NCBI GenBank assembly: GCA_041737355.1
Contig: JBGSRW010000008.1
Coordinates: 24,466-88,465 of the forward strand
DNA: 64,000 bases
Direction of reading: 5' to 3'
Source of the DNA: Patescibacteria group bacterium
GTDB lineage: Bacteria > Patescibacteriota > Patescibacteriia > XYB2-FULL-38-15
Shown here: positions 1-64,000 of the stretch, piece after piece
Layout: each line of letters opens with the position of its first letter
Numbering within the stretch: position 1 is the first letter of the stretch
The notes under the pieces: generated by a model
What the model was told of the DNA's origin: nothing
Seen by the model: only the letters and a program-made list of their open reading frames with translations
Databases searched by the model: none
Program-made: the position numbers and the translations under genes

Positions 1-234
1 AAAAAGTTTGCCGGCCTAGCATTAAAAATTTTTGTTTACCGTATTCAAAAATATATCGGAGCCTACTCGGCAGTCCTCGGCAAAACTGACGGGGTAGTTT
101 TTACCGGCGGAATAGGGGAGCGGAACCAAACGGTGAGAAATTTAATCGTTAAAAATTTAAAAATTCCTAGTAAGCCAAAAATCTTGGCAATTCCGACCAA
201 CGAGGAATTGATGATCGCGAGAAAAATAAAATAA
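1..234 (+). CDS. ackA: Acetate/propionate kinase, C-terminal fragment (5' end outside window)
   Basis: Frame 1 translation ...VVFTGGIGERNQTVRNLIV...ILAIPTNEELMIARKIK* matches the conserved ASKHA-family C-terminus of acetate kinases (IPTNEELMIA). Stop TAA at 232-234. Confidence 0.55.
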   Translation, partial: KKFAGLALKIFVYRIQKYIGAYSAVLGKTDGVVFTGGIGERNQTVRNLIVKNLKIPSKPKILAIPTNEELMIARKIK

Positions 235-237
235 AAA

Positions 238-1866
238 ATGATTAAAAATTTGCTGAACGGAGAATCTAAAACAATTACCGGGGCTGCTCTTCTTTTGGGA
301 GCAGCTTCTTTGGCGTCCCGTTTTTTGGGAGTTATCCGCGACAGGGTTCTGGCCGGACAATTCGGGGCGGGCGATACTCTCGATGTTTATTACGCCGCCT
401 TCCGTATCCCTGATTTTATTTTCAATCTCCTGATTTTGGGCGCTCTCTCGGCCGGCTTCATTCCAATTTTTACCGCGGCGCTTTCTTCAGCGAAAGAGAG
501 GGGGGATAATTTTGGCAAGGCGTGGGATATCGTGAGCGGACTGATAAACATAATGGGCATTCTTTTAATTTTTCTTTGCGGTTTGTTTATCGTTTTAAGC
601 CCTTTTATTGTTCCGGTTATCACTCCTGGTTTTGGCGCGGAAAAAATGGCACTGACCGTGACAATGACCCAGATCATGATGCTTAGTCCGCTTTTTTTGG
701 GTTTGAGCAATATTTTCGGCGGAGTTCTCCAATCCTTCAAAAGATTTTTTATTTATTCCCTGGCTCCTATTTTTTATAATCTCGGTATTATTCTCGGAGC
801 TTTATTTTTTACCAAATGGTGGGGAATTTGCGGTTTGGCGGTCGGGGTAATTCTTGGGGCGATCGCCCATATGCTGATCCAGCTACCGGCTGTTGTTTCC
901 CTGGGTTACCGTTACCGGTGGATTTTCAATCTTGCCGACCAGAATGTCCGGCAAATCGGCCGGCTTATGATTCCCCGGACTCTCGGTCTGGCCGTTTCTC
1001 AAGTCAATCTGGTGGTGATGACAGTTATTGCCTCGACTCTTGTTCCGGGAAGTCTCGCCGTTTTTAATCTTGCCAACAATCTCCAATATTTTCCGATCGG
1101 AATCATCGGTATTTCTTTTGCCGTCGCCGCTTTTCCGGTTTTGGGGGAATGCGCGGCCGGCGGGCGAAAAGAGGAAATGGTTAAAAATTTTTCCCACTCC
1201 GTCCGGCAGATTTTGTTTTTTATCGTTCCAGCCGCTGTTCTGCTTTTGGTCTTGCGTGCCCAAATTGTTCGCGTTATTTTTGGATCGGGTGAATTTGATT
1301 GGGAGGATACGATTTTGACCGCCGATACTTTGGCTTTTTTTGTTACGAGTTTGTTTGCCCAAGCCCTGGTTCCGCTTCTTGCCAGATTTTTTTACGCGTT
1401 GCAAGATACTAAAACGCCCTTTTTTATTGGTTTATTTTCAGCCGTAGTTAATGTTTTTTTAGCAATATATATGGCCGAAAGATGGGGCGTGATCGGCCTG
1501 GCCGCGGCTTTTTCGGCTTCCAGTATTTTAAATTTTTGTCTTCTTTGGATTTTGCTGCGGGTAAAGTTCGGTTCGCTTGATGAGAAAAGGATTCTCGGTT
1601 CGGCATTTAAAATCAGCGTGGCCGCGGTTCTGATGGCGTTCAGTATCCAGGGCATGAAAGCCGCTCTCGCGCCATTCGTTGATATGCAGACTTTTTTGGG
1701 TATTTTTGGTCAAGGTTTGGGAGCCGGCTTGGTTGGCCTTATTGTTTTCGTTATTTCCGGATTTCTCCTCGGTTCAAGGGAAATGTTCGCGGTCCGCGAC
1801 GCGGTGAAGTACAAATTATTCAAAATAAAAAGGCCGATTATTAATGATGAGGAGGGGCAAAGGTAA
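238..1866 (+). CDS. murJ: Lipid II flippase MurJ (MviN family)
   Basis: 542 aa multi-TM protein. N-terminus AALLLGAASLASRFLGVIRDRVLAGQFGAG...YYAAFRIPDF is the MurJ/MviN signature. Confidence 0.85.
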   Translation: MIKNLLNGESKTITGAALLLGAASLASRFLGVIRDRVLAGQFGAGDTLDVYYAAFRIPDFIFNLLILGALSAGFIPIFTAALSSAKERGDNFGKAWDIVSGLINIMGILLIFLCGLFIVLSPFIVPVITPGFGAEKMALTVTMTQIMMLSPLFLGLSNIFGGVLQSFKRFFIYSLAPIFYNLGIILGALFFTKWWGICGLAVGVILGAIAHMLIQLPAVVSLGYRYRWIFNLADQNVRQIGRLMIPRTLGLAVSQVNLVVMTVIASTLVPGSLAVFNLANNLQYFPIGIIGISFAVAAFPVLGECAAGGRKEEMVKNFSHSVRQILFFIVPAAVLLLVLRAQIVRVIFGSGEFDWEDTILTADTLAFFVTSLFAQALVPLLARFFYALQDTKTPFFIGLFSAVVNVFLAIYMAERWGVIGLAAAFSASSILNFCLLWILLRVKFGSLDEKRILGSAFKISVAAVLMAFSIQGMKAALAPFVDMQTFLGIFGQGLGAGLVGLIVFVISGFLLGSREMFAVRDAVKYKLFKIKRPIINDEEGQR

Positions 1867-3644
1867 TGCGGGAAAAAATTAGAAATTTTTGTATTATTGC
1901 TCATATTGATCACGGAAAGTCGACTTTAGCCGACCGTCTTTTGGAATTTACCGGAACGGTAGCTAGGCGGGATATGAAAGATCAAATGCTTGACATGATG
2001 GATCTTGAACGCGAAAGGGGAATTACCATCAAGCTTCAGCCGGTGCGCATGGATTACAAAGAACATATTTTAAATTTAATTGATACGCCAGGACACGTCG
2101 ATTTCAACTATGAAGTCTCTAGGTCACTTGCCGCCGTGGAAGGCGCGCTTCTTTTGGTTGATGCGACGCAAGGTGTCCAGGCCCAGACGCTCGGTAATTT
2201 ATATTTGGCACTGGAACAGAATCTAACAATCATTCCGGTAGTCAATAAAATTGATCTTAAAAATGCCGAAGTGGAAAAAACCGTCCAGGAAATTACCGCC
2301 CTGATCGGCTGCAAAAAGGAGGAGGTAATTTTGGCTTCGGGGAAAAGCGGGGCCGGAGTTCCGGAAATTTTGGAAGCAGTTGTTAATAAAGTTCCTTCGC
2401 CAAAAGGAGAAATAAGTAAACCGCTGAGGGCGTTGATTTTCGATTCAAAGTACGACGACTACAAGGGAGTCGTCGCTTATGTCAGAGTTGTGGACGGCGA
2501 AGTAAAAAGGGGGGATAAAATATATTTGGCGGCCACCAAAATCGAAAGCGAAGTTTTAGAGGTTGGATATTTTAAACCAAAGTTTGTTCCGGCCGGAAAA
2601 TTATCAGCCGGGGAAATCGGTTATATTGTGACCGGGCTCAAGGAAATAGAAAGATGCCGGGTCGGCGATACTATAACGGTTCACGATCCGGATCTGACAG
2701 TCCAAAGTTTACCGGGGTATAAAGAAGTTAAACCGATGGTTTTTGCCGGAATTTTTTGCAAGGAAGGGGACGATTTTCCGAAACTGCGCGAAGCAATTTT
2801 AAAATTAAAATTGAACGATGCGGCTCTGACTTTTGAAACCGAGCAGTCCAAGGCGCTCGGCTTCGGTTTTCGCTGCGGTCTTTTGGGTTTGTTGCATCTT
2901 GAAATTGTGGAAGAGCGTCTGCGGCGAGAACATAATCTTGACGTGATTGTTACCGTGCCGTCGGTAGCGTACCGTATTACCAACAATAAGGGAGAAGTGT
3001 TGATTATTAAAAGTCCGTCGGAATTGCCCGACATGAGCCATATCAAATTGATCGAAGAGCCGTGGATTAAAATTGATGTGGTTTCTCCGAGCACCTACAT
3101 CGGCGGTATCATGCAAATGGTGCAGGAAAAGAGGGGAGTATATATCGACACGGAATATTTGGATGCCGACCGGGTTATCTTGCATTATGAAATTCCTCTC
3201 TCGGCAATTCTTGTGGATTTTTACGATAAATTAAAAAGTGTGAGCTCCGGCTATGCTTCATTGAATTACGAATTTTTCGGATATAGGGAGGCCGATGTTT
3301 TGAAAATGGATATTTTGGTGGCGACCGAACCGGTTGAGGCGCTCGCGACAATCGTCTACCGCGACACGGCCCAGGATGTCGGGCGGAGAATTGTCCAGTC
3401 TTTAAAAAAAGTTTTGCCGCGCCAGATGTTTGAAGTTAAAATCCAGGCGGCGCTTGGCGGGAAAATTGTCGCCTCGGAACACTTGCCGGCGATGAAAAAG
3501 GATGTGACAGCCAAGCTTTATGGGGGAGATGTAACAAGAAAGAATAAATTGCTTGAAAAACAGAAAAAGGGCAAGAAAAAGATGAAAGCGTTGGGCAAAG
3601 TTGACATTCCACCTGAGGCATTTTTAGCGGTTCTGAAGAAATAG
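1866..3644 (+). CDS. lepA: Elongation factor 4 (LepA)
   Basis: N-terminus IRNFCIIAHIDHGKSTLADRLL with GTPase motifs, 592 aa, LepA-specific C-terminal domain. TAATG overlap with the murJ stop. Confidence 0.95.
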   Translation: MREKIRNFCIIAHIDHGKSTLADRLLEFTGTVARRDMKDQMLDMMDLERERGITIKLQPVRMDYKEHILNLIDTPGHVDFNYEVSRSLAAVEGALLLVDATQGVQAQTLGNLYLALEQNLTIIPVVNKIDLKNAEVEKTVQEITALIGCKKEEVILASGKSGAGVPEILEAVVNKVPSPKGEISKPLRALIFDSKYDDYKGVVAYVRVVDGEVKRGDKIYLAATKIESEVLEVGYFKPKFVPAGKLSAGEIGYIVTGLKEIERCRVGDTITVHDPDLTVQSLPGYKEVKPMVFAGIFCKEGDDFPKLREAILKLKLNDAALTFETEQSKALGFGFRCGLLGLLHLEIVEERLRREHNLDVIVTVPSVAYRITNNKGEVLIIKSPSELPDMSHIKLIEEPWIKIDVVSPSTYIGGIMQMVQEKRGVYIDTEYLDADRVILHYEIPLSAILVDFYDKLKSVSSGYASLNYEFFGYREADVLKMDILVATEPVEALATIVYRDTAQDVGRRIVQSLKKVLPRQMFEVKIQAALGGKIVASEHLPAMKKDVTAKLYGGDVTRKNKLLEKQKKGKKKMKALGKVDIPPEAFLAVLKK

Positions 3645-3766
3645 ACTTAAAAGTTTAAAAGAGAAAAATCACCTGAGAATGGTGATTTTTTGTTTATTTA
3701 TGACAATTTATTTTGGCTAAAATAAGCCAAAAGATAGGATTATTTTAGAAATAGTGTCAAAAGCCC

Positions 3767-3795
3767 TTGACAAAATCTAAGATACGTGTTATACT
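3767..3795 (+). promoter_or_regulatory. Sigma70-type promoter, TTGACA-17-TATACT
   Basis: TTGACA at 3767-3772, 17-nt spacer, TATACT at 3790-3795. Lies in an AT-rich stretch directly upstream of the high-GC island. Confidence 0.5.
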
Positions 3796-3859
3796 TACTT
3801 GTTAAGCTGAAATAGGCTTAAAATAAAAAAAGTGCTTGTCGTGTCAAGTTCTTTACAAA

Positions 3860-4044
3860 GTGCCAGAGAAATTTGGAGGAGGAAGTCTTCGCGGACCATT
3901 TATTGGTAACCGCGTGACTCGGTGTTCGGTTGAGTTAAAGCTCGGTTTTCCCGTTTGGGACTACTAAGATTCAACTCGCCAAAACGCCATTGCTGTTCCA
4001 ATGCTAATTGGAGCGGCGCGCTCACCTCCAAATTCCTCTGGCAC
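3860..4044 (+). other. About 185-nt stem-closed structured element (candidate cis-regulatory leader or small RNA) upstream of ORF 4131
   Basis: GTGCCAGAGAAATTTGGAGG (3860-3879) is reverse-complementary to CCTCCAAATTCCTCTGGCAC (4025-4044) with one mismatch over 20 bp. Internal local hairpins are present (CGCGGACC...GGTAACCGCG). No ORF on either strand. Lies between the promoter at 3767 and the RBS at 4117. Confidence 0.3.
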
Positions 4045-4130
4045 ATCTCCGTGAAAAATCGGAGGGCCAAAGGTCAGACTGTGGATGTTCCCGGTCTGAT
4101 TTTAGTAAACGCAAATAAGGAGGTTTTCTG

Positions 4131-5384
4131 ATGGAGAACGGCAGCAAGGAGATTGTGGTTGGCAAGGAGCCGACGGCTACGGCCGAGGCGTTCCTCGAGC
4201 CGCCGAGCGAGGACGACGAGTGGTTGCTCCTGGATTTCAATCCGGCGGCGACCGAGTCCGCGCCGGCCGTGCCCGAGACGCCGAAGCCCAAGCCGCCGCG
4301 CGTCTGCGCGATCTGCCAGCACCCCTCCGGGAATTCGGTGGGCAAGATCAAGCGCGGGCGGATCGCCGAGGTCGAGCACGAAGGGATGAAGCTGCTCACG
4401 CTCGAACCAATCTGCGAACCGTGCGGCGAGAAGTTGCCGCCCGAGGAGCGGAAGAGGCTCTTCAAGGCGGGGTACCTCATCTCCCTGATCGGCGAGAAGA
4501 ACCGCGAGATGCGCGAGTTCGAGGCGGCCAAGGCCTACTGGGCTGCGGTCTTCGCCGGTACGGCAGAGCGGATGCCCGAGGCTCGCAAGACGCCCGAGGA
4601 GATGCTCTCCTGCGGGGTGCCCGGCTGCCCCCGCTGTCACGATCAGGTCGGCCACAAGGTCGGCCACTTCGTGGCGATGACGATCGGCGGCATGCCGACG
4701 CTTCTCGGGGTCTGCTCCTTCCAGGCCGCGGCCTTGGCACAGTGCGGGGTCGAAAAGAAGGGCATCGTCGTGACGACGAAGTTCTCCGTGGCCGCCCCGA
4801 TCGTCGAGGCGGAGAACGCCAGGCTCCAGGCCTTCGAGAAGGCCAAGAGTTTCTGGCTCGCCGTGGCCGAAGGCGAGGCGGCGGTCGAGGCGCGGGCCGA
4901 GAAGACCGAGCGCGGCGACATCTACCGCTGCGGCGTCCCCGGCTGCAAGTGCCGGGAGCACGGCGACCGGCCGGTCGACTACTTCGTGGTCTTGGACGGC
5001 CAGCCCGAGATGCCCATCGCGGGTGTCTGCCGATACCAGTATGCGGCGCTCCGGACCTCCGGGGTGAAGATCTTCGCCGCGAACAACAACGACGGGATGG
5101 GCCTCGCGCGGTGCGCCAAGCACCGCAACTGGCTCCTCGGCCAGGCCAAGAGGGCCATCCGCGACGTCCGGAGGCCGGACGGAATCGGCGGCGGTCTCTC
5201 CCGTTTCCGCTCGCCCGAAGAACAGGCGCGGATCCGCGAGGAGAAGCGCCGGACGTTCGAGGAGCGCGAGGCCAAGCGCCGCTCCCGGCAACTCGAGCGG
5301 GCCAAGGCCTCCTCCAGCAAGGCCGGCTGCGGCAAGAAGGCCAGCAGCAAGAAGGGCGGCAAGGGCGGCGGCAAGAAGCACTAG
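4131..5384 (+). CDS. Hypothetical high-GC Cys-rich protein with N-terminal zinc ribbon, two tandem CxxxxCxxC...C modules and a Lys/Arg-rich C-terminal tail
   Basis: RBS AAGGAGG at 4117-4123, 7 nt before the ATG. High GC with GC-rich third codon positions. Zinc ribbon CAICQHP...CEPCGEK. Duplicated module CGVPGCPRCHDQ...GVCSFQAAAL and CGVPGCKCREHG...GVCRYQYAAL. Tail KKASSKKGGKGGGKKH. Antisense and alternate-frame ORFs are Arg/Pro-rich artefacts. Confidence 0.6.
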   Translation: MENGSKEIVVGKEPTATAEAFLEPPSEDDEWLLLDFNPAATESAPAVPETPKPKPPRVCAICQHPSGNSVGKIKRGRIAEVEHEGMKLLTLEPICEPCGEKLPPEERKRLFKAGYLISLIGEKNREMREFEAAKAYWAAVFAGTAERMPEARKTPEEMLSCGVPGCPRCHDQVGHKVGHFVAMTIGGMPTLLGVCSFQAAALAQCGVEKKGIVVTTKFSVAAPIVEAENARLQAFEKAKSFWLAVAEGEAAVEARAEKTERGDIYRCGVPGCKCREHGDRPVDYFVVLDGQPEMPIAGVCRYQYAALRTSGVKIFAANNNDGMGLARCAKHRNWLLGQAKRAIRDVRRPDGIGGGLSRFRSPEEQARIREEKRRTFEEREAKRRSRQLERAKASSSKAGCGKKASSKKGGKGGGKKH

Positions 5385-5407
5385 CTGGCCGGCCGCTCTC
5401 CCACCAA

Positions 5408-5542
5408 TTTGTTCTTTTCTTGGAGCAAGTAGTCTGTGCAATGCAGACACTGTTCGTCAATCACTCTAAGGTGAACGGCGACAGGATCTTGCTCCAAGTC
5501 CTTTTCCTCCAAATCAGCGTAAGTTGGTCTGGAGAAAAGGGA
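5408..5542. repeat. Direct repeat copy 1 (135 bp), 24 nt after the stop of ORF 4131-5384
   Basis: Near-identical to 6107-6236 apart from a 5-nt indel. Contains a 10-bp inverted repeat TTGGAGCAAG...CTTGCTCCAA, an inner GTCTG/CAGAC hairpin and a second CCTTTTCCTCCA...TCTGGAGAAAAGG stem. Confidence 0.9.
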
Positions 5543-5597
5543 ATTAGCTCTTTGGCAATTTCGGCGCATAGCGCCGTAGAAAGAAAGGAGATAGTTG

Positions 5598-5930
5598 ATG
5601 GTTCAGGTTCTGATGCTGGCCCTGTTCAGCGTCGCCAAGCGCGACGAACGCGAGGCGAGCGACGAGGGCAGTGAGACCGACGCGGTCGAGCTGCCCGAGG
5701 ATTCGGTCAACTGGCGGGCGGTTCGTTGGCTGGGCGTCGCGAAGATGCCGCGCCGTCGGGGTGGTCGGGCGGCCAACCGTTGCCTTGCCGACATCCCGCC
5801 GCCACCGGTTCGTTTCTCGCGCGAAGGGTTTGACGGACTTCATTCGTGGAAGCGTCAGACTCCGGCCCGCCGTCAGTGGGCCAAGCATCTTCGGAAATCT
5901 TGGGGGCGCGGAAAGAAGGTGGAGGTATGA
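5598..5930 (+). CDS. Hypothetical high-GC small protein (110 aa)
   Basis: RBS AAAGGAG 6-7 nt before ATG 5598. High GC with GC-rich third codon positions in the 5' two-thirds. Stop overlaps the next start (ATGA), indicating translational coupling. No recognisable domain. Confidence 0.35.
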   Translation: MVQVLMLALFSVAKRDEREASDEGSETDAVELPEDSVNWRAVRWLGVAKMPRRRGGRAANRCLADIPPPPVRFSREGFDGLHSWKRQTPARRQWAKHLRKSWGRGKKVEV

Positions 5931-6106
5931 AGAAGGAGTGTCGCAAGAGCGTGCCGGAGGTCAAGACGGGAGAGGGTGTTTACATCCTCCGCGTCATGCC
6001 CCAGCCGTCCGTCTGCGCGCACGAGGCGGTCCGTCCCTCCACCCGGCCGATCATACGCTCCGCCATCAAGATCGTCGGCCAGCACGGCCGCGACTGTCTC
6101 CCATAG
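5927..6106 (+). CDS. Hypothetical high-GC small protein (59 aa), translationally coupled to ORF 5598
   Basis: GGAGG 6 nt before ATG 5927. ATGA start/stop overlap with the upstream ORF. Stop TAG at 6104-6106 is immediately followed by repeat copy 2. Confidence 0.35.
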   Translation: MKKECRKSVPEVKTGEGVYILRVMPQPSVCAHEAVRPSTRPIIRSAIKIVGQHGRDCLP

Positions 6107-6236
6107 TTTGTTCTTGGAGCAAGTAGTCTGTGCAATGCAGACACTGTTCGTCAATCACTCTAAGGTGAACGGCGACAGGATCTTGCTCCAAGTCCTTTTC
6201 CTCCAAATCAGCGTAAGTTGGTCTGGAGAAAAGGGA
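6107..6236. repeat. Direct repeat copy 2 (130 bp), starting the nucleotide after the stop of ORF 5927-6106
   Basis: Near-identical to 5408-5542. Both copies diverge from each other right after ...GGAGAAAAGGGA. Confidence 0.9.
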
Positions 6237-6286
6237 TTCCAAAATTTTTTAGCCATTTTTACGGCTAGTCAGATCCCACGCAAGGG

Positions 6287-6316
6287 CACCGCCAGTTGGC
6301 GGTGTTTTTGTTTTTA
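6287..6316 (+). terminator. Rho-independent terminator closing the high-GC island
   Basis: CACCGCCAGTTGGCGGTG hairpin (7-bp stem) followed by TTTTTGTTTTT. Confidence 0.6.
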
Positions 6317-6319
6317 AAA

Positions 6320-6330
6320 TGTGCTATAAT
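6320..6330 (+). promoter_or_regulatory. Extended -10 promoter TGTGCTATAAT
   Basis: TGnTATAAT with no obvious -35. The same TGTGCTATAAT 11-mer recurs at 8644, 17284 and 26870, with close variants at 10271 and 16112. Confidence 0.4.
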
Positions 6331-6360
6331 AGTCCAATATTTATTTTACGTAATGTTTTT

Positions 6361-6459
6361 ATGAAAAAGAAAAATTTGCAGAAAATAGTATGGATAATTG
6401 TCTCAGCTATTGTAGTTTTTTCCATGGTTGTCTGGACAATCGGGCCAATGCTGTATTAG
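6361..6459 (+). CDS. Possible 32-aa hydrophobic micro-protein (MKKKNLQKIVWIIVSAIVVFSMVVWTIGPMLY)
   Basis: ATG 30 nt downstream of the -10 at 6325-6330. KKK followed by a single TM-like helix. No Shine-Dalgarno. Below the ORF-track length cutoff. Confidence 0.2.
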   Translation: MKKKNLQKIVWIIVSAIVVFSMVVWTIGPMLY

Positions 6460-6489
6460 CCGCGGAGTTTGTAATTTGTTATTAAAAGT

Positions 6490-8220
6490 ATGAAGTGGAA
6501 AGTCGCCGAACCGATCAGCGAAGAATTCAGAAATAAATTTCCGGAGATCGATCCGGTTATTTTGCAATTACTCGCTAACCGTGGGGTAAAAACCCAGGAA
6601 CAGATTGATGAATTTCTGTATCCAGATTACGGGCCTGATATTCACGATCCGTTTTTATTTTTGGATATGGAAAAAGCGGTCGAGCGGGTTTTCCGGGCGG
6701 TGGAGAAAGGAGAAAAAATTACGGTTCATGGCGATTACGACGCCGACGGAGTTTGCTCGGCATTGATCGTAGTCAGTACGCTCGAAGCCATGGGTGCTAA
6801 AGCCGAGGTTTATCTGCCGCACCGCGAACTCGAAGGGTATGGACTGAATATGCAAACAGTTGAAGAGTTGGGGAAAAGAGGGACAAATCTTATTATTACA
6901 ACCGACTGCGGCATCAGTAATCGGGAAGAGATAAAAAGAGCGGTTGAACTTGGAATGGAAGTAATTGTCACCGACCATCATGCCGAGCCGCTTAATTTGC
7001 CCGAGGCAGCTTTGGCAATTATCAATCCCCATTTGGCGCGAGAAAAGTATCCTTTTAAGGAATTGTCCGGGGCGGGAGTAGCTTTCAAATTCGTTCAGGG
7101 GATTTTACATAAAATAAAAACAACGGCGCCAAAAATAGAATTCAGGGAAGACCCGGAGGGATTTGAAAAATGGCTTCTGGATCTTACGGCTATTGCCACG
7201 ATTGCCGACATCATGCCCCTCTTGGGCGAGAACCGGACGATCGTAAAATACGGCTTGATTGTCCTGAACAAAACCAAACGGCTGGGATTGAAAAAAATGA
7301 TTGATTCGCTGGGCTTGAACAAGGCAAAATTGCTTGACGCAAGAAACGTATCTTTTCAGATTAGTCCGCGGCTGAACGCGGCCGGCCGGATCGACCACGC
7401 CAACCAGGCCTATGAACTTTTAAAAACATCGGACGGGAACGAAGTTGATAAATTGGTCGCGGCCCTGAATAAAACCAACGAAGACAGGCAAGCGCTTTCC
7501 GAGCGCGTAACGGCCGAAGCCAAGGAGAAAATAGGAGAAGAGGTTGGCGAAAGAAAAGTTTTGTTCGCCGTGGGTAAGGGTTGGCCGATAGGTATTGTCG
7601 GATTGGTAGCCGGGAAAATAGCCGATAATTTATGGCGGCCGACTTTTATTATGGCAGAAAAAGAGGGGAACATTATGGGGTCGGGAAGGAGTATTCCGGA
7701 ATTTGATATTATGGAAGGGCTCAGGGAGGCGAAAGAATTTTTGTCACATTACGGCGGACACGCCGGAGCCTGCGGATTTACCCTGAAAAATAAAAAAGAT
7801 CTGAAGAGGTTTGAAAAGACCCTGGAGAAATTTGCTGAAAAAAAATTAGCCGGCTCGGAACTTGTCCCAAGCCTGAATATTGACTCGGAAGTTAAACTGG
7901 AAAAAATAAATTGGGAGCTTTTCGAGCTCTTGGAAAAATTTTCACCATTCGGGAAGGGGAATGAGCGGCCGAGATATTTGGGGAGGGGTTTGACGGTCGA
8001 AAGCTTTGAAGGGGTGGGAAATAATGGAAATCATTTACGCATAAATTTGAGCCACGAAAACGGCCAAAAGAAAAAATTTATAGGTTTTTGTTTTGGAAGC
8101 TGGTGCGAGAAATTAAAAGCGGGAGATAAAATTGATGTAGTTTTTGAAATTGATGTTAATGAATGGAACGGGAACAGGGAACTGCAGATGAAAATTATTG
8201 ATTTAAAACATAGCGAATAA
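6490..8220 (+). CDS. recJ: Single-stranded-DNA-specific exonuclease RecJ (DHH/DHHA1)
   Basis: Core GDYDADGVCS...TDHH with DHH and DHHA1 motifs, 576 aa. Confidence 0.9.
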   Translation: MKWKVAEPISEEFRNKFPEIDPVILQLLANRGVKTQEQIDEFLYPDYGPDIHDPFLFLDMEKAVERVFRAVEKGEKITVHGDYDADGVCSALIVVSTLEAMGAKAEVYLPHRELEGYGLNMQTVEELGKRGTNLIITTDCGISNREEIKRAVELGMEVIVTDHHAEPLNLPEAALAIINPHLAREKYPFKELSGAGVAFKFVQGILHKIKTTAPKIEFREDPEGFEKWLLDLTAIATIADIMPLLGENRTIVKYGLIVLNKTKRLGLKKMIDSLGLNKAKLLDARNVSFQISPRLNAAGRIDHANQAYELLKTSDGNEVDKLVAALNKTNEDRQALSERVTAEAKEKIGEEVGERKVLFAVGKGWPIGIVGLVAGKIADNLWRPTFIMAEKEGNIMGSGRSIPEFDIMEGLREAKEFLSHYGGHAGACGFTLKNKKDLKRFEKTLEKFAEKKLAGSELVPSLNIDSEVKLEKINWELFELLEKFSPFGKGNERPRYLGRGLTVESFEGVGNNGNHLRINLSHENGQKKKFIGFCFGSWCEKLKAGDKIDVVFEIDVNEWNGNRELQMKIIDLKHSE

Positions 8221-8226
8221 TTTTTT

Positions 8227-8637
8227 ATGGCACATAACAAGGTGCAAATTTATACCGACGGCGGGGCGCGGGGTAACCCCGGGCCGGCCGGAATCGGTGT
8301 CGTAATCTGGGATGGCAATAATTTGGTTGGAAGATATAAAAAATATTTGGGTGTGGCAACCAACAATCAGGCCGAATATAAGGCGGTAATTTTGGCGCTC
8401 GAGGAGGCGAAAAAAATCGGCGTTTCGGAATTGGAATTTTTTCTGGATAGTGAACTTGTCGTGAAACAGTTACGCCAGGAATACAAAGTTAAAGACAAGG
8501 AATTGGCGCCACTTTTTGTCCAGGCCTGGAATTTGGGTTTTAGTTTCAAAAAAATCACTTATACACATATCCCGCGGGAAAAAAATAAAGACGCGGATAA
8601 GTTAGTGAATGAGGCGATTGACGGCGGGACGCAATAG
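8227..8637 (+). CDS. rnhA: Ribonuclease HI
   Basis: YTDGGARGNPGPAGIG...NNQAEYKA...DSELVVKQ, 136 aa. Confidence 0.85.
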   Translation: MAHNKVQIYTDGGARGNPGPAGIGVVIWDGNNLVGRYKKYLGVATNNQAEYKAVILALEEAKKIGVSELEFFLDSELVVKQLRQEYKVKDKELAPLFVQAWNLGFSFKKITYTHIPREKNKDADKLVNEAIDGGTQ

Positions 8638-8643
8638 TTTTTT

Positions 8644-8654
8644 TGTGCTATAAT
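8644..8654 (+). promoter_or_regulatory. Extended -10 promoter TGTGCTATAAT; start codon 6 nt downstream suggests a leaderless mRNA
   Basis: TATAAT at 8649-8654, ATG at 8661. Confidence 0.4.
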
Positions 8655-8660
8655 ATAGCC

Positions 8661-10220
8661 ATGGAAAAGGCAAGAAAAATCCTTGGCAGCAAAATTTTTA
8701 AATTGGCGCTGATTTTATTTTTTGTATTTTTAATCGGCGCTTTTTTGTTAATTAGGGAAAAAGTAAATGAAGTCAGGGCCGGAGAAGACGATAATGTCGG
8801 AGGATGGGCATGGTCGGAAAATTTCGGCTGGTTTTCGGGAAATTGTTCAAATTTGGGATTGTGTCCGGACGATCCGCCACCGCCCTACAATTACGGATTA
8901 AACGTGGACAGCAGCGGAAATGTCACCGGATACCTTTGGTCGGAACATCTGGGATGGGTTCAGTTTGGCGGACTTTCGGGTATGCCCTCTCCTGGGCAGG
9001 CGTTGTTTGACAACGGGAGCGACCGGGTTTCCGGCTGGGCCAAGATTTTAGCTTTGGGTGACGACGGTTGGCTGAAACTCCGGGGTAATATAGCTGCCGC
9101 GGGAGGCGGCCCCTTAAGGCAATGCCTTGATTGCGACGACGTTCTGGACGGGGAAGGGAACCCGATAGATGTCGCTTGCCGGATTTGTTTCAAATCGGAA
9201 AATTACGGAGGGAGCGGAAACATTTGCAATAATTGTTCCGGGTGCGTCCGCGGAGCGGAGACTCAGTGCGGAAATTGTACCGATTGCAGCGTTTACGGGG
9301 TAGCTATTGACCGGCAGACCGGGAAAATGGTCGGATGGGCTTGGAATGGAAATTCTGATCCGGCCGCGGCCGTCGGAGCGGGGTGGGTAAATTTTTCTCC
9401 GACCGCCGGAGGGCTGGGTTTGGCCGCGCCATGGCTTGAAACGATATACGGAGAAATTTACGGTAAGCCATTCGTCCGGTCGCCCTCTGCGTTCGTGGAA
9501 GTACTCGGAAAATACAACGCGACTTACTGCGTCCTCACTACCAGACAGATAACCCATTTCACTAGTAAAGAAGGATGTCTTATCACGCCTTTTGAAAGTT
9601 TTGATTTTCCAAAAACAAGCAATCTTTACACCAATGTTTTCGGAAAAATTGATTTAGCCGGGATTTTAGCCGAAAAATATGGGACGGTGCAGAATATAAA
9701 CGACGAGTCGGGCATCCAGGATGTTTTAGCCGGAAAAGTTTATTTTCGCGACGGGGACTTAACAATTACCGGAAAAACTTTCAACAACGGAACTGGCGGC
9801 CAAAACGGCGCGGGTTTGATTGTGGTTAAGGGAAATTTGAATATTAACGGAGCTATCGCTTACCAAAATGCCGGAGTAACAAATTTGAAAAATTTGGCCT
9901 CGGTGGGATGGCTTGTCGTAAAACGCGATGACGGAACCGGTGGAAATATTATTATAAATCAGAACGTGGAAAATATGATCGGGGCATTTTACGCGGAAAA
10001 TGAGGTGACGACCGGAACCTCTGGCGACTGGCGGACCGATAAAGCATTAACGGTTCGTGGTTTGATTTTGGCCCATAAATTCAATTTTCAGCGTCTTTGG
10101 CAATCGGCAGCCCGCGGTTCGGAACAGATTGTATACGACGGACGGGTCTTGGCCAATACGCCTCCAGGGATGACGGATCTGATAAGAGCCTTACCGACTT
10201 GGCGGGAAGCGGCGCCATAA
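8661..10220 (+). CDS. Hypothetical signal-anchored surface/secreted protein with Trp/Gly-rich repeats, immediately upstream of the pilus genes
   Basis: N-terminal hydrophobic anchor KIFKLALILFFVFLIGAFLLI. Repeated motifs GGWAWSENFGWFSG, GYLWSEHLGWVQFGG, GWAKILALGDDGWLKLRG, GWAWNGNS...GAGWVNFS. Cys-rich mid region. ORF-track start 8643 (alternative start codon) replaced by ATG 8661. Confidence 0.7.
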   Translation: MEKARKILGSKIFKLALILFFVFLIGAFLLIREKVNEVRAGEDDNVGGWAWSENFGWFSGNCSNLGLCPDDPPPPYNYGLNVDSSGNVTGYLWSEHLGWVQFGGLSGMPSPGQALFDNGSDRVSGWAKILALGDDGWLKLRGNIAAAGGGPLRQCLDCDDVLDGEGNPIDVACRICFKSENYGGSGNICNNCSGCVRGAETQCGNCTDCSVYGVAIDRQTGKMVGWAWNGNSDPAAAVGAGWVNFSPTAGGLGLAAPWLETIYGEIYGKPFVRSPSAFVEVLGKYNATYCVLTTRQITHFTSKEGCLITPFESFDFPKTSNLYTNVFGKIDLAGILAEKYGTVQNINDESGIQDVLAGKVYFRDGDLTITGKTFNNGTGGQNGAGLIVVKGNLNINGAIAYQNAGVTNLKNLASVGWLVVKRDDGTGGNIIINQNVENMIGAFYAENEVTTGTSGDWRTDKALTVRGLILAHKFNFQRLWQSAARGSEQIVYDGRVLANTPPGMTDLIRALPTWREAAP

Positions 10221-10270
10221 AAAGTTCTGGGGATATTAATGCTTGCCAGAGTTGGTGGGCGGTCGGTTTT

Positions 10271-10281
10271 TGTGGTATAAT
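10271..10281 (+). promoter_or_regulatory. Extended -10 promoter TGTGGTATAAT upstream of pilM
   Basis: TGnTATAAT 34 nt upstream of ATG 10315. Confidence 0.4.
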
Positions 10282-10314
10282 ATTAAAAGTAAATTATCAA
10301 TAGTTAATCGATAT

Positions 10315-11400
10315 ATGCAAAAAAGTTATTTAGGCGTTGACCTCGGGGCAACCAGTATCAAAATCGTCGAATTGAAGGAAGAGGCCGGTCGGCCCAGGCT
10401 TCTTACTTACGGTTATACCGAACAGGCCGCCGGTTATCCGGAAAAAGAATTTACCGATACCCCAGAGAGATCAATCGATCTTATCAAACAGGTTTGCGTC
10501 AAAGCCAGAACCGTCTCGAAGCAAGCGGTTGCCGCACTTCCCTCCGCGTCCGTTTTCAGTTCGGTCATAAATATTCCGGCCGCGCCAGGCAAGGATTTGG
10601 CCGCCGCCGTGCAATGGGAGGCCAAAAAAATTATCCCACTGCCTCTTGAGGAAATGATTTTGGATTGGAAAATTTTAACTCCGGAAGGGGAGACGGCCGG
10701 GACCGCAGCGCCCGCTCCGGTAATACCTACGGTTCAGGCGTCCGCTCCGAAAACAACGCAAGTTTTGCTGACCGCCGCTGCAAAAACAATGGTCAAAAAG
10801 TATTTGGATATTTTTAAAGGTGCCGGGTTGAGCCTTGTCAGTCTTGAAACGGAAACGTTCGCCCTGATCAGATCTCTCGTCGGGATCGACAAGTCCACCG
10901 CGATTCTCGTGGATATGGGGGCGGCGAGTACGACTATTTCAATCGTTGAGAGCGGAATTCCATTTTTGAACCGTTCTTTGAATATCGGCGGACTGACAAT
11001 AACAAAAGAAATAGCGGCAAGTTTGGGTATCGATTTGAATCAGGCTGAACAGATGAAGTACGACGTCGGGATGGCGGGAGCGGGAACGGGCGGAGGAGGC
11101 GTACCAAAAATTATCGAGCGCGCCCTTTCGATGCTTTTGAACGAAATAAAATACTGTACCAATATTTATCAAAGCCAGGACAATACCAGGGGGCGCCGGA
11201 TAGAAAAAATCGTTTTGACCGGAGGAGCCGCCCTTTTGCCCGGTTTTCCGGACTATCTAGCCGGGGCGTTGAATACAAGAGTTTTTATAGGCAATCCCTG
11301 GGCAAGGGTTATTTACCCCGAGGAACTGAGACCAATTTTGGACCAGATCGGTCCTAAATTTTCCGTCGCAATCGGTTTGGCGATGAGGGAAATAGAGTAG
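10315..11400 (+). CDS. pilM: Type IV pilus assembly protein PilM (actin-like ATPase fold)
   Basis: MQKSYLGVDLGATSIKIVEL... is the PilM N-terminus. ORF-track start 10243 lies upstream of the promoter, so the start was reassigned to ATG 10315. Confidence 0.85.
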   Translation: MQKSYLGVDLGATSIKIVELKEEAGRPRLLTYGYTEQAAGYPEKEFTDTPERSIDLIKQVCVKARTVSKQAVAALPSASVFSSVINIPAAPGKDLAAAVQWEAKKIIPLPLEEMILDWKILTPEGETAGTAAPAPVIPTVQASAPKTTQVLLTAAAKTMVKKYLDIFKGAGLSLVSLETETFALIRSLVGIDKSTAILVDMGAASTTISIVESGIPFLNRSLNIGGLTITKEIAASLGIDLNQAEQMKYDVGMAGAGTGGGGVPKIIERALSMLLNEIKYCTNIYQSQDNTRGRRIEKIVLTGGAALLPGFPDYLAGALNTRVFIGNPWARVIYPEELRPILDQIGPKFSVAIGLAMREIE

Positions 11401-11435
11401 CCGATAATTCGAGGAAAATTAAAATTTTCGTTTTT

Positions 11436-12416
11436 ATGCCGAACGGCAATAAAAATAACGGAAAGAAGGAGATTGAATTGCTCCCGGCAGAATTCAGGAG
11501 GCCAGAAGAAAAAAAGAGACGGGAGGAAAGGCCGGAAGTGAAATTATTTATTCCTCCGGCGGAAGCTAAATCTCAAAGGGAAACCTTTACGGGGAGGTTT
11601 TTTGGTACAAGAGAAACGCCGAAGCCGGTTGAAAATAAAAATGTTCGTGAAGAAACGGATATGTCGGTCTTCAAAATGCAAAAAGAGCCGAGAAAACCCC
11701 TCCAGCCCCCACCGCCTCCGCCGCCGCCACGTTCGGTTCCGCCTCCGGTCGCTTTGCGCCAAGCTCCTCAGATAAAAAAAGAACCTCTCCCGCCGCCAAA
11801 ATTACCGCCGCAATCAGCCGGAAAAGGTATTGTTTCGTCTAAAAACAGAATGGGAGGGATTACCCTGATTCCCGAAGAAAAAACATCTCCCAAGGAAGCG
11901 GCGAGACCCAAGCAAAAAGTTATTCTTGCGGTAATGGTGATTATTTTGGTCGCCATTTTAGGCGGAGTTTTTGGAATATTGGCGTGGTATTCGGGAGCGG
12001 CAAAAAATGAGTTAGCAAAGATAGAAAAAGATGTCGCCGCGGTAGAACAACAAATCAAAAATTTGGATGAAGCCAAAAATCGCGCCCAGACATTACAAAA
12101 GCAATTTCAAATTGCCGAGAAACTTTTGAATAGCCATGTTTACTGGACCGGGGTTTATTCTTTTCTTGAAAAAAATACCATCCCGGAAGTCTATTTTAAA
12201 AATTTTGTCGGCGGAAGCGACGGGCAGATCAGTATGTCTGGGGTAGCGAAAAGTTACAAGGCGGTTGCCGGCCAGATAGTTTCTTTGCGCGAAGCGGAAA
12301 AAGTGGAAAAAGTTTCCATTACTAGCGCGTCGGCAAGTGTTTCTCCGACAGGGGAGACAGCCGAAGTAAATTTTGACGTCAAATTAAAATTAAATCCGGA
12401 GATATTTTTAAAATAA
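11436..12416 (+). CDS. pilN: PilN-like pilus assembly protein with a long Pro-rich cytoplasmic insertion
   Basis: N-terminal EIELLPAEFRR (PilN-type xxLLP PilM-binding motif), then about 160 aa of Pro/Lys-rich low complexity (PPPPPPPPRSVPPP), a single TM (VILAVMVIILVAILGGVFGILAW), a coiled coil and a periplasmic domain. Position between pilM and pilO supports the call. Confidence 0.6.
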   Translation: MPNGNKNNGKKEIELLPAEFRRPEEKKRREERPEVKLFIPPAEAKSQRETFTGRFFGTRETPKPVENKNVREETDMSVFKMQKEPRKPLQPPPPPPPPRSVPPPVALRQAPQIKKEPLPPPKLPPQSAGKGIVSSKNRMGGITLIPEEKTSPKEAARPKQKVILAVMVIILVAILGGVFGILAWYSGAAKNELAKIEKDVAAVEQQIKNLDEAKNRAQTLQKQFQIAEKLLNSHVYWTGVYSFLEKNTIPEVYFKNFVGGSDGQISMSGVAKSYKAVAGQIVSLREAEKVEKVSITSASASVSPTGETAEVNFDVKLKLNPEIFLK

Positions 12417-12419
12417 AAT

Positions 12420-13004
12420 ATGGCCGAAAAATCGGAAGTAAAAAAAGAAGAAAAATCCAAGGAAAAAACCTCCATCGTTCTTTTTATTTTTTTGGCAGTG
12501 GCGGTTTTCGCAGCTCTTTCATATTTTTTGGTTTGGCCTCAATACGAAAAATTTTCCCAGACTAAAAATAAAATTACGGCGGAAAAGGCTCGGCTTGATG
12601 ACCAAAAAGCAACGCTGGCAAATATAAATAAAATGATTGCCAATTACGAGGCGATCGGTCAGGCGAACCGGGAGAAACTGGCCTCGATGCTGCCGGAAAC
12701 GACAGACGAGCCGGGATTGTTTGTTCTTTTCGAAGCACTGGCAATAAAAAATAAAATGGCGCTTTTGGCCTTGGATATAAGCGAGAAGGACGTTTCGGCT
12801 GATTTAAAAAACTTAGGGGTGAAAGAGGTTAACATCGCCGCCAATCTGACGGGGGGAGGTTACGCCGACTTTAAAAATTTGCTTGCGGATTTGGAAACAA
12901 ATTTAAGGCTTATGGATATTACGGCAATAAATTATACCCCAGACCCTTCTTCGCTGACGCTCAACGTAAAAACTTACCGTCTGAATAATTCTCCGGCTAA
13001 ATAG
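12420..13004 (+). CDS. pilO: PilO-like pilus assembly protein
   Basis: N-terminal TM, coiled coil, C-terminal PilO-like domain. Operon position after pilN. Confidence 0.6.
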   Translation: MAEKSEVKKEEKSKEKTSIVLFIFLAVAVFAALSYFLVWPQYEKFSQTKNKITAEKARLDDQKATLANINKMIANYEAIGQANREKLASMLPETTDEPGLFVLFEALAIKNKMALLALDISEKDVSADLKNLGVKEVNIAANLTGGGYADFKNLLADLETNLRLMDITAINYTPDPSSLTLNVKTYRLNNSPAK

Positions 13005-13019
13005 ATTTAAGAGGCACAT

Positions 13020-13262
13020 ATGAATAAAAAAATTATTTATTTAGCGGGCTTAGCGTTAATTTTAGGAATTGGCGGCTATTTTTTATATAGCTTGCTTCTT
13101 CCGGGCGGAGATATTCCGGCGACCGGAACGGCTAAAAATTTTGAATTCAAGTTTAAAACAAAGATTTTTTCTGATCAGAAATTTTCTGATCTAAAAAATA
13201 ATATAAATTTACCGGTAAAAGCCGGCGAAAAAGGGAAGACTAACCCGTTCATGAAATTTTAG
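13020..13262 (+). CDS. Small membrane-anchored protein in the pilus operon (possible PilP-like)
   Basis: 80 aa, N-terminal TM (IIYLAGLALILGIGGYFLYSLL). Lies between pilO and pilB. Confidence 0.4.
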   Translation: MNKKIIYLAGLALILGIGGYFLYSLLLPGGDIPATGTAKNFEFKFKTKIFSDQKFSDLKNNINLPVKAGEKGKTNPFMKF

Positions 13263-13265
13263 TGT

Positions 13266-14999
13266 ATGGCAAGTCCGTTGCTCAATCTTCTGGTGGAAGA
13301 AAAATTTATAGAGAAGGACACGGCGCAGGCAATTGTTGAAGAGAGCCAGAAAACCGGAAAAAGCGTAGAATCAATCATCGAAGAATCCGGCGCCGTTGAA
13401 GAGGAAAAATTGGCCGAAACAAGGGGCCGGATTTTTAATTTGCCATACGCAAATCTTGTCGGCCGGGAAATAAAATTCGAAGACCTGAATATAATCCCGA
13501 AGGACGTAGCGGAAAATAACCAAGTAATATCTTTTGAACAAATCGACGGGGAAGTCAGTGTCGGCATAGTTGATCCTAAAAATATCTCCGCCATGGAGGC
13601 CTTGCAGTTTTTGGCCAAGGAAAAAAATTTTTCTATAAAATATTTCGCGATATCCCACACAAGTTTCAAGGATGCCGCCAAAAAATATGAAATTTTGAAA
13701 AAAGAGGTTGAAAAAGTTTTGGAAATTGCTAAAGAAAGATTTACGTCGGAGGAAAAGGCTATCGAAGAGGTTCCTTTGGGGCAGATTGAGGAAGTGATCA
13801 AAAAGGCGCCCGTTTCCAAGATGGTCGCGATGATAATGAAGTATGCTGTTGACAATAAGGCGTCGGATATTCACATAGAGCCGGGTTTTAAGGAATCCAG
13901 GGTTCGCTACAGGGTTGATGGTGTTTTGAAAGGGAGATTGGCTCTTCCGGCTTACATTCATGCCGCGGTTGTTGCGAGAATTAAAGTTTTGGCAAATTTG
14001 AAACTGGACGAAACAAGAATTCCCCAAGACGGGAGAATTCGTCAGGCAATCGGAGGGAGGAATGTCGATTTTCGTATTTCAACTCTTCCGTTGATGGATC
14101 AGGAAAAAGTCGTAATGAGGGTGCTCGAAACGGCAAGCCGGGCCGCTTCGCTCGAGAATCTCGGTTTCCGCGGTCGGGCGGTCGAAGTTATTTCGAGAGA
14201 GATAAAAAAACCGCACGGTCTATTGCTTGTGACCGGTCCGACCGGGTCGGGGAAGTCGACAACTCTTTATACGGCCTTAAGCATGGTTAACCGTGAGGGA
14301 ATAAATATAGTAACACTTGAAGATCCTATTGAATATTATATCGAGGGGGTCAACCAATCTCAGATAAGGCCGGAAATCGGTTTTACTTTCGCGGCCGGAC
14401 TCAGGGCGCTTTTGCGCCAGGATCCGAATATTATCATGGTCGGAGAAATCCGCGACAGTGAAACGGCTGAACTCGCGATTCACGCGGCATTAACAGGACA
14501 TTTAATTTTTTCGACTTTGCACACCAACGACGCGGCCGGAGCAATTCCCCGCCTGATTGATATGAAAGTAGAACCATTTTTGCTTTCCTCGACGCTCAAT
14601 GCCATTGTAGCCCAGCGTTTGGTAAGAAAAATTTGCCCTTACTGCAAAGAACAAATCGATGCGCCGGAGGAAGTCGTAGCTGATTTCAGGAAAGAATTGG
14701 TTACTGTGCCAAAAAGATTCGTGCCCAAGGATATAGACATAAGCAAAAAGATTTCTTTATGGCATGGAGTCGGCTGCGCCCGTTGCGGAAACGAGGGATA
14801 CAGCGGACGGGTTGTTATTTCCGAAGTTATTGAAGCAACCGAAAATTTGAGGCAAATCATCGCCACGGGTTTTAATATAAAAAGTCTTAATGAGGAAATG
14901 GAGCGGCAGGGAGTTATTTCCATGAAGCAGGACGGATATCTGAAAGTTCTCGAGGGTTTGACGACAATTGAAGAAGTGATGAGGGCAACCCAGGAATAG
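13266..14999 (+). CDS. pilB: Type IV pilus assembly ATPase PilB (GspE family)
   Basis: Walker A GPTGSGKSTTLY, GspE N-terminal domain, C-terminal tetracysteine CPYC...CARCG. 577 aa. Confidence 0.9.
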   Translation: MASPLLNLLVEEKFIEKDTAQAIVEESQKTGKSVESIIEESGAVEEEKLAETRGRIFNLPYANLVGREIKFEDLNIIPKDVAENNQVISFEQIDGEVSVGIVDPKNISAMEALQFLAKEKNFSIKYFAISHTSFKDAAKKYEILKKEVEKVLEIAKERFTSEEKAIEEVPLGQIEEVIKKAPVSKMVAMIMKYAVDNKASDIHIEPGFKESRVRYRVDGVLKGRLALPAYIHAAVVARIKVLANLKLDETRIPQDGRIRQAIGGRNVDFRISTLPLMDQEKVVMRVLETASRAASLENLGFRGRAVEVISREIKKPHGLLLVTGPTGSGKSTTLYTALSMVNREGINIVTLEDPIEYYIEGVNQSQIRPEIGFTFAAGLRALLRQDPNIIMVGEIRDSETAELAIHAALTGHLIFSTLHTNDAAGAIPRLIDMKVEPFLLSSTLNAIVAQRLVRKICPYCKEQIDAPEEVVADFRKELVTVPKRFVPKDIDISKKISLWHGVGCARCGNEGYSGRVVISEVIEATENLRQIIATGFNIKSLNEEMERQGVISMKQDGYLKVLEGLTTIEEVMRATQE

Positions 15000-15023
15000 T
15001 TTCCGGAAATTGGCGAAATTTTT

Positions 15024-16109
15024 ATGGCGATAGACATAAATTTGGACAAATATTTGGCGAAAATCCCTTTTTTTAACAGGATTCCGCCGAAAGATTTGGT
15101 TATTTTTTCTCGGCAGTTATCTGTTATGATTTCTGCCGATGTTCCGATTGTTCAGGCCCTCAAGGTTCTTGTCCGCCAAACGGCAAATAATAATTTGAAA
15201 ACGGTAGTGGCTAATCTTGCTGCGGACGTCGAGGGGGGCACAAAATTTTCCGCGGCACTTTCGCGTTATCCCGATACTTTCAGCGATTTTTTCATAAACA
15301 TCGTCCGTTCCGGGGAAACGACGGGAAAACTTGATGAAGTTTTGGACTATTTGGCTACCCAACAGGAAAGAGATTACGATTTATCAAGCAAAATAAAAGG
15401 CGCCATGATTTATCCGGCGTTTATTTTATTTGGGCTTATTGCCGTCGGGACGGTGATGATGATTTTTGTTATCCCTAAATTAACCGATATTTTAAAGGAA
15501 ACGGGAGCGACATTGCCTCTCTCGACGAGAATTTTGATTGGAACTTCCGATATTATGAAAAATTACTGGTGGGCGCTTCTGATCGGTTTGGTAGCTTTTG
15601 TCGGCGGATTAAGATATCTAATTGCCCTGCCCTTGGGCAGGAAATATTGGGACACCATGAAATTAAAGCTTCCGATTTTCGGCCAGCTTTTTAAGAGAAT
15701 TTACATGGTCCGTTTTACGCGCGGACTTTCAACCCTCTTGACCGGAGGGGTGGAAATTGTCGGCAGTTTGAAAATAGCCGGAGCAATTGTTGGCAATGCT
15801 GTTTACCAAGATTTGATTTTACAGACTGTCCGCGAGGTGGAAGACGGCAATCCGATAACTACAGTTTTTGCAAAAAGCAAAGAAATTCCCGTGATGGTAA
15901 CCCAAATGCTCGGCATCGGCGAGCAGACAGGCAAAATCGACGCTATTTTGGCCCGCCTGACGGATTTTTACACCCGCGAAATAGAAAACATGGTCAGAAA
16001 TTTAACGACGATCATGGAACCGCTGATCATGCTTTTCATGGGCGTGGCGGTCGGCATCATGGTTGCGGCGATTATTTTGCCGATGTACAATCTGGCATCG
16101 CAATTTTAG
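15024..16109 (+). CDS. pilC: Type IV pilus platform protein PilC (GspF family)
   Basis: Two GspF repeats, three TM segments, 361 aa. Immediately downstream of pilB. Confidence 0.9.
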   Translation: MAIDINLDKYLAKIPFFNRIPPKDLVIFSRQLSVMISADVPIVQALKVLVRQTANNNLKTVVANLAADVEGGTKFSAALSRYPDTFSDFFINIVRSGETTGKLDEVLDYLATQQERDYDLSSKIKGAMIYPAFILFGLIAVGTVMMIFVIPKLTDILKETGATLPLSTRILIGTSDIMKNYWWALLIGLVAFVGGLRYLIALPLGRKYWDTMKLKLPIFGQLFKRIYMVRFTRGLSTLLTGGVEIVGSLKIAGAIVGNAVYQDLILQTVREVEDGNPITTVFAKSKEIPVMVTQMLGIGEQTGKIDAILARLTDFYTREIENMVRNLTTIMEPLIMLFMGVAVGIMVAAIILPMYNLASQF

Positions 16110-16111
16110 AC

Positions 16112-16121
16112 GTGCTATAAT
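16112..16121 (+). promoter_or_regulatory. Extended -10 promoter (GTGCTATAAT) upstream of pilin gene 1
   Basis: TGcTATAAT about 84 nt upstream of ATG 16205. Strong RBS AAAGGAGGTGA precedes the gene. Confidence 0.4.
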
Positions 16122-16188
16122 TTATAAATGTGGATAATTGAATATTTAAATCCTATGCTCGTGACTTAGAAGCTTAAAGCCGCGAGCC

Positions 16189-16368
16189 GAAAGGAGGTGA
16201 AAGAATGTTTAAAAATAAAAAAGGTTTCACTTTGATCGAATTGTTGGTGGTTATCGCCATCATCGGTCTTCTCTCGACTTTGGCGGTCGTTGCCTTGAGC
16301 AGCGCCAGAACCAAAGCCAGAGACGCGAAAAGAACTGCCGACATGAAGCAGGTTCAGACAGCCATGGA
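16189..16368 (+). repeat. 180-bp direct repeat copy 1: RBS plus first ~55 codons of pilin gene 1
   Basis: Near-identical to 16740-16919 (a few mismatches). Covers the SD, signal peptide and conserved N-terminal helix. Confidence 0.85.
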
Positions 16369-16648
16369 GCTCTATTATAATACTAATAGCGCTTATCCTT
16401 CATGCGCCGCCGGTACATTGGTTTCGGCTTGCGCCGCCTTAGCACCTGATTACTTGCCGGGCGTTTTGACCCTGAAAGATCCGGGTGGAGTTGCCGGTGC
16501 TTGCGCCGATCCGGCAGCAGCGAAATGTAACTACGCCTTTGGTACTGCCGCAGCGAACGAAGGCTATAGAATTACTTTCTGGCTTGAAGGAGCGACCGGA
16601 GATTTGGCTGCCGGAGCCCACAGAGTTACGGCTATGGGAATCCAGTAA
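16205..16648 (+). CDS. pilA: Type IV major pilin (prepilin, class III signal)
   Basis: MFKNKKGFTLIELLVVIAIIGLLSTLAVVALS is the canonical G|FTLIE prepilin cleavage and N-methylation motif. 147 aa. Confidence 0.85.
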   Translation: MFKNKKGFTLIELLVVIAIIGLLSTLAVVALSSARTKARDAKRTADMKQVQTAMELYYNTNSAYPSCAAGTLVSACAALAPDYLPGVLTLKDPGGVAGACADPAAAKCNYAFGTAAANEGYRITFWLEGATGDLAAGAHRVTAMGIQ

Positions 16649-16674
16649 ATTTTGTCTCGAAATTTCGAGAAAAA

Positions 16675-16700
16675 CTCCCCGCGAGGGGAGTTTTTGTTTT
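16675..16700 (+). terminator. Rho-independent terminator after pilin gene 1
   Basis: CTCCCCGCGAGGGGAG hairpin followed by TTTTTGTTTT. Preceded by the palindrome TCTCGAAATTTCGAGA (16655-16670). Confidence 0.7.
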
Positions 16701-16714
16701 GGGACATTTTGTAG

Positions 16715-16720
16715 TATAAT
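16715..16720 (+). promoter_or_regulatory. -10 element TATAAT upstream of pilin gene 2
   Basis: TTGTAGTATAAT about 35 nt upstream of ATG 16756. Duplicated RBS AAAGGAGGTGA. Confidence 0.35.
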
Positions 16721-16739
16721 TAATTTAATATACCAAAAA

Positions 16740-16919
16740 GAAAGGAGGTGAAAGAATGTTTAAAAATAAAAAAGGTTTCACTTTGATCGAATTGTTGGTG
16801 GTTATCGCCATCATCGGTCTTCTCTCGACTTTGGCGGTCGTTGCCTTGAGCAGCGCGAGAACCAAAGCCAGAGATTCAAAACGCGTGGCCGACATGAAGC
16901 AGGTTCAGACAGCCATGGA
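16740..16919 (+). repeat. 180-bp direct repeat copy 2 (5' part of pilin gene 2)
   Basis: See 16189-16368. Confidence 0.85.
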
Positions 16920-17217
16920 AATGGTTTTCAGCGAAGCCAACAGCTACGCCTTGGCTGGATGCACAACGGCCGGTAATAAGGTCAGCCTCTGCACCACGCC
17001 GCTCTCAACTTATTTGCCGAACGTCGCCAATCTTAAGGATCCGAAGGGGTTAAGCGCTTGCGCCGTAGCTTGTGATGGAACAATCACCGCGGCCTGCGAT
17101 TACTCGGTTAAAACCGTGCCGACTGCAAGTACTTACGAGTTTTGTTTCTATTTGGAAACAGCTACGGGCGATTTAGCGGCCGGAGCCCATAAAGTTACGC
17201 CAGCTGGGATTCAATAG
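16756..17217 (+). CDS. pilA: Type IV major pilin paralog 2
   Basis: N-terminal 50 aa identical to pilin 1. Divergent central and C-terminal domain with a conserved end ...TGDLAAGAHKVT. 153 aa. Confidence 0.85.
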   Translation: MFKNKKGFTLIELLVVIAIIGLLSTLAVVALSSARTKARDSKRVADMKQVQTAMEMVFSEANSYALAGCTTAGNKVSLCTTPLSTYLPNVANLKDPKGLSACAVACDGTITAACDYSVKTVPTASTYEFCFYLETATGDLAAGAHKVTPAGIQ

Positions 17218-17244
17218 CCGAATTTTTGATGCATCAAAACAAAA

Positions 17245-17275
17245 GCCCTTTTATCAGGGTTTTTGTTTTTTTTAT
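17245..17275 (+). terminator. Rho-independent terminator after pilin gene 2
   Basis: GCCCT-TTTATC-AGGGT stem extended by A/U pairs, then TTTTTGTTTTTTTT. Confidence 0.5.
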
Positions 17276-17283
17276 AAGGTTTT

Positions 17284-17294
17284 TGTGCTATAAT
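17284..17294 (+). promoter_or_regulatory. Extended -10 promoter TGTGCTATAAT upstream of pilD
   Basis: TGnTATAAT 145 nt upstream of pilD ATG 17439. Confidence 0.45.
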
Positions 17295-17305
17295 TTAATA
17301 ATATG

Positions 17306-17437
17306 CCCCGTTAGAAGTCTTTGACGGAAAAATTTTTTAATAAAATTTTTCCTTGTGGCAGAACGGGGATTATACACGAATTTTTTCTTTTTTAAAAGAC
17401 GCAAATAAACATTTAAAATTATAAACTTCTAACGGGG
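17306..17437 (+). promoter_or_regulatory. pilD 5' leader with three mutually exclusive pairing elements (candidate translational attenuator/riboregulator)
   Basis: CCCCGTTAGAAGT (17306-17318) is the perfect reverse complement of ACTTCTAACGGGG (17425-17437), which abuts the start codon and contains the only SD-like GGGG. A middle decoy AACGGGG sits at 17362-17368. The 5' element can pair with either downstream copy. Confidence 0.35.
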
Positions 17438-17438
17438 T

Positions 17439-18224
17439 ATGGCGCTAATTATCGTCTTTATTTTTGGCTTAGTCATCGGAAGTTTTTTGAATGTCGTAAT
17501 CTGGAGACTGCATACGGGGGAATCGGCTCTAAAAGGCCGCTCTTATTGTCCGAAATGCAAGCACCGCTTGGATTTTTTTGATTTATTTCCGGTCATGAGT
17601 TTTGTAATCCAGGGAGGAAAGTGCCGTTATTGCCGCGAGTCAATTTCCTGGCAATATCCGTTTGTTGAATTGGCTACGGCCGCGCTTTTTGTCATGGCTT
17701 ATGTAATTTCCGATTTTTCCGCCGAAGGAGGATTGGTCTTGGGTAGGCAACTTTTAATTCTGCTGAAGTATTGGTTTGTTGTCTCCGCGATGATTATAGT
17801 TTTTGTTTATGACGCTAAACATTATTTGATTTTGGACAAAGTAATCTATCCCGCGGCAGCCGTCGCGTTTTTTGCCAGTCCGCTTCTTTCGGGAGACGTT
17901 TGGTGGCGGGGAATTCCGGACGGTCTTTTAGCGGCGGCGATCGGCGGCGGATTTTTTCTTTTTCAATATGCCGTGTCAAAAGGAAAATGGATTGGCGGAG
18001 GGGACGTAAAATTGGGATTTTTGATGGGTTTATTTTTAGGTGTTAAGGGTTTGCTTGTGGCTTTCTTTTTTTCTTATTGCCTCGGGGCCGTCGTCGGGCT
18101 TGGTCTTGTCGCGGCCGGCAGAAAAAACATGAAAGGCCAGCTTCCTTTCGGGACTTTTTTGGCCGCCGGAACCCTTATCGCTTTATTTTGGGCCGAACCG
18201 ATCTTGAAATGGTATTTAAATTAA
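17439..18224 (+). CDS. pilD: Prepilin peptidase / N-methyltransferase PilD (A24 family)
   Basis: N-terminal tetracysteine CPKCKHRLDFFDLFPV...GKCRYCRESISWQYP, multiple TMs, 261 aa. Confidence 0.9.
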   Translation: MALIIVFIFGLVIGSFLNVVIWRLHTGESALKGRSYCPKCKHRLDFFDLFPVMSFVIQGGKCRYCRESISWQYPFVELATAALFVMAYVISDFSAEGGLVLGRQLLILLKYWFVVSAMIIVFVYDAKHYLILDKVIYPAAAVAFFASPLLSGDVWWRGIPDGLLAAAIGGGFFLFQYAVSKGKWIGGGDVKLGFLMGLFLGVKGLLVAFFFSYCLGAVVGLGLVAAGRKNMKGQLPFGTFLAAGTLIALFWAEPILKWYLN

Positions 18225-18225
18225 A

Positions 18226-18741
18226 ATGAAAAAAGGTTTTACAATAATAGAGCTCCTGGTTGCCCTGGGTGTTTTTGTTGTCGTGACGGCCATGGTCGTT
18301 GCAAATTTCCGGGCCGGCGGCCGGAGCGACGAACTCCGAATCGCCGCCGAGACACTTATTTCCAACCTGAGAAAAGCCCAGAATATGTCCTTAGCCGGCC
18401 AGCTCACGAACGGCGTCAGCCCGCCAGGCGGTTACGGAGTTTATTTCAAATTGTCCGATGCCGATCGATATATTATTTTTTCGGACCTTGACGGAGATTT
18501 GGGATATACCGCGGGCGAAGCTCTTTTAGACGGAACAATAATTTTGCCAAAAGATATCAGAATTTCAAATATCCAGCCGGCAGCCGTCTCAAGTGCAATT
18601 TTTAAACCGCCAAAACCGGTTATTTATATCAATGGGGGAATTTCCGAGGCGACTCTTTCAGTGACCTTACAGCATAATTTGAGTGGCAAGACGCGGACTG
18701 TCACGGTTAAGAGAATTTCGGGACAAATCGGAACCGAATAA
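18226..18741 (+). CDS. Minor pilin / pseudopilin (prepilin-type N-terminus)
   Basis: MKKGFTIIELLVALGVFVVVTAMVVANF is a class III signal. Confidence 0.7.
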   Translation: MKKGFTIIELLVALGVFVVVTAMVVANFRAGGRSDELRIAAETLISNLRKAQNMSLAGQLTNGVSPPGGYGVYFKLSDADRYIIFSDLDGDLGYTAGEALLDGTIILPKDIRISNIQPAAVSSAIFKPPKPVIYINGGISEATLSVTLQHNLSGKTRTVTVKRISGQIGTE

Positions 18742-18747
18742 TTTTTT

Positions 18748-19350
18748 ATGGATTTTAATTATAAAAATTTAAAGTCTGAGACGGGTCAAAGCTTGGTGGA
18801 AATGATTATTGCCATCGCGATTATTTTAACCGGCTTGATCGGCGCGATTGCCTTGACTATCTCAAATTTAAGCGGATCGGCGGAAGCCGGAACCATGGTT
18901 GTCGCGACAAATTTGGCAAAAGAGGGGATCGAGGTGGCAAGAAATATCAGGGACGCGAATTGGTTAAAAAATTTGGCATGGGACAACGGTTTGTCTTCGG
19001 GCGCGGATTACACGGCAATAGCGGTTTTCAATCCGGCGACAAAACAATGGGGCCTCGATTTTTTACCAAACAGTATTTCCGACGCGGCGGCGAAACTTTA
19101 TCTTTCGGCGGATAATTTATATCTTCAAAACTCAACTCCGCCGGTAGGAAATCAGACGATTTATTCCAGAATTTTGACGTTCGGCCAAATTTGTTTTAAT
19201 ACATCAACTAAAACTGAAACTGTAAGCGACAGTCCTTGTGGAGGGGGAGAAAATAAAATCGGTATAAGAATAAAGGCCGATGTGGCTTGGATTTTGAGCG
19301 GGAAGTCGAGGAGTCTGACGGTTGAAGATAAAATTTACAACTGGCGGTAA
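18748..19350 (+). CDS. Minor pilin (PilV-like, prepilin-type N-terminus)
   Basis: GQSLVEMIIAIAIILTGLIGAIAL is a prepilin cleavage/methylation domain. Confidence 0.65.
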   Translation: MDFNYKNLKSETGQSLVEMIIAIAIILTGLIGAIALTISNLSGSAEAGTMVVATNLAKEGIEVARNIRDANWLKNLAWDNGLSSGADYTAIAVFNPATKQWGLDFLPNSISDAAAKLYLSADNLYLQNSTPPVGNQTIYSRILTFGQICFNTSTKTETVSDSPCGGGENKIGIRIKADVAWILSGKSRSLTVEDKIYNWR

Positions 19351-19351
19351 T

Positions 19352-19924
19352 ATGAATAAAAAGGGATTTACCTTGGTAGAAATGATGGTAGTTCTGGCAA
19401 TTTTTTCGGTTGCCACGGTTGTGGTTGTCGATATTTTTATGATGGCGTCGCGCGCCGAACGCCGGACTTTGGCTATTCAAAAAATCCAGTCCGACGCGCG
19501 TTATTCGCTAGAAGCCATGGCGCGGGAAATCAGGATGGACATGATTGATTACGATTATTACAACGGAACAATAAATGAAGTGCCAAGCGGAACTTTGGCT
19601 TTGCGCGACCAGGACGACAACCAGATAATTTTCAAAAAAAGCAATGGGAATTGTCCGATCGGTACGACGAATTGCCTGGTTGTTTCTTTGGATGGTACAA
19701 ACTGGGAAAGCATCACTGCCCCGGGAATTGATGTGCTTGATCTAAAATTTTATATTGATCCGACGGTTGATCCATTTAAACCTAACGCCGGTTTTACTTA
19801 CGATTCGGATAATCATCCCAGAGTAACGATTGTTCTTGTGTCAAAAGGCGTCGGCGGGCGTCCGGACGAGCAGCAGACAGTATATTTGCAGACGACCGTT
19901 TCAAATAGAATTTATAGAAGATAA
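19352..19924 (+). CDS. Minor pilin (PilW-like, prepilin-type N-terminus)
   Basis: MNKKGFTLVEMMVVLAIFSVATVVVV. Start reassigned to ATG 19352, just after the upstream stop. Confidence 0.65.
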   Translation: MNKKGFTLVEMMVVLAIFSVATVVVVDIFMMASRAERRTLAIQKIQSDARYSLEAMAREIRMDMIDYDYYNGTINEVPSGTLALRDQDDNQIIFKKSNGNCPIGTTNCLVVSLDGTNWESITAPGIDVLDLKFYIDPTVDPFKPNAGFTYDSDNHPRVTIVLVSKGVGGRPDEQQTVYLQTTVSNRIYRR

Positions 19925-19930
19925 AAAGCA

Positions 19931-20791
19931 ATGAGAAAAAAAAGATTTAAAAAACAAACGGGCAACGTACTTCTTTTGTCTTTACTCGTCATGGCGGGGA
20001 TTATGACGGCCGGGCTTGGCATTGGTGCGATTATTATAAATGAAATAAGGCAGGCGCGGAATATTGATTTTTCGGCTCTGGCCTATTACGCCGCCGAGTC
20101 GGGAGTCGAACAGGCGCTATACAAACTTCGGAAAGAGGAAGCGCTCCTAAATTGTCCGGCCGGAGTTTGCGGTGGGAACGGTTTTTGCACTACGGGAAAC
20201 CAGGAGCCGTGCTTGAAGAATAGCGAAAATTTGAGTAATCAATCCTCTTGGACAAGAGCCGTAACCGATAAGGAATGGCAAATTTATGGTAAAATCAAAA
20301 AAGACGAAACGCTCCAGGTAGATCTTTACGATCCGGAAGGAACCTCGGCGGCCGGAGTTGAATCGGTCAAGATCCAGTGGACACCGCAATGCGTCCCGCC
20401 GGCCGTTTCAACGATCGAGATTTCCTACATTGCCTGGAATCCGGCAACCGGTTGGTCGCAAGATACGGAAAAGAAATTCAAATATTCCGCCTTGGCAAGC
20501 CCGGTGATTAATAACGGTTTCAGCAACGTTAAATCTTACCGGATGAGAATTAAATCGCTTTACTGCGATATCAGTAATTTGATAGTCACTGCCTGGGGAA
20601 ACGACAATGCCAACGTACCACAGGTACAGATTCCGGCGAGGATTGTTTTGAATTCAACCGGACAGTACAGCAATCTCCGCCAGGCGATTAAAATGACTAT
20701 GCCGCGGAAATCGCCGATGTCGGGATTGTACGACTATGTTTTATTCAGTGAGTGTTCTTTGGTTAAAGGCGAGGCGGCAACTTGTCCGTAA
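19931..20791 (+). CDS. PilX-like minor pilin / pilus-associated protein
   Basis: N-terminal hydrophobic segment QTGNVLLLSLLVMAGIMTAGLGIGAIIINEIRQAR resembles the PilX N-terminal domain. Cys-rich periplasmic part. 286 aa. Confidence 0.6.
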   Translation: MRKKRFKKQTGNVLLLSLLVMAGIMTAGLGIGAIIINEIRQARNIDFSALAYYAAESGVEQALYKLRKEEALLNCPAGVCGGNGFCTTGNQEPCLKNSENLSNQSSWTRAVTDKEWQIYGKIKKDETLQVDLYDPEGTSAAGVESVKIQWTPQCVPPAVSTIEISYIAWNPATGWSQDTEKKFKYSALASPVINNGFSNVKSYRMRIKSLYCDISNLIVTAWGNDNANVPQVQIPARIVLNSTGQYSNLRQAIKMTMPRKSPMSGLYDYVLFSECSLVKGEAATCP

Positions 20792-20796
20792 AAATT

Positions 20797-22872
20797 ATGA
20801 ACAAAGAAGAAGCTAAAAAAAGAATAGAAAAATTAAAAGCGGAAATAGATCACCACCGCTATCTTTATCATGTCCTGGACCGTCAGGAGATTTCCGACGC
20901 GGCGTTGGATTCCTTAAAGCACGAATTGTATAAACTGGAGCAGGAATTTCCCGAATTTATAACTTCCGATTCGCCGACCCAAAGAGTCGGAGGCGAACCA
21001 TTGCCGGAATTTAAAAAATGGCAGCATGGAACGCCGATGCTTTCGATCGAGGATGTTTTTAGCGAAGAAGAATTGCTCGACTGGAAAAATCGGATTCAAA
21101 AATTAACACCGAACGAAGAATTCAATTATTACGCGGAAATAAAAATGGACGGCCTGGCCATGTCTTTGGTTTATGAAAAAGGTTACTTGAAAGTCGGTGC
21201 GACGCGGGGAGACGGGAAGACGGGGGAGGATGTGACTAATAATTTGAAAACAATTGAGGCGATTCCCTTGCAGCTTAGAATTCCTGAAGAAAAGGAAATC
21301 GACGAATTTATAAGAAAATTTGGCAAAGACGGTCTGGACGAGAAAAAATTACGCCAGTCTCTTAAAAAATTGCCGGAAAGAGTCGAAGCGCGCGGCGAGG
21401 CTTTCATGACTAAAAAAGTTTTTGACGGATTGAACAAGGCGCAGGAGGCATCCGGTCTTCCGGTTTTTGCCAATCCCCGTAACGCGGCGGCTGGCAGCAT
21501 AAGGCAGCTCGATTCAAAAATTACCGCCAGCCGGAAACTCGATTTTTACGGCTATGCGCTTTTGACTGATTTTGGTCAGACGACTCATGAGCAAATCCAC
21601 GAAATTTTGAAGTTAATTGGCATTAAAGTTAATCCCCTTAACCGATCTTGCAAAAACCTTGATGAAGTCCTGGCTTATCATGAAGAAATCGGCAAAAAGC
21701 GGCCGCATCTCCCGTATTGGACCGACGGGGTGGTTGTGAATATCAATAAAATTAAAACTTTGGAAAAACTGGGCGTAGTCGGCAAAACGCCGCGCGGCAT
21801 GATCGCTTTTAAGTTTCCCCCGGAGCAGGCGACAACAATTGTCCGCGAAGTGGTTTGGCAGGTCGGGCGGACCGGAGCCGTGACGCCGGTTGCGGTTATG
21901 GATCCGGTTTTTATTGCCGGAACGACCGTAACACATTCGACGCTACATAACATGGATGAAATTGAACGGCTCGGCTTGAAAGTAGGGGACACGGTGATTA
22001 TTGAAAAGGCCGGCGATGTGATTCCAAAAGTGGTAAAAGTTCTGCCCAATCTCAGGACCGGAAAGGAAAAGAAAATCAGCCCGCCTGCGGCTTGTCCGCG
22101 TTGCGAAACAAAACTGGTCCATGAAGACGGCGAGGTGGCGATTTATTGTCCTAACAAAAAATGTTTTGCCCGTTCAATGCGGCAGATCAGATATTTCGTT
22201 TCCAAAAAAGCTTTTAACATAGATGGACTGGGTAATAAAATTGTTGAGCGGTTTTTGGACGAAGGATTGATCCGCGACGCGGCCGACATTTTTGAACTGG
22301 AAGCTGGCGATATTTTGCCGCTGGAGAGGTTCGCGGAAAAGTCGGCGGCTAATTTAATCGAAGCGATTGAAAAAAGCAAAAAAATTCCCCTGAGCCGTTT
22401 TATTTTTTCTTTGGGGATACGCCATGTCGGCGAAGAAACCGCGGTTGATCTGGCCAATTATTTCGGCAGTTTGGAAAAGCTCGAAAACGCAAATCTTGAA
22501 ACGCTCCAGGCCGTGCCAAATATCGGCGGAGTAATGGCCGAAAGTATTTTGGAATGGTTCTGCGACAAAGGTAATGAAGATTTTTTAGAGAGATTGCTAA
22601 AACATGTTTCTATTATCAAGCCCGTCGCTACCAAAAAAATTTGGCAGGGCTTGAAATTTGTTCTGACCGGAAGTCTGGAGAGCCTGACCCGCGACCAGGC
22701 CAAAGAAAAAATAAAGATGATGGGCGGCGATGTGGTAAGCTCGGTATCGCGCGAAACCGATTATGTCGTAGCCGGCAGCGATCCGGGGTCAAAATACGAT
22801 TACGCGCAGCGGCTCGGAGTGAAAATAATTGATGAAAAAGAATTTCTAAAAATGCTGGAAAAGGCTGGTTAA
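20797..22872 (+). CDS. ligA: NAD-dependent DNA ligase LigA
   Basis: Adenylation motif KMDGLA, OB fold, Zn finger CPRCETKLVHEDGEVAIYCPN, HhH and BRCT domains. ORF-track start 20782 (alternative start codon) replaced by ATG 20797. Confidence 0.9.
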   Translation: MNKEEAKKRIEKLKAEIDHHRYLYHVLDRQEISDAALDSLKHELYKLEQEFPEFITSDSPTQRVGGEPLPEFKKWQHGTPMLSIEDVFSEEELLDWKNRIQKLTPNEEFNYYAEIKMDGLAMSLVYEKGYLKVGATRGDGKTGEDVTNNLKTIEAIPLQLRIPEEKEIDEFIRKFGKDGLDEKKLRQSLKKLPERVEARGEAFMTKKVFDGLNKAQEASGLPVFANPRNAAAGSIRQLDSKITASRKLDFYGYALLTDFGQTTHEQIHEILKLIGIKVNPLNRSCKNLDEVLAYHEEIGKKRPHLPYWTDGVVVNINKIKTLEKLGVVGKTPRGMIAFKFPPEQATTIVREVVWQVGRTGAVTPVAVMDPVFIAGTTVTHSTLHNMDEIERLGLKVGDTVIIEKAGDVIPKVVKVLPNLRTGKEKKISPPAACPRCETKLVHEDGEVAIYCPNKKCFARSMRQIRYFVSKKAFNIDGLGNKIVERFLDEGLIRDAADIFELEAGDILPLERFAEKSAANLIEAIEKSKKIPLSRFIFSLGIRHVGEETAVDLANYFGSLEKLENANLETLQAVPNIGGVMAESILEWFCDKGNEDFLERLLKHVSIIKPVATKKIWQGLKFVLTGSLESLTRDQAKEKIKMMGGDVVSSVSRETDYVVAGSDPGSKYDYAQRLGVKIIDEKEFLKMLEKAG

Positions 22873-22888
22873 TTAACAATGACGGTAG

Positions 22889-22894
22889 TATAAT
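22889..22894 (+). promoter_or_regulatory. -10 TATAAT (TAGTATAAT) 8 nt upstream of the gatC ATG; possible leaderless start
   Basis: TATAAT at 22889-22894, ATG at 22903. Confidence 0.3.
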
Positions 22895-22902
22895 AAGCCA
22901 AT

Positions 22903-23196
22903 ATGAAGTTAGCCAAACAAGAAGTCGAACATATTGCAAAATTGGCGAGGCTGGAGTTGACGGAAAAGGAAAAGGAGAAATTTGCTATTCAGCTTTCTTC
23001 CATTTTAGGTTATGTCCAAAATTTGCAAAAAGTAGATTTGAGCAAGGCGGAGCCCACAGCGCAGGTAACCGGACTCCAAAGTGTCAGCCGGCCGGATGAG
23101 GTTAAAAAATGCGATGAGGAAACAATGAAAAAATTGGTTGAAGCCGCGCCCGAGCGAATTGATAATTTGGTCAAAGTAAAAGCGGTTTTTGAATAA
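22903..23196 (+). CDS. gatC: Asp/Glu-tRNA amidotransferase subunit C
   Basis: 97 aa. MKLAKQEVEHIAKLARLELTEKEKEKF is typical of GatC. Confidence 0.85.
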   Translation: MKLAKQEVEHIAKLARLELTEKEKEKFAIQLSSILGYVQNLQKVDLSKAEPTAQVTGLQSVSRPDEVKKCDEETMKKLVEAAPERIDNLVKVKAVFE

Positions 23197-23197
23197 T

Positions 23198-24595
23198 ATG
23201 AAATTGAATGAACTTACAATTAAAGAAGCGCACGAAGGATTGTTGAAGAAAAAATTTACTTCGGTTGAATTGACTGAGGCCTGTTTAGTCGAGATAAAAA
23301 AGCTGAATAAAAAGCTCAACGTTTTTGTTACTGTTACCGAATATGAGGCGATTGAAGCGGCCAAAGCGGTTGATAAAAAAATCGCAAAAGGCGGAAAGAT
23401 AGGAATTCTGGAAGGCATTCCCGCGGCGATCAAAGACAATATTTTGGTCAGAGATATCCGTTGTACGGCGGCCTCAAGGATTTTAGAAAACTATGTCGCT
23501 CCATACGATGCCACGGTTATAGAAAAATTAAAATCGGCCGGGGCAATAATTTTGGGGAAAACCAATCTGGACGAATTTGCCATGGGCGGCTCGACGGAAA
23601 ATTCGTATTTCGGTCCGACAAAAAATCCGCATGATCCGGCGTGCGTTTCCGGCGGATCCTCCGGCGGTTCGGCCGCGGCAGTGGCAGCCAATATGTGCAT
23701 TTGGGCGCTTGGCTCGGACACCGGCGGTTCGGTCCGAGAGCCGGCGTCTTTTTGCGGAGTGACCGGCATGAAGCCGACTTACGGCGCTGTTTCCCGCTAC
23801 GGCCTGATGGCCATGGCTTCGAGTTTGGACCAAATCGGGCCGATTACGAAAAACGCGGAGGACGCGGAGATTATTTTTGAGGCAATCCGGGGCAAGGACA
23901 AGATGGATTCCACAACGGTTGAAAGGGAAATAAAGAAAAATAACAAGATATTAAAAATCGGCTTGCCGAAAGAATATTTTGCCGAAGGGCTGGACAGCAA
24001 AGTGGAAAAGAAAATCAGGGAAGCGGTGGCAAAACTTGAAGGAGTCGGAATAAAAATTCAGGAAGTAAGCTTACCGCACACCGAATATTCGCTGGCGGTT
24101 TATTACTTGATTATGCCGGCCGAGGTTTCCTCAAATCTCGCGCGCTACGACGGGGTAAGATACGGCTACAGCACCAAAAAATCAAAAACACTTCTGGAAA
24201 ATTATTTGAAAAGCCGGGCCGAAGGTTTTGGCGACGAAGCGAAGCGCAGAATCATGCTTGGGACTTACGCCCTTTCGGCCGGATATTATGACGCATATTA
24301 TTTGCAGGCACAAAAGATGCGGACCTTGATTCGGCAGGATTTCGAAAAAGTTTTCAAGGAAGTTGATTGCCTTATCACTCCGACCGCGCCGACAACCGCT
24401 TTCAAAATCGGAGAAAAAATCAATGATCCGCTGACAATGTATCTTGCCGATATTTATACTGTTTCCGCCAATGTTGCCGGAGTCCCGGCCATTTCCGTTC
24501 CCTGCGGCTTAGCCAATAAAATGCCGGTCGGTTTGCAGATTATGGCGTCGTGGTTTAACGAAGAAAAATTATTCCAAGCAGCTAAATTAATTTAA
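23198..24595 (+). CDS. gatA: Asp/Glu-tRNA amidotransferase subunit A (amidase)
   Basis: Amidase signature GGSSGGSAAAVAA and catalytic Ser-cisSer-Lys context. 465 aa. Confidence 0.9.
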   Translation: MKLNELTIKEAHEGLLKKKFTSVELTEACLVEIKKLNKKLNVFVTVTEYEAIEAAKAVDKKIAKGGKIGILEGIPAAIKDNILVRDIRCTAASRILENYVAPYDATVIEKLKSAGAIILGKTNLDEFAMGGSTENSYFGPTKNPHDPACVSGGSSGGSAAAVAANMCIWALGSDTGGSVREPASFCGVTGMKPTYGAVSRYGLMAMASSLDQIGPITKNAEDAEIIFEAIRGKDKMDSTTVEREIKKNNKILKIGLPKEYFAEGLDSKVEKKIREAVAKLEGVGIKIQEVSLPHTEYSLAVYYLIMPAEVSSNLARYDGVRYGYSTKKSKTLLENYLKSRAEGFGDEAKRRIMLGTYALSAGYYDAYYLQAQKMRTLIRQDFEKVFKEVDCLITPTAPTTAFKIGEKINDPLTMYLADIYTVSANVAGVPAISVPCGLANKMPVGLQIMASWFNEEKLFQAAKLI

Positions 24596-24599
24596 AAAT

Positions 24600-25187
24600 A
24601 TGCTTAAACCAGCAAGTTTTAAAAAAGGAAAAACAACCAGCCAATATACGCCAAAAAAATCAAAGGCAGACAAGATAACGGCCGGACATACGCCGCGCGT
24701 TGCCCCGAGCTGGTATGAGGCAGAAGTGAAAAAGAAAAAAACGATCCGGCAATGTTCGCGCTGCGGGGCGGTTTATCTTGATAATCATTGGCACACCATT
24801 CCCGATTTTGCGAAAATTTACGCAATGTCTTTGCTCAAAAAAGAAATCATTAAGGAACTATGTGCCGAGTGCAAGTGGGTTGTCGGAGGCAAGAACAAAA
24901 CCGGCTGGGAAGGGGAGTTGATTTTGGAAAATTTGGTTTCCGAAGAAAAAAGTGAAATTTTAAATCTGGCCAGAAATGTTGGGATCCGCGCTACTTTGCG
25001 CGATCCGGAAGACCAAATTATAAAAATTGAAGATACGGGTGATAAAGTCAGGATTACCACCACGGAGAATCAACTGGCAGTCTCGATCGGCAAGCAAATT
25101 GCGAGCGCTTTCAAGGGTGGGAAGTTGGAAATTATTTGGTCCGACGAAGACGCGCCGGCAAGAGTCAGATGGATGAGAAAAAAATAA
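24600..25187 (+). CDS. Hypothetical zinc-ribbon protein (CxxC...CxxC), possibly NMD3-like fold
   Basis: CSRCGAVYLDNHWH...CAECKWVVGG followed by a beta-rich C-terminal domain. No confident family assignment. Confidence 0.5.
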   Translation: MLKPASFKKGKTTSQYTPKKSKADKITAGHTPRVAPSWYEAEVKKKKTIRQCSRCGAVYLDNHWHTIPDFAKIYAMSLLKKEIIKELCAECKWVVGGKNKTGWEGELILENLVSEEKSEILNLARNVGIRATLRDPEDQIIKIEDTGDKVRITTTENQLAVSIGKQIASAFKGGKLEIIWSDEDAPARVRWMRKK

Positions 25188-25188
25188 A

Positions 25189-25650
25189 ATGGACATAACG
25201 CTTCAATTTAATATTATTACGCTTCTGAAGACGATCGCCGTCGTTGTTGTCGCCGGTATTTTTATTTTTTTTATTTATCGCGGATACAAAGCGATTACAA
25301 TTTTTTTTAAAAGCAAGGAGTATAATCTCGATAAAAAGGGGATTGGGAAAAGGTGGCAGGAGATAGAGGCAATGCTCGGGCAGCCCGGCGAGATGAATTA
25401 TAAATTGGCGGTGATGGAAGCGGACAAACTCCTGGATTTTGTTTTGAAATCAATGTCCATGTCGGGGGGCGATATGGGGCAGAGAATCAGGTTTGCCAGT
25501 TTTAAATATAGACGGCTTAGAAAAGTTTGGTGGGCGCATCTTTTACGGAACCAACTTGTTCATGAAGCGACTTTTTCTCTGAATCACGGTACGGCAAAAA
25601 AAGCGATAAAAACTTTTGAGACGGCTCTTCGGGAGCTGGGTGCGCTATAA
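25189..25650 (+). CDS. Hypothetical membrane protein
   Basis: N-terminal TM (LLKTIAVVVVAGIFIFFIY), 153 aa. Confidence 0.5.
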   Translation: MDITLQFNIITLLKTIAVVVVAGIFIFFIYRGYKAITIFFKSKEYNLDKKGIGKRWQEIEAMLGQPGEMNYKLAVMEADKLLDFVLKSMSMSGGDMGQRIRFASFKYRRLRKVWWAHLLRNQLVHEATFSLNHGTAKKAIKTFETALRELGAL

Positions 25651-25740
25651 AATTATATTATTAGATTTTGAGCAATCTCTGTGAAGTTGAGGTTGCATTT
25701 TTTTGGGTTCGTTGCAATATAAAATGATGGAGGAAGGAGA

Positions 25741-26808
25741 ATGCGAATGCCAAAGGGTAGAAGGCCGCACACTGTGCTTTGCGCTAACCGGCGAGCCGGC
25801 TGGCGCTTTGAACAATGGTCGGAGTTGGACCAGTGGAGCCTCGAGGCCGGCATCAGAACATATGCCCTATCAGAGATCGAAGAGCTCGATCCCGTCATCG
25901 CGAATTTCGATGACGAGACGCTGCTTCTCCTGATTTACGGCGGGGACGGAACCCTGCTTCAGATTATGAACAGCTTGCTCCGGCGCAAACGGCGCAAGGG
26001 CAAGCCAAAGCCGAAAATGCCGATCATTGTGCCCGTCGGAGGAGGCACGATGAAACGCCTGCCGCGCTGGGCGCTTTGGAACGGCACGCCGGCTGAAAAT
26101 GCCATGACAGCCCTTGAACTTTTCGAGGGCAAGCGTCTGCCGTACCTGCCTCTTCCCTTGCTAAAAGTGGAGTGGGGTGGGCAATGCTACTTCGCGGTCA
26201 CTCTCATGGCTGGAGCCTTGGTTCGTATCATGCAGGAGTACTCGCGTTTCAAGACAACGCCGGCAATTGCCGGACTTTTTTCCGCCGGAGCCTTGGCCGC
26301 CGCGGCCTTTGACAGGCCAAAGTTTTTCACCAGACTCTACGGGCAAATCCGGGCCAAGGTGACCTCCGACGGAGAGGTTCTCGGGACCGAACGGTTCATT
26401 GTCGTGATTCGTGACGTTCTCGAGGAATTGATTTTCTCGATCAAACCGTACAAGGGAATCTGCGCGCCGGGCCAGTCCTTCTCTCTGGCCTACGCCATCG
26501 ACTACCACGAGGTGGCGCGAAAGTTTCCTTGGATTGTTGCGGGAGCGGTTCCCGGCAACGACCCCCGGTATTTCAATCGGCCGGCAAGTTTAACCGTAAT
26601 CGAGCCGCACGAGGAGATTCCCTTTACGCTCGACGGCGAATACTTTACGGCCAAGCCGGGCGAGACCATCAAGGTTTCCCAGGGGCCGGAAGTAAGAGTT
26701 GCCGTTAACCCGTTCGTTCATCTGACTCTTCTGAAACGGTTTTTGAATCGCGGCAGAAGCTTGAAGGAGGTCGTGAGTTACATTTTTCCTACGCCGAGAA
26801 AGAACTAG
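25741..26808 (+). CDS. Lipid kinase, diacylglycerol-kinase catalytic domain family (YegS/DgkB-like), high GC
   Basis: Signature LLLIYGGDGTLLQIMNSL (GGDGT motif of DAGK_cat). RBS GGAGGAAGGAG. GC much higher than flanking genes. Confidence 0.7.
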   Translation: MRMPKGRRPHTVLCANRRAGWRFEQWSELDQWSLEAGIRTYALSEIEELDPVIANFDDETLLLLIYGGDGTLLQIMNSLLRRKRRKGKPKPKMPIIVPVGGGTMKRLPRWALWNGTPAENAMTALELFEGKRLPYLPLPLLKVEWGGQCYFAVTLMAGALVRIMQEYSRFKTTPAIAGLFSAGALAAAAFDRPKFFTRLYGQIRAKVTSDGEVLGTERFIVVIRDVLEELIFSIKPYKGICAPGQSFSLAYAIDYHEVARKFPWIVAGAVPGNDPRYFNRPASLTVIEPHEEIPFTLDGEYFTAKPGETIKVSQGPEVRVAVNPFVHLTLLKRFLNRGRSLKEVVSYIFPTPRKN

Positions 26809-26823
26809 GCGTGAGGCCGTATA

Positions 26824-26851
26824 AGCGGATTTGAGGAATCCGCTTTTTTTA
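26824..26851 (+). terminator. Rho-independent terminator after the lipid kinase gene
   Basis: AGCGGATT-TGAGG-AATCCGCT 8-bp stem followed by TTTTTTT. Confidence 0.7.
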
Positions 26852-26869
26852 TTCCTTGCTGTTGTTTTT

Positions 26870-26880
26870 TGTGCTATAAT
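26870..26880 (+). promoter_or_regulatory. Extended -10 promoter TGTGCTATAAT upstream of the two-gene operon 26919-30329
   Basis: TGnTATAAT about 40 nt upstream of ATG 26919. Confidence 0.45.
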
Positions 26881-26918
26881 ATAAATGGATATCTTTATGG
26901 TGATATTATCCGATTTTT

Positions 26919-28322
26919 ATGATCACTATTGATTTTAGTTATTTTGAAACGCTTGGAGCCATGTCGCCCCTCGCGATAATGTGGAGGCTTTTTGCTGACG
27001 GAGGATGGGTAATTGTTTTGTGGGTTTTTGTAGGGGGGTTTTGGGCTATTTTTGTAAACTGGCGGCAGTCTCTTTACGGGGCTAAACGCCGTTTTGTTTA
27101 TTTAGCGGTTGATATTCCCAAAACGTCGGAGGACGAGCCCAGTCAATCTCCTCGTGCTGTAGAAAATATTTTTTCTCATCTAGACGGGGCACATGGCACG
27201 GATACTCTCTGGGAGAAGTACTGGGAGGGAAAGACTCAGGATATTTTTAGTTTGGAAATAGTCAGCATTGAAGGCTACATCCAATTTGTTATCCGCACCC
27301 GCGATAAATATCGCGATTTGGTTGAAGCGGCAATCTATGCGCAATATCCAAACGCGGAAATTACCGAGGTCGTTGACTACACCCAATTCGCGCCTAAAAA
27401 ATTTCCCGATCCGGAATGGGAACTTTTCGGTACCGAGTGGATCAACGTAAAACCCGAGGCTTATCCGCTCCGCACTTACCATGACTTTGAAGATCCGGCG
27501 ACCAAGGAATTCAAAGATCCTCTTGCCGCCATGCTTGAAACCATGTCAAAGATGGGCAAGGGTGAACAAATTTGGTTTCAGATAATTATTACGCCGATCA
27601 GTCAGAAAGAATGGAGTCAAAAGGGAGAAAAATTAGTAAAAAAATTAATCGGCTCCAAAGTCGAATCCAAAAAAACCTGGATGAACACGATTGTTGATTT
27701 GCCGGTTAAAGTTGCCGACACGGCCTTGAACCAGATTTTAAGCAGCGAGGAGGGGGTCAAGAAAAAAGAAGATAAAAAGGAAGCATCTTTGATGCAATAT
27801 CTTTCACCGGGTGATAAAATTATGGTGGAGGAAATTGAAAATAAGATTTCCAAGATTGGTTTTAAGACCAAGATAAGAATGATCTATCTTGCGAAGAAGG
27901 AAATTTTTAAAAAAACACGCGCCGCCCATCCGATGATTGGCGCAATGAAACAGCTCAACACTCTCGACGGCCAAAGCTTGAAACCGGAGTATAAGAAAGT
28001 CGGGACATCTGCTCATTATATCTTGGTTAATAAACGGGTTCAGTGGAAGCAAAACAAAATTTTAAGGGCTTATAAGGGGCGGAGCAACTGGCAGGGTCTG
28101 GGTAAGGGGTTTGTTTTGAATATCGAAGAGCTGGCGACCTTGTGGCACTTCCCGGCGGCCTGGATCAAGGCGCCGTCGGTTAAAACGGTTGAGAGTAAAC
28201 GCGGCGTGCCGCCGGTCAATCTTCCGCTTGAACAACCTAGTTTTATGAAACCGATGACTGAGGTAGAACAGGAGCCCAAGGGAAAACCGGAAGAAGTACC
28301 GCCAGAGCTGCCGGTTGTTTAA
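26919..28322 (+). CDS. Hypothetical membrane-anchored protein, partner of the coupling-protein-like ATPase
   Basis: N-terminal TM hairpin (LAIMWRLFADGGWVIVLWVFVGGFWAIFVNW), about 400-aa Lys/Glu-rich soluble domain, no recognisable motif. 10-nt gap to the next gene suggests an operon. Confidence 0.6.
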   Translation: MITIDFSYFETLGAMSPLAIMWRLFADGGWVIVLWVFVGGFWAIFVNWRQSLYGAKRRFVYLAVDIPKTSEDEPSQSPRAVENIFSHLDGAHGTDTLWEKYWEGKTQDIFSLEIVSIEGYIQFVIRTRDKYRDLVEAAIYAQYPNAEITEVVDYTQFAPKKFPDPEWELFGTEWINVKPEAYPLRTYHDFEDPATKEFKDPLAAMLETMSKMGKGEQIWFQIIITPISQKEWSQKGEKLVKKLIGSKVESKKTWMNTIVDLPVKVADTALNQILSSEEGVKKKEDKKEASLMQYLSPGDKIMVEEIENKISKIGFKTKIRMIYLAKKEIFKKTRAAHPMIGAMKQLNTLDGQSLKPEYKKVGTSAHYILVNKRVQWKQNKILRAYKGRSNWQGLGKGFVLNIEELATLWHFPAAWIKAPSVKTVESKRGVPPVNLPLEQPSFMKPMTEVEQEPKGKPEEVPPELPVV

Positions 28323-28331
28323 AAATACAAT

Positions 28332-30329
28332 ATGAGTCATGAGGAAATAGCACTTTTTGCCGAAACAAATTTCCGCGGTGAGCGGAAGCGTTTCGGTATA
28401 AAGACCGACGACCGCCGCCGGCACGTTTATATTATTGGTAAAACCGGTATGGGAAAATCAACCATGCTGGAGAATTTTATTATTTCCGATATCAGAGCGG
28501 GGCACGGCGTCGGCGTGGTTGATCCGCACGGCGATTTGGCTGAGAAAATTTTGGATTTTATTCCTCCGAACAGGGTGAACGACGTGGTTTATTTTAATCC
28601 GGCAGATCTCGATTGGCCGATTGCTTTTAATATTTTGGAGTCAATCGACCCGAGATATAAGCATCTTGTCGCCTCCGGCATGATGGGAGTCTTCAAAAAA
28701 ATCTGGCCCGATGTCTGGTCGGCCAGAATGGAATATATTTTGAATAATACGATTCTCGCGCTTTTGGATTGTCCGGGGTCAACAATGCTCGGGATTAACA
28801 GAATGTTGGCTGACAAAGATTACCGGAAGAAAGTCATTCTTAAATTAAAAGATCCGGTGGTCAAAGCTTTTTGGGTTGATGAGTTTGCCAAATACAACGA
28901 GCGGTTTGCTACCGAAGCCATCGCTCCAATCCAAAATAAGGTTGGCCAATTCCTCTCGGCATCCATTGTCAGAAATATTGTCGGTCAGGTGAAGTCAACG
29001 ATTGACATGCGCGAGATCATGGATAACCAGAAAATTTTTATAATGAATCTTGCGAAAGGAAGAATTGGTGAAGATGCGAGCGCTCTGTTGGGTAATATGC
29101 TTGTTACAAGACTGCAGCTTGCGGCCATGGCACGGGTCGATGTTCCGGAACCGAAGAGAAAAGATTTCTATCTCTACGTTGATGAATTTCAAAATTTTGC
29201 CACTATAAGTTTTGCCAATATTTTATCTGAGGCGAGAAAATACCGCCTGAATCTTATTTTAGCCCATCAATATATTGAACAGCTGGCTGAAGAAGTCGCC
29301 GCTGCCGTTTTCGGAAACGTCGGCACGATTGCTTCTTTTAGGGTCGGGGCGGCCGACGCTGAAGTTTTGGAAAAAGAATTCTCCCCGACTTTCACGGCCG
29401 AAGACCTGGTAAACCTCACAAAATATGATATGTATTTAAAATTGATGATTGACGGCGTGTCTTCATCGCCGTTCTCTGCTATAGGCTTGCCTCCGGTAAT
29501 CGGTTCGACCGGCAACAGGGATAAAGTGATCAGGGTTTCCCGGGAGAGATACGCCAAACCCAAAGAAATTGTTGAAGAAAAAATTATCCGCTGGAGCGGG
29601 GTGCAGATTGCCGGGGAAGAAGAAAAATCAGACGAAGAGATTGAAGCGGAAATTAAAAAATCCATTGGAGAACAAAAAAAGACGGCAGGGGAATTAATGG
29701 AAAAAAGAACAGAAAAAGGAAGTCATGAAGTGTCCGGAGCCGAACTGGAGGCGCGGGCGATTACCGCCCGTGAGGCGATTCTTGAACGGAATAAAGTCCA
29801 AGCTGTTGATTTTCTAAGCCATTTGGAAGAAAAAAAAGAACCGGCCCCTCCGCAAATAATAGTTGAGCCTGCCCCCGTATTTATCCGTCCAACCAATAAA
29901 GTTGATATTAAGCTCGAGCTTAAAAATGAGGTGACTCCGCCAAAAGAGGAACCAAAAAGAGAACCGGCGCCAATCGTGGAAAAAGAAGTGAAGTCATCGC
30001 CGGTCCAAGTGCTTCCGAAAAAAATAGAAGAACCAAAAACTGCCGTCGTCGCACCGGCGGTTATTCCACAATCAAAAACAACGCAAGCGCCGGCCGCCGG
30101 GCAAAATAAGAAAACCCGCGAAGAACTTTTTCCTTACGAAATTAAATGTTCCGCCTGCGGCAAGCCGGACAGGGTTTCCTTCAACCCCGATCCCAACAGA
30201 CCGGTCTACTGTAAGGATTGTCTGAAAATAGAAAGAGAAAAAGAGAGGCTGGCCAAGAAGAATAAAAACGGACCGGGCGGACCGCCAAAAAAGACGGAAG
30301 AAAAATCAGTGGATAATATAAAAGTATAA
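28332..30329 (+). CDS. Type IV secretion coupling-protein-like ATPase (VirD4/TraD/TrwB family) lacking an N-terminal TM domain, with a C-terminal zinc ribbon
   Basis: HVYIIGKTGMGKSTMLENFI...GVGVVDPHGD (Walker A plus TrwB-type context). Walker B YLYVDEFQNF about 240 aa downstream, consistent with an all-alpha insertion. RKYRLNLILAHQYIEQL motif. C-terminal Glu/Lys-rich region, then CSACGKPDRVSFNPDPNRPVYCKDCL. Confidence 0.6.
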   Translation: MSHEEIALFAETNFRGERKRFGIKTDDRRRHVYIIGKTGMGKSTMLENFIISDIRAGHGVGVVDPHGDLAEKILDFIPPNRVNDVVYFNPADLDWPIAFNILESIDPRYKHLVASGMMGVFKKIWPDVWSARMEYILNNTILALLDCPGSTMLGINRMLADKDYRKKVILKLKDPVVKAFWVDEFAKYNERFATEAIAPIQNKVGQFLSASIVRNIVGQVKSTIDMREIMDNQKIFIMNLAKGRIGEDASALLGNMLVTRLQLAAMARVDVPEPKRKDFYLYVDEFQNFATISFANILSEARKYRLNLILAHQYIEQLAEEVAAAVFGNVGTIASFRVGAADAEVLEKEFSPTFTAEDLVNLTKYDMYLKLMIDGVSSSPFSAIGLPPVIGSTGNRDKVIRVSRERYAKPKEIVEEKIIRWSGVQIAGEEEKSDEEIEAEIKKSIGEQKKTAGELMEKRTEKGSHEVSGAELEARAITAREAILERNKVQAVDFLSHLEEKKEPAPPQIIVEPAPVFIRPTNKVDIKLELKNEVTPPKEEPKREPAPIVEKEVKSSPVQVLPKKIEEPKTAVVAPAVIPQSKTTQAPAAGQNKKTREELFPYEIKCSACGKPDRVSFNPDPNRPVYCKDCLKIEREKERLAKKNKNGPGGPPKKTEEKSVDNIKV

Positions 30330-30330
30330 A

Positions 30331-30358
30331 AACAAGCCCTTGAAGGGCTTGTTTTTAT
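30331..30358 (+). terminator. Rho-independent terminator
   Basis: AACAAGCCC-TTGAA-GGGCTTGTT hairpin followed by TTT. Confidence 0.7.
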
Positions 30359-30376
30359 GTGGTAGGATAGGCTGAT

Positions 30377-30928
30377 ATGAATATCGGAAAACCAAAATTA
30401 TTGCTTCATGTTTGCTGCGGAGTTTGCGGATCGTGGGTTATAAAAAAACTTTCCCGCGATTTCGAAACCTGCCTTTATTTTTTTAATCCGAATATCCATC
30501 CCGAAGAAGAGTATAGGCGGAGGCTTGACGCGGTAAAAAGGGTAGCCGACGAAATTGGCGCGGAATTGGTTTTGGGGAAATACCAGCCCGACGGATGGCT
30601 TACCTTGGTGCGCGGCCGGGAAGCCGACCCGGAAGGCGGTGAGCGCTGCGAAATGTGTTTTGGCCTTCGCCTCGGCGAGGCGGCAAAATATGCCAAAGAA
30701 CACGGTTTTGAATATTTTGCCTCAACATTGACGGTCGGGAGAAATAAAAAGGCATCAGTGATAAATCCGCTGGGTGAAAAATGGGCAAAACAGTTCGGTC
30801 TCACGTTCTTGGCGGAAGATTTCAAAAAACGCGGCGGGCAGGAAAAGACGCACGAAGAATCGCACCGCCTTAATTTATACCGTCAAAATTATTGCGGCTG
30901 TCTCTACTCAATGAGAAAAGGTGCTTGA
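30377..30928 (+). CDS. queH: Epoxyqueuosine reductase QueH (DUF208)
   Basis: LLLHVCCGVCGS N-terminal motif and C-terminal YRQNYCGCLYS. 183 aa. Confidence 0.8.
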   Translation: MNIGKPKLLLHVCCGVCGSWVIKKLSRDFETCLYFFNPNIHPEEEYRRRLDAVKRVADEIGAELVLGKYQPDGWLTLVRGREADPEGGERCEMCFGLRLGEAAKYAKEHGFEYFASTLTVGRNKKASVINPLGEKWAKQFGLTFLAEDFKKRGGQEKTHEESHRLNLYRQNYCGCLYSMRKGA

Positions 30929-30953
30929 CAAAATAAATTTTTTAATATAAAAC
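30925..30953 (+). promoter_or_regulatory. TTGACA-type promoter (CTTGACAAAAT...TATAAA) overlapping the queH stop
   Basis: TTGACA at 30925-30930; TATAAA or TAAAAC at 15-17 nt spacing. Followed by RBS GGAGGAGGGAG. Confidence 0.35.
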
Positions 30954-30971
30954 TCTTCGGAGGAGGGAGAA

Positions 30972-31271
30972 ATGTGGGACGAGGATATTACCGACGAAAA
31001 GTCGGTACGTTGGAAGGATTCCAAAAACGCCGAAATTTTCGGCAGCGATCAGGAACCGTTTCCAGTCGCAAGGGTGCGGGAAGATGAATGCGTTCCCGTC
31101 TGTACTTGCGCCGGCAGGGGCGGCAGTTTATTCAACGGCGGACATAGTCCGCGTTGTGAAATCCGGACGAAAAAAGTCGTGGGGACTTTCGTAACGGTTT
31201 TGATGAACGGCCGGCACCGGTCGTTTCCCGAGGAATTGTTTGAAGTCGCGCCCAGACCGTGGGGGAAATAG
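30972..31271 (+). CDS. Hypothetical small Cys-containing protein (99 aa), stand-alone unit
   Basis: Own promoter, strong RBS and terminator. ECVPVCTCAG...SPRCE. Higher GC than the backbone. Confidence 0.5.
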   Translation: MWDEDITDEKSVRWKDSKNAEIFGSDQEPFPVARVREDECVPVCTCAGRGGSLFNGGHSPRCEIRTKKVVGTFVTVLMNGRHRSFPEELFEVAPRPWGK

Positions 31272-31276
31272 TTTTC

Positions 31277-31306
31277 GCGATGGCTTAAGCGCCGTCGCTT
31301 TTTTTA
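31277..31306 (+). terminator. Rho-independent terminator
   Basis: GCGATGGC-TTAAGC-GCCGTCGC (with one G-U pair) followed by TTTTTTT. Confidence 0.6.
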
Positions 31307-31344
31307 TTTACAAACAAAAGAATTTATTGTAAGATTAGATAAAT

Positions 31345-32406
31345 ATGAAAGAAAAAAAAGGAAAAGTAATAGTTGCTATGTCGGGCGGAGTTGATTCCTC
31401 GGTCGCGGCCGCACTTTTGAAAAAACAAGGGTTTGACGTTGTCGGAATTTTTATGCGGTTTTGGGCGGCGCCGGACGAGGAAGCTTCCGAAGCCACAAAC
31501 AAATGTTGTTCTCTGGAGGCATATAATGATGCGCGGCGGGTGGCGAATAAACTCGGCATTCCGCTTTATACGTTGAACATGAAAGTCCCGTTCAAGAAAT
31601 TGGTTGTCGATTATTTTTTAAAAGAATACCAGGCAGGCCGAACGCCGAATCCTTGTGTGGAATGCAATAGGTTTATAAAATTAGGCGAACTATTGCGCAA
31701 GGCAAAGGCGCTAGGCGCGGATTATGTTGCTACCGGACATTACGCAAAAGTCCGCGGCAAAAAATTGTTGAAAGGAAGAGACCGGGAAAAAGATCAGTCA
31801 TATTTTTTGTATACTTTGACGCAAGATAAACTGAAACATATTCTTTTTCCGGTAGGGGATTATGTGAAACCAAAAGTAAGGCAAATAGCAAAAAATTTCG
31901 GTTTGCCGGTCCACGCCAAAAAAGATAGCCAGGAAGTTTGCTTTGTCGGAGCGAGTTTAAAAAATTTCTTGAAAAAATATTTGAAGGTTAAGAGTGGAAA
32001 AATTTTGGAGACGGCAACTGGTAAAGTTCTTGGTGATCATGATGGACTTCCGTTTTACACAATCGGCCAGAGAAAAGGATTGAAGCTTGGCGGCGGGCCG
32101 TGGTATGTGGTTAGTATGGATAGGAAGCGGAACGCGCTTTTTGTTGGCCGTGACGAAAGGAAGCTGTTGGTAAAAGAACTAACAACTGGAAAAGTGAATT
32201 GGATCGCGGGCGGGGAGCCCAAGCTGCCGCTTCGCGTGAAAGTGAAAATTAGGTACAAACATAAAGAAGCGCCGTGCGTAATCAAAAAAATAAAAAATAA
32301 TTATAAAATAATTTTTAGCAAACCGCAGAGAGCCGTCACGCCCGGCCAGTCGGCTGTATTTTATCGCGGCGACGAGGTACTCGGCGGGGGAATTATAAAG
32401 GGTTAA
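31345..32406 (+). CDS. mnmA: tRNA 2-thiouridine(34) synthase MnmA
   Basis: PP-loop VIVAMSGGVDSSVAA, catalytic Cys residues, 353 aa. Confidence 0.9.
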   Translation: MKEKKGKVIVAMSGGVDSSVAAALLKKQGFDVVGIFMRFWAAPDEEASEATNKCCSLEAYNDARRVANKLGIPLYTLNMKVPFKKLVVDYFLKEYQAGRTPNPCVECNRFIKLGELLRKAKALGADYVATGHYAKVRGKKLLKGRDREKDQSYFLYTLTQDKLKHILFPVGDYVKPKVRQIAKNFGLPVHAKKDSQEVCFVGASLKNFLKKYLKVKSGKILETATGKVLGDHDGLPFYTIGQRKGLKLGGGPWYVVSMDRKRNALFVGRDERKLLVKELTTGKVNWIAGGEPKLPLRVKVKIRYKHKEAPCVIKKIKNNYKIIFSKPQRAVTPGQSAVFYRGDEVLGGGIIKG

Positions 32407-32486
32407 AACCCTGTGTTATCTGCGCTCGTTCGGAAATGGAATTAATATTTCATTTCCCTCGCTCGCTTGATAATAAAATAAAATCT

Positions 32487-34232
32487 ATGACAGCTTCAGA
32501 ACTTAGAAAAAAATATCTGGATTTTTTTAAAGAAAAGAAGCACTCCGTGCTGCCTTCGGCACCTTTGATTCCGGAAAACGATCCGACTGTTTTATTTACT
32601 ACCGCCGGTATGCATCCCTTGGTCCCGTTTTTACTCGGCGAAAAACATCCGGCAGGCAAACGTTTGGCGAGCGTGCAGAAATGCATTCGCACCGGCGATA
32701 TTGATGAGGTTGGAGACAATTGGCATTTAACCTTTTTTGAAATGCTTGGTAACTGGTCGCTTGGCGATTATTTTAAAGAAGAGGCAATTAAATGGAGTTG
32801 GGAGTTTTTAACCGATAAAAAATGGCTTGGGCTTGATCAGAAAAATTTGGCAGTTTCGGTTTTTGCCGGAGACGAAGACGCTCCTTTCGATAATGAAGCG
32901 TACGACCTTTGGCGCGATTTGGGTATTTCCGAAGGGAGAATCGCCAAATTGGGGAAGGAAGATAATTGGTGGGGACCGGCCGGAAAAACCGGGCCGTGCG
33001 GGCCGGATACGGAAATGTTTTATTGGGCAGGCGTTGGCGAAGCTCCGAAGAATTTTGATCCGCAAAATAAAAATTGGGTGGAGATATGGAACGATGTTTT
33101 TATGCAATACAACAAAACCGCCGAAGGAAAATACGAACCGCTGGCTCAGAAGAATATTGATACCGGGATGGGGCTTGAGCGGACAATCGCGGTTTTAGGA
33201 GGTAAAAAAAATATTTACGAAACTGAAATTTTAGCGCCGCTTGTGGCCGAAATTAGAAGAATGGCCGGAGGGGGCGGGGAAGAAAAATCAATCAGAATTC
33301 TTGCCGATCATGTCCGGGCGGCAACTTTTGTGCTTGGCGATCCGATCGGAGTCGTTCCATCAAATATCGGTCAGGGGTACATTTTGCGCCGGTTTATCCG
33401 CCGGGCAATCCGCCATGCCAAAAAACTCGGAATCGACACTAAAGAAAATGTAGCCGTGCCTTTAGCCGAGATAGTGATTGATCTTTACAAGGATGATTAT
33501 CCAGAATTGGCGGAGAAAAAAGATAAAATTTTAAATGAACTGCAGAAAGAAGAGGATAAATTTGATAAAACTCTGGAAAAAGGGCTTAAAGAATTCGAGA
33601 GGTTAGAAAAAATTACCGGCAAAGATGCCTTTAATCTTTTTACCACTTATGGTTTCCCCCTGGAGTTAACAACGGAATTAGCAAAAGATAAGGGCGTGCA
33701 AGTTGATGTTAAAGAGTTTGAAGAAGAATTTAAGAAGCATCAGGAACTTTCGCGTACCGCTTCGGCCGGACAATTCAAGGGAGGTCTGGCTGATTCGTCG
33801 GATGAAGTGAAACGGCTGCATACGGCAGCGCACTTAATGCTCGCGGCCTTGCGTAAAGTTTTAGGCGATCATGTGGAGCAGAGAGGCAGTAACATTACGG
33901 CCGAACGGCTGCGCTTTGATTTTTCCCATCCGCAAAAAATGACGCCGGAAGAAATTAAAAAAGTTGAAGATTTGGTCAATGAGCAAATAAAAAATAATGT
34001 CCCGATTGTTTGTGAAGTCACGACTGTCGATGAGGCCAAGAAAAAAGGCGCGATGGGAATTTTTGGAAATAAGTATGGCGAAAAAGTGAAGGTTTATTCG
34101 GCTGGAGATTTCAGCAAAGAAATCTGCGGCGGGCCGCATGCCAATAGTACCGGGGAGTTGGGGCAATTCAAAGTTATCAAGGAAGAGGCCTCAAGCGCCG
34201 GAATAAGGAGAATTAAAGCCATTTTGTCATAA
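32487..34232 (+). CDS. alaS: Alanyl-tRNA synthetase, short form (catalytic, tRNA-recognition and editing domains; no C-Ala domain)
   Basis: FTTAGMHPLVP...VQKCIRTGDIDEVGDNWHLTFFEMLGNWSLGDYFK catalytic core. Editing motif HTAAHLMLAAL...RLRFDFSH. Ends about 280 aa short of canonical AlaRS. Start taken as ATG 32487 (MTASELRKKYLDFF). Confidence 0.85.
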   Translation: MTASELRKKYLDFFKEKKHSVLPSAPLIPENDPTVLFTTAGMHPLVPFLLGEKHPAGKRLASVQKCIRTGDIDEVGDNWHLTFFEMLGNWSLGDYFKEEAIKWSWEFLTDKKWLGLDQKNLAVSVFAGDEDAPFDNEAYDLWRDLGISEGRIAKLGKEDNWWGPAGKTGPCGPDTEMFYWAGVGEAPKNFDPQNKNWVEIWNDVFMQYNKTAEGKYEPLAQKNIDTGMGLERTIAVLGGKKNIYETEILAPLVAEIRRMAGGGGEEKSIRILADHVRAATFVLGDPIGVVPSNIGQGYILRRFIRRAIRHAKKLGIDTKENVAVPLAEIVIDLYKDDYPELAEKKDKILNELQKEEDKFDKTLEKGLKEFERLEKITGKDAFNLFTTYGFPLELTTELAKDKGVQVDVKEFEEEFKKHQELSRTASAGQFKGGLADSSDEVKRLHTAAHLMLAALRKVLGDHVEQRGSNITAERLRFDFSHPQKMTPEEIKKVEDLVNEQIKNNVPIVCEVTTVDEAKKKGAMGIFGNKYGEKVKVYSAGDFSKEICGGPHANSTGELGQFKVIKEEASSAGIRRIKAILS

Positions 34233-34281
34233 GGCGTTGGGGGAGTATTTGACATTAAATTGGATATCCACTAAAATAAGC

Positions 34282-34310
34282 TTGACACCTTTTAAGGGAG
34301 ATAATATAAT
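34282..34310 (+). promoter_or_regulatory. Canonical sigma70 promoter TTGACA-17-TATAAT upstream of infA
   Basis: TTGACA 34282-34287, 17-nt spacer, TATAAT 34305-34310. About 185-nt leader with GC hairpins (GACGGCG-CT-CGCCGTC, CCGCC-TCA-GGCGG). Confidence 0.55.
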
Positions 34311-34496
34311 AGTTTCAGCGGTAAAACAACTGAATTTTTTGGAACTGGGGACTCGAAAAGAGGATTCCGGGTTCTGCGGTTTTTGTTTTAGTTATCAAAG
34401 ATAAAGAGTATCAAACTCTGTGTTGACGGCGCTCGCCGTCCGCCTCAGGCGGATCTCGCTCGCTTGTCAATAAAATTAAAAAAAGCAAACCGCCTT

Positions 34497-34721
34497 ATGG
34501 TTCAAGACAAAAGTAAGGAGTTTATCGAAGTTACCGGCCAGGTTGAGGAACTTTTGCCGGCTGCCACTTTTAAAATTAAATTGGACGACGGCCACGTGAT
34601 TTTGGGGCATCTTTCGGGAAAGATGAGATTGCACAAAATCAGGCTTCTTCCCGGAGATAAAGTGAAAGTGGAGATGACCCCGTACGACTTAACCAAGGGA
34701 AGGGTTGTTTACAGATTTTAA
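34497..34721 (+). CDS. infA: Translation initiation factor IF-1
   Basis: [63 protein letters not shown] is the S1-like IF-1 fold. Confidence 0.9.
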
Positions 34722-34728
34722 TAAAATT

Positions 34729-34842
34729 ATGAAAGTCAGAGCTTCAGTCAAAAAAATTTGCCCAGCTTGTAAGATTGTTAAACGCGGAAAGCGCATTTTT
34801 GTAATTTGTAAAACCCCTAAACATAAGCAACGACAAGGTTAA
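34729..34842 (+). CDS. rpmJ: 50S ribosomal protein L36
   Basis: [37 protein letters not shown], 37 aa, Zn-ribbon CxxC...C..H. Below the ORF-track length cutoff. Confidence 0.85.
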
Positions 34843-34853
34843 TTATCATACTT

Positions 34854-35246
34854 ATGGTTGTAAGAATAGCGGGATTAATTATCCCTCCGAACAAAAGAAT
34901 AGAAATTGCCCTGGCCTACCTTTACGGGATTGGTCCGTCTCAGGCAAAGAAAATTTTAGCTTCAGCCAAAATAAACCCTGATACGAGAACACAGGCCCTG
35001 ACCGAAGATGAGGTCGGGAAACTGAGAGAAATTATAGAAAAAAATTATAAGGTAGAGGGAGATTTAAAAAGAGATGTTTTTAGCAATATAAAACGGTTGA
35101 AAGAAATCGGATCATATCGGGGCATGAGACACGCCCGCAGCCTTCCGGTCCGCGGCCAGCGTACGAAAACTAATTCACGGACAGTCCGTGGCAACGTCAG
35201 AAGAACAATGGGCAGCGGCAGAAAACCGGCCGGACAAAAAACATAA
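34854..35246 (+). CDS. rpsM: 30S ribosomal protein S13
   Basis: [24 protein letters not shown]...[23 protein letters not shown]. Confidence 0.9.
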
Positions 35247-35256
35247 TTTATAATTT

Positions 35257-35730
35257 ATGACAGACGAACAAGTAAAAAATAATGAAGCGGTGAACACCGA
35301 GGAAAAAAAAGCCTCAGGCAAGGCCGAAACCGCCGAAACAAAAGTCAAGACCGCCAAACCAAGAAAGAAAAAAGTCGTCAGACATGTTCCGATCGGCAGG
35401 GCTTATATTCAGGCAACATACAATAACACTATAGTTACTTTAACCGATCAAAACGGCAATGTGCTCAGCTGGTCGAGTTCCGGAATGTGCGGGTTTAAGG
35501 GACCGAAAAAATCCACCCCATATGCTTCTGGCATTGTGGTTAAAGACGCGGCCGATAAGGTTATTGATTACGGGCTTAAGGAACTAATTGTTTTCGTTAA
35601 AGGCGTCGGCCAGGGCCGGGAAGCGGCTGTAAGAGCTTTGAACGCCAACGGGTTCAATATTTTATCCATTAAAGATATGACTCCGATACCGCATAACGGT
35701 TGTCGGTCTCCTAAACCTAGGAGAGTATAA
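35257..35730 (+). CDS. rpsK: 30S ribosomal protein S11 with N-terminal Lys/Glu-rich extension
   Basis: [30 protein letters not shown] core. About 40-aa N-terminal extension. Confidence 0.9.
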
Positions 35731-35737
35731 CAGAAAT

Positions 35738-36367
35738 ATGGCAAGAAATTTAAAAGCAAGATGCGCAAGATGCCGTAGGGAGGGAGAAAAGCTCTTTTTG
35801 AAGGGTGAGCGTTGCTATATGACAAAATGCGGCGCTGTCCGCCGGCCATTTCCTCCGGGAATGCATGGACCTAAGGGAAAAATCAGGTTAACCGGTTACG
35901 GAATACAGCTCCGGGAAAAACAAAAGGCGAAACAAATTTACGGAATTCTGGAAAGACAATTCAGAAATTATTTTGATAAATCAAGTAAAAAGACCGGCGA
36001 TACGAGCGAATTTTTGCTTCAGCTTTTGGAGATGAGGCTTGATAACACTGTTTATCGCTTGGGTTTTGGAAAATCGCGCCAGCAGGCCAGACAGCTTGTC
36101 AACCACGGCCTTTTCTTTGTAAACGGAAAAAAGGTTTCAATTCCTGCTTATCAGGTTAAGGTTGGCGATATAATCTCAATAAAGCCGAGCGCGGCCAACA
36201 AGAAAGTTTTTCAGAATTTGCCGCAAACTCTTCAAAAATACGAAGCTCCCATCTGGCTTTCCTTGGATACCACCAAGCTTGAGGGCAAGGTTGTCCGCAA
36301 GCCGACCAAGGAAGACGTTAAAACTCAATTTGATATCAAAGTGATCATTGAATTTTATTCTCGCTAA
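35738..36367 (+). CDS. rpsD: 30S ribosomal protein S4
   Basis: CRRCRREGEKLFLKGERC...RLDNTVYRLGF, 209 aa. Confidence 0.9.
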   Translation: MARNLKARCARCRREGEKLFLKGERCYMTKCGAVRRPFPPGMHGPKGKIRLTGYGIQLREKQKAKQIYGILERQFRNYFDKSSKKTGDTSEFLLQLLEMRLDNTVYRLGFGKSRQQARQLVNHGLFFVNGKKVSIPAYQVKVGDIISIKPSAANKKVFQNLPQTLQKYEAPIWLSLDTTKLEGKVVRKPTKEDVKTQFDIKVIIEFYSR

Positions 36368-36397
36368 TAAATTAAAAGAGTTTTTAAAAATTTTATT

Positions 36398-37216
36398 ATG
36401 GAGCCAATCATTTTACCCTCCAAAATAGAAATCAAAAAGGGAAAACTTCCGAACGAAGCGGTTGTTACTGTTGAACCGTGTTATTACGGTTACGGAACAA
36501 CTTTGGGCAACGCTCTCAGGCGCGTTATTATTTCCAGTTTGCCTGGAGCGGCAGCAACAGCGGTTAAAATCAAAGGGGTCCAGCATGAGTTTTCCACTAT
36601 TCCGCACGTCAAAGAAGACGTGATAGAAGTTCTTCTCAACTTGAAACAATTGAGAATGAAAGTCTATTCGACGGAGCCAGTAAGATTGGTTCTTAAAGCC
36701 AAGGGGGAAAAAGAAGTTACGGCCAAGGATATAGAAGATTCGGCCGACGTGGAGATAATCAATAAAGATCTGCACATCGCCGAAATGACAAGCAAAAACG
36801 CCGATCTGGAAATGGAAATTTTTGTAAGCCAGGGCCGCGGATATGTTCCGGTAGAGGCCAGAGAAAAGGAAAAATTGGAGCTTGGGGCGATTGCTATCGA
36901 TTCCATTTTTACTCCGATCAAAAATATCGGCTATAAGGTTGAGAATGTCCGCGTTGGCGATATAACAAACTACGACAAATTAACTTTGAATATTGAAACG
37001 GACGGAACTATTGCGCCGGAGGAAGCCTTGGAACAGGGGGTCAAGCTCTTAACCGATCATTTCAATCTTTTTCTTGGCAAGCCCGCGGCGGAAGAGGAAT
37101 CGGTTAAAGAGGAAACCGCCGAGGAGACTGAGCCGGCTGAAGAAAAAGAAGAGAAAGCGGATGACGCCGGAGAAAAGGCTAAGAAAAAAAGAGGAAGGCC
37201 AAAAAAGGCAAAATAG
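36398..37216 (+). CDS. rpoA: RNA polymerase alpha subunit, N-terminal domain only, with acidic tail ending in an AT-hook (no alpha-CTD)
   Basis: Alpha-NTD (VTVEPCYYGYGTTLGNALRRVIISSLPGAA...) through about aa 228. Then KPAAEEESVKEETAEETEPAEEKEEKADDAGEKAKKKRGRPKKAK. No helix-hairpin-helix CTD. Alpha-operon context (rpsD-rpoA-rplQ). Confidence 0.85.
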   Translation: MEPIILPSKIEIKKGKLPNEAVVTVEPCYYGYGTTLGNALRRVIISSLPGAAATAVKIKGVQHEFSTIPHVKEDVIEVLLNLKQLRMKVYSTEPVRLVLKAKGEKEVTAKDIEDSADVEIINKDLHIAEMTSKNADLEMEIFVSQGRGYVPVEAREKEKLELGAIAIDSIFTPIKNIGYKVENVRVGDITNYDKLTLNIETDGTIAPEEALEQGVKLLTDHFNLFLGKPAAEEESVKEETAEETEPAEEKEEKADDAGEKAKKKRGRPKKAK

Positions 37217-37239
37217 TCCCCGGTACGTAACTAAACCTT

Positions 37240-37590
37240 ATGAGACACAGAAAAAAAGGAAAAACTTTAGACAGGAAAGTCGGACCGCGCAAGGCATTGC
37301 TCAGGAACCTGGCGGTCAGCTTGATTTTGTATGAAAAAATACAAACAACTAAGGCAAAAGCTAAAACGATAAAACCGATCGTAGAAAGATTAATCACCAA
37401 GGGAAAGGTTAATACGCTTGTGGCGAGACGTAATCTTTTGAAATATTTGTACAAGGAGGCTGCCGTGAAAAAGATTCTTGAAGATATCGGACCCAGGTAT
37501 AAAGATAGAAAAGGCGGTTATACGAGAATTTTAAATCTTGGCCGGCGAGCGGGGGACGCGGCGGAAATTGTCCAAATTGAATTAGTGTAA
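37240..37590 (+). CDS. rplQ: 50S ribosomal protein L17
   Basis: MRHRKKGKTLDRKVGPRKALLRNLAVSL, 116 aa. Confidence 0.9.
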   Translation: MRHRKKGKTLDRKVGPRKALLRNLAVSLILYEKIQTTKAKAKTIKPIVERLITKGKVNTLVARRNLLKYLYKEAAVKKILEDIGPRYKDRKGGYTRILNLGRRAGDAAEIVQIELV

Positions 37591-37594
37591 ATTT

Positions 37595-37960
37595 ATGCCG
37601 AAAGCAACAATAAAAAGACAAACCCATACGATAGACGCGTCCGAGTTTACTCTCGGCAGATTGGCGGCAAAAGTCGCCCTACTTTTGCGTGGTAAGGGAA
37701 GGGCTTCTTTCCGTTTTGATCTTGATCAGGGAGACTTTGTCAATGTTATTAACGCCGCAAAAGTAAAATTTACGGGAAAAAAGTTTGTCCAGAAAAAATA
37801 TTTTTGGCATACATTTTATCCGGGCGGAGTAAAACAGCCTACCTTGAAAGAACTTTTTGAAAAAAGTCCGAAAAGAGTTATCTGGAAAGCGGTTTGGGGC
37901 ATGATTCCGAAGAACAGAACGCGAGAGAAAATAATCAAGAGGTTAAAAATCACTGAATAG
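37595..37960 (+). CDS. rplM: 50S ribosomal protein L13
   Basis: LGRLAAKVALLLRGK...VWGMIPKN, 121 aa. Confidence 0.9.
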   Translation: MPKATIKRQTHTIDASEFTLGRLAAKVALLLRGKGRASFRFDLDQGDFVNVINAAKVKFTGKKFVQKKYFWHTFYPGGVKQPTLKELFEKSPKRVIWKAVWGMIPKNRTREKIIKRLKITE

Positions 37961-37967
37961 ATAAAAT

Positions 37968-38519
37968 ATGACAGCGGAAACTAAAAAACCAAAAAAGACA
38001 ATAAAGGCGGTAAAAGCGGTAAAACCGGCGAAGAAAGCCGTGAAGAAAAAAATAATTCCGGCTAAAGCGGAAGTGGTTGAAGAAAAAGAAATAATACTTG
38101 AAGAAGAAAAAATGACCGAAGAAAAAAAATCTGGATATCTTTACGCGGTCGGCAGGAGAAAACAGGCGATTGCCACCGTTAAACTTCATAAAAATGGTAA
38201 GGGCAAAATAACCGTTAACGGAAAATTTTATACAGAATATTTCCCGACAGACGATTTAGAGCAGATTGTTTCCGCGCCTCTGAAATCGGTAGGCCAGGCA
38301 GATAAAGTCGATATTGAAGCAAAAGTTTTATCCGGCGGTAAGCACGGCCAAGCCGAAGCGGTCCGTTTGGGAATTTCCAGAGCTTTGGTGCTTCTAAACA
38401 TTAATTTTAAAAAAAATTTGAGAAAAGCCGGATTTTTGACCCGCGATCCGAGATCCAAAGAAAGAAAGAAACCGGGTTTAAAGAAGGCAAGGCGGGCGCC
38501 ACAATGGCAGAAACGTTAA
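37968..38519 (+). CDS. rpsI: 30S ribosomal protein S9 with about 55-aa Lys/Glu-rich N-terminal extension
   Basis: C-terminal GGKHGQAEAVRLGISRALV...RDPRSKERKKPGLKKARRAPQWQKR. Confidence 0.85.
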   Translation: MTAETKKPKKTIKAVKAVKPAKKAVKKKIIPAKAEVVEEKEIILEEEKMTEEKKSGYLYAVGRRKQAIATVKLHKNGKGKITVNGKFYTEYFPTDDLEQIVSAPLKSVGQADKVDIEAKVLSGGKHGQAEAVRLGISRALVLLNINFKKNLRKAGFLTRDPRSKERKKPGLKKARRAPQWQKR

Positions 38520-38541
38520 AGAAAAAAATGCTATAATAAAA

Positions 38542-38565
38542 GGGACGTTAATCCGTCCCTTTTTC
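38542..38565 (+). terminator. Hairpin plus T-run after rpsI, immediately before the queA start
   Basis: GGGACG-TTAATC-CGTCCC followed by TTTTT. ATG of queA 3 nt downstream, so partial readthrough is likely. Confidence 0.5.
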
Positions 38566-38567
38566 GT

Positions 38568-39584
38568 ATGAAGCTATCCGAATTTGATTTTAATCTCCCG
38601 AAAAATTTGATTGCCCAAAAACCGGCCTCGCCGCGCGATGCCTGCCGGCTCATGGTGCTTGACCGTGAAAGGGAAACTATCCGGCACGATCGGTTTTATA
38701 ATCTCGGGAAATATTTGCAGCAAGGCGATGTTCTAGTTTTAAATAATTCCAAGGTTCTGCCGGCAAGATTATTGGGTAAAAAAGCGACGGGCGGCAAGGT
38801 GGAAATATTACTCCTGAAACAAGTTTCGTCGGCCACGTGGCAGTGTTTGGTCGGTTTTGTGCCGATAACTAAACAGGTTGGTTTGAAAATAAAGTTTAGC
38901 GGAAAATTAAGCGGTGAAATTATCAAAAGAGCAGGGGATACGGCCGTTATTAAATTTAATTTGAGCGGTACGAAATTAATGGAGAAAATTTTTGAAATCG
39001 GCCAGCCGCCGACCCCGCCGTATATAAAACGATTGGCTAAAAGTGCGGAATATCAAACTGTTTACGCGGAAAAGTTAGGATCGGTTGCCGCGCCAACCGC
39101 TGGAATGCATTTTACGAAACCCTTGATGAATCAATTAAAAAAGATGGGTGTGCAGATCGAATATATAACACTCCATGTCGGACTTGGCACTTTTCAACCG
39201 GTGAAAGAGGAAGATATTACGAAACACAAAATTCATAGCGAATATTTTGAACTAGATAAAAAAACCGCCGAGCGGCTGAACGAGGCCAAGCGCGCCGGCC
39301 GACGGATTATTGCCTGCGGAACAACTACAGTGCGGGTTTTGGAATCGAGCGTTCGCAGCGGAAAATTACGCGCCAAAAGCGGTGAAACAAGTATCTTCAT
39401 TTACCCCGGCTACAAATTAAAAGTCATCGACGCTTTAATTACAAATTTTCACGTGCCAAAATCAACGCTCATCATGCTCGTCGCCGCTTTCGCCGGAAAG
39501 AAATTCGTTGATTGTGCTTACCAAACCGCCATTAAGAAAAAATATAGATTCTATTCCTTCGGCGATTCAATGCTAATTTTATAA
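38568..39584 (+). CDS. queA: S-adenosylmethionine:tRNA ribosyltransferase-isomerase QueA
   Basis: MKLSEFDFNLPKNLIAQKPASPRDACRLMVL...VLNNSKVLPARL, 338 aa. Confidence 0.9.
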   Translation: MKLSEFDFNLPKNLIAQKPASPRDACRLMVLDRERETIRHDRFYNLGKYLQQGDVLVLNNSKVLPARLLGKKATGGKVEILLLKQVSSATWQCLVGFVPITKQVGLKIKFSGKLSGEIIKRAGDTAVIKFNLSGTKLMEKIFEIGQPPTPPYIKRLAKSAEYQTVYAEKLGSVAAPTAGMHFTKPLMNQLKKMGVQIEYITLHVGLGTFQPVKEEDITKHKIHSEYFELDKKTAERLNEAKRAGRRIIACGTTTVRVLESSVRSGKLRAKSGETSIFIYPGYKLKVIDALITNFHVPKSTLIMLVAAFAGKKFVDCAYQTAIKKKYRFYSFGDSMLIL

Positions 39585-39585
39585 A

Positions 39586-39614
39586 TTGACTAATACGCAG
39601 AAATAGTTCTAAAT
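39586..39614 (+). promoter_or_regulatory. Possible promoter TTGACT-17-CTAAAT upstream of small high-GC ORF
   Basis: TTGACT at 39586-39591. Weak -10. RBS GAAGGAGGG 6 nt before ATG 39636. Confidence 0.3.
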
Positions 39615-39635
39615 AAAACTAGAAGGAGGGTAGCT

Positions 39636-39821
39636 ATGGCAGAAGAAAATAGCGGGAAACCGCGGGATGATCGAAGTGATCGCGACCGTGATGTTCCAGG
39701 AATGCCCAAGGGATGGCGGCCCGGAGACCTGATCGTGATTCCGCTTGGACCTGAAGACGAATTTCCTGAGAGCAGGATGGATTTCTCTCTCCCGTTCTGG
39801 GTGGGAACGCCCGTGGAGTAG
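39636..39821 (+). CDS. Hypothetical high-GC small protein (61 aa)
   Basis: Strong SD, high GC, followed by terminator. MAEENSGKPRDDRSDRDRD... Confidence 0.4.
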   Translation: MAEENSGKPRDDRSDRDRDVPGMPKGWRPGDLIVIPLGPEDEFPESRMDFSLPFWVGTPVE

Positions 39822-39856
39822 CTCGGCCCAATCTCCACTACTGCTTGTGCCATCAT

Positions 39857-39887
39857 CGGCGCCGAGCTCCGCTCGCGCCGTTTTTTT
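39857..39887 (+). terminator. GC-rich hairpin plus T7 terminator
   Basis: GGCGCCGAGC-TCC-GCTCGCGCC followed by TTTTTTT. Confidence 0.5.
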
Positions 39888-39947
39888 ATCCATTGATTTT
39901 TTATATTAGTATGGTAAGGTAAATCGATTTCCTAAAGGAGGGAGGGA

Positions 39948-40814
39948 ATGCAAAAAAAGGAGATGTCTCCTGAAAGTGTGAGCGAGTGCGCTCGTCTGAC
40001 TGAAGCGGAACTGGCCAACTTGGGCGTTGTCCTTTCCGCCTACCGTTCTTTCCGAGGCGACCGGCGTCGACATATCGCCTACGTCACGATGCCGATCACG
40101 ACCGGCCGGCGGTTGCGCGACATCCTGACAACGCGCCACGCGAAGAGCGCCGCAGAACTTGCGGCCAAAATCGGCAGAGAGGCCTTTTTTGACCTCGTGA
40201 TCAGACCAAACATCGCGGAGGGAATTGCTTTTGCCGACAGAGTCGCAGCAAGGGATTCACTGCTTTGCGTTGCGCCTTCGGTGTTCAGTGCCAGGTGCTG
40301 GCAATGGTCGCAGGATGCCTACATGTCCCTTTGGTACCGCGTTCTGGGAGAAATGGCCGGAGCGCATTATCTCATGGACGGCTGGGAATACTCCGTCGGC
40401 GGCGTGAAAGAAGCGATGTTTTCCATGGCCATGCAGTGGCGCATCTTCCGGCGCTACAACATCCACAAGATGGCGCAGGCCTGGGGTCTAGAGAATTTTC
40501 ATCCCGGCATGAGCCCGCAAGCGGAAATAGCCGAGCTTGAGCGCATGTGGAGCATCCGCCTTTACGACGAACAGGGCAAGGAACTTCGCATCGATCAAAT
40601 CCTGGCGATGGTTGTTCGCGCAATCAAGGAGCTGGCAAAAAACGGCTTGCCGTACGAGGATCTGCTCGGCCCCGCCCGGAACCTGAAGGGGATGCCCATA
40701 CTGTCACCGCTTATCGGCGGCGGCAACCGGTATGACGAGCCGTTTGTTCCGGAAGTGACGGATGCGTACGTGATGGCGGCAGATGAGCTCGTGGCATTCG
40801 AGGCCGCCCATTAA
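39948..40814 (+). CDS. Hypothetical high-GC protein (288 aa), unknown function
   Basis: RBS AAAGGAGGGAGGG. Very high GC. Alternate frames are Arg-rich artefacts. No recognised motif (YVTMPITTGRR...). Confidence 0.6.
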   Translation: MQKKEMSPESVSECARLTEAELANLGVVLSAYRSFRGDRRRHIAYVTMPITTGRRLRDILTTRHAKSAAELAAKIGREAFFDLVIRPNIAEGIAFADRVAARDSLLCVAPSVFSARCWQWSQDAYMSLWYRVLGEMAGAHYLMDGWEYSVGGVKEAMFSMAMQWRIFRRYNIHKMAQAWGLENFHPGMSPQAEIAELERMWSIRLYDEQGKELRIDQILAMVVRAIKELAKNGLPYEDLLGPARNLKGMPILSPLIGGGNRYDEPFVPEVTDAYVMAADELVAFEAAH

Positions 40815-40919
40815 CGCGGCAGGAGTCGCTCATAGTCGAGATAACGACGCGGACAGCAGTTTGCGTCGTTCTTTTTATTGATTTTTTCTATAAATCGCGG
40901 TAAAATTGGATAATTACTT

Positions 40920-42401
40920 ATGGCGTATGAACCCGGAAAAATAGCGAAAAATACGATATACCTGACGATTGCCACAGTCGGACAGAAAGTCCTGGCTTTT
41001 TTGTATTTTATAATGATTGCTCGCCTCGCCGGAGTTGAAGGCACGGGCAAGTATTTTTTCGTTGTTTCCTTTACGACGATTTTTTCTATTTTTGTAGATC
41101 TCGGACTATCCTCGGTTCTCATTCGTGAAACAGCCAAAAACAGGGAAGTGGCCGGAAAATATTTGGGAAATATCTTAGGGGCTAAATTGATTCTTGGCGT
41201 TTTTACTTATCTGGCGGTTGTTTTGACAATCAATATAATGGACTATCCGTCAGCGACTAAATTGATGGTTTATCTTTCCGGTATCGTTATGTTATTAGAT
41301 TCGTTTAATGTAACTTTTTACGCCATTTTCCGCGGCCGGCAGAATTTGCGTTACGAATCGGTCGGAGTTGTCGCGAGTGAAGCTTTAATTATAATTTTCG
41401 GCGCCGCGAGTTTATTTCTTCACGCGCCTTTATATTTTTTGCTTCTTGCCCTGATGTCGGGAAGCATTTTTAATTTCTGTTTTTCTCTGATTTTACTTTT
41501 TAAAAAAACCGACGTCCGGCCACATTTTTCTTGGGATAAAAGTATTTTGATGACGTTGTTTAAAATCGCTTATCCCTTCGCCTTGGCCGGTCTCTTCGTG
41601 AAAATTTATTCTTATCTCGATTCGGTGCTGCTTTCAAAAATGGTTGGCGACACGGCGGTCGGTTTTTGGAGCGTGGCTTATAAACTCACTTATTCTTTTC
41701 AATTTATCCCTATGGCTTTTGCCGCGGCGATGTTCCCGGCTATGAGCGCCTATTTTTGCTACGACAAAAGCCGGCTGAAACAGACTTTCGAGCGGGCGAC
41801 TTTTTATCTGGCTCTTTTGGCTGTTCCTATCGCTTTTGGGATTTTTTCCCTGGCAAGACCGATCGTTCTGACTCTTTACGGATCAGATTACCTATCTTCG
41901 GTTTTACCGCTCCGGGTTGCCGTTTTTACCGTAATTTTTATCTTTTTGAATTATCCGGTGGGCTCGCTCCTTAACGCCTGCGACAGGCAAATGACGAACA
42001 CTCTGATCATGGGGGCGAGCATGGTCTTGAATATTATTTTGAATCTTGTTCTGATTCCGCGTTTAAGTTTTGTCGGGGCGGCAGTTTCCACTCTTGTTTC
42101 CCATTCGTTTCTCTATATTTTGGGGATGATTTTTGCCAATAAGATTGTGGTTTACGGGAAAAGTTTTATTTTTGGATCGTTGGCTAAAATAATTTTTTCA
42201 GCCAGTTTGATGAGCGCATTAATTATATTTTTGAATAAATTTATTTCTTTCTGGTTTTTGGTTCCAATTGGCGGGGCGGTTTACTTCGGATTTCTTTATA
42301 TTTTGCGGGGTATTAGTAAAGAAGATTTCTCGGGAATTTTAAAGTCTTTGAAGAAAAAGCCGGCCGCGGAAATGATCGAAGGAGAAAAGGAAAAAGTATG
42401 A
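40920..42401 (+). CDS. Polysaccharide/oligosaccharide flippase (Wzx/MOP superfamily)
   Basis: 493 aa, 12-14 TMs. N-terminus NTIYLTIATVGQKVLAFLYFIMIARLAGVEGTGKYFF is typical of Wzx/RfbX. Confidence 0.75.
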   Translation: MAYEPGKIAKNTIYLTIATVGQKVLAFLYFIMIARLAGVEGTGKYFFVVSFTTIFSIFVDLGLSSVLIRETAKNREVAGKYLGNILGAKLILGVFTYLAVVLTINIMDYPSATKLMVYLSGIVMLLDSFNVTFYAIFRGRQNLRYESVGVVASEALIIIFGAASLFLHAPLYFLLLALMSGSIFNFCFSLILLFKKTDVRPHFSWDKSILMTLFKIAYPFALAGLFVKIYSYLDSVLLSKMVGDTAVGFWSVAYKLTYSFQFIPMAFAAAMFPAMSAYFCYDKSRLKQTFERATFYLALLAVPIAFGIFSLARPIVLTLYGSDYLSSVLPLRVAVFTVIFIFLNYPVGSLLNACDRQMTNTLIMGASMVLNIILNLVLIPRLSFVGAAVSTLVSHSFLYILGMIFANKIVVYGKSFIFGSLAKIIFSASLMSALIIFLNKFISFWFLVPIGGAVYFGFLYILRGISKEDFSGILKSLKKKPAAEMIEGEKEKV

Positions 42402-43528
42402 AAAAATTATTAATTGCGACAATAGAATTCCCGCCGCAAAGAGGGGGTGTGGCAAATTACTTGGCTGGATTAGCTGGGGCGCTGCCGTGCGATAAAGTGG
42501 CGGTTTTAGCGCCCAAAGCGGTTGGTGTTGAACAATCCGACAATGCCAGGCCTTATAAAATTTATAGAAAAAATTTGATAAGCCGTTTGCCATTTATTTG
42601 GCCAAGATGGTTGCCGTTATTTTTTCATCTTTGGCGGACAGCGCGCCGTGAAAAAGTTGAAGCGATTTTTGCCGGACAGGTTTTGCCTGTCGGCACGGCA
42701 GCGTATTTGCTCAATAAGATTTTTGTTTTGCGATATTTTATTTCCTGTCACGGTATGGATATTTTAACCGCCGCCGGGTCGCCACGCAAGAAAAAGTTGA
42801 TGAATAAAATTTTTGAACAAGCATCGGGTATCATAGCGAACAGTGAATTTACAAAAAAAGAACTTATAAAAATAGGTATTCCGGAAAATAAAATCACGAT
42901 TATCTATCCCTGTCCCGGCGAAGAAGAGGGGATTGGCCAAGAAAAAGTTGAGGAAATTAGAAAAAAACTTGGTTTAGCCGATAAAAAAATAATCCTTACC
43001 GTCGGCCGGCTTGTGGCGAGAAAGGGGCACGACAGACTAATCGAGGCGATACCGCAAATTTTGGCGCGCGTACCAAACGTGATTTACGTTATAATCGGCG
43101 ATGGTCCGGAACGGGAAAGGTTGCAAGCCATAAGTTCCAAATTACAAATTGAAAATAATATTTTATTTACCGGAGAAATTTCAGAAGCTAAAAAGACGGC
43201 GTTTTATCAGCTCTGTGACGTTTTTGCCATGATTCCTCGCCAGATCGGACAGGACGTGGAAGGTTTTGGTACGGTCTATCTAGAAGCAAACCATTTTGGC
43301 AAACCGGTTATTGCCGGCCGAAGCGGCGGCGTAGCCGAAGCGGTACTTAATGGAGTTACGGGATTAGTTGTTGATCCGGAAAATACAGATCAGGTTGTCG
43401 AAGCAGTTATTAAATTATTGATAGATAAAGAATTGGCTAATAAATTTGGAGAACAGGGAAAAACAAGGATTGAAAAAGAATTTAATTGGAAAACACAGAC
43501 AGCAAAATTGGAAAAGCTGATTGGTTAA
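42398..43528 (+). CDS. Glycosyltransferase family 4
   Basis: LTVGRLVARKGHDRLIEA...GDGPERERL and E-x7-E context. 376 aa. 4-nt overlap with the flippase gene. Confidence 0.8.
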   Translation: MKKLLIATIEFPPQRGGVANYLAGLAGALPCDKVAVLAPKAVGVEQSDNARPYKIYRKNLISRLPFIWPRWLPLFFHLWRTARREKVEAIFAGQVLPVGTAAYLLNKIFVLRYFISCHGMDILTAAGSPRKKKLMNKIFEQASGIIANSEFTKKELIKIGIPENKITIIYPCPGEEEGIGQEKVEEIRKKLGLADKKIILTVGRLVARKGHDRLIEAIPQILARVPNVIYVIIGDGPERERLQAISSKLQIENNILFTGEISEAKKTAFYQLCDVFAMIPRQIGQDVEGFGTVYLEANHFGKPVIAGRSGGVAEAVLNGVTGLVVDPENTDQVVEAVIKLLIDKELANKFGEQGKTRIEKEFNWKTQTAKLEKLIG

Positions 43529-43545
43529 TTAGTAATTAAATAAAA

Positions 43546-43580
43546 TAAAAAACCTCCCTGCGTTTGGGAGATTTTTTATT
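43546..43580. terminator. Bidirectional terminator between convergent genes
   Basis: A-run, CTCCC-TGCGTTT-GGGAG, T-run. Functional orientation on both strands. Confidence 0.5.
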
Positions 43581-43587
43581 TATAAAG

Positions 43588-44540
43588 TTAGCCTTTGATA
43601 ATCAGGAAGGCAACGTAAGCAATATAGATAAAAATAAAGAGCACGCCCTGCCATCGTTCAAGCAGCTTTTTTTTGCCAATAAACATAAAAGCAAAGAGAG
43701 CTAAACTTGCAGCGATGGTCATGAGAATATCGATATTGTTGCTTATACTGAAAGGAAGAGGCCGGATAATCGAGCTTACTCCAAGAATCAGAAAAATATT
43801 AAAAATATTTGAACCGACAATATTTCCGACCGCGATGTCGGCATTCTTTTTGTAAGCGGCGACTGCCGAGGTGGCCAGTTCCGGAAGCGAGGTCCCAGCC
43901 GCGACAATTGTCAGGCCGATTAACGATTCGCTGACGCCTAATGAGATTGCAAGCTGTACTGCGCCATCAACAATCCATTTTCCTCCTAAGACTAGACATG
44001 TTACACCAAGCCCAATAAGCAATAACGATTTTTGAATCGATATTTCTTTTATTGGCACCTCTTCTTCGTCGCCGCCCTTGGATATGCCGTAAATATACCA
44101 CATGAAAATAGCGAAGAATGCCAAAAGCATCAGGCCGTCGATTCTCGTTATGGCTGATGAATTAGCGTGATCTATCAGGGCGTCGTTGGCCATAAGGCCG
44201 ATAGTAATTGCCGCCAGGAGGGAAAGGGGAATTTCTTTCCAAACGGTATTTTTTTGACGGCGAGGGGAAAGATAATAGCCGAAATGCCGAGAATTAGGAA
44301 GATATTAAAAATGTTGCTGCCCAGGATGTTACCGATGGCGATGTCCGTCCGTCCCTGGGCGCTCGCGAAAATATTAACGACCATTTCCGGAGCTGAAGTC
44401 CCGAAAGCGACAATTGTTAGGCCGATCACAATAACTGGAATTTTTAATTTTTTAGCTAGAGACGAGGCTCCGTCAACCAGCCAATCCGCGCCCCTGATCA
44501 GGATTCCGAAACCGACAATAAAAAGCAGATAAGTGAGCAT
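43588..44540 (-). pseudogene. Na+/Ca2+ exchanger (CaCA/YrbG family) split by a frameshift
   Basis: ORF 44175-44540 encodes the alpha-1 repeat half (GTSAPEMVVNIFA...GNILGSNIFNIFLILG). ORF 43588-44193 encodes the alpha-2 half (GTSLPELATSAVAA...GNIVGSNIFNIFLILG). They lie in different frames and overlap near an A7 homopolymer around 44252-44258. Confidence 0.55.
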
Positions 44541-44555
44541 AGTTAAGATTATTTA

Positions 44556-45503
44556 TTATTTCTTTTTAGCAAAATAAATATCCGCTTCAATCATTTTATC
44601 ATCCTTGAAAAAATGATGTGTGAAATAAACATTTCCTTCGTTGTCGGTTGAAGCTTCTCCCGCCAGGGGGGAGAACATCAATTCAGGCTTTTGCCATTCT
44701 CCGTTATTTTTTTTCGATCTCCATATTCCGTAGTCTCTTGTAATCCAAAGTTCGCTGTTGTCGGGGCTTAGGGCCGGATAACCGTCATCTCTTTCGGTAT
44801 TAACAGCCGAGACATTGGCGGGCTCTTGCCATTCTCCGTTTACTTTTTTTGACATCCAAATATCCCTGCCCCCCTTTCCACCGGCCTTGTTATCCGCGTG
44901 AAAATATAATTCCTGGCCGTCGCTTGATATATGTAACTCTCCCGTTTTGTATTCTTCGGTTTTTAGTTCTTCGTCGGCAATCCTCCAGTTTTGCCATTTC
45001 CCGTTAATATAATCAGCTTTGAACCAATGAATTCCCTCGTACCCCTCTCTAACGGTGCAAAAATACATTAGGTCATTTTGGACAAATTCACAGCCGTCCC
45101 CGTTTGCCTTATTGGCTTTTTGCAAAAGCACTCTTTCTGGTTTTTGCCACTCTCCATTGATTTTTTTTGCAAAATAGATTCCGGTTACGTTATCCGAAAC
45201 TTGTTTTTCGACAGGAACTCTTACGTCCGGAGTGAAAAAGAAATAAAGCGTTTGGCCGTCCGGCATAATAAAAGCTGAATCCTCGGCACCAGCCGTATTG
45301 ACCGGTGAGGGAAGGGGAGCGGGATCTTCGTAATCCGCAGAGAGCGACTTTACCGGAGCGGCGTCGGTTTTGGGAGTCATTTTGACCGCTTCGACGGGAA
45401 TTTTACTTTCTCGGGTTGGCAATTCGGTTGGCGTTTGTTCACATCCGGCGCCAAGAGCGGCGACGCTGATTATCGCGGCGCAAAGCGATAAGAGTTTATT
45501 CAT
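44556..45503 (-). CDS. Lipoprotein with TolB-like (PD40) beta-propeller repeats
   Basis: Lipobox MNKLLSLCAAIISVAALGAGC. Repeated GEWQKP/NGKWQNW/NGEWQEP blades. Start taken at the MNKLL methionine. Confidence 0.6.
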   Translation of the reverse strand: MNKLLSLCAAIISVAALGAGCEQTPTELPTRESKIPVEAVKMTPKTDAAPVKSLSADYEDPAPLPSPVNTAGAEDSAFIMPDGQTLYFFFTPDVRVPVEKQVSDNVTGIYFAKKINGEWQKPERVLLQKANKANGDGCEFVQNDLMYFCTVREGYEGIHWFKADYINGKWQNWRIADEELKTEEYKTGELHISSDGQELYFHADNKAGGKGGRDIWMSKKVNGEWQEPANVSAVNTERDDGYPALSPDNSELWITRDYGIWRSKKNNGEWQKPELMFSPLAGEASTDNEGNVYFTHHFFKDDKMIEADIYFAKKK

Positions 45504-45963
45504 TTTTTGATTTTTCGTATTTATATTTAAATTTATTGAATTCTTCTTCATATGCATCGTCGCTGATTTTTTTAAAACCGGCTCGCTCGTGGGAAACAAT
45601 TGACGGGCGGTTTTTTCTATCGATGGTAGCTATTAATGTGTTTAACCCCTCTTTGCTCATCAGCGCTTCGTAGAATTTTGGCACCAGCTCCTTACCGCGG
45701 TGTTTCGGGTCAATGACAATATGGGTAACATTTTGTTCATCTTCGGTATCGTAAACGCCAACAATGCCAAGTTTTTCTCCATCCTCGCCGATAACCGTGT
45801 GGTACTTCTGGTTTTTGCAGTTTTCCTGGCCAAGAGCAATCCAGCCATCTTCTCCTTCGAGAGTTTTAAAATAGTCCGCATCGAAATCAGCCAGTTCTTC
45901 AACTTTTATTTCTTTTTTTTCTTGCATTTCTATCGTCGGTCCGTTTGCTTCAGGATTTGTCAT
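45496..45963 (-). CDS. GNAT-family N-acetyltransferase (weak)
   Basis: HIVIDPKHRGKELVPKFYEAL...NRPSIVSHERAGFK resembles GNAT motifs A and B. 155 aa. Confidence 0.5.
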   Translation of the reverse strand: MTNPEANGPTIEMQEKKEIKVEELADFDADYFKTLEGEDGWIALGQENCKNQKYHTVIGEDGEKLGIVGVYDTEDEQNVTHIVIDPKHRGKELVPKFYEALMSKEGLNTLIATIDRKNRPSIVSHERAGFKKISDDAYEEEFNKFKYKYEKSKNE

Positions 45964-45964
45964 A

Positions 45965-46345
45965 TTATTTGATTTTTAGAAATGACTTAACTTTGGCGAA
46001 TAGAAGGGGATAGGTTTTCTTAATTCGCGGAGCGGACAAGACCTTCTTGATTGATACAGCGGTTCCTTTTGGAATGATGACGTTTTTTGGGAATTGGTCG
46101 CTGGTAAAATCAATTTCTTTACCGTTTGGCAGGCGATTCCAGAAGTGGGACATAAACGGCCGTTTTCTGATGACGGCGTAAAGGATTTTTCCGCCAAGTA
46201 ATTTTTGGACAACCGCAGAGGTTACCCGGCATTGGTCGGCGGCAGGATTTTTAGGATTAAACCTTCCGGTCCAGGAAGTTTCTTTGCCCCAAGAGGCCCG
46301 AAGCGCCAGACCAAGTTTTTTTTGATTTATTTTTCCAGAAGCCAT
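45965..46345 (-). CDS. YunG-like hypothetical protein
   Basis: ASWGKETSWTGRFNPKNPAADQCRVTSAVVQKLLGG resembles the Bacillus YunG family (AWSxETS...NPxxGQCxVT). Confidence 0.4.
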   Translation of the reverse strand: MASGKINQKKLGLALRASWGKETSWTGRFNPKNPAADQCRVTSAVVQKLLGGKILYAVIRKRPFMSHFWNRLPNGKEIDFTSDQFPKNVIIPKGTAVSIKKVLSAPRIKKTYPLLFAKVKSFLKIK

Positions 46346-46381
46346 TTAAAAATATAATTAATTGACCTTTAAATTTAAATT

Positions 46382-46390
46382 TGCTATAGT
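46382..46390 (+). promoter_or_regulatory. Extended -10 TGCTATAGT upstream of GC-rich noncoding element
   Basis: TGnTATAGT. Lies in the divergent intergenic region. Confidence 0.35.
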
Positions 46391-46396
46391 TTAATC

Positions 46397-46652
46397 AACT
46401 TGGAGCAGTCAGACTGGCAAGGGCTGCTCGCGCGCCGCGAAGCATGTTTCGGGCGCCAAGTTCTGCTAACCACCAGTTGCGGGGCTAAGTAGCGACGAGC
46501 GAAAAGCCTGCAATACCGCCCGCAGCGACCCGCTGAACCTCGCGGATCGCGAGCCGAGCATCCCTGCGCACCATGGGTAAAGTCCGACGTCACGTCGACG
46601 CGGTACCGTGGCTGAGCGCGAACTAATGCTCACTGGTGGTTTATTTTTTTTG
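46397..46652 (+). ncRNA. Candidate stand-alone structured ncRNA (about 255 nt, about 60% GC), identity unresolved
   Basis: No ORF. GC-rich island in an AT-rich genome. Long-range inverted repeat ACCACCAG (46470s) / CTGGTGGT (46634-46642). Local hairpins GAGCAG...CTGCTC and CGACG-TCA-CGTCG. Ends in GGTGGTTTATTTTTTTT. Upstream -10, and a separate promoter for the next gene follows. Confidence 0.3.
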
Positions 46653-46670
46653 GCTTAATTAAAATTTTTA

Positions 46671-46679
46671 TGTTATGAT
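46671..46679 (+). promoter_or_regulatory. Extended -10 TGTTATGAT upstream of the helicase-nuclease gene
   Basis: TGnTATGAT 43 nt before ATG 46722. Confidence 0.35.
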
Positions 46680-46721
46680 TTCTTAAAGAATTTTAGCAAA
46701 AATCAGGCTAAAAAGCAATTT

Positions 46722-49640
46722 ATGGCCGAGGATTTGTTGAAGGATTTAAACCAGGCGCAAAAGGAGGCGGTATCCCATGAAGAGGGGCCGCTTTTGATTG
46801 TGGCCGGCGCGGGGACAGGGAAAACAACCGTCATCACGCGGCGGCTGGCTTTTTTGATTTTGGAAAAGAAAATAAAGCCGGACGAAGTATTGGCACTCAC
46901 TTTTACGGAAAAGGCGGCCGGAGAAATGGAAGAGCGGGCCGACCAGCTTTTGCCTTACGGTTATGTTGATCTCTGGATTTCAACTTTTCATTCTTTTTGC
47001 GAGCGGATTTTAAAAGACCACGCGATCGAGATCGGTTTGCCGGGTGATTTTAAATTATTAAACCAGACCGGGCAATGGTTGCTCGTGCGCCAGAATCTGG
47101 AAAGGTTCAATCTTGATTATTACCGGCCGCTCGGCAATCCGACAAAATTTATCCATACCCTACTGAAACATTTTAGTCGGGCCAAGGATGAAGAGATCTG
47201 GCCGGAAAATTATCTTGATTACGCGGAAAATTTAAAACTTAATAAAGACAGCGCAATTGCCGAAGACAAAGACCGCCTCCTTGAAGTTGCGAGCGCCTAT
47301 CACGCTTACCAGCAATTGCTTTTGGAAAATAATGCCTTGGATTTTGGCGACCTGATAAATTATACCTTAAAACTTTTTCGTACCCGGCCGGCTATTTTGG
47401 AAAAATACCGGCAAAAGTTTAAGTATATTTTGGTCGACGAATTTCAGGATACCAATTGGGCGCAGTACGAGCTGATTAAAATGCTTGCCGCGCCCAAGAA
47501 CAATTTAACCGTGGTGGGCGACGACGATCAGTCGATTTATAAATTCCGTGGCGCCTCTATTTCCAATATTTTGCAATTTAAAAACGATTATCCGGATTGC
47601 CGAGAAATTATTATCACCGACAATTATCGCAACAAACAGAATATTCTCGATCTGGCTTATAAATTTATCAAACAAAATAACCCCAACCGGCTTGAGGCAA
47701 AATTGGGAATTGTAAAAAAGCTTGAGGCGAAGAGAGGGGGGGAGGGAATTGTTGAACATCTTCACGCCAAGACGGCCGACCAGGAGGCACGTACCGTTGC
47801 CGAAAAGATTTTGGAACTTAAAAAATCCGATAATTCTATAGGCTGGCAGGATTTTGCTATTTTGGTCCGGGCGAATAATCAGGCCGAAGCTTTCATGCAA
47901 GTTCTTGATCAATACGGAATTCCGTATCACTTTCTGGCTTCAGCCGGGCTTTATTCCAAGCCGGTGATTCTGGACATCATCGCTTATTTGAAAATGCTGG
48001 ATAATTATCACGAATCGACCGCGCTTTACAGAATTTTAAATATGCCGCTCGTCGATCTGCCTTATGACGATATTGTCGCCCTGAATTATTCTGTACGAAA
48101 AAAGAATTGGTCGCTGTATGAGGCGATGAAAAACGCCGCGGTGGTCGGAGTTTCCGGGGAAAGTTTGCGGAAAATCAATAAACTTCTCGGATTTGTTGAA
48201 CGGCATACGGGAATTGTCCGCGAACACGGCGTGAGTAAAGTGGTTTTCAAGTTTTTGGAGGATTTTAATTATTTGGCCAGTTTGACTAAAAAAGCGGAAA
48301 AAGACGATTTACGGGCGGTGGAAAAAATAAGTTATATCAATCAATTTTTAAAAAAGATAGATGACTTCGAACGGGTAAATACAGATAAATCCGTTAAAAA
48401 TTTTATTCTTGAACTTGAGATGGCGCTTGAATCCGGAGAGGAGGGATCACTGGCTTCGGAATTCGACGAGGGACCTGAAACCGTAAAAATCCTGACGGTT
48501 CACGGGGCAAAGGGTCTGGAATTCAAATATGTTTTTATTGTTAATCTAGTGGACCTTCGTTTTCCGTCTACCGACCGGAAAGAGCCGATAGAATTGCCGA
48601 ACGCCCTGGTAAAAGAAGTCTTGCCCGAGGGTGATATTCATCTTGAGGAAGAGCGTAGATTATTTTATGTCGCCGTGACTCGTGCTAAGGATGGAATATT
48701 TTTTACTTCGGCGGCCGATTACGGCGGCCAGCGGAAAAAGAAATTGTCCCGCTTCCTGGTCGAGCTTGGATTTGTCGCGCCGGAAATAAAAAATCCGACC
48801 GGCAATGTTTATTTCGACGAGGATACTGCCGTAAAGACAGAGGGCGTGGTCAAAAAAAGAATCTGGATTCCAAGCAAGTTCAGCTTTACCCAGCTTAAGG
48901 CGTTTGAAACCTGTCCGCTGCAATACAAATTCGCCCACGTGTTGGTCGTGCCGACGCGCGGTAAGTTTACTTTCAGTTTTGGGAAAACCATGCACGGGAC
49001 CTTGCAGAAATTTTTCGACCAGATAATTAAAAAAACAAATCATCAGCAGACAAGCTTGTTCGGAGAAGTTCCGGCGGAAGAAACAAACGGGTTATCGGTT
49101 GAAAGTCTTATTAAGCTTTACGATGAAAGCTGGATCGGCGATTGGTATGAAAGCAAAAGCCACGAAGAGGAATATAGGAAACTTGGCCGGGACAAACTCA
49201 AGGAATTTTATAAAATTCACGAAGGCAAATGGCCAAAAACAAAATTCCTAGAAAAGGGATTTAATCTTAAGATAGGGGATTACACGGTGCGTGGCGTGAT
49301 TGACCGGATTGACGAGATTCCCGGCGGCGTAGAAATTGTTGATTATAAAACTGGCAGCGTGCCCAAGGACGAAAAATTTTTGGATAAAGACCAGCTTTTG
49401 ATTTATCAGGCCGCAGCGAGCGAAGTATTGGGCGAAAAGCCGGCTCTTTTGAGTTATTATTATCTTGGAGCAAATCAAAAAATGTCTTTTATCGGCACGG
49501 ATGAGGAAGTCGGGGAAATAAAAGAAAAAATAATTGAAACTATCGAGGAAATTAAAAAAAGCGATTTTTCTCCCAAGCCGAGCTTGTTCAGCTGCAAGAA
49601 TTGCGATTTTAAGGATATTTGCGAACATCGAATCCTCTAA
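46722..49640 (+). CDS. UvrD/PcrA-family helicase fused to a C-terminal RecB/Cas4-like PD-(D/E)xK nuclease with 4-Cys cluster (AddA-like)
   Basis: Helicase motifs GAGTGKT, DEFQDT, QNYRS. C-terminal domain has FETCPLQYKF...GVIDRIDEI...DYKTG...QLLIYQ...CKNCDFKDIC. 972 aa. Confidence 0.8.
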   Translation: MAEDLLKDLNQAQKEAVSHEEGPLLIVAGAGTGKTTVITRRLAFLILEKKIKPDEVLALTFTEKAAGEMEERADQLLPYGYVDLWISTFHSFCERILKDHAIEIGLPGDFKLLNQTGQWLLVRQNLERFNLDYYRPLGNPTKFIHTLLKHFSRAKDEEIWPENYLDYAENLKLNKDSAIAEDKDRLLEVASAYHAYQQLLLENNALDFGDLINYTLKLFRTRPAILEKYRQKFKYILVDEFQDTNWAQYELIKMLAAPKNNLTVVGDDDQSIYKFRGASISNILQFKNDYPDCREIIITDNYRNKQNILDLAYKFIKQNNPNRLEAKLGIVKKLEAKRGGEGIVEHLHAKTADQEARTVAEKILELKKSDNSIGWQDFAILVRANNQAEAFMQVLDQYGIPYHFLASAGLYSKPVILDIIAYLKMLDNYHESTALYRILNMPLVDLPYDDIVALNYSVRKKNWSLYEAMKNAAVVGVSGESLRKINKLLGFVERHTGIVREHGVSKVVFKFLEDFNYLASLTKKAEKDDLRAVEKISYINQFLKKIDDFERVNTDKSVKNFILELEMALESGEEGSLASEFDEGPETVKILTVHGAKGLEFKYVFIVNLVDLRFPSTDRKEPIELPNALVKEVLPEGDIHLEEERRLFYVAVTRAKDGIFFTSAADYGGQRKKKLSRFLVELGFVAPEIKNPTGNVYFDEDTAVKTEGVVKKRIWIPSKFSFTQLKAFETCPLQYKFAHVLVVPTRGKFTFSFGKTMHGTLQKFFDQIIKKTNHQQTSLFGEVPAEETNGLSVESLIKLYDESWIGDWYESKSHEEEYRKLGRDKLKEFYKIHEGKWPKTKFLEKGFNLKIGDYTVRGVIDRIDEIPGGVEIVDYKTGSVPKDEKFLDKDQLLIYQAAASEVLGEKPALLSYYYLGANQKMSFIGTDEEVGEIKEKIIETIEEIKKSDFSPKPSLFSCKNCDFKDICEHRIL

Positions 49641-49646
49641 AACAAT

Positions 49647-49943
49647 ATGTCATTCACTCCGCTCAGAAGTATTTTAGCCCAGAACGTCCGCGAGGCGGGA
49701 ATCGGCCACCAGGTTTTAGCCGCCCGGATAATTGAAACATTCAATCAAATTATTGAAGAAACTTTCGGATTGGGATTTTCAAAAAAAGCCAAGGCCATGT
49801 CTTTGCGCAGCAAGACTTTGGCTGTTAGTTGTCTTTCCTCGGTTATTGCTCAGGAAATCTATCTGAAACGCAATAAAATTATCAGGGAGTTGAACCGGCG
49901 GGTCGGCGGGGAAGCAGTAGAGGCGCTAAAATTTAAGATGTAG
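49647..49943 (+). CDS. DUF721/DciA-like small protein
   Basis: 98 aa. LAARIIETFNQ...KTLAVSCLSSVIAQEIYLKRNKIIRELN pattern resembles DciA. Immediately downstream of the helicase gene. Confidence 0.4.
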   Translation: MSFTPLRSILAQNVREAGIGHQVLAARIIETFNQIIEETFGLGFSKKAKAMSLRSKTLAVSCLSSVIAQEIYLKRNKIIRELNRRVGGEAVEALKFKM

Positions 49944-49948
49944 AAAGG

Positions 49949-49977
49949 GTTGACAAAGAGTCAAAAATATGTTAGAT
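49949..49977 (+). promoter_or_regulatory. Sigma70-type promoter TTGACA-17-TAGATT (with TGT extension)
   Basis: TTGACA at 49949-49954, TAGATT at 49972-49977. Confidence 0.45.
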
Positions 49978-50096
49978 TTATATAAGGCATAATTAAGTGC
50001 CAAAAAGTCTTTTTTAACTTAAAATAACACTAATTGTCACGCCGGCTCGATCTTCGCTATAAGCGATTTTCAGGCCAAAATGTGACTTATAAAATT

Positions 50097-50432
50097 ATGA
50101 GAGAAGGAATGGGAACGTCTGAACGAGTAAGGGAGCAGATGGGCTTGCCTAAAGACGCCGAAGAAACGGTTAAAATGTTAAGGGAGGCGTTTGAGGGCCC
50201 AGAGTCGAAACGAGAGCAAAGAGTCCAAATTTTGAAAGAACAAATTGACAATTTACTGGAATCGGCTTTTGATACGAATTCCGGTTTGAATGATGGACAG
50301 AGAAATAGTCTCAAAACGACAGCGAAAGAGTTGCAAGATCAGCTGGATGGCGAAGAGCAAAAATGGAATGATCTCAAAAATCAACTTACGGAAATAGGGT
50401 GGTTTGGAGAAGAAGGGCACACTCTTCACTAA
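50097..50432 (+). CDS. Hypothetical acidic coiled-coil protein (111 aa)
   Basis: Start taken at MREGMGTSERV. Higher GC. Followed by bidirectional terminator. Confidence 0.45.
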   Translation: MREGMGTSERVREQMGLPKDAEETVKMLREAFEGPESKREQRVQILKEQIDNLLESAFDTNSGLNDGQRNSLKTTAKELQDQLDGEEQKWNDLKNQLTEIGWFGEEGHTLH

Positions 50433-50440
50433 AAGAATTT

Positions 50441-50484
50441 AAAAAAAGAGAGGCGTTTGTCTTACGGGACAGGCGCCTCTTTTG
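50441..50484. terminator. Bidirectional rho-independent terminator between convergent genes
   Basis: AAAAAAA-AGAGGCG-18 nt loop-CGCCTCT-TTTG. A T7 run on the minus strand serves gene 50503-50931. Confidence 0.6.
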
Positions 50485-50502
50485 TTGCGCTATTTCTACC
50501 TC

Positions 50503-50931
50503 CTAATGTACTTCTTGCCGCAGGAAAATTCGAAGTTTTTCGTCGCACAGGACGAAATGAAGACGTTCTCTTTCACCTTCGGCTGCGATATCGATGCAGT
50601 TGACGGCCTCTTCCCTGAGGTCAGTCCAGAGTTTTTCTTCGTGTCCGGGACTCGGCGTCAGGCCGAGGAAAAACCATTTCCGTTTGATCTCCTTCACTTT
50701 GTCGACGTTGCAGACGATTGTCGTGCCGTCGGCCAGCCAGAGGGTCACGAGAAAACCCTCGAACCAATCGAGCGGAAAGATTTCACCGTCTCGTTCGAGG
50801 CGGACGATGAGTTCTTTGATTGCGCCGCCGGTGCGAACAGAAAACATCAATCTATCGATGAGTTTCCCGCCGATCCATTCGGCTCTCTTTTGAGGGAGGG
50901 TTTTCTGCCCTTTGAAGATATTTCGGCTCAT
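50503..50931 (-). CDS. Hypothetical high-GC protein (142 aa), minus strand
   Basis: RBS AAGGAGG 6 nt upstream of the start. High GC. Own promoter and terminator. No recognised motif. Confidence 0.55.
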   Translation of the reverse strand: MSRNIFKGQKTLPQKRAEWIGGKLIDRLMFSVRTGGAIKELIVRLERDGEIFPLDWFEGFLVTLWLADGTTIVCNVDKVKEIKRKWFFLGLTPSPGHEEKLWTDLREEAVNCIDIAAEGERERLHFVLCDEKLRIFLRQEVH

Positions 50932-50985
50932 CGCACACCTCCTTGCGGTGGGCGCGATGCGTATTTCCTGGCTGAAGATTCCCCC

Positions 50986-50999
50986 TTGACTTCAGTCAA
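50986..50999. promoter_or_regulatory. Operator-like inverted repeat TTGACT-TC-AGTCAA in the leader of gene 50503-50931
   Basis: Perfect 6-bp arms with a 2-nt spacer. Lies between the promoter at 51030-51051 and the RBS. Confidence 0.3.
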
Positions 51000-51029
51000 A
51001 GCCACACGCTTCGCAGCCGTTTACCTTAT

Positions 51030-51051
51030 ATTATATCAAAGATTTTGTCAA
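51030..51051 (-). promoter_or_regulatory. Promoter on minus strand: CTTGACAAAATCT followed by TGATATAAT
   Basis: Extended -10 TGaTATAAT (51030-51038). The TTGACA at 51046-51051 is only 10 nt upstream, too close for a standard -35, so it may instead be a shared binding motif. The same 13-mer CTTGACAAAATCT is present at 3766-3778. Confidence 0.4.
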
Positions 51052-51086
51052 GAGATGAGGTGCGATTTGCGGAAATAGCTTTATTT

Positions 51087-51095
51087 TGCTATACT
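51087..51095 (+). promoter_or_regulatory. Extended -10 TGCTATACT upstream of membrane protein gene
   Basis: TGnTATACT about 35 nt upstream of ATG 51129. Confidence 0.35.
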
Positions 51096-51128
51096 TTTTA
51101 TGAAATATAACTGTAAACTTAAGGCTTT

Positions 51129-51509
51129 ATGACCCTAAGGCAATATTTGATTTTAATGACAATCAGCGCCATTTTTTGCTGGGCTATCTGGATTTTCGTT
51201 CTTTTCACCATCGATCCGACAACAGCCGGGGTTTTGGGCTTTAGCTTCTTCTATCTTAGTTTATTTTTATCGCTCGCCGGGACGATGTCCGTTTTGGGGC
51301 TGATTTTCCGGATGAAATTCGGAAAAGATGAAGCTGTTTTCCGGACGGTGACAACCTCTTTCCGCCAAGCAACAATGCTCAGTCTTTTGCTAATCGGCGG
51401 ATTGTTTTTGAAGAGTAAAAATCTTCTGGCCTGGTGGAATATAATTCTTTTGGTTTTAGCCCTGACTATCCTGGAGATGTTTTTTGTCTCATACCAAAAA
51501 AGGAAATAA
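51129..51509 (+). CDS. Hypothetical integral membrane protein (4 TM)
   Basis: 126 aa, hydrophobic. Confidence 0.5.
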   Translation: MTLRQYLILMTISAIFCWAIWIFVLFTIDPTTAGVLGFSFFYLSLFLSLAGTMSVLGLIFRMKFGKDEAVFRTVTTSFRQATMLSLLLIGGLFLKSKNLLAWWNIILLVLALTILEMFFVSYQKRK

Positions 51510-51529
51510 TTTATTTTAAATAAGTTAAA

Positions 51530-52786
51530 ATGCTACAATCAAAACTTTTTTATAAAACGTCGAAAGAAATTTCTGGGGAAGAAAAAAGCGCGAACGCCCA
51601 GCTTCTGGTTCGGGCCGGGTTTGTTGATAAATTGATGGCCGGAGCCTATACATATCTGCCGCTCGGGCTTAGGGTTTTGGATAAAATAAAAAAAATTATC
51701 CGCGAGGAAATGAACGCTATCGGCGGTCAAGAGATTTTAATGCCGGCGCTTACTCCTAAGGAAAATTGGATGAAGACGGGACGCTGGGAGGGGATCGATG
51801 TTCTCTTCAGATTCAAAGGGGCGGGAGACAAGGAGTATGCCCTGGGTTCAACTCATGAAGAAATAGTTACGCCTCTTGTTAAAAAAATGATAAATTCCTA
51901 CAAAGATTTGCCGGTGGCTGTTTATCAGATTCAGGATAAATTTAGGGACGAGCCGAGAGCTAAATCCGGTTTACTTCGCGGGCGGGAATTCTCCATGAAA
52001 GATCTTTACAGTTTCCATTCCGACGAGGCCGATCTCGATGTTTATTACGAAAAAGTAAAAGAATCATATCTCAGAATTTTTAAACGCTGCAATCTTGACG
52101 CCATCGTTACCGAGGCTTCGGGAGGAACTTTTTCAAAATATTCTCACGAGTTCCAGATTTTGACGGAAAGCGGTGAAGATATTATTTTTTATTGTAAAAA
52201 ATGCTTCTACGCCCAAAACAGGGAAGTCGCCGAGTACAAAAAAGGAGACAATTGTCCGAAATGTGGCGGTGAAATGGATGAGGGCAAGGCTATAGAAATA
52301 GGAAATATTTTTAAATTGAAAACAAAATTTTCCGAAGCCTTTGATTTGAATTTTTTGGATAAAGAAGGTAAAAAAAGGTTGGCAATCATGGGTTGTTATG
52401 GCATAGGGCCGAGCCGGGTGATGGGCAGTATTGTGGAGGTTTCACATGACGACAGGGGAATTATTTGGCCGGAAGAGATAGCCCCTTTTGACGTTCACCT
52501 CATTGCCCTTTATGGCAAAAATGAGAAAAGCAACGGGGAGATAAGAAAGCAGGCAGAAAGACTTTTTGAGTCTTTACAAAAAGAGGGTTTTGACGTATTA
52601 TATGATGATCGCGAAGAAGTAAGCGCCGGGGTAAAATTCGGCGAAGCCGACCTTTTCGGCATTCCGTTGAGGCTTGTAATAAGCGAAAAAACCTTGTCCG
52701 CGGAAAGCGTTGAACTGAAGAAAAGATCCGGTCTTGAGCCGGAAATAGTAAAGCTAAGTCAGATTATAAAGAAAATAAAAAAATAA
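51530..52786 (+). CDS. proS: Prolyl-tRNA synthetase, short form lacking the INS editing domain
   Basis: LLVRAGFVDKLMAGAYTYLPLGLRVLDKIKKIIREEMNAIGGQEILMPAL...YQIQDKFRDEPRAKSGLLRGREFSMKDLYSFH matches bacterial ProRS motifs 1 and 2. About 40-aa CxxC...CxxC insert replaces INS. 418 aa. Confidence 0.85.
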   Translation: MLQSKLFYKTSKEISGEEKSANAQLLVRAGFVDKLMAGAYTYLPLGLRVLDKIKKIIREEMNAIGGQEILMPALTPKENWMKTGRWEGIDVLFRFKGAGDKEYALGSTHEEIVTPLVKKMINSYKDLPVAVYQIQDKFRDEPRAKSGLLRGREFSMKDLYSFHSDEADLDVYYEKVKESYLRIFKRCNLDAIVTEASGGTFSKYSHEFQILTESGEDIIFYCKKCFYAQNREVAEYKKGDNCPKCGGEMDEGKAIEIGNIFKLKTKFSEAFDLNFLDKEGKKRLAIMGCYGIGPSRVMGSIVEVSHDDRGIIWPEEIAPFDVHLIALYGKNEKSNGEIRKQAERLFESLQKEGFDVLYDDREEVSAGVKFGEADLFGIPLRLVISEKTLSAESVELKKRSGLEPEIVKLSQIIKKIKK

Positions 52787-52787
52787 C

Positions 52788-53843
52788 ATGTTTAACAAGC
52801 TGCTGGGCCGGTTTTCCCGCGATTTAGGGATAGATCTCGGTACGGCCAATACAAAGGTATATGTTAAAGACAAGGGTATCGTCATCAACGAACCCTCGGT
52901 TGTCGCGGTGAATACCCGGACCGGACAGATTTTGGCGATAGGCGAAGACGCAAAGAAAATGTTGGGAAAAACTCCTCCCCATATTGTCGCTTCGCGTCCG
53001 ATTGTTGATGGTATTATTTCCGATTTTGAAGTAACGGAAAAAATGCTCAAATATTTTATAGACAAAGTTCATCAGGATGGATTTACAATTTTGCCGCGTC
53101 CTCGGGTGGCGATCGGCATACCGCTTGACATTACCGAAGTTGAGAGAAAAGCGGTTGAAGATGCGGCTCTTTCCGCCGGCGCCCGTGAAGTTTTTCTGAT
53201 TGAAAAATCAATGGCCTCGGCAATCGGCGCAAGGTTACCAATAGCCGATGCCATAGGCAATATTATTATTGATATTGGGGAGGGAACTACGGAAATAGCG
53301 ATTATAGCTCTTTCGGGAGTTGTTACCTGGAAAACCTTGAGAATCGCCGGCGAGGAAATGAACAAAAATATTATTCAATATGGCCGGGACGTTTTTAGCC
53401 TGCTTCTGGGGGAGAAGATGGCCGAAGAAATTAAAATTAAAATTGGTTCAGCTTCGGAGCTCAAGGAACCAATGGCGACGGAAATGCGCGGAAGAGATCT
53501 GATAACCGGTTTACCGAAATCAGTAACCGTGAACGATCATCAAATTAGGGATGCTCTCGGTCGGTCGACCAAGCAAATTATTGATGGAATCAAAGCGACC
53601 CTGGAAGTAACTCCGCCTGAACTTTTAGCCGATATTTTTGAAAGAGGTATGGTTCTGACCGGCGGAGGAGCTTTGCTTCGCGGAATTGACCAGGCCATCA
53701 CCCGGGCAACCGGTATCCCGGTCAGGATTGCCGACGATCCGGTAACTTGTACCGTGCGGGGGACCGGTCTACTTTTAGAAAATTTGCCCCTGTTGCAAGA
53801 GATCGCCATCCCTTCAACCCAAGAAGAGGGAAAGAGAAGGTAG
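52788..53843 (+). CDS. mreB: Rod shape-determining protein MreB
   Basis: DLGIDLGTANTKVYV... actin fold, 351 aa. Confidence 0.9.
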   Translation: MFNKLLGRFSRDLGIDLGTANTKVYVKDKGIVINEPSVVAVNTRTGQILAIGEDAKKMLGKTPPHIVASRPIVDGIISDFEVTEKMLKYFIDKVHQDGFTILPRPRVAIGIPLDITEVERKAVEDAALSAGAREVFLIEKSMASAIGARLPIADAIGNIIIDIGEGTTEIAIIALSGVVTWKTLRIAGEEMNKNIIQYGRDVFSLLLGEKMAEEIKIKIGSASELKEPMATEMRGRDLITGLPKSVTVNDHQIRDALGRSTKQIIDGIKATLEVTPPELLADIFERGMVLTGGGALLRGIDQAITRATGIPVRIADDPVTCTVRGTGLLLENLPLLQEIAIPSTQEEGKRR

Positions 53844-53912
53844 TTTTACATATTTAATTTTTTTACGCAGTTGTCTAATATCTTTGATTATTAGGTTTTT
53901 TTATTTATAAGT

Positions 53913-54707
53913 ATGCGGTGGAAAATTCCAAAATCTGGTTTAATCGTCTTGCTTTTTTTAGTGAGTATTTTAATTCTGTATTACAGCGGAATACTTGTTC
54001 CCGCAGAGAATTTGGCGATAAAAATATTGAGCCCCGTGGGTGGTATTTTTTACCGTTTTGGACAAAAAGTGGAGTCTTTATGGACGCCTCGTATTTCGGA
54101 AGAAGATTACGCCAAGCTTGAATCGGAGAGAAACAAACTTACGGCAAAAAATGTAGAACTGCAATTTCTAAGCCAAGAGAACGAAGAATTGAGAAAAGCT
54201 CTGGCTTTTTCCAAGGAAAACCAAAATAAATTCCTTATAGCCGATATAATCGGGAGGGATCCTCTCTCTGCGGGTTATTTTGTTCTGAATATAGGTCGGG
54301 ACAACGGAGTGCTGGAAAATTATCCAGTTGTTTCGCCGGAGGGAATATTGGTCGGTAAGATTGTCAAGGCCGAAGCGTCCGTTTCCGTTTTTTTGGTTCC
54401 TACGGATATGAATTTTCAAACCGCCGCCACGATTCTCGGCAAATCAAAAAGGGGAACCTCTGGGCTGGTTAAGGGGGAAAAGGGGTTGGGTATAAGCATG
54501 GAGTTTATTCCTCAGGATGAATCAGTAGAAAAGGGAGACATTGTCGCTACCTCAGGCATAGAGCTTAACATGCCGAAAGGGCTTGTTATTGGGCAAGTCG
54601 CCGACGTCCAGAAAGAGGCCAGAGATATTTTTGGCAGAGCAACGATTAGCCCGATGCTTACTTACAATAATCTGAGCATTGTGATGGTTATAGTTCCGCA
54701 GCAATAA
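53913..54707 (+). CDS. mreC: Rod shape-determining protein MreC
   Basis: N-terminal TM, coiled coil (NKLTAKNVELQFLSQENEELRKAL), beta-domain. Operon position. Confidence 0.75.
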   Translation: MRWKIPKSGLIVLLFLVSILILYYSGILVPAENLAIKILSPVGGIFYRFGQKVESLWTPRISEEDYAKLESERNKLTAKNVELQFLSQENEELRKALAFSKENQNKFLIADIIGRDPLSAGYFVLNIGRDNGVLENYPVVSPEGILVGKIVKAEASVSVFLVPTDMNFQTAATILGKSKRGTSGLVKGEKGLGISMEFIPQDESVEKGDIVATSGIELNMPKGLVIGQVADVQKEARDIFGRATISPMLTYNNLSIVMVIVPQQ

Positions 54708-54716
54708 TATTTTTTT

Positions 54717-55265
54717 ATGCCAAGAATGGAAAGATTAGAACATTTTTTAAGAATTTTGTGGAACGCCCTTGGCGTTATTTTTTTTGGGATAATGCAGGCG
54801 GGGTTTTTGCAAGCCTTGCCTTGGCCGTTCGACTATTTGAATATAGTTTTTCTAGCGGGTGTTTTTATAACTTTTGCCATAGGATATAGCCAAGGTTTAT
54901 GGTTCGCCTTTTTTTGCGGTCTAGCTATGGATTTTTTTTCCTATCTGCCTTTCGGTACAATGACGCTGTTACAGGTACTCTCGGTTATCGCCATCAATTT
55001 TATGTTCATTAATTTTTTTACGAACCGTTCGTTGTACTCTTTGATTTTTCTTGGTTTTTTGGGAAATATAATCTATATAATCGGTTTGCTGACGTTTAAC
55101 TTTATTTTTTTCGTTTTGAATTTGAATAACAATTTGGATAAATTTTTACTATGGCCAAATTTGGCGGGACTGATGTGGCAAATTTTATTCAGCGTTATTG
55201 TTTTGGGAATATCCTTTTTCGTTTTTAGTTTTTTTGGTAAAAAAATAAAAAAAATCTTCTACTAA
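54717..55265 (+). CDS. mreD: MreD-like membrane protein
   Basis: 182 aa polytopic membrane protein between mreC and the PBP2 gene. Confidence 0.5.
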   Translation: MPRMERLEHFLRILWNALGVIFFGIMQAGFLQALPWPFDYLNIVFLAGVFITFAIGYSQGLWFAFFCGLAMDFFSYLPFGTMTLLQVLSVIAINFMFINFFTNRSLYSLIFLGFLGNIIYIIGLLTFNFIFFVLNLNNNLDKFLLWPNLAGLMWQILFSVIVLGISFFVFSFFGKKIKKIFY

Positions 55266-55281
55266 AATATCACTGGGGAAT

Positions 55282-57261
55282 ATGGATATATTTAAGAAAA
55301 AAAATATAAAAAATTACGGAGACCCGTTCGTGATACAGGATGTTTCCGGAAACGGTTTGCGTCTCGGGGACGACAGAAATTTGGATTGGGTTGAGGACAA
55401 TATGGAATTTGGCAGCGCCGAAAAGGAAACGGGGGGAGGAATCGAGGGGCGCCAAACCAAGGAGTTTTTAGGTTTAGCCCTGAGTGCTAAACGACTGATG
55501 TTTTTTCTACTTTTTATAATTGGAGTGCTCGCAATTTTATTGGGCAAGGCGGCCTACCTGCAGATTGTCAGAGGGGGATATTATAAGGATATTGCCGAAG
55601 GAAACAGGATCAGAACAATACCAATCGGCGCTGAACGAGGTATTATTTATGATAAAAATATGAAGCCGCTCGTTTATAACGTTCCGACTTTTTCGTTATA
55701 TCTGATTCCCAGTGATTTTCCTAAAAAGGAAACCGATCGTCTATCGGCGGTTGGCCGTTTGGCTGAAGTAATAAAAATCGATCCAGTGGAAATTGAAAAA
55801 GTTTTGTCGGAAGCTTCCCCGTACTCGTACGCCCCGGTTTTACTCAGAGAAAATATCGATTACGAAGAAGCAATCAGACTTAAAATTGAAAGTTCGCTCT
55901 TGTCCGGCGTCGATCTGAAACTCGAAAGCAGGCGTGAATATCTGAAGGGTGACAACGACAGTGTCAAAAGTTTATCCCATATTCTTGGCTATGTCGGAAA
56001 AATTAGTGACAAGGAACTCGAAGAACGGAAAGATTATAGTTCGACTGATTCCGTAGGCAAAACCGGCCTGGAACTATTTTATGAAGATTTATTGAGAGGA
56101 AAAATTGGTAAAAAACAGATAGAAGTCGACGCCCTCGGAAAGGAAAAGAGTGTTATTGCCAAAGAAGATCCAGTTGCCGGAAAAAATATAATTTTGACAA
56201 TCGACGCTGATTTGCAGAAAAAGACCGAAGAAATTTTGGTCCGCCATCTCGTGAGCTGGAAGAAAACGCGCGGAGCCATGATTGTTATGAATCCGCAGAA
56301 CGGAAAAATTCTATCCATGGTCAGTTTGCCGGCGTTTGATAATAATCTTTTCGCCAGAGGCATTTCTTTGAAAGATTATGAGTCCCTGATAAACAATCCG
56401 GACAATCCTTTGTTCAACAGAGCGGTAATGGGTGAATATCCATCCGGCTCAACCATAAAACCGGTAATCGCTTCCGCCGCCCTAGAAGAGGGAATTATAA
56501 AAAAAAGCACCTCATTTTTGAGCACTGGCGGCCTTCGGGTTTCTAGCTGGTTTTTCCCGGACTGGAAGGCCGGGGGGCACAGTTGGACAAATGTTACCCG
56601 GGCTATTGCCGAATCAGTTAATACTTTTTTCTACATCATTGGTGGCGGTTATGAGGATTTTCAGGGTCTTGGCGTGGAAAAAATCGTTGAATACGCCAGA
56701 CTGTTCGGTTTCGGCGGAAAGTTGGGAATAGACTTACCAAGCGAAGCGGAAGGTTTTTTGCCGAGCAAGGAATGGAAAGAAAAAACAAAGGGTGAGCAAT
56801 GGTATATCGGCGATACTTACCATTTAGCCATCGGCCAGGGAGATCTTACTGTTACCCCTCTTCAAATTTGTGCTGCCACGGCGGTTTTTGCAAACGAAGG
56901 AACTCTCCATGAGCCTCATTTTTTTGACGCGGTTGAATTGGCGGATGTTCCGGAAAAAGATTATTCGATCAGAAAAGATTTTATCAAAAAAGATAATATC
57001 GATATCGTGCGGGCGGGGATGCGTCAGACGGTTGTTTCGGGAAGCGCCCAGAAATTGCTTGATTTGCCGGTTACTTCCGCCGCAAAAACCGGTACGGCCC
57101 AGTGGCAGACGGATAAGCCGCCTCATGCCTGGTTTACCGCTTTTGCCCCCTTTGAAAACCCCGAAGTTGTAGTTACGGTCCTGGTTGAGGAGGGGGAAGA
57201 GGGGAGCCGCGTGTCGCTTGATGTGGCCCATGAATTTTTACAATGGTATTTCAGCCGGTGA
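55282..57261 (+). CDS. mrdA: Penicillin-binding protein 2 (elongasome transpeptidase)
   Basis: Dimerisation domain plus transpeptidase motifs SGSTIKP (SxxK), SWF, KTGTAQ (KTG). 659 aa. Confidence 0.85.
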   Translation: MDIFKKKNIKNYGDPFVIQDVSGNGLRLGDDRNLDWVEDNMEFGSAEKETGGGIEGRQTKEFLGLALSAKRLMFFLLFIIGVLAILLGKAAYLQIVRGGYYKDIAEGNRIRTIPIGAERGIIYDKNMKPLVYNVPTFSLYLIPSDFPKKETDRLSAVGRLAEVIKIDPVEIEKVLSEASPYSYAPVLLRENIDYEEAIRLKIESSLLSGVDLKLESRREYLKGDNDSVKSLSHILGYVGKISDKELEERKDYSSTDSVGKTGLELFYEDLLRGKIGKKQIEVDALGKEKSVIAKEDPVAGKNIILTIDADLQKKTEEILVRHLVSWKKTRGAMIVMNPQNGKILSMVSLPAFDNNLFARGISLKDYESLINNPDNPLFNRAVMGEYPSGSTIKPVIASAALEEGIIKKSTSFLSTGGLRVSSWFFPDWKAGGHSWTNVTRAIAESVNTFFYIIGGGYEDFQGLGVEKIVEYARLFGFGGKLGIDLPSEAEGFLPSKEWKEKTKGEQWYIGDTYHLAIGQGDLTVTPLQICAATAVFANEGTLHEPHFFDAVELADVPEKDYSIRKDFIKKDNIDIVRAGMRQTVVSGSAQKLLDLPVTSAAKTGTAQWQTDKPPHAWFTAFAPFENPEVVVTVLVEEGEEGSRVSLDVAHEFLQWYFSR

Positions 57262-57346
57262 AACGCTTGCCTAGATTTTTTAAATAGTTTATACTTACCA
57301 ATATTAAAACCTAAGGGGGTCCCTTTTTCGGGATTAAAAGCAAACT

Positions 57347-57811
57347 ATGCAAGATCAAAAAATGTACGTTTCTAAGGAAGGTTTGGAAAAGTTTAAACAG
57401 GAACTGAGCGAATTAATAAATGTTAAGCGCGGAGAAATTATTGAACGTATTGAGAGAGCCAAAGAATTAGGAGATCTTTCGGAAAACGCCGAATATTCGG
57501 CGGCCAAAGACGAGCAGGCTTTCACAGAGGGAAGAATCATCGAGTTGCAGGAAATGGTTTCCAAAGCGGAAATTATCAACGGTGGTGGCAGGATAGACAA
57601 TGTCCACGTCGGTTCAAAAGTAAAAGTGAAAAGCGACGGAACCGAAGCGGAGTATGAAATTGTCGGCGTTGCTGAAGCGGACCCACTGACCGGAAAAATT
57701 TCCAACGAATCTCCCCTCGGCCGGGCATTCCTTGGCCGTAAGGTAGGGGACAAAGTGCAGATTCAGATTCCCAAGGGAATGGTTGTTTATACGATTTTAG
57801 AAATAAAATAA
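57347..57811 (+). CDS. greA: Transcription elongation factor GreA
   Basis: N-terminal coiled coil with DLSENAEYSAAKDEQ, C-terminal FKBP-like domain. 154 aa. Confidence 0.9.
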   Translation: MQDQKMYVSKEGLEKFKQELSELINVKRGEIIERIERAKELGDLSENAEYSAAKDEQAFTEGRIIELQEMVSKAEIINGGGRIDNVHVGSKVKVKSDGTEAEYEIVGVAEADPLTGKISNESPLGRAFLGRKVGDKVQIQIPKGMVVYTILEIK

Positions 57812-57827
57812 GAGTAACGAATAATTT

Positions 57828-57854
57828 GCCAGGCCGTAAGGCCTGGCTTTTGTT
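57828..57854 (+). terminator. Rho-independent terminator after greA
   Basis: GCCAGGCC-GTAA-GGCCTGGC followed by TTTTGTT. Confidence 0.75.
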
Positions 57855-57858
57855 ATAC

Positions 57859-57887
57859 TTGACAAAAAGGCGTAAATGTTTTAAGTT
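57859..57887 (+). promoter_or_regulatory. TTGACA-17-TAAGTT promoter (CTTGACAAAAA) upstream of high-GC ORF
   Basis: TTGACA at 57859-57864. RBS GGAAGGGAAAAG precedes ATG 57931. Confidence 0.4.
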
Positions 57888-57930
57888 ATAAAATCCTCAA
57901 TTTCGAGGAAAAGAAGTAGGAAGGGAAAAG

Positions 57931-58257
57931 ATGGGACCGGAAATTGCGATCCAGTTGGCCTTGCGCCAGAAGCTGGCAGCTTTCGGCATCAGGAACCACG
58001 TCGAGCCGGAGGTGATTCCGAACGCTTTGAATGCGGTTCGACTTCTGGGTCACAGCCAGATTCTTGTCTTGGGTAGCTGTAGCGCGTCTTCTCCATGGTC
58101 AAAGACCACGGATGAGCCGATCGTGGCTCTGACTTGCAGGATGATCACGGACATGCAGCTCAAGGGAGAGAGGATCGAAATCACAACCACGCCCGACACG
58201 TCCGAGGAACGCGAGAAGACTGGCTTCCGCCGGATCGACCTGCGCCTCAAGAAGTAG
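57931..58257 (+). CDS. Hypothetical high-GC protein (108 aa)
   Basis: Own promoter, RBS and terminator. High GC. No recognised motif. Confidence 0.5.
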   Translation: MGPEIAIQLALRQKLAAFGIRNHVEPEVIPNALNAVRLLGHSQILVLGSCSASSPWSKTTDEPIVALTCRMITDMQLKGERIEITTTPDTSEEREKTGFRRIDLRLKK

Positions 58258-58287
58258 ACGGCCCGCGCGCCGCTTTCCCGGAAACCC

Positions 58288-58316
58288 GACACAGACCACA
58301 AATCGGTGTCTTTTTT
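58288..58316 (+). terminator. Weak hairpin plus T6 terminator
   Basis: GACAC-13 nt loop-GTGTC followed by TTTTTT. Confidence 0.45.
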
Positions 58317-58382
58317 ATTTTGACATTAATTTATTTTTAAGTTAAAATTAAGGCAACAAATTACTTTAAAACCAAATAAAAT

Positions 58383-59855
58383 ATGGAAAAATCAACCGAC
58401 GAACGGCAAGCCAGATTGGAAAAATTAAAAGAAATTAAGGGCCAGAAAGTCAATCCTTATCCTTCGGCCGGCAAGAGAACCCATACGGTTGCCGAAGCTT
58501 TGGGCGATTTCGATAAACTGGTCGAAAAAAAGAAGACTGTTTCCCTTGTTGGACGCCTGAAAAGCGTCCGGCTTCATGGCGGATTGGCTTTTGCCAATCT
58601 GGAAGACGAAAGTGGGACAATCCAGGTAATGTTGAAAAAAGACGCGGTCGGCGATAAGGTTTATAATTTTTTTGAGAATCTCGTCGACATGGGCGATTTT
58701 ATTCTGGTCAAAGGCACGCTTTTTATTACTAAAACCGGGGAAAAAACGGTTGTTGTTGAATCGCTGAAGCTACTAACCAAAACTCTGGCGCCGCTGCCCG
58801 AGAAATGGCACGGCCTTTCCGACGTCGAGGTCCGTTACCGCCAGCGATATTTGGATTTGATAGCCAACCCCAGCGTCCGAGAGATTTTCAAAAAACGCAG
58901 CCTTATTGTCAAAACCATCCGGGAATTTTTTGAGAAAGAAGGGTTTATGGAGGTGGAAACTCCGATACTCCAGCCGATTCCCGGCGGAGCCACGGCCAGG
59001 CCATTTATAACACATCATAACGCCCTTGATTCGGATTTCTATCTCCGCATTGCCCCAGAACTTTATTTGAAGCGTCTGGTTGCCGGCGGATTCGAAGGAG
59101 TTTACGAAATTGCCAGATGTTTCAGAAATGAAGGAATTGATTGGTCGCATAACCCGGAATTTACCCAGATCGAACTTTATAAAGCTTATGCCGATTACAA
59201 CGACTTGATGAAAATGATGGAAAAATTTTTCGTTCACCTCATGAAAAAAATAAGCGACGGAGAAATGAAGGTGGCATACGAAAAAATGTCGATTGATTTT
59301 ACTCCGCCGTACGAGAGGATTTCTTTCCGGGATATTTTAATGAAGCTCGGCAATTGCGATATTGAAAAATATCCTGACCGCGAGAGTATTGCGAAAAAGG
59401 CGCGGGAGCTTGGTCTTGATATTTTGCCGTCCGACGACCGAGGAAAAATTATTGACGAAATTTTTAAAAAGATTGTCCGGCCAAAAATTATCAATCCTAT
59501 TTTTGTAATCAACCATCCGATTGAACTTTCGCCCTTGGCCAAAAAAATTCCGGAAGATCCGCGCTATACGGAAAGGTTTCAAATTCTTGTGGCCGGCACG
59601 GAATTGGCTAATGCTTTTTCCGAGCTTAACGATCCTTTAGACCAGCGCGAGAGATTCGTTGCCCAACAGCAAATGCGCGAGGCCGGAGACGCTGAAGCCA
59701 TGCGAATCGACGAGGATTTTATCACGGCGCTTGAACACGGGATGCCTCCAACCGCCGGACTCGGTATGGGAATAGACAGATTGACCGCGCTTTTGACCAA
59801 TTCGCATAATATTAAAGAAGTTATTTTATTTCCAACTCTTAAGCCGGAAAAATAA
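58383..59855 (+). CDS. lysS: Lysyl-tRNA synthetase (class II)
   Basis: OB anticodon-binding domain plus class II motifs (FRNEG, GGLGMGIDRL). 490 aa. Confidence 0.9.
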   Translation: MEKSTDERQARLEKLKEIKGQKVNPYPSAGKRTHTVAEALGDFDKLVEKKKTVSLVGRLKSVRLHGGLAFANLEDESGTIQVMLKKDAVGDKVYNFFENLVDMGDFILVKGTLFITKTGEKTVVVESLKLLTKTLAPLPEKWHGLSDVEVRYRQRYLDLIANPSVREIFKKRSLIVKTIREFFEKEGFMEVETPILQPIPGGATARPFITHHNALDSDFYLRIAPELYLKRLVAGGFEGVYEIARCFRNEGIDWSHNPEFTQIELYKAYADYNDLMKMMEKFFVHLMKKISDGEMKVAYEKMSIDFTPPYERISFRDILMKLGNCDIEKYPDRESIAKKARELGLDILPSDDRGKIIDEIFKKIVRPKIINPIFVINHPIELSPLAKKIPEDPRYTERFQILVAGTELANAFSELNDPLDQRERFVAQQQMREAGDAEAMRIDEDFITALEHGMPPTAGLGMGIDRLTALLTNSHNIKEVILFPTLKPEK

Positions 59856-59857
59856 TT

Positions 59858-60733
59858 ATGATAGACAGAGAAACATCGTTTGCCGAGTCTGAGGCGAGAG
59901 AACAATTTATAGCCGATCGCTTTCTGCGCGCCGGCCTGGATATTCGTTCTTATCCCGATTTATTTGACAGGTTCAATCGTTTACACGGTCCGGAGTCGCG
60001 TCATTTTGAAGATGCGGCGCAAATGGCGGAAATTATCGACGCGATTTGGCCCGAGCTCGAGGCCGAACTTCCTTTCAAATTAGACAAAGAAAAACTTTTG
60101 CAGGCGACTCTTTTGCATGATGTTGGCAAATCAGGACCGAACGAAGCTTCACCCGAAGAACAAGAACTGGTTATCTCGCTTTTTAATCCAAATCATTACT
60201 CGAAAATCAAGGAGTCCGGAAGACGGATAGAACAAATGACGGTAATTGATGTTCTAAAGGAATCGGACCTCGATTTGTCTTTGCAGGTTAGGATTGCCAA
60301 TTATTTGAAACAATTGGATATTAATTTCGAAACGGAAAAAATGATCGATCTTTGGCGGCGCCATGCCGATTGGACATTTGATGTATTGTCGCAAGTTAAT
60401 GATGAGAGAATAACAAAAGAACTTATTGCCGCTGCCGCATCGCACCACATTCTAGATGGTAAAAATCCCGCTCAGCTTAACCCGGAGAATATTCCCGGAG
60501 AAGCAAAGACACTCGAGATTGCCGAGTCCTATGAGATTCTAACAGTTGTTGATAAATTTCAGGCATTTGTAGCGAGGAGTGGTTTATCCCACGTTGAATC
60601 CGTAGTTGTTTTGCGTAAGATAGTTGATCAGCAAAAGCTGCCAGATAAAGTAAAAAGTGATTACAGGGCCATTATAGGTGTTATCGAACGATCAGGGGAT
60701 AAACTACGGAATATTTTAAGAGGACAGCCATGA
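59858..60733 (+). CDS. HD-domain phosphohydrolase-like protein
   Basis: LLHDVGK and ASHH motifs. 291 aa. Confidence 0.55.
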   Translation: MIDRETSFAESEAREQFIADRFLRAGLDIRSYPDLFDRFNRLHGPESRHFEDAAQMAEIIDAIWPELEAELPFKLDKEKLLQATLLHDVGKSGPNEASPEEQELVISLFNPNHYSKIKESGRRIEQMTVIDVLKESDLDLSLQVRIANYLKQLDINFETEKMIDLWRRHADWTFDVLSQVNDERITKELIAAAASHHILDGKNPAQLNPENIPGEAKTLEIAESYEILTVVDKFQAFVARSGLSHVESVVVLRKIVDQQKLPDKVKSDYRAIIGVIERSGDKLRNILRGQP

Positions 60734-61128
60734 AAAAAGTAATGGTTTTTGGCACGTTTGCGATTTTGCACCCAGGCCATCTTTATTTTTTTAATCAGGC
60801 GAAAAAACACGGAGACTATTTAATCGCGGTGATAGGGAGAGACTCAACCGTAGAAAAGATAAAAGGCGCTAAACCAAAGATGGACGAGAATGCCCGCCGT
60901 CAAATGGTTGAGGCTTTAAAAATTATTAATAAGGCAGTTCTCGGGGATAAAAAAGATTGGTATAAATTAATTGTAAAATATAAACCAGATATAATTTGTC
61001 TAGGGTATGATCAGACTGAGCCGGAAAATTTTCGAGAAGAGCTAGGGAAGAGGGGAGTGGCGGCAAAGGTTATAAGGCTGAAAGATTATCAGCCAAAAAA
61101 ATATAAATCATCGAAAATTTTAAAATAA
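60730..61128 (+). CDS. Cytidylyltransferase-like nucleotidyltransferase (HxGH family, RibL/PPAT-like)
   Basis: VMVFGTFAILHPGHLYFF is the (T/H)xGH nucleotidyltransferase motif. 132 aa. ATGA overlap with the upstream gene. Confidence 0.55.
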   Translation: MKKVMVFGTFAILHPGHLYFFNQAKKHGDYLIAVIGRDSTVEKIKGAKPKMDENARRQMVEALKIINKAVLGDKKDWYKLIVKYKPDIICLGYDQTEPENFREELGKRGVAAKVIRLKDYQPKKYKSSKILK

Positions 61129-61136
61129 AATAATTT

Positions 61137-62426
61137 ATGATGGACATAAAATTTATCCGGGAAAACGCAGAATTAATTAAGGAGGTTGCAAAAAATAAAA
61201 ATAGCAAGGTCGATATTGGCAAATTGCTGGCGGTTGACGATAAGCGCCGTAGTCTGATTTCCGAAGTAGAAAATCTTAAAGCGGATTTGAATAAAAGATC
61301 GAAAACCAAACCTGGTCCGGAGGAAATTTCCGCACTGAAAGAGTTAAGTACCAAAATAAAAGAGCTGGACGCCGAGCTTGTCGGGGTGGAAAAAGAATAC
61401 CGAGATTTGATGTTTTTGGTGCCGAATATTTATTCAAAGGATACTCCGGTCGGCGCCGACGAAACCGCCAATAAAGAAATTTCCCGCTGGGGCAAGCCGC
61501 CAAAGTTTGATTTTGCGCCGAAAGACCACATTGCTCTCGGTAAAGAGTTGGATATTTTTGATCTTGAGGCAGGGGCTAAAACTTCCGGCTACCGCGGCTA
61601 TTATCTGAAAAACGAGGCCGTGCTGCTTCATTTTGCCGTTTTATGGCACGCAATCAATAAAATGAAGGAAAAGGGCTTTACTTTGATGTTAACCCCGACT
61701 TTACTTCGCGAATTTGCGCTGGAAGGAAGCGGACATTTTCCGGAGGGCAAGGATGAGATATACCAGATTGGAAATCCTGGACGGCTGGCCGATGGAAGCG
61801 CCAAGGAACAAATGTTTTTAGGCGGAACATCGGAGCCGTCATTACTCGCTTATTTTGCCGACAAAACTCTAAAAGAAGAGGATCTCCCGGCAAAAGTTTG
61901 TGGATTTTCACAATGTTACCGTTCGGAAATCGGCAGTTACGGCAAAGATACGAAAGGACTTTACCGCATCCACGAATTTATGAAAGTTGAACAGGTAGTT
62001 TTGTGTAAAAACGATCTCATTGAATCGAATAAATGGCTCGAAACTTTCAGGGAAATCGCCGAAGAGGTTTTGCAGGATTTGGAACTTCCTTATCGGGTAA
62101 TTCAGCTTTGTACCGGCGATATGGGTACGGGAAAATATAAAATGTACGATCTGGAAACGTACATGCCATCAATGGCGTCAAAGAATTTTTACGGTGAGAC
62201 ACATTCGGATTCTAATTTAACCGACTGGCAGGCGCGTCGGATGAACATTAAATACAAAACTAAAGAAGGGAAAACAGAGTTTGTTTACACCCTGAACAAT
62301 ACGGTTATTGCTTCGCCAAGAATTTTAATTGCCATTTTGGAAAATTATCAGCAAAAAGACGGCAGCGTAAAAATTCCAAAAGTTTTGCAAAAATATTGCG
62401 GAGTGAAGGTTATCAAGAAAAAATAA
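61137..62426 (+). CDS. serS: Seryl-tRNA synthetase
   Basis: N-terminal coiled-coil arm plus class II core. 429 aa. Confidence 0.9.
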   Translation: MMDIKFIRENAELIKEVAKNKNSKVDIGKLLAVDDKRRSLISEVENLKADLNKRSKTKPGPEEISALKELSTKIKELDAELVGVEKEYRDLMFLVPNIYSKDTPVGADETANKEISRWGKPPKFDFAPKDHIALGKELDIFDLEAGAKTSGYRGYYLKNEAVLLHFAVLWHAINKMKEKGFTLMLTPTLLREFALEGSGHFPEGKDEIYQIGNPGRLADGSAKEQMFLGGTSEPSLLAYFADKTLKEEDLPAKVCGFSQCYRSEIGSYGKDTKGLYRIHEFMKVEQVVLCKNDLIESNKWLETFREIAEEVLQDLELPYRVIQLCTGDMGTGKYKMYDLETYMPSMASKNFYGETHSDSNLTDWQARRMNIKYKTKEGKTEFVYTLNNTVIASPRILIAILENYQQKDGSVKIPKVLQKYCGVKVIKKK

Positions 62427-62434
62427 AATAAATT

Positions 62435-63562
62435 ATGAAAACGTGGGTTGAAGTCAGCCGGGAGGCTTTGAATTATAATTTGGACCAGTTTAGAAAATTG
62501 GTTGGTGTAAAACCTAAAATCATGGGCGTGGTCAAGGCTAACGCCTATGGGCACGGCCTCACCGAAGTGGCTGGCGTTATTTCGGACCAAATTGATTGGT
62601 TTGGGGTTGACTCTTTGCCGGAAGCCTTAAAATTGCGCGAAATTGGCATTAAAAAGCCAATTTTAATTTTGGGTTATTCCGAACTTGCTGATTTACGGGA
62701 AGCAGTAAAAAATAACATCAGTTTGACGGTTTATAACAAAGAAACAATCGAACGGCTGGGGAGGATCCAAATACAAAATCCCAATTTAAATCCCAAGATT
62801 CATATCAAGGTGGAAACCGGCACATCAAGGCAGGGTGTTCCGGAGTCAGAAATTTTAGATTTTATAAAATACGTAAAGGGTTATCCGTCAATAGAAATTC
62901 AAGGACTCTCCACTCACTACGCAAACATTGAGGATACGACCGATTCGAGTTTTGCCATGATGCAGCTTGAAACTTTTTCCCGCGTGATGGAAATTTTTAA
63001 AAAAGAAGGCGTGGAGCTGCTCCGGCACACGGCCTGTTCAGCGGCAACAATTTTATTTCCCGAAACTCATTTTGATATGGTCCGGCTCGGGATCAGTATG
63101 TATGGGCTCTGGTCTTCCAAAGAAGCGCAAGCCGTGGCGAAAAATAAAGGAATTGATTTTGATCTTAAGCCGGTTTTGACTTGGAAAACGATTGTAGCCC
63201 AAATAAAAAACGTAAAAGCGGGCACTCCAATAGGCTACGGCCTGACCGAGCGTACGAGCAGGGATTCGAAAATAGGCATTTTGCCAATAGGTTATTACGA
63301 CGGATATGACAGAAAACTTTCGGGCGTCGGAAATATTCTGATCCGCGGCAGGCGTTGCAAAATTTTGGGTAGAGTCTGCATGAATATGGTTATAGTTGAC
63401 CTGACCGACTTGGAAAAAGTTGAATTGGAAGACGAAGCCGTTTTACTCGGTCGGCAGGGGAGGGAAGGAATAAGCGCTGAAGAGTTAGCCCAAAAAATTG
63501 GGACAATTAATTACGAGATTGCTACAAGAATTAACCCATTAACTCCGAGAATTGCCGAATAG
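62435..63562 (+). CDS. alr: Alanine racemase
   Basis: PLP-binding VVKANAYGHG. 375 aa. Confidence 0.85.
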   Translation: MKTWVEVSREALNYNLDQFRKLVGVKPKIMGVVKANAYGHGLTEVAGVISDQIDWFGVDSLPEALKLREIGIKKPILILGYSELADLREAVKNNISLTVYNKETIERLGRIQIQNPNLNPKIHIKVETGTSRQGVPESEILDFIKYVKGYPSIEIQGLSTHYANIEDTTDSSFAMMQLETFSRVMEIFKKEGVELLRHTACSAATILFPETHFDMVRLGISMYGLWSSKEAQAVAKNKGIDFDLKPVLTWKTIVAQIKNVKAGTPIGYGLTERTSRDSKIGILPIGYYDGYDRKLSGVGNILIRGRRCKILGRVCMNMVIVDLTDLEKVELEDEAVLLGRQGREGISAEELAQKIGTINYEIATRINPLTPRIAE

Positions 63563-63606
63563 CCAGAGATGGGTGCCTCTATATTTTACGACGTATAATC
63601 TATCTT

Positions 63607-64000
63607 ATGAGGAGGATCAAGGACTACCATCGGAAAAAATACAATAATCCTTTTTTTCAAAGACGCTCCGGTCGTGGATATAATTTTCGTTTAGCTAAAA
63701 GGTCAATATCGTGGCGGGGAAAATTTATTTTTATTTTTTTGCTGGCTGTTTTGGGCGGTGGAATATATTTTATCTTTTACTCTCCATACTTTTCTATAAA
63801 TAAAATTGAAGTATTGGGAACAGAAAGGATAAAATCAGAAGATGTGAGAAGCACCGTTGAGGAACATCTATCCAAACAGAGGTTCTTGTTTTTTTTGCAA
63901 AGGAATATCTTTATTTTTGACGAAAATTCAGCTGGAGAAAATATCAACGATAAATATGTTCTCAAATCATGGAAGATAGACAAGAGACTGCCCGGGACAC
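63607..64000 (+). CDS. ftsQ: Cell division protein FtsQ/DivIB-like, 5' partial (continues beyond window)
   Basis: RBS GAGGAGG overlapping the ATG at 63607. Basic N-terminus, TM (FIFIFLLAVLGGGIYFIF), POTRA-like IEVLGTERIKSEDVRSTVEEHL...WKIDKRLPGT. No stop before the window end. Confidence 0.55.
   Translation, partial: MRRIKDYHRKKYNNPFFQRRSGRGYNFRLAKRSISWRGKFIFIFLLAVLGGGIYFIFYSPYFSINKIEVLGTERIKSEDVRSTVEEHLSKQRFLFFLQRNIFIFDENSAGENINDKYVLKSWKIDKRLPGT

Follow-up and report, generated by a model that had tools for sequence, protein, structure and literature searches.

The RNA polymerase alpha subunit (RpoA) encoded in the 64,000-nucleotide stretch of DNA analysed here (the window), from a Patescibacteria (CPR) bacterium that is closest, among named relatives, to Candidatus Falkowbacteria, is almost certainly a genuine, lineage-wide variant: the helix-hairpin-helix C-terminal domain (alpha-CTD) was lost in an ancestor shared by a large assemblage of the Patescibacteria/Parcubacteria group (Falkow-, Uhr-, Magasanik-, Buchanan- and Kerfeldbacteria records), and in the Falkowbacteria-like lineage the N-terminal domain (alpha-NTD) is followed by an acidic linker of ~33-40 aa, predicted to be disordered, and by a basic tip of 11 aa that bears a single canonical AT-hook (KKKRGRPKK).

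To our knowledge, the alpha-CTD is regarded as near-universal in bacterial RNA polymerase (RNAP). Both UP-element recognition and the action of class I activators centre on this domain, which contacts A/T-rich UP elements through their minor groove. The reading preferred here, for and against which the case is evenly balanced, is that the tail would act as a tethered, AT-preferring minor-groove anchor on upstream promoter DNA, covering the DNA-binding half of the alpha-CTD role.

Gene and operon context

The features of the locus are the following:

34249..34310, forward strand: two tandem sigma70-type promoter matches (TTGACA-17-TAAAAT and TTGACA-17-TATAAT) 5' of infA, from a consensus scan (11/12 and 12/12 matches)
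34464..36367, forward strand: infA, rpmJ, rpsM, rpsK and rpsD, the operon genes 5' of rpoA (ORFs and translations)
36398..37216, forward strand: rpoA, a 272-aa RNA polymerase alpha subunit without CTD, stop codon included (ORF list; Pfam, NCBIfam and PDB matches)
36398..37081, forward strand: alpha-NTD, residues 1-228, the dimerisation and beta/beta'-assembly domain (B. subtilis alignment, AlphaFold2, conserved motifs)
37082..37180, forward strand: acidic linker, predicted to be disordered, residues 229-261 (33 aa), net charge about -10 (sequence; AlphaFold2 pLDDT <50)
37181..37213, forward strand: C-terminal basic patch with one AT-hook, KKKRGRPKKAK, residues 262-272, RGRP core at 265-268 (sequence, homologs)
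37240..37590, forward strand: rplQ (L17) (ORF list; PF01196 on an identical contig)

The rpoA reading frame begins with ATG and fits these coordinates exactly. The operon follows the usual order infA-rpmJ-rpsM-rpsK-rpsD-rpoA-rplQ, including the conserved rpsM-rpsK-rpsD-rpoA-rplQ succession, and the same upstream genes carry the Ribosomal_S11 and Ribosomal_S4 Pfam labels in an independent contig. The tandem matches 5' of infA are the probable promoters of this operon. The start of rplQ lies 23 nt past the rpoA stop, an arrangement also present in relatives, so that no space is left for a downstream CTD exon or ORF. A GC-rich spacer (39585-39947) was examined as a possible RNA gene and discarded as a candidate, having no Rfam match and folding no better than its shuffles.

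An orthologous N-terminal domain

The first-pass annotation had described the alpha-NTD as intact, which holds. The RpoA insert domain (PF01000, residues 56-172, E=5e-34) interrupts the Rpb3/Rpb11-type dimerisation domain (PF01193, residues 27-222, E=7e-23). AlphaFold2 gives pLDDT values above 90 for most of residues 11-228, with an Rpb3/alpha-like secondary structure. The RpoA equivalog TIGR02027 is matched with 270.2 bits (cut-off 227.8) and NF003519 with 291.5 bits (cut-off 277), while the other PRK05182 sub-models score below their cut-offs because the part corresponding to the CTD is absent. The archaeal subunit RpoD and the eukaryotic Rpb3 have the same PF01193/PF01000 fold and are by nature devoid of an alpha-CTD; the window protein, in contrast, is of the bacterial type, reaching only 32 bits with the archaeal subunit D model NF001988 (cut-off 153).

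Among solved structures, B. subtilis RpoA (6wvj_A) matches best: residues 23-247 of the query align with residues 23-244 of the 314-residue chain (E=2e-66), with ~57% identity between the two alpha-NTDs. Moreover, the GNALRR, SLPG and HEF motifs are invariant in 45 homologs. GNALRR corresponds to the E. coli R44/R45 region, and its conservation, with that of the NTD as a whole, suggests that the protein would form the alpha2 dimer and assemble with beta and beta'. The NTD and the synteny, with rpoA occupying the same operon slot between rpsD and rplQ as in E. coli and B. subtilis, clearly mark the window protein as a bacterial-type RpoA orthologue, although a CTD-less variant.

Loss of the C-terminal domain

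The ~80-aa helix-hairpin-helix CTD, already reported as missing in the first-pass annotation, is indeed absent from the protein. PF03118, the alpha-CTD model, has no Pfam match in RpoA even at E<=1; the NCBIfam rpoA equivalogs cover only profile positions ~3-254 of ~300-340, profile and PDB alignments of RpoA end at about residue 250 with no CTD beyond, and the alignment with B. subtilis RpoA stops at query residue 247, where the CTD would start. In comparison with the E. coli and B. subtilis subunits, the protein carries an 11-aa basic AT-hook peptide instead of the folded domain, has no activator-docking surface (261, 265 and 287 determinants) and possesses a longer (~33 aa), strongly acidic linker. 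Nor is the protein an isolated case, since PF03118 is absent from all 120 nearest protein clusters, whose members measure 238-330 aa.

The alpha-CTD could instead be encoded separately elsewhere in the genome, the hook being an add-on. A custom CTD HMM, built from 6 CPR CTDs together with those of E. coli and B. subtilis and run with --max, found nothing in RpoA or in the six frames of the 64-kb window, even at E<=10, and nothing in the ±3 kb flanks of rpoA in 74 relative species that lack the CTD; the same model recovered 6/6 CTD-bearing positive controls with E-values of 1e-25 to 1e-30, and correctly passed over the helix-hairpin-helix region of LigA. The E. coli and B. subtilis CTDs, used as tblastn queries against the window, produced chance matches only, the best-looking of which, at 60272, lies inside an HD-domain protein. 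The 64 kb searched belong to a genome of roughly 1 Mb, which leaves room for such a gene. Nevertheless, these negative searches, the proximity of rplQ and the variety of replacement tails in relatives, which argues for loss followed by compensation, make a separately encoded domain quite improbable.

A frameshift introduced by sequencing or assembly, or a truncated gene, can be set aside with practical certainty. The A-rich 3' end of rpoA does contain A7 and A6 runs, of the error-prone kind, but independent assemblies of two other sequencing runs (SRR28170473 and SRR29054603) yield the same ORF with identical homopolymer lengths and an identical stop codon. Furthermore, the whole family of nearest clusters is short, and the position of the stop and of rplQ after it is the same in other species. 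The synonymous codon variation described below also speaks against a frameshift.

The acidic linker and the AT-hook

The tail reads G227-KPAAEEESVKEETAEETEPAEEKEEKADDAGEKA-KKKRGRPKKAK272, that is, the ~45-aa Glu/Lys-rich extension ending in a canonical RGRP AT-hook that had been read from the sequence at the outset. Its last 11 residues carry a charge of about +8. Disorder is predicted over residues 229-272, and the AlphaFold2 model shows pLDDT below 50 and no secondary structure for residues 232-271, so that the hook lies within a region predicted to be disordered. The G-R-P core is preceded by R and flanked by K/R on both sides (K262-K-K-R-G-R-P-K-K-A-K272), which is the defining DNA minor-groove motif. 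The Pfam model PF02178 (AT_hook) does not appear in the hmmscan list at E<=1; it describes a 13-residue motif and the tail is compositionally biased, a situation in which the HMMER filters commonly drop short-motif matches.

A general low-complexity habit of the proteome was considered and rejected as the origin of the tail: among ~67 ORFs of the window, RpoA has the only terminus in which charged residues make up at least 50% of a 40-aa span, and its hook is the sole K/R-flanked RGRP among all six-frame ORF pieces. Moreover, of the 120 nearest clusters at 90% identity, 57 also have the hook, as [RK]GRP close to the C-terminus and preceded by an acidic linker of variable sequence. In these 57 homologs the linker spans 34-49 aa with a mean charge of -7, its length and average acidity being conserved and its sequence not. 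The hook is under purifying selection: across 12 species the codons of its R, G, R and P vary synonymously (AGA/AGG/CGC/CGT/CGA for R, GGA/GGT/GGC for G, CCA/CCT/CCG/CCC for P), and such differences between species mean that selection acts on the peptide. Its uniqueness in the window, its retention in almost half of the clusters and these synonymous changes indicate together that the hook is more than a product of chance.

The tail might instead serve a purpose other than DNA binding, as a protein docking site or an autoinhibitory or solubility/condensate element, or might be a near-neutral remnant, a tolerated low-complexity stand-in for the old interdomain linker. Consistent with this, the linker sequence is not conserved and 31 related species manage with RpoA proteins of 228-283 aa that have a short acidic stub only or no tail, from which it follows that any function of the tail is dispensable in close relatives. 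On the other hand, KKKRGRPKK is kept at the amino-acid level among proteins whose NTDs are only 50-80% identical, linker length and acidity persist despite the variable sequence, and the motif itself is of the minor-groove type, all of which renders both a role without DNA and a near-neutral remnant improbable.

Distribution of tail types

The comparison of sister CPR genomes showed that the loss of the CTD is common to Falkow-, Uhr-, Magasanik-, Buchanan- and Kerfeldbacteria-like genomes, and that related Parcubacteria retain the domain. Three types of tail are found in the CTD-less proteins: AT-hook, poly-lysine, and acidic or none. The AT-hook tail is present in 12 GTDB species belonging to at least three separate clades of the NTD tree, and poly-lysine tails occur in sister lineages (29 of 78 species), at the same position after a similar acidic linker. 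The earlier statement that the hook stands in place of the CTD is correct for the lineage of the window, but had missed that sister lineages use poly-lysine or nothing; the hook is one of several solutions and not an obligatory one.

This variety lends some weight to a more general explanation, according to which the basic tip, AT-hook or poly-K interchangeably, is a polyelectrolyte that binds any nucleic acid non-specifically, without a fixed place at promoters and without an AT preference of any consequence; it could serve in nucleoid retention, one-dimensional promoter search, or nascent RNA or ribosome binding. In addition to the poly-lysine tips and the species with no basic tail at all, the lack of a clear AT-rich element 5' of the window promoters and the weakness of the cross-species AT trend (see below) are in its favour. 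Selection for charge alone, however, predicts drift to K/R mixtures within the clade of the window, where degenerate hooks are found in only a few near relatives (IGRP in P0009, RGRH in P0035, RGKV in P0036 and RGRA in P0037). Furthermore, it is the exact R-G-R-P core that has been kept, with synonymous changes, in at least three clades, and in one relative (P0046) the module has been duplicated to give two hooks. A generic tail is thus considered unlikely, though it is the strongest competitor of the minor-groove anchor.

Promoters and upstream DNA

The first-pass annotation had linked the simplified subunit to a predominance of extended -10 promoters devoid of a -35 box. Such sites are in fact enriched in the window (8 occurrences of TGNTATAAT against 1.65 expected), and most of them have no -35, but the link was overstated: the probable promoters of the rpoA operon have perfect or near-perfect -35 and -10 boxes, an equivalent 11-12/12 promoter match lies 5' of infA in most relatives, including each of the 12 hook-bearing loci that were scored, and its consensus -35 boxes are conserved in nearly all relatives, so that -35 recognition appears fully in use.

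As regards the DNA that the tail might contact, the 8 extended -10 sites show no raised AT content between about -38 and -60 (mean ~0.51 against 0.55 for the window). The upstream DNA of the infA promoter tends to be more AT-rich in hook lineages, with an AT excess of 0.147 as compared to 0.094, a weak and non-significant trend (one-sided p=0.077) among lineages that are not independent. T-tract and extended -10 motifs were also compared with tail class at 80 loci, where the number of intragenic chance matches obscured any link.

Proposed mechanism and precedents

As each RNAP contains two alpha subunits, two flexible tethers per polymerase would be available. At A/T-rich DNA near the -35 region or upstream of it, the R-G-R-P core of each tip could enter the narrow minor groove, and this contact would add a sequence-tolerant, AT-preferring affinity for DNA, stabilising closed or open complexes. 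That the AT-hook binds AT-rich upstream DNA in place of the alpha-CTD is plausible by analogy with WhiB7 and Myxococcus CarD; where it would bind and how this would affect transcription are likewise inferred. The hook would thus represent the DNA-binding half of alpha-CTD action at UP elements, likewise a minor-groove, A-tract interaction, and both architectures place a DNA-contacting element (a predicted one, in the window protein) at the end of a flexible tether. Nothing would take over the activator-docking half, in keeping with the small set of regulators in these reduced genomes. The acidic linker probably prevents non-specific sticking of the basic tip, by intramolecular masking or repulsion from DNA, and probably sets its reach, comparable to the acidic segments of HMGA proteins and Myxococcus CarD. 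The poly-lysine tails of sister lineages may do the same job without AT preference.

Two RNAP-tethered AT-hooks acting at promoters serve as precedents for this mechanism. The AT-hook of mycobacterial WhiB7, which is tethered to region 4 of sigma-A, binds an AT-rich motif just upstream of the -35 and is needed for activation (PMC3905903). In WhiB7 as in RpoA, a single C-terminal hook is linked to an RNAP subunit, with a promoter role that is known for WhiB7 and would be analogous in RpoA; WhiB7, in contrast, is a regulated Fe-S transcription factor with a specific regulon, and the RpoA hook is a constitutive part of the core enzyme. In M. xanthus CarD, a domain that binds RNAP beta is followed by an acidic segment and RGRP hooks (PMC4374960). 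The shared plan is that of an RNAP-associated module, an unfolded acidic segment and then RGRP hooks, but CarD (a CarD_CdnL_TRCF N-terminal and an HMGA-like C-terminal domain) is an accessory factor restricted to myxobacteria with four hooks in a domain of ~140 aa, in contrast to one hook on a core subunit, two per enzyme, and there is no homology between them.

The third hook of HMGA1 is PRGRPKK, the RGRPKK core of which is identical to that of the RpoA hook. A point against the anchor model, known from HMGA proteins, is that a lone AT-hook has only a weak hold on DNA. HMGA1 and HMGA2 share with the RpoA tail its predicted disorder and the combination of a hook with an acidic stretch, differing in having three hooks and a C-terminal acidic tail and in being chromatin architectural proteins without a polymerase domain; the resemblance is convergent. 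HMGA proteins are described as intrinsically disordered, with hooks and an acidic stretch, in PMC4482583. The HMGA-like/CarD-type domain comprises 3-4 RGRP repeats and an acidic region, of which the window protein has the acidic region and a single hook; the tail may work like this family, but is not a member of it.

Regarding the loss itself, the alpha-CTD has also disappeared from the extremely reduced endosymbionts Hodgkinia and Tremblaya and from Euglena plastids, and one sentence of the same source extends this to Parcubacteria (PMC8321222). PMC4508563, the source cited for the loss in Parcubacteria, contains no statement on RNAP alpha in its text or in the supplements examined. Like the window lineage, those endosymbionts and plastids have small genomes and keep the alpha-NTD, but their case is described as erosion without replacement, in contrast to a large free-standing or episymbiotic radiation with a conserved, selected AT-hook or poly-K module. 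In the literature on the alpha-CTD of Patescibacteria/CPR or on AT-hooks with RNAP alpha, nothing relevant was found, and no description of an AT-hook tail. As far as these sources go, CTD loss in Parcubacteria was already known from that single published sentence, and the AT-hook tail on RNAP alpha appears to be undescribed.

Significance

A large, environmentally abundant bacterial group without an alpha-CTD must initiate and regulate transcription differently. In practical terms, PF03118 is not to be expected in these lineages and its absence does not denote incompleteness or misannotation; likewise, CPR promoter prediction and heterologous expression should not presume alpha-CTD-dependent mechanisms. 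If the tail binds DNA, no simpler upstream-DNA sensor of a bacterial polymerase would be known than this conserved AT-hook on a core subunit, and AT-hook RpoA would offer a natural experiment for gauging what share of alpha-CTD function comes down to tethered minor-groove affinity.

In its widest form, the proposal is that an entire radiation within the Patescibacteria has rebuilt the upstream-promoter contact of its RNAP, the alpha-CTD having been swapped for a minimal disordered acidic tether with an AT-hook in the core enzyme (a poly-lysine tip in sister lineages), giving two HMGA-like minor-groove anchors per polymerase. This is advanced tentatively, as somewhat less probable than the anchoring role itself. 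If true, the hook would have arisen or been retained independently in at least three clades, an 11-residue peptide would suffice for UP-element-type stimulation, and these bacteria would have no alpha-CTD-dependent activation at all.

The alpha subunit and its C-terminal tail

36398..37216 (+): rpoA, an ORF of 272 aa with an ATG start

The gene order around rpoA is the classical one (infA-rpmJ-rpsM-rpsK-rpsD-rpoA-rplQ-rplM-rpsI), rplQ starting 23 nt after the rpoA stop codon. Both families of the alpha N-terminal domain (NTD) were recognised by Pfam (PF01000 at residues 56-172, E=5e-34; PF01193 at residues 27-222, E=7e-23), and no match to the C-terminal domain (CTD, PF03118) was obtained in this protein even at E<=1. 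The NCBIfam rpoA equivalogs TIGR02027 (270 bits against a cut-off of 228) and NF003519 (291.5 against 277) were both passed, with the match confined to the first ~250 profile positions. Moreover, the best match of solved structure, B. subtilis RpoA (6wvj_A, E=2e-66), aligns at residues 23-244 of its 314 with query residues 23-247, thus ending where the CTD would start. Judged by NTD, score and synteny, the protein is orthologous to RpoA, but it lacks the CTD expected of that family; 'CTD-less RpoA variant', otherwise orthodox, is therefore the best label.

The tail reads G227-KPAAEEESVKEETAEETEPAEEKEEKADDAGEKA-KKKRGRPKKAK272, with a linker of net charge ~-10 and an 11-residue tip of +8 enclosing a textbook AT-hook core (R265-G-R-P268). 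In an AlphaFold2 model built on 45 homologs, pLDDT exceeds 90 over most of the NTD and falls below 50 over residues 232-271, which lack secondary structure. The first-pass annotation had described an intact NTD, a missing CTD and a Glu/Lys-rich tail ending in an AT-hook, and these analyses bear it out.

Authenticity and conservation of the tail

A 3' end truncated by a frameshift, envisaged in that annotation, or another assembly artefact was rejected and is exceedingly improbable. The identical 272-aa protein is encoded on independently assembled contigs from SRR28170473 and SRR29054603, where the A7 and A6 runs of the tail DNA and the stop codon recur unchanged and the DNA differs by just two SNPs, one synonymous and one intergenic; rplQ follows 23 nt downstream, and the nearest listed relatives are short as well. 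All of the nearest 120 listed 90%-identity clusters measure 238-330 aa and carry PF01000 and PF01193 only. In 57 of these 120, [RK]GRP stands a few residues from the C-terminus, preceded by a linker of 34-49 aa (mean charge -7) whose sequence is unconserved. The codons for R, G, R and P show synonymous differences among the 12 species compared, so that selection acts on the peptide. The tailed, CTD-less RpoA is thus real, conserved and lineage-wide, with a terminal AT-hook under purifying selection and a disordered acidic tether of conserved length. Within the window, the tail holds the sole K/R-flanked RGRP among six-frame ORF pieces, and RpoA alone among ~67 ORFs has a terminus at least 50% charged over 40 residues.

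The CTD could also have been split off and encoded at a distance from rpoA. By tblastn, the CTDs of E. coli and B. subtilis gave chance matches only in the search for a separate CTD, the best-looking of which was rejected because it lies inside an HD-domain protein. A custom HMM, built from six CPR CTDs with those of E. coli and B. subtilis, recovered six of six positive controls (1e-25 to 1e-30) and found nothing in six frames of the 64-kb window, where filters were switched off and matches up to E<=10 allowed, nor within ±3 kb of rpoA in 74 CTD-less loci of relatives. Judged from the window and these flanks, a separate CTD gene, which the first reading had proposed to look for, is accordingly improbable.

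Distribution among relatives

One genome per GTDB species was scanned, which yielded 80 rpoA loci, the nearest named relatives being Candidatus Falkowbacteria (79% and 67% identity), placed by NCBI in the Patescibacteria/Parcubacteria group, and the remoter ones Magasanik-, Uhr-, Buchanan-, Kerfeld- and Portnoybacteria. Many 'binchicken' records (e.g. loci L002, L009, L011 and L012) are titled 'uncultured Gammaproteobacteria' or 'Candidatus Saccharibacteria' and encode rpoA operons of the Patescibacteria/Parcubacteria type; their titles are evidently placeholders or wrong taxonomy, the organisms being Patescibacteria.

Translation to the stop codon gave 78 complete proteins, including that of the window. 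An AT-hook tail was found in 12, hook-like RGRK/KGRS motifs in 2 more, a poly-lysine ending (e.g. KKKAKKAAKKKK) in 29, a short acidic stub or no tail in 31 (228-283 aa), and a full helix-hairpin-helix CTD in 4. Counting all 80 loci, six bear a CTD (L048 from Portnoybacteria, L057, L059, L060, L075 and L077; 311-336 aa). On a rough neighbour-joining tree of NTDs, the hook-bearing proteins fall into three or more separate clades (the window with L001-L005; L010/L036; L030/L053/L079/L080). The comparison with sister CPR genomes suggested at the outset thus reveals common CTD loss, with poly-lysine or no tail as the lineage-specific alternatives.

An exhaustive HMMER search of 1.84 billion representatives at 50% identity agreed with this: among the best 150 matches, 77 have a CTD, and those lacking it include five separate clusters of the hook type, at least 17 poly-lysine clusters and some obviously frameshifted junk. 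In one relative (P0046, 330 aa) the linker-plus-hook module is doubled (KKRGRGRPKK and KKKRGRPKK), the first hook matching the RGRGRP form of HMGA1 hook 1. Three database 'RpoA' entries of 526-664 aa (P0121, P0126, P0231) hold two tandem alpha-NTD copies, and in P0121 a Firmicutes-type alpha is duplicated exactly within the protein; they are probably assembly artefacts.

The existence of poly-lysine and tail-less sister lineages speaks for the main rival explanation, a generic polyelectrolyte that binds nucleic acids unspecifically; the strict conservation of R-G-R-P speaks against it, and we hold it possible but doubtful.

Promoters

6322, 8646, 10273, 16113, 17286, 26872, 38529 (+) and 51038 (-): extended -10 boxes, mostly TGCTATAAT, at ~5x the expected frequency
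34249-34310: two tandem promoter matches, TTGACA-17-TAAAAT and TTGACA-17-TATAAT, before the operon holding rpoA (consensus match)

The tail had also been linked to a predominance of -35-less extended -10 promoters. The enrichment stood: TGNTATAAT occurs at 8 sites against 1.65 expected in the window, a count reached by no shuffle, with 7 of the 8 on the gene strand and most in front of genes, without a recognisable -35. The -35-less picture was overdrawn, since the rpoA operon itself is preceded by TTGACA boxes, and every hook-bearing locus scored, like most other relatives, has an 11-12/12 consensus promoter before infA; -35 recognition is thus fully in use. Several extended -10 boxes precede type IV pilus genes.

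The TGNTATAAT sites often directly follow a T-tract (TTTTTG-TGCTATAAT), which at ~-17 to -23 could be a candidate AT-hook target. The region at ~-38 to -60 of these sites shows no AT-richness (mean AT 0.51, the window as a whole having 0.55). Upstream of -35 at the conserved infA promoter, hook lineages have an AT excess of 0.147, tail-less ones of 0.094 and poly-lysine ones of 0.067, a weak trend (one-sided Mann-Whitney, hook against tail-less p=0.077, against both combined p=0.037, the lineages not being phylogenetically independent). The extended -10 scan over the 80 loci was too noisy for use.

In 34249-34463, a leader of ~150 nt with GC-rich hairpins separates the tandem consensus sigma70 promoters from infA; it may be a regulatory leader of the ribosomal-protein/rpoA operon.

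Other features of the window

4131..5384 (+): Cys-rich protein, 417 aa, containing repeats of a 'CGVPGC...' module and a basic tail rich in K/G
39636..39821: 61-aa ORF with a strong AGGAGG ribosome-binding site
39863-39885: terminator-like hairpin in the cassette after queA
39948..40814: 288-aa ORF in the same cassette

The Cys-rich protein lies in a 64% GC island (4001-6000) of the ~45% GC window, which may be horizontally acquired; long ORFs overlap 4131..5384 on both strands, and no Pfam match, Rfam match or tandem repeat was found there. The cassette after queA (39585-40814) is also GC-richer; neither of its ORFs has a Pfam match, and its spacer holds no recognisable or unusually stable RNA. 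Over positions 1-64000, neither a tRNA gene nor any Rfam family reaching its gathering threshold was found.

Two other nucleic-acid-binding proteins of rpoA's operon, S9 (37968..38519, 183 aa) and S11 (35257..35730, 157 aa), carry low-complexity, charged Lys/Ala/Glu-rich N-terminal extensions of ~55 and ~35 residues. The alanyl-tRNA synthetase (32436..34232) has just 598 aa, with the catalytic core and the SAD editing-associated domain and without the C-terminal C-Ala region; the typical bacterial enzyme has ~870 aa, C-Ala included. A type IV pilus cluster (10243-20791: PilM-like protein, PilB/T2SSE ATPase, PilC/T2SSF, several N-methyl pilins, prepilin peptidase) and, encoded apart from it, a zinc-finger-bearing coupling ATPase of the TraG/VirD4-like kind (28332..30329) are typical CPR surface/DNA-uptake equipment.

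Possible role of the tail

The chemistry of the AT-hook is established, and bacterial precedents exist for hooks tethered to the polymerase. Activation by WhiB7 needs its C-terminal hook, which sigma-A region 4 holds in place and which binds to an AT-rich motif immediately before the -35 (PMC3905903). Myxococcus CarD joins an RNAP-beta-binding domain to an unfolded acidic segment and then RGRP hooks, the same acidic-then-basic order as in the RpoA tail (PMC4374960). The tail would act like such HMGA/CarD-type modules without belonging to them, as it has a single hook and no homology.

From this chemistry and these precedents, we give about even chances to the two tails of each polymerase anchoring it flexibly in the minor groove of A/T-rich DNA, either around the -35 region or upstream of it. 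They would take over what the alpha-CTD does in DNA binding and leave its activator-docking part unreplaced. A non-DNA or neutral role of the tail is unlikely.

Loss of the CTD as such has some precedent: Hodgkinia and Tremblaya are described cases, Euglena plastids a noted one, and one sentence states that the loss 'is also present in Parcubacteria' (PMC8321222). The source cited there (PMC4508563) does not mention RNAP alpha in its text or the supplements searched. Within the literature searched, no publication on an AT-hook or poly-lysine replacement on alpha was found, and an AT-hook under selection that replaces the CTD on a core polymerase subunit seems not to have been described before. 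The AT-hook RpoA makes it testable how much of alpha-CTD function is mere tethered minor-groove affinity.

Follow-up and report, generated by a model that had tools for sequence, protein, structure and literature searches.

Orphan structured RNAs turn up regularly, and those closest in kind to the element considered here are the GC-IGR orphan RNAs of the Breaker laboratory, such as raiA, OLE, ROOL and GOLLD. Large SRP RNA offers another point of reference, its Alu-domain/helix-5 layout consisting of a 5′ three-way junction and, after it, a helix closed by pairing with the 3′ end. For the Patescibacteria (CPR), we know of almost no described noncoding RNAs past rRNA, tRNA and a diverged RNase P RNA. 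Certain CPR RNase P RNAs score under the Rfam cut-offs (PMC8172020).

In the 64-kb stretch of patescibacterial (CPR) DNA analysed here (hereafter the window), the original prediction singled out a GC-rich unit in the divergent intergenic region before a helicase gene and read it as a stand-alone noncoding RNA gene. Our analysis favours that reading on four grounds, namely clear conservation, a slowly evolving 5′ part, reading frames that are not maintained and a position that does not fit a leader of the helicase. Judging from the sequences compared, the element is very probably a functional noncoding RNA gene. The combined reading, in which it is a stand-alone structured RNA of an undescribed family that occurs in a narrow clade of Patescibacteria and acts in trans, we hold with a probability of about 0.6; for the action in trans as set out below, taken by itself, we put the odds a little short of even. 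The locus contains the following features:

46334–46345, − strand: YunG start region ATGGCTTCTGGA (MASG), which came with the cassette
46351–46379, − strand: divergent YunG promoter-like site TTTAAA-17-TATATT, overlapping the RNA promoter
46362–46390, + strand: RNA promoter, with the −35 TTGACC at 46362–46367, a 17-nt spacer and the extended −10 TGcTATAGT at 46382–46390
46397–46651, + strand: predicted noncoding transcript, about 255 nt long (248–311 nt in homologues)
46632–46651, + strand: 3′ strand of helix P2 (ACUGGUGGUU) followed by UAU8, the same in all six versions
46650–46679, + strand: helicase promoter TTGGCT-18-TGtTATGAT, outside the element
46722–49640, + strand: gene for a UvrD/PD-(D/E)XK helicase-nuclease of 972 aa, with dciA next

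The promoter assigned to the RNA is near-consensus and of the sigma-70 type, matching 10 of 12 consensus positions and carrying the additional TG; the extended −10 originally noticed at 46382–46390 is joined by TTGACC 17 nt upstream. Three promoter-like sites were observed in the 600-bp region, against 0.6 expected from shuffles. The 5′ end of the RNA is predicted at A46397 or A46398. The GC content of the element is about 60% overall, 63.5% at 46400–46599 and 66% in a 150-nt peak, compared with 45.1% for the whole window; the earlier description of about 255 GC-rich nucleotides in a low-GC genome is accurate for the element (60–66% GC), whereas the genome is merely moderately low in GC (45%). 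The other GC-rich islands in the window are protein-coding. The T8 run that had been taken as the 3′ end lies at 46644–46651, and the 3′ strand of P2 together with UAU8 is presumed to form an intrinsic terminator, its stem closing a four-way junction in our structural model. P2/U8 was not called by a simple terminator scan, which misses it because the "loop" spans 154 nt.

A separate promoter for the next gene had also been proposed, and it is found at 46650–46679; the site is kept in helicase orthologues that lack the element (L001–L003, L051 and L084) and is therefore a promoter in its own right. On the opposite strand, the YunG −10 ends 5 nt ahead of the YunG ATG (46345), a distance short enough to suggest that the YunG mRNA is leaderless, and the overlapping, divergent layout of the RNA and YunG promoters is maintained in homologues. 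The YunG-family protein (126 aa) is encoded divergently from the RNA, and GNAT and PD40 genes come after it. When defence-system models were applied to the neighbouring genes, the sole outcome was a generic UvrD/GajB-type similarity of the helicase, a conserved core gene whose closest orthologues are in Patescibacteria and Falkowbacteria MAGs.

Homologues of the element were sought by searching metagenome contigs with a degenerate multi-pattern probe derived from its 69-aa minus-strand ORF, which gave L087 and L088, and further versions were reached through the contigs of YunG homologues. The set, drawn from related environmental assemblies of JGI, ENA and Logan, comprises at least five further distinct versions of the RNA (at least six including the window) on at least 11 metagenome contigs: L087; L088 (= L096); L089 (also L090, L091 and L092); L093; and L094 (= L095). 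These adjoin at least six further YunG variants, for at least seven loci including the window, and each copy is found upstream of a YunG gene, in divergent orientation. Conservation in related DNA is evident in that every version has the promoter, a near-invariant 5′ segment of 82 nt and the closing helix with U8. The −35 TTGACC is retained in all six; the −10 reads TGyTATAGT in five and TGTTACATT in L093; and the 3′ end is GGCUCACUGGUGGUUUAU8 throughout, with UGCUCAC for GGCUCAC in the window. The gene 3′ of the RNA is the helicase in the window, L087 and L093, and a convergent pentapeptide-repeat gene in three of the five other versions (L088, L089 and L094). This convergent neighbour is directly visible on five of the eight contigs that show a 3′ neighbour (L088, L089–L091 and L096), and L094/L095 have the same 3′ flank as the pentapeptide-type L088, L096 and L089–L091. 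L088 and L096 carry identical RNAs next to flanks that are 10–20% apart, which may reflect recombination or chimeric assembly.

The distribution of the element is otherwise restricted. It was absent, by blastn and nhmmer, from the best 80 helicase-orthologue loci of the GTDB species representatives; DNA searches of phage and plasmid collections, exact or back-translated patterns against IMG/VR and exact look-ups of the window proteins found nothing. Across 791 kb of related DNA, a covariance model of the 5′ domain (R1) recovered no copies past those already found, and the window contains neither a second copy of the element nor a DGR-type variable repeat. The start CUUGGAGCA, held in common with a 126-nt repeat at 5417 and 6111, was set aside as a 9-mer match expected by chance. 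We found no description of this RNA in the literature. Among the matches listed, the RNA appears to be confined to ultra-small Patescibacteria (CPR) of one narrow clade, and the clade seems small because no other YunG homologue among 5.8 billion protein clusters starts with MAS.

In relatives that lack the RNA, the YunG start codon lies within the end of an overlapping pentapeptide-repeat gene (…GAATGAAC…) and the YunG N-termini read MN…, MKK… or MK…. In the RNA-bearing genomes, about 310–370 bp separate the two genes, the pentapeptide ORF now stops within an A8 run, and YunG starts with MAS(G/E), a start found in 7/7 RNA-bearing genes and 0/5 of the RNA-less genes examined. As read from these comparisons, the element is one discrete insertion of about 310–370 bp into a pentapeptide–YunG operon, and by the same comparison the insertion brought both the RNA gene, on the strand opposite YunG, and the new promoter and start codon of YunG. 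The complete linkage between MAS and the RNA implies that a single ancient insertion was followed by vertical descent. The methyltransferase and pentapeptide genes were subsequently lost in the window, L087 and L093, and it is through this loss that the U-tract abuts the helicase −35. Helicase orthologues at 80–90% aa identity have no element and keep the helicase promoter, and their slot upstream of the helicase holds other genes, either a methyltransferase or a pentapeptide-repeat gene. Since the element is missing at the same locus in equally close relatives, we regard it as an accessory gene and not as a housekeeping RNA.

The first 82 nt of the RNA (window 46398–46479), which take in the 5′ domain, the linker and the 5′ strand of P2, have a mean pairwise identity of 96% among seven loci, whereas for YunG at the same number of loci the figures are 85% (codon positions 1+2), 67% (position 3) and 68% (fourfold-degenerate sites). 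Compared with neighbouring synonymous sites, the 5′ part of the RNA evolves about eightfold more slowly. In its middle, the element is a divergent mosaic of interchangeable hairpins, and because this divergent centre belongs to the same cassette, the conservation at the 5′ end is attributed to selection and not to recent spread. All six frames of the window element contain stops, the longest ORF being the 69-aa one on the minus strand; no reading frame is common to all versions on either strand, 1-nt indels inside the conserved segment disrupt every frame, and where the window has AUG, at 46445 and 46573, the other versions have ACG. The element contains neither a Shine-Dalgarno sequence nor a hydrophobic peptide, and a protein search with the 69-aa ORF, the only translated frame searched, returned no homologue among 5.8 billion clusters. 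The earlier statement that the unit has no ORF is correct in the sense that frames are not maintained across the versions on either strand. With a promoter and a presumed terminator of its own, noncoding sequence and conservation above neutral expectation, the locus has the generic attributes of a stand-alone noncoding RNA.

Each module of the RNA was folded separately, and the same architecture was obtained in all six versions. In the window, the model comprises the following elements:

46398–46461, + strand: 5′ domain, a three-way junction in the model; no other part of the RNA is as conserved
46398–46402 with 46457–46461, + strand: helix P1 of the predicted fold
46403–46410 with 46422–46429, + strand: helix P1a of the predicted fold, with the invariant 11-nt loop AGACUGGCAAG
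46432–46441 with 46448–46456, + strand: helix P1b of the predicted fold
46468–46477, + strand: 5′ strand of P2 (AACCACCAGU), pairing with 46632–46641 (ACUGGUGGUU)
46478–46524, + strand: P3 arm, with the closing helix UGCGGG/CCCGCA (46478–46483 with 46519–46524)
46525–46550, + strand: P4 arm, with the closing helix GCGA/UCGC
46551–46631, + strand: P5 arm, with the closing helix GAGC/GCUC
46566–46569 with 46616–46619, + strand: helix P5a, inside the P5 arm
46571–46576 with 46606–46611, + strand: helix P5b, inside the P5 arm
46585–46589 with 46593–46597, + strand: helix P5c, inside the P5 arm

The linker UCUGCU joins the 5′ domain to the four-way junction. P2 is a long-range helix of 10 bp with 10/10 pairs unchanged in the six versions, and it includes the long-range inverted repeat from which the original prediction argued (ACCACCAG at 46469–46476, pairing with CTGGTGGT at 46633–46640); the local inverted repeats are likewise present as described. 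The junction of P2, P3, P4 and P5 has, in the model, zero unpaired linker nucleotides. The apex of P3 exists as two mutually unalignable sequence types, and its inner stem reads GGCU/AGCC in two versions (the window and L093) and GGCC/GGCC in the remaining four. The inner hairpin of P4 is CCGC-loop-GCGG in the window and GUCGC-loop-GCGAC in L087 and L089, both of these unrelated hairpins being significantly stable (z −2.6 to −3.8), and the P5 arm is about 50 nt longer in L094 and L089.

Substitutions and indels in the 5′ domain fall at the P1/P1a junction, in the P1a–P1b linker and in the bulge and loop of P1b; the changes C46431U and G46437U of L094 are unpaired in the three-way junction and pair-breaking in the elongated fold given by RNAalifold. 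The core helices consist of 95.8% canonical pairs, versus 34–39% with the partners slid. The P3 inner stem shows a U-A to C-G change. Several pairs alternate G-U with G-C or A-U, which favours the plus strand, because switching G-U pairs would give A-C mismatches on the opposite strand. As for covariation among the six sequences, the model has 56 pairs, of which 40 are invariant and a single one has changed on both sides; the observed score is equalled by shuffles in 157 of 500 trials. Whole-RNA folding gives z-scores of −1.2 to −2.2 against dinucleotide shuffles, and the opposite strand folds similarly well. For the 5′ domain, P3 and P5, stability does not exceed that of shuffles; the conservation of the 5′ domain could therefore stem from a sequence-specific or DNA-level role and not from the fold drawn. 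We regard the modelled secondary structure as plausible, with modest and indirect support from the replaced P4 hairpin, the location of the indels and the G-U/G-C switches, and the fold proposed for the 5′ domain as tentative.

Under the reading that we prefer, transcription from a strong sigma-70-type promoter would yield a GC-rich RNA of 250–310 nt, built of two parts, a near-invariant 5′ three-way-junction domain followed by a linker-free four-way junction, and the closing helix P2, directly ahead of U8, would terminate transcription. The functional surface would be formed by the 5′ domain, which is invariant, together with the core of the junction, and the three peripheral arms would withstand wholesale replacement. 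Such an RNA would work in trans, as a protein-binding RNA, a scaffold or a regulator, and not as the leader of a neighbouring gene. The RNA probably performs a specific job, possibly one linked to the episymbiotic lifestyle or to lineage-specific proteins. We speculate, extending the structural model, that it may be the founding member of a new Patescibacteria-specific class of structured RNA, either the RNA subunit of an unknown ribonucleoprotein or a ribozyme, an idea that we consider somewhat unlikely. A candidate partner is a lineage-specific GC-rich protein, for example, the Cys-rich, Lys-tailed protein of 417 aa encoded at 4131–5384, which accompanies the RNA within one genome in 2/2 checkable cases.

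The element might instead be a cis-acting regulatory cassette that operates through a strong promoter, a conditional terminator and transcriptional interference, with no role in trans for the body of the RNA. The overlapping divergent promoters would then set expression of the YunG operon, and read-through beyond P2/U8 would enter helicase–dciA in the window type and would run antisense into the pentapeptide/methyltransferase operon in the L089 type. The arrangement of the locus lends itself to such control, in that the RNA and YunG promoters physically overlap and their simultaneous occupancy is impossible, and in that the cassette separated YunG from its old operon and supplied its new start codon. 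Additionally, the invariant P1a loop has ACUGG, as does the 3′ strand of P2, and could compete for CCAGU in the 5′ strand of P2 in the fashion of an anti-terminator. However, purifying selection extends over 82 transcribed nucleotides and the 3′ end, which exceeds the needs of a promoter and a terminator; the downstream gene varies among the versions, leaving no consistent target; the helicase retains its own conserved promoter; and Rfam gives no sign of a ligand-binding aptamer family. We judge the cassette to be an unlikely account of the element. A riboswitch or other cis-acting 5′ leader was rejected for the inconsistent downstream gene and the helicase's own promoter; a 3′ neighbour that is convergent in three of the five other versions shows that the RNA is not the leader of the helicase.

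Longer odds attach to a selfish or relic insertion, for example, what is left of a mobile element or of a foreign gene rich in GC, kept only for the promoter and start codon that it gave to YunG. The discrete nature of the insertion and its lack in equally close relatives would fit such an origin, as would a slot with strain-variable gene content and the identity of the L088 and L096 RNAs beside diverged flanks. This origin is difficult to reconcile with a single copy at a single locus per genome fragment, none other being present in 791 kb or in the window, and with the MAS linkage, which indicates one old insertion and vertical inheritance. No terminal repeats and no transposase, integrase or intron signatures were found, the phage, plasmid and viral collections gave no match, and the 69-aa minus-strand ORF, the sole frame searched, showed no protein homology. 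Furthermore, a segment of 82 nt at 96% identity next to synonymous sites at 68% is unlike a relic. We consider this origin quite improbable.

A strongly diverged housekeeping RNA (RNase P, SRP, 6S or tmRNA) that the Rfam models overlook is a very unlikely explanation. The topology of the element does resemble the layout of large SRP RNA, a partial AAAGUCCG is present, and CPR RNase P RNAs sometimes fall under the Rfam noise cut-offs (PMC8172020). The whole 64-kb window gave no match to Rfam 15 at the gathering thresholds, and at E ≤ 10 the element queries of 261–551 nt and the L089 version returned noise only (MIR856, snoR30 and similar entries), with none of the housekeeping families among the results for two RNA versions used as queries of 261–336 nt. 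The failure to match RNase P, tmRNA, SRP or 6S RNA by eye in the original prediction holds in Rfam, even at E ≤ 10. For tmRNA, ARAGORN found neither a tRNA nor a tmRNA in the window. For SRP RNA, no arm has a GGAA-type loop plus an AGCA motif, the GNRA/AGCA pattern of helix 8. For 6S RNA, which is rod-like with a large central bubble, the prediction instead gives a multi-branched fold that contains one three-way junction and one four-way junction. The absence of the insertion at the same locus in close relatives fits an accessory gene.

RNase P RNA was considered in particular, since a partial motif had been noticed earlier. The motif 'AAAGUCCG' does exist, at 46578–46585 in a local internal loop of P5, and fails as a conserved CR-I element: AAAGUCC is found in the window, L087 and L088 and is missing from L093, L094 and L089, and with only three of the six versions carrying it there is no conserved RNase P CR-I box. 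In RNase P RNA the conserved CR-I (GGAAAGUCC) pairs with CR-V to form P4; here there is no CGGACUU or GGCUUA-type complement that could serve as the CR-V/P4 partner, and neither RF00010 nor RF00011 matched the window or L089 version at E ≤ 10. As far as the sequences tell, the resemblance to RNase P RNA is a chance match.

A small-protein gene or a type I toxin mRNA, to which GC richness lends long open frames (69 aa on the minus strand of the window and 103 aa in L089), is the least credible explanation, given the lack of a frame in common, the 1-nt indels in the most conserved segment, the candidate AUGs that are not kept, and the lack of a Shine-Dalgarno sequence, a hydrophobic peptide or a homologue of the 69-aa ORF.

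The stand-alone RNA gene thus remains our preferred reading, and as such it is of interest in several respects. An accessory GC-rich RNA gene is notable given the tiny genomes of the CPR, its near-consensus promoter and its slowly evolving 5′ part, and the RNA stands out by its occurrence in a CPR genome, by its strong constraint and by its clear insertion history. The locus illustrates how an RNA gene can enter an operon and give the downstream gene a new promoter and N-terminus. In practical terms, the RNA may qualify as a new Rfam family, and it offers a target for metatranscriptome mapping.

In comparison with known systems, the RNA comes close to the GC-IGR orphan RNAs in being stand-alone, GC-rich, multi-branched and a few hundred nucleotides long, in its GC-rich intergenic signature with a promoter and terminator of its own, and in its patchy, accessory distribution. 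It differs in that it does not match raiA, OLE, ROOL or GOLLD in Rfam 15, is much rarer (at least seven loci, in one clade of Patescibacteria), is smaller than OLE, ROOL and GOLLD, and has a structure that is a model with covariation no better than that of shuffles. With the large bacterial and archaeal SRP RNAs it shares a size of 250–310 nt, a 5′ three-way junction with two hairpins and a helix at the 3′ end that encloses the rest; unlike them, it has neither the helix-8 motif (GNRA, symmetric and asymmetric loops) nor a covariance-model match, encloses a four-way junction with variable arms, and is an accessory RNA from a recent insertion. RNase P RNA, including its diverged CPR forms (PMC8172020), is likewise a GC-rich structured RNA of the CPR, with the AAAGUCCG octamer in common; in the new RNA, however, the octamer is not conserved, no P4 pseudoknot partner exists, no P1 joins the 5′ and 3′ ends, and the conserved part of a 250-nt molecule lies at the 5′ end, outside the closing helix. 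The new RNA is also not rod-shaped with a central bubble, does not match 6S RNA in Rfam and is not widely conserved as 6S RNA is. Its likeness to 6S RNA lies in being an independent unit whose promoter is strong and whose GC-rich body measures about 200–300 nt, and, by this analogy, protein binding in trans would be its most plausible generic mode of action.

The slot between the promoter of the helicase gene (UvrD/PD-(D/E)XK) and YunG, the divergent gene encoding a 126-aa protein, varies in gene content among close relatives. It was compared at the following positions:

Window, 46346-46650, slot
L001, a relative lacking the RNA, about 2300-2830, slot
L081, a further relative, 1806-3986, slot
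L084, a relative lacking the RNA, 3710-3997, slot
L089, a metagenome contig with an RNA homologue, 3416-4651, slot

The contents seen include a methyltransferase together with a pentapeptide-repeat protein, fn3-domain proteins and a 95-aa ORF; in the window, the predicted ncRNA gene is the sole content. The slot is a local hotspot where genes turn over; an integrase is not visible. In helicase orthologues lacking the RNA, the helicase promoter is separated from the start codon by short, GC-rich, hairpin-forming inserts (for example cattgcgagccgcagcgaagcaatc…gattgcttcg), which are not alike from genome to genome:

L001, 2880-2990, GC-rich hairpin insert
L003, 2940-2990, GC-rich hairpin insert

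The RNA genes of two metagenome contigs, L088 (354-617) and L096 (339-596), are 100% identical, whereas their flanks have diverged (90% identity in the promoter spacer; 80% nucleotide and 79% amino-acid identity in YunG). This mismatch points either to a recombination event confined to the RNA gene or to chimeric metagenome assembly.

The start of YunG itself has a compact arrangement, which is kept in all RNA-bearing relatives:

46337-46356, minus strand, YunG start with a TATATT -10 box 5 nt upstream of the ATG

Since the ATG follows the -10 box by only 5 nt and lacks a Shine-Dalgarno sequence, the arrangement suggests that the YunG mRNA is leaderless.

Elsewhere in the window, two direct repeats and two small GC-rich ORFs were recorded:

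16189-16368 and 16740-16919, 180-nt direct repeat (95% identity) covering the 5' portions of ORFs 16205-16648 and 16756-17217, which are tandem paralogues
5417-5542 and 6111-6236, plus strand, perfect 126-nt direct repeat with two small GC-rich ORFs between the copies
39636-39821, plus strand, GC-rich ORF of 61 aa
57931-58257, plus strand, GC-rich ORF of 108 aa, with a TTGACA-type -35

Each copy of the 126-nt repeat, which has no Rfam match, is predicted to fold into a three-way junction (closing pair CUUGGAGCAAG/CUUGCUCCAAG) with a hairpin at its 3' side (z = -6.0). The 61-aa and 108-aa ORFs each have their own ribosome-binding site and a hairpin with a T-run after it; neither belongs to a family in Pfam or PHROG.

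A longer GC-rich ORF is preceded by a structured leader:

4131-5384, plus strand, 417-aa ORF, GC as high as 75% in a 45% GC genome
3835-4135, plus strand, very highly structured 5' leader of this ORF

The 417-aa product has a tail rich in Lys and Gly as well as three repeats rich in Cys (…CGVPGC.(R)C…); it falls into no Pfam or PHROG family and has no relative among viruses. An NCBI contig of 268,902 nt carries a 100% match, and homologues in eight clusters share 36-57% identity with the protein. One of these clusters is represented on the 149.6-kb contig that also carries the RNA homologue L089; the 567-kb contig of L084 has none. The protein and the RNA may co-occur, which we regard as a lead only. 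The leader has a minimum folding energy of -125 kcal/mol, compared with -85 for shuffles (z = -7.5), and no Rfam match at E<=1. In the predicted fold, 3860-3879 pairs with 4027-4046 over 20 bp to form a long-range stem around a multi-branch domain, and two more hairpins lie upstream of the ribosome-binding site. In these folding models, the predicted structure signal of the leader is stronger than that of the RNA at 46397-46651.
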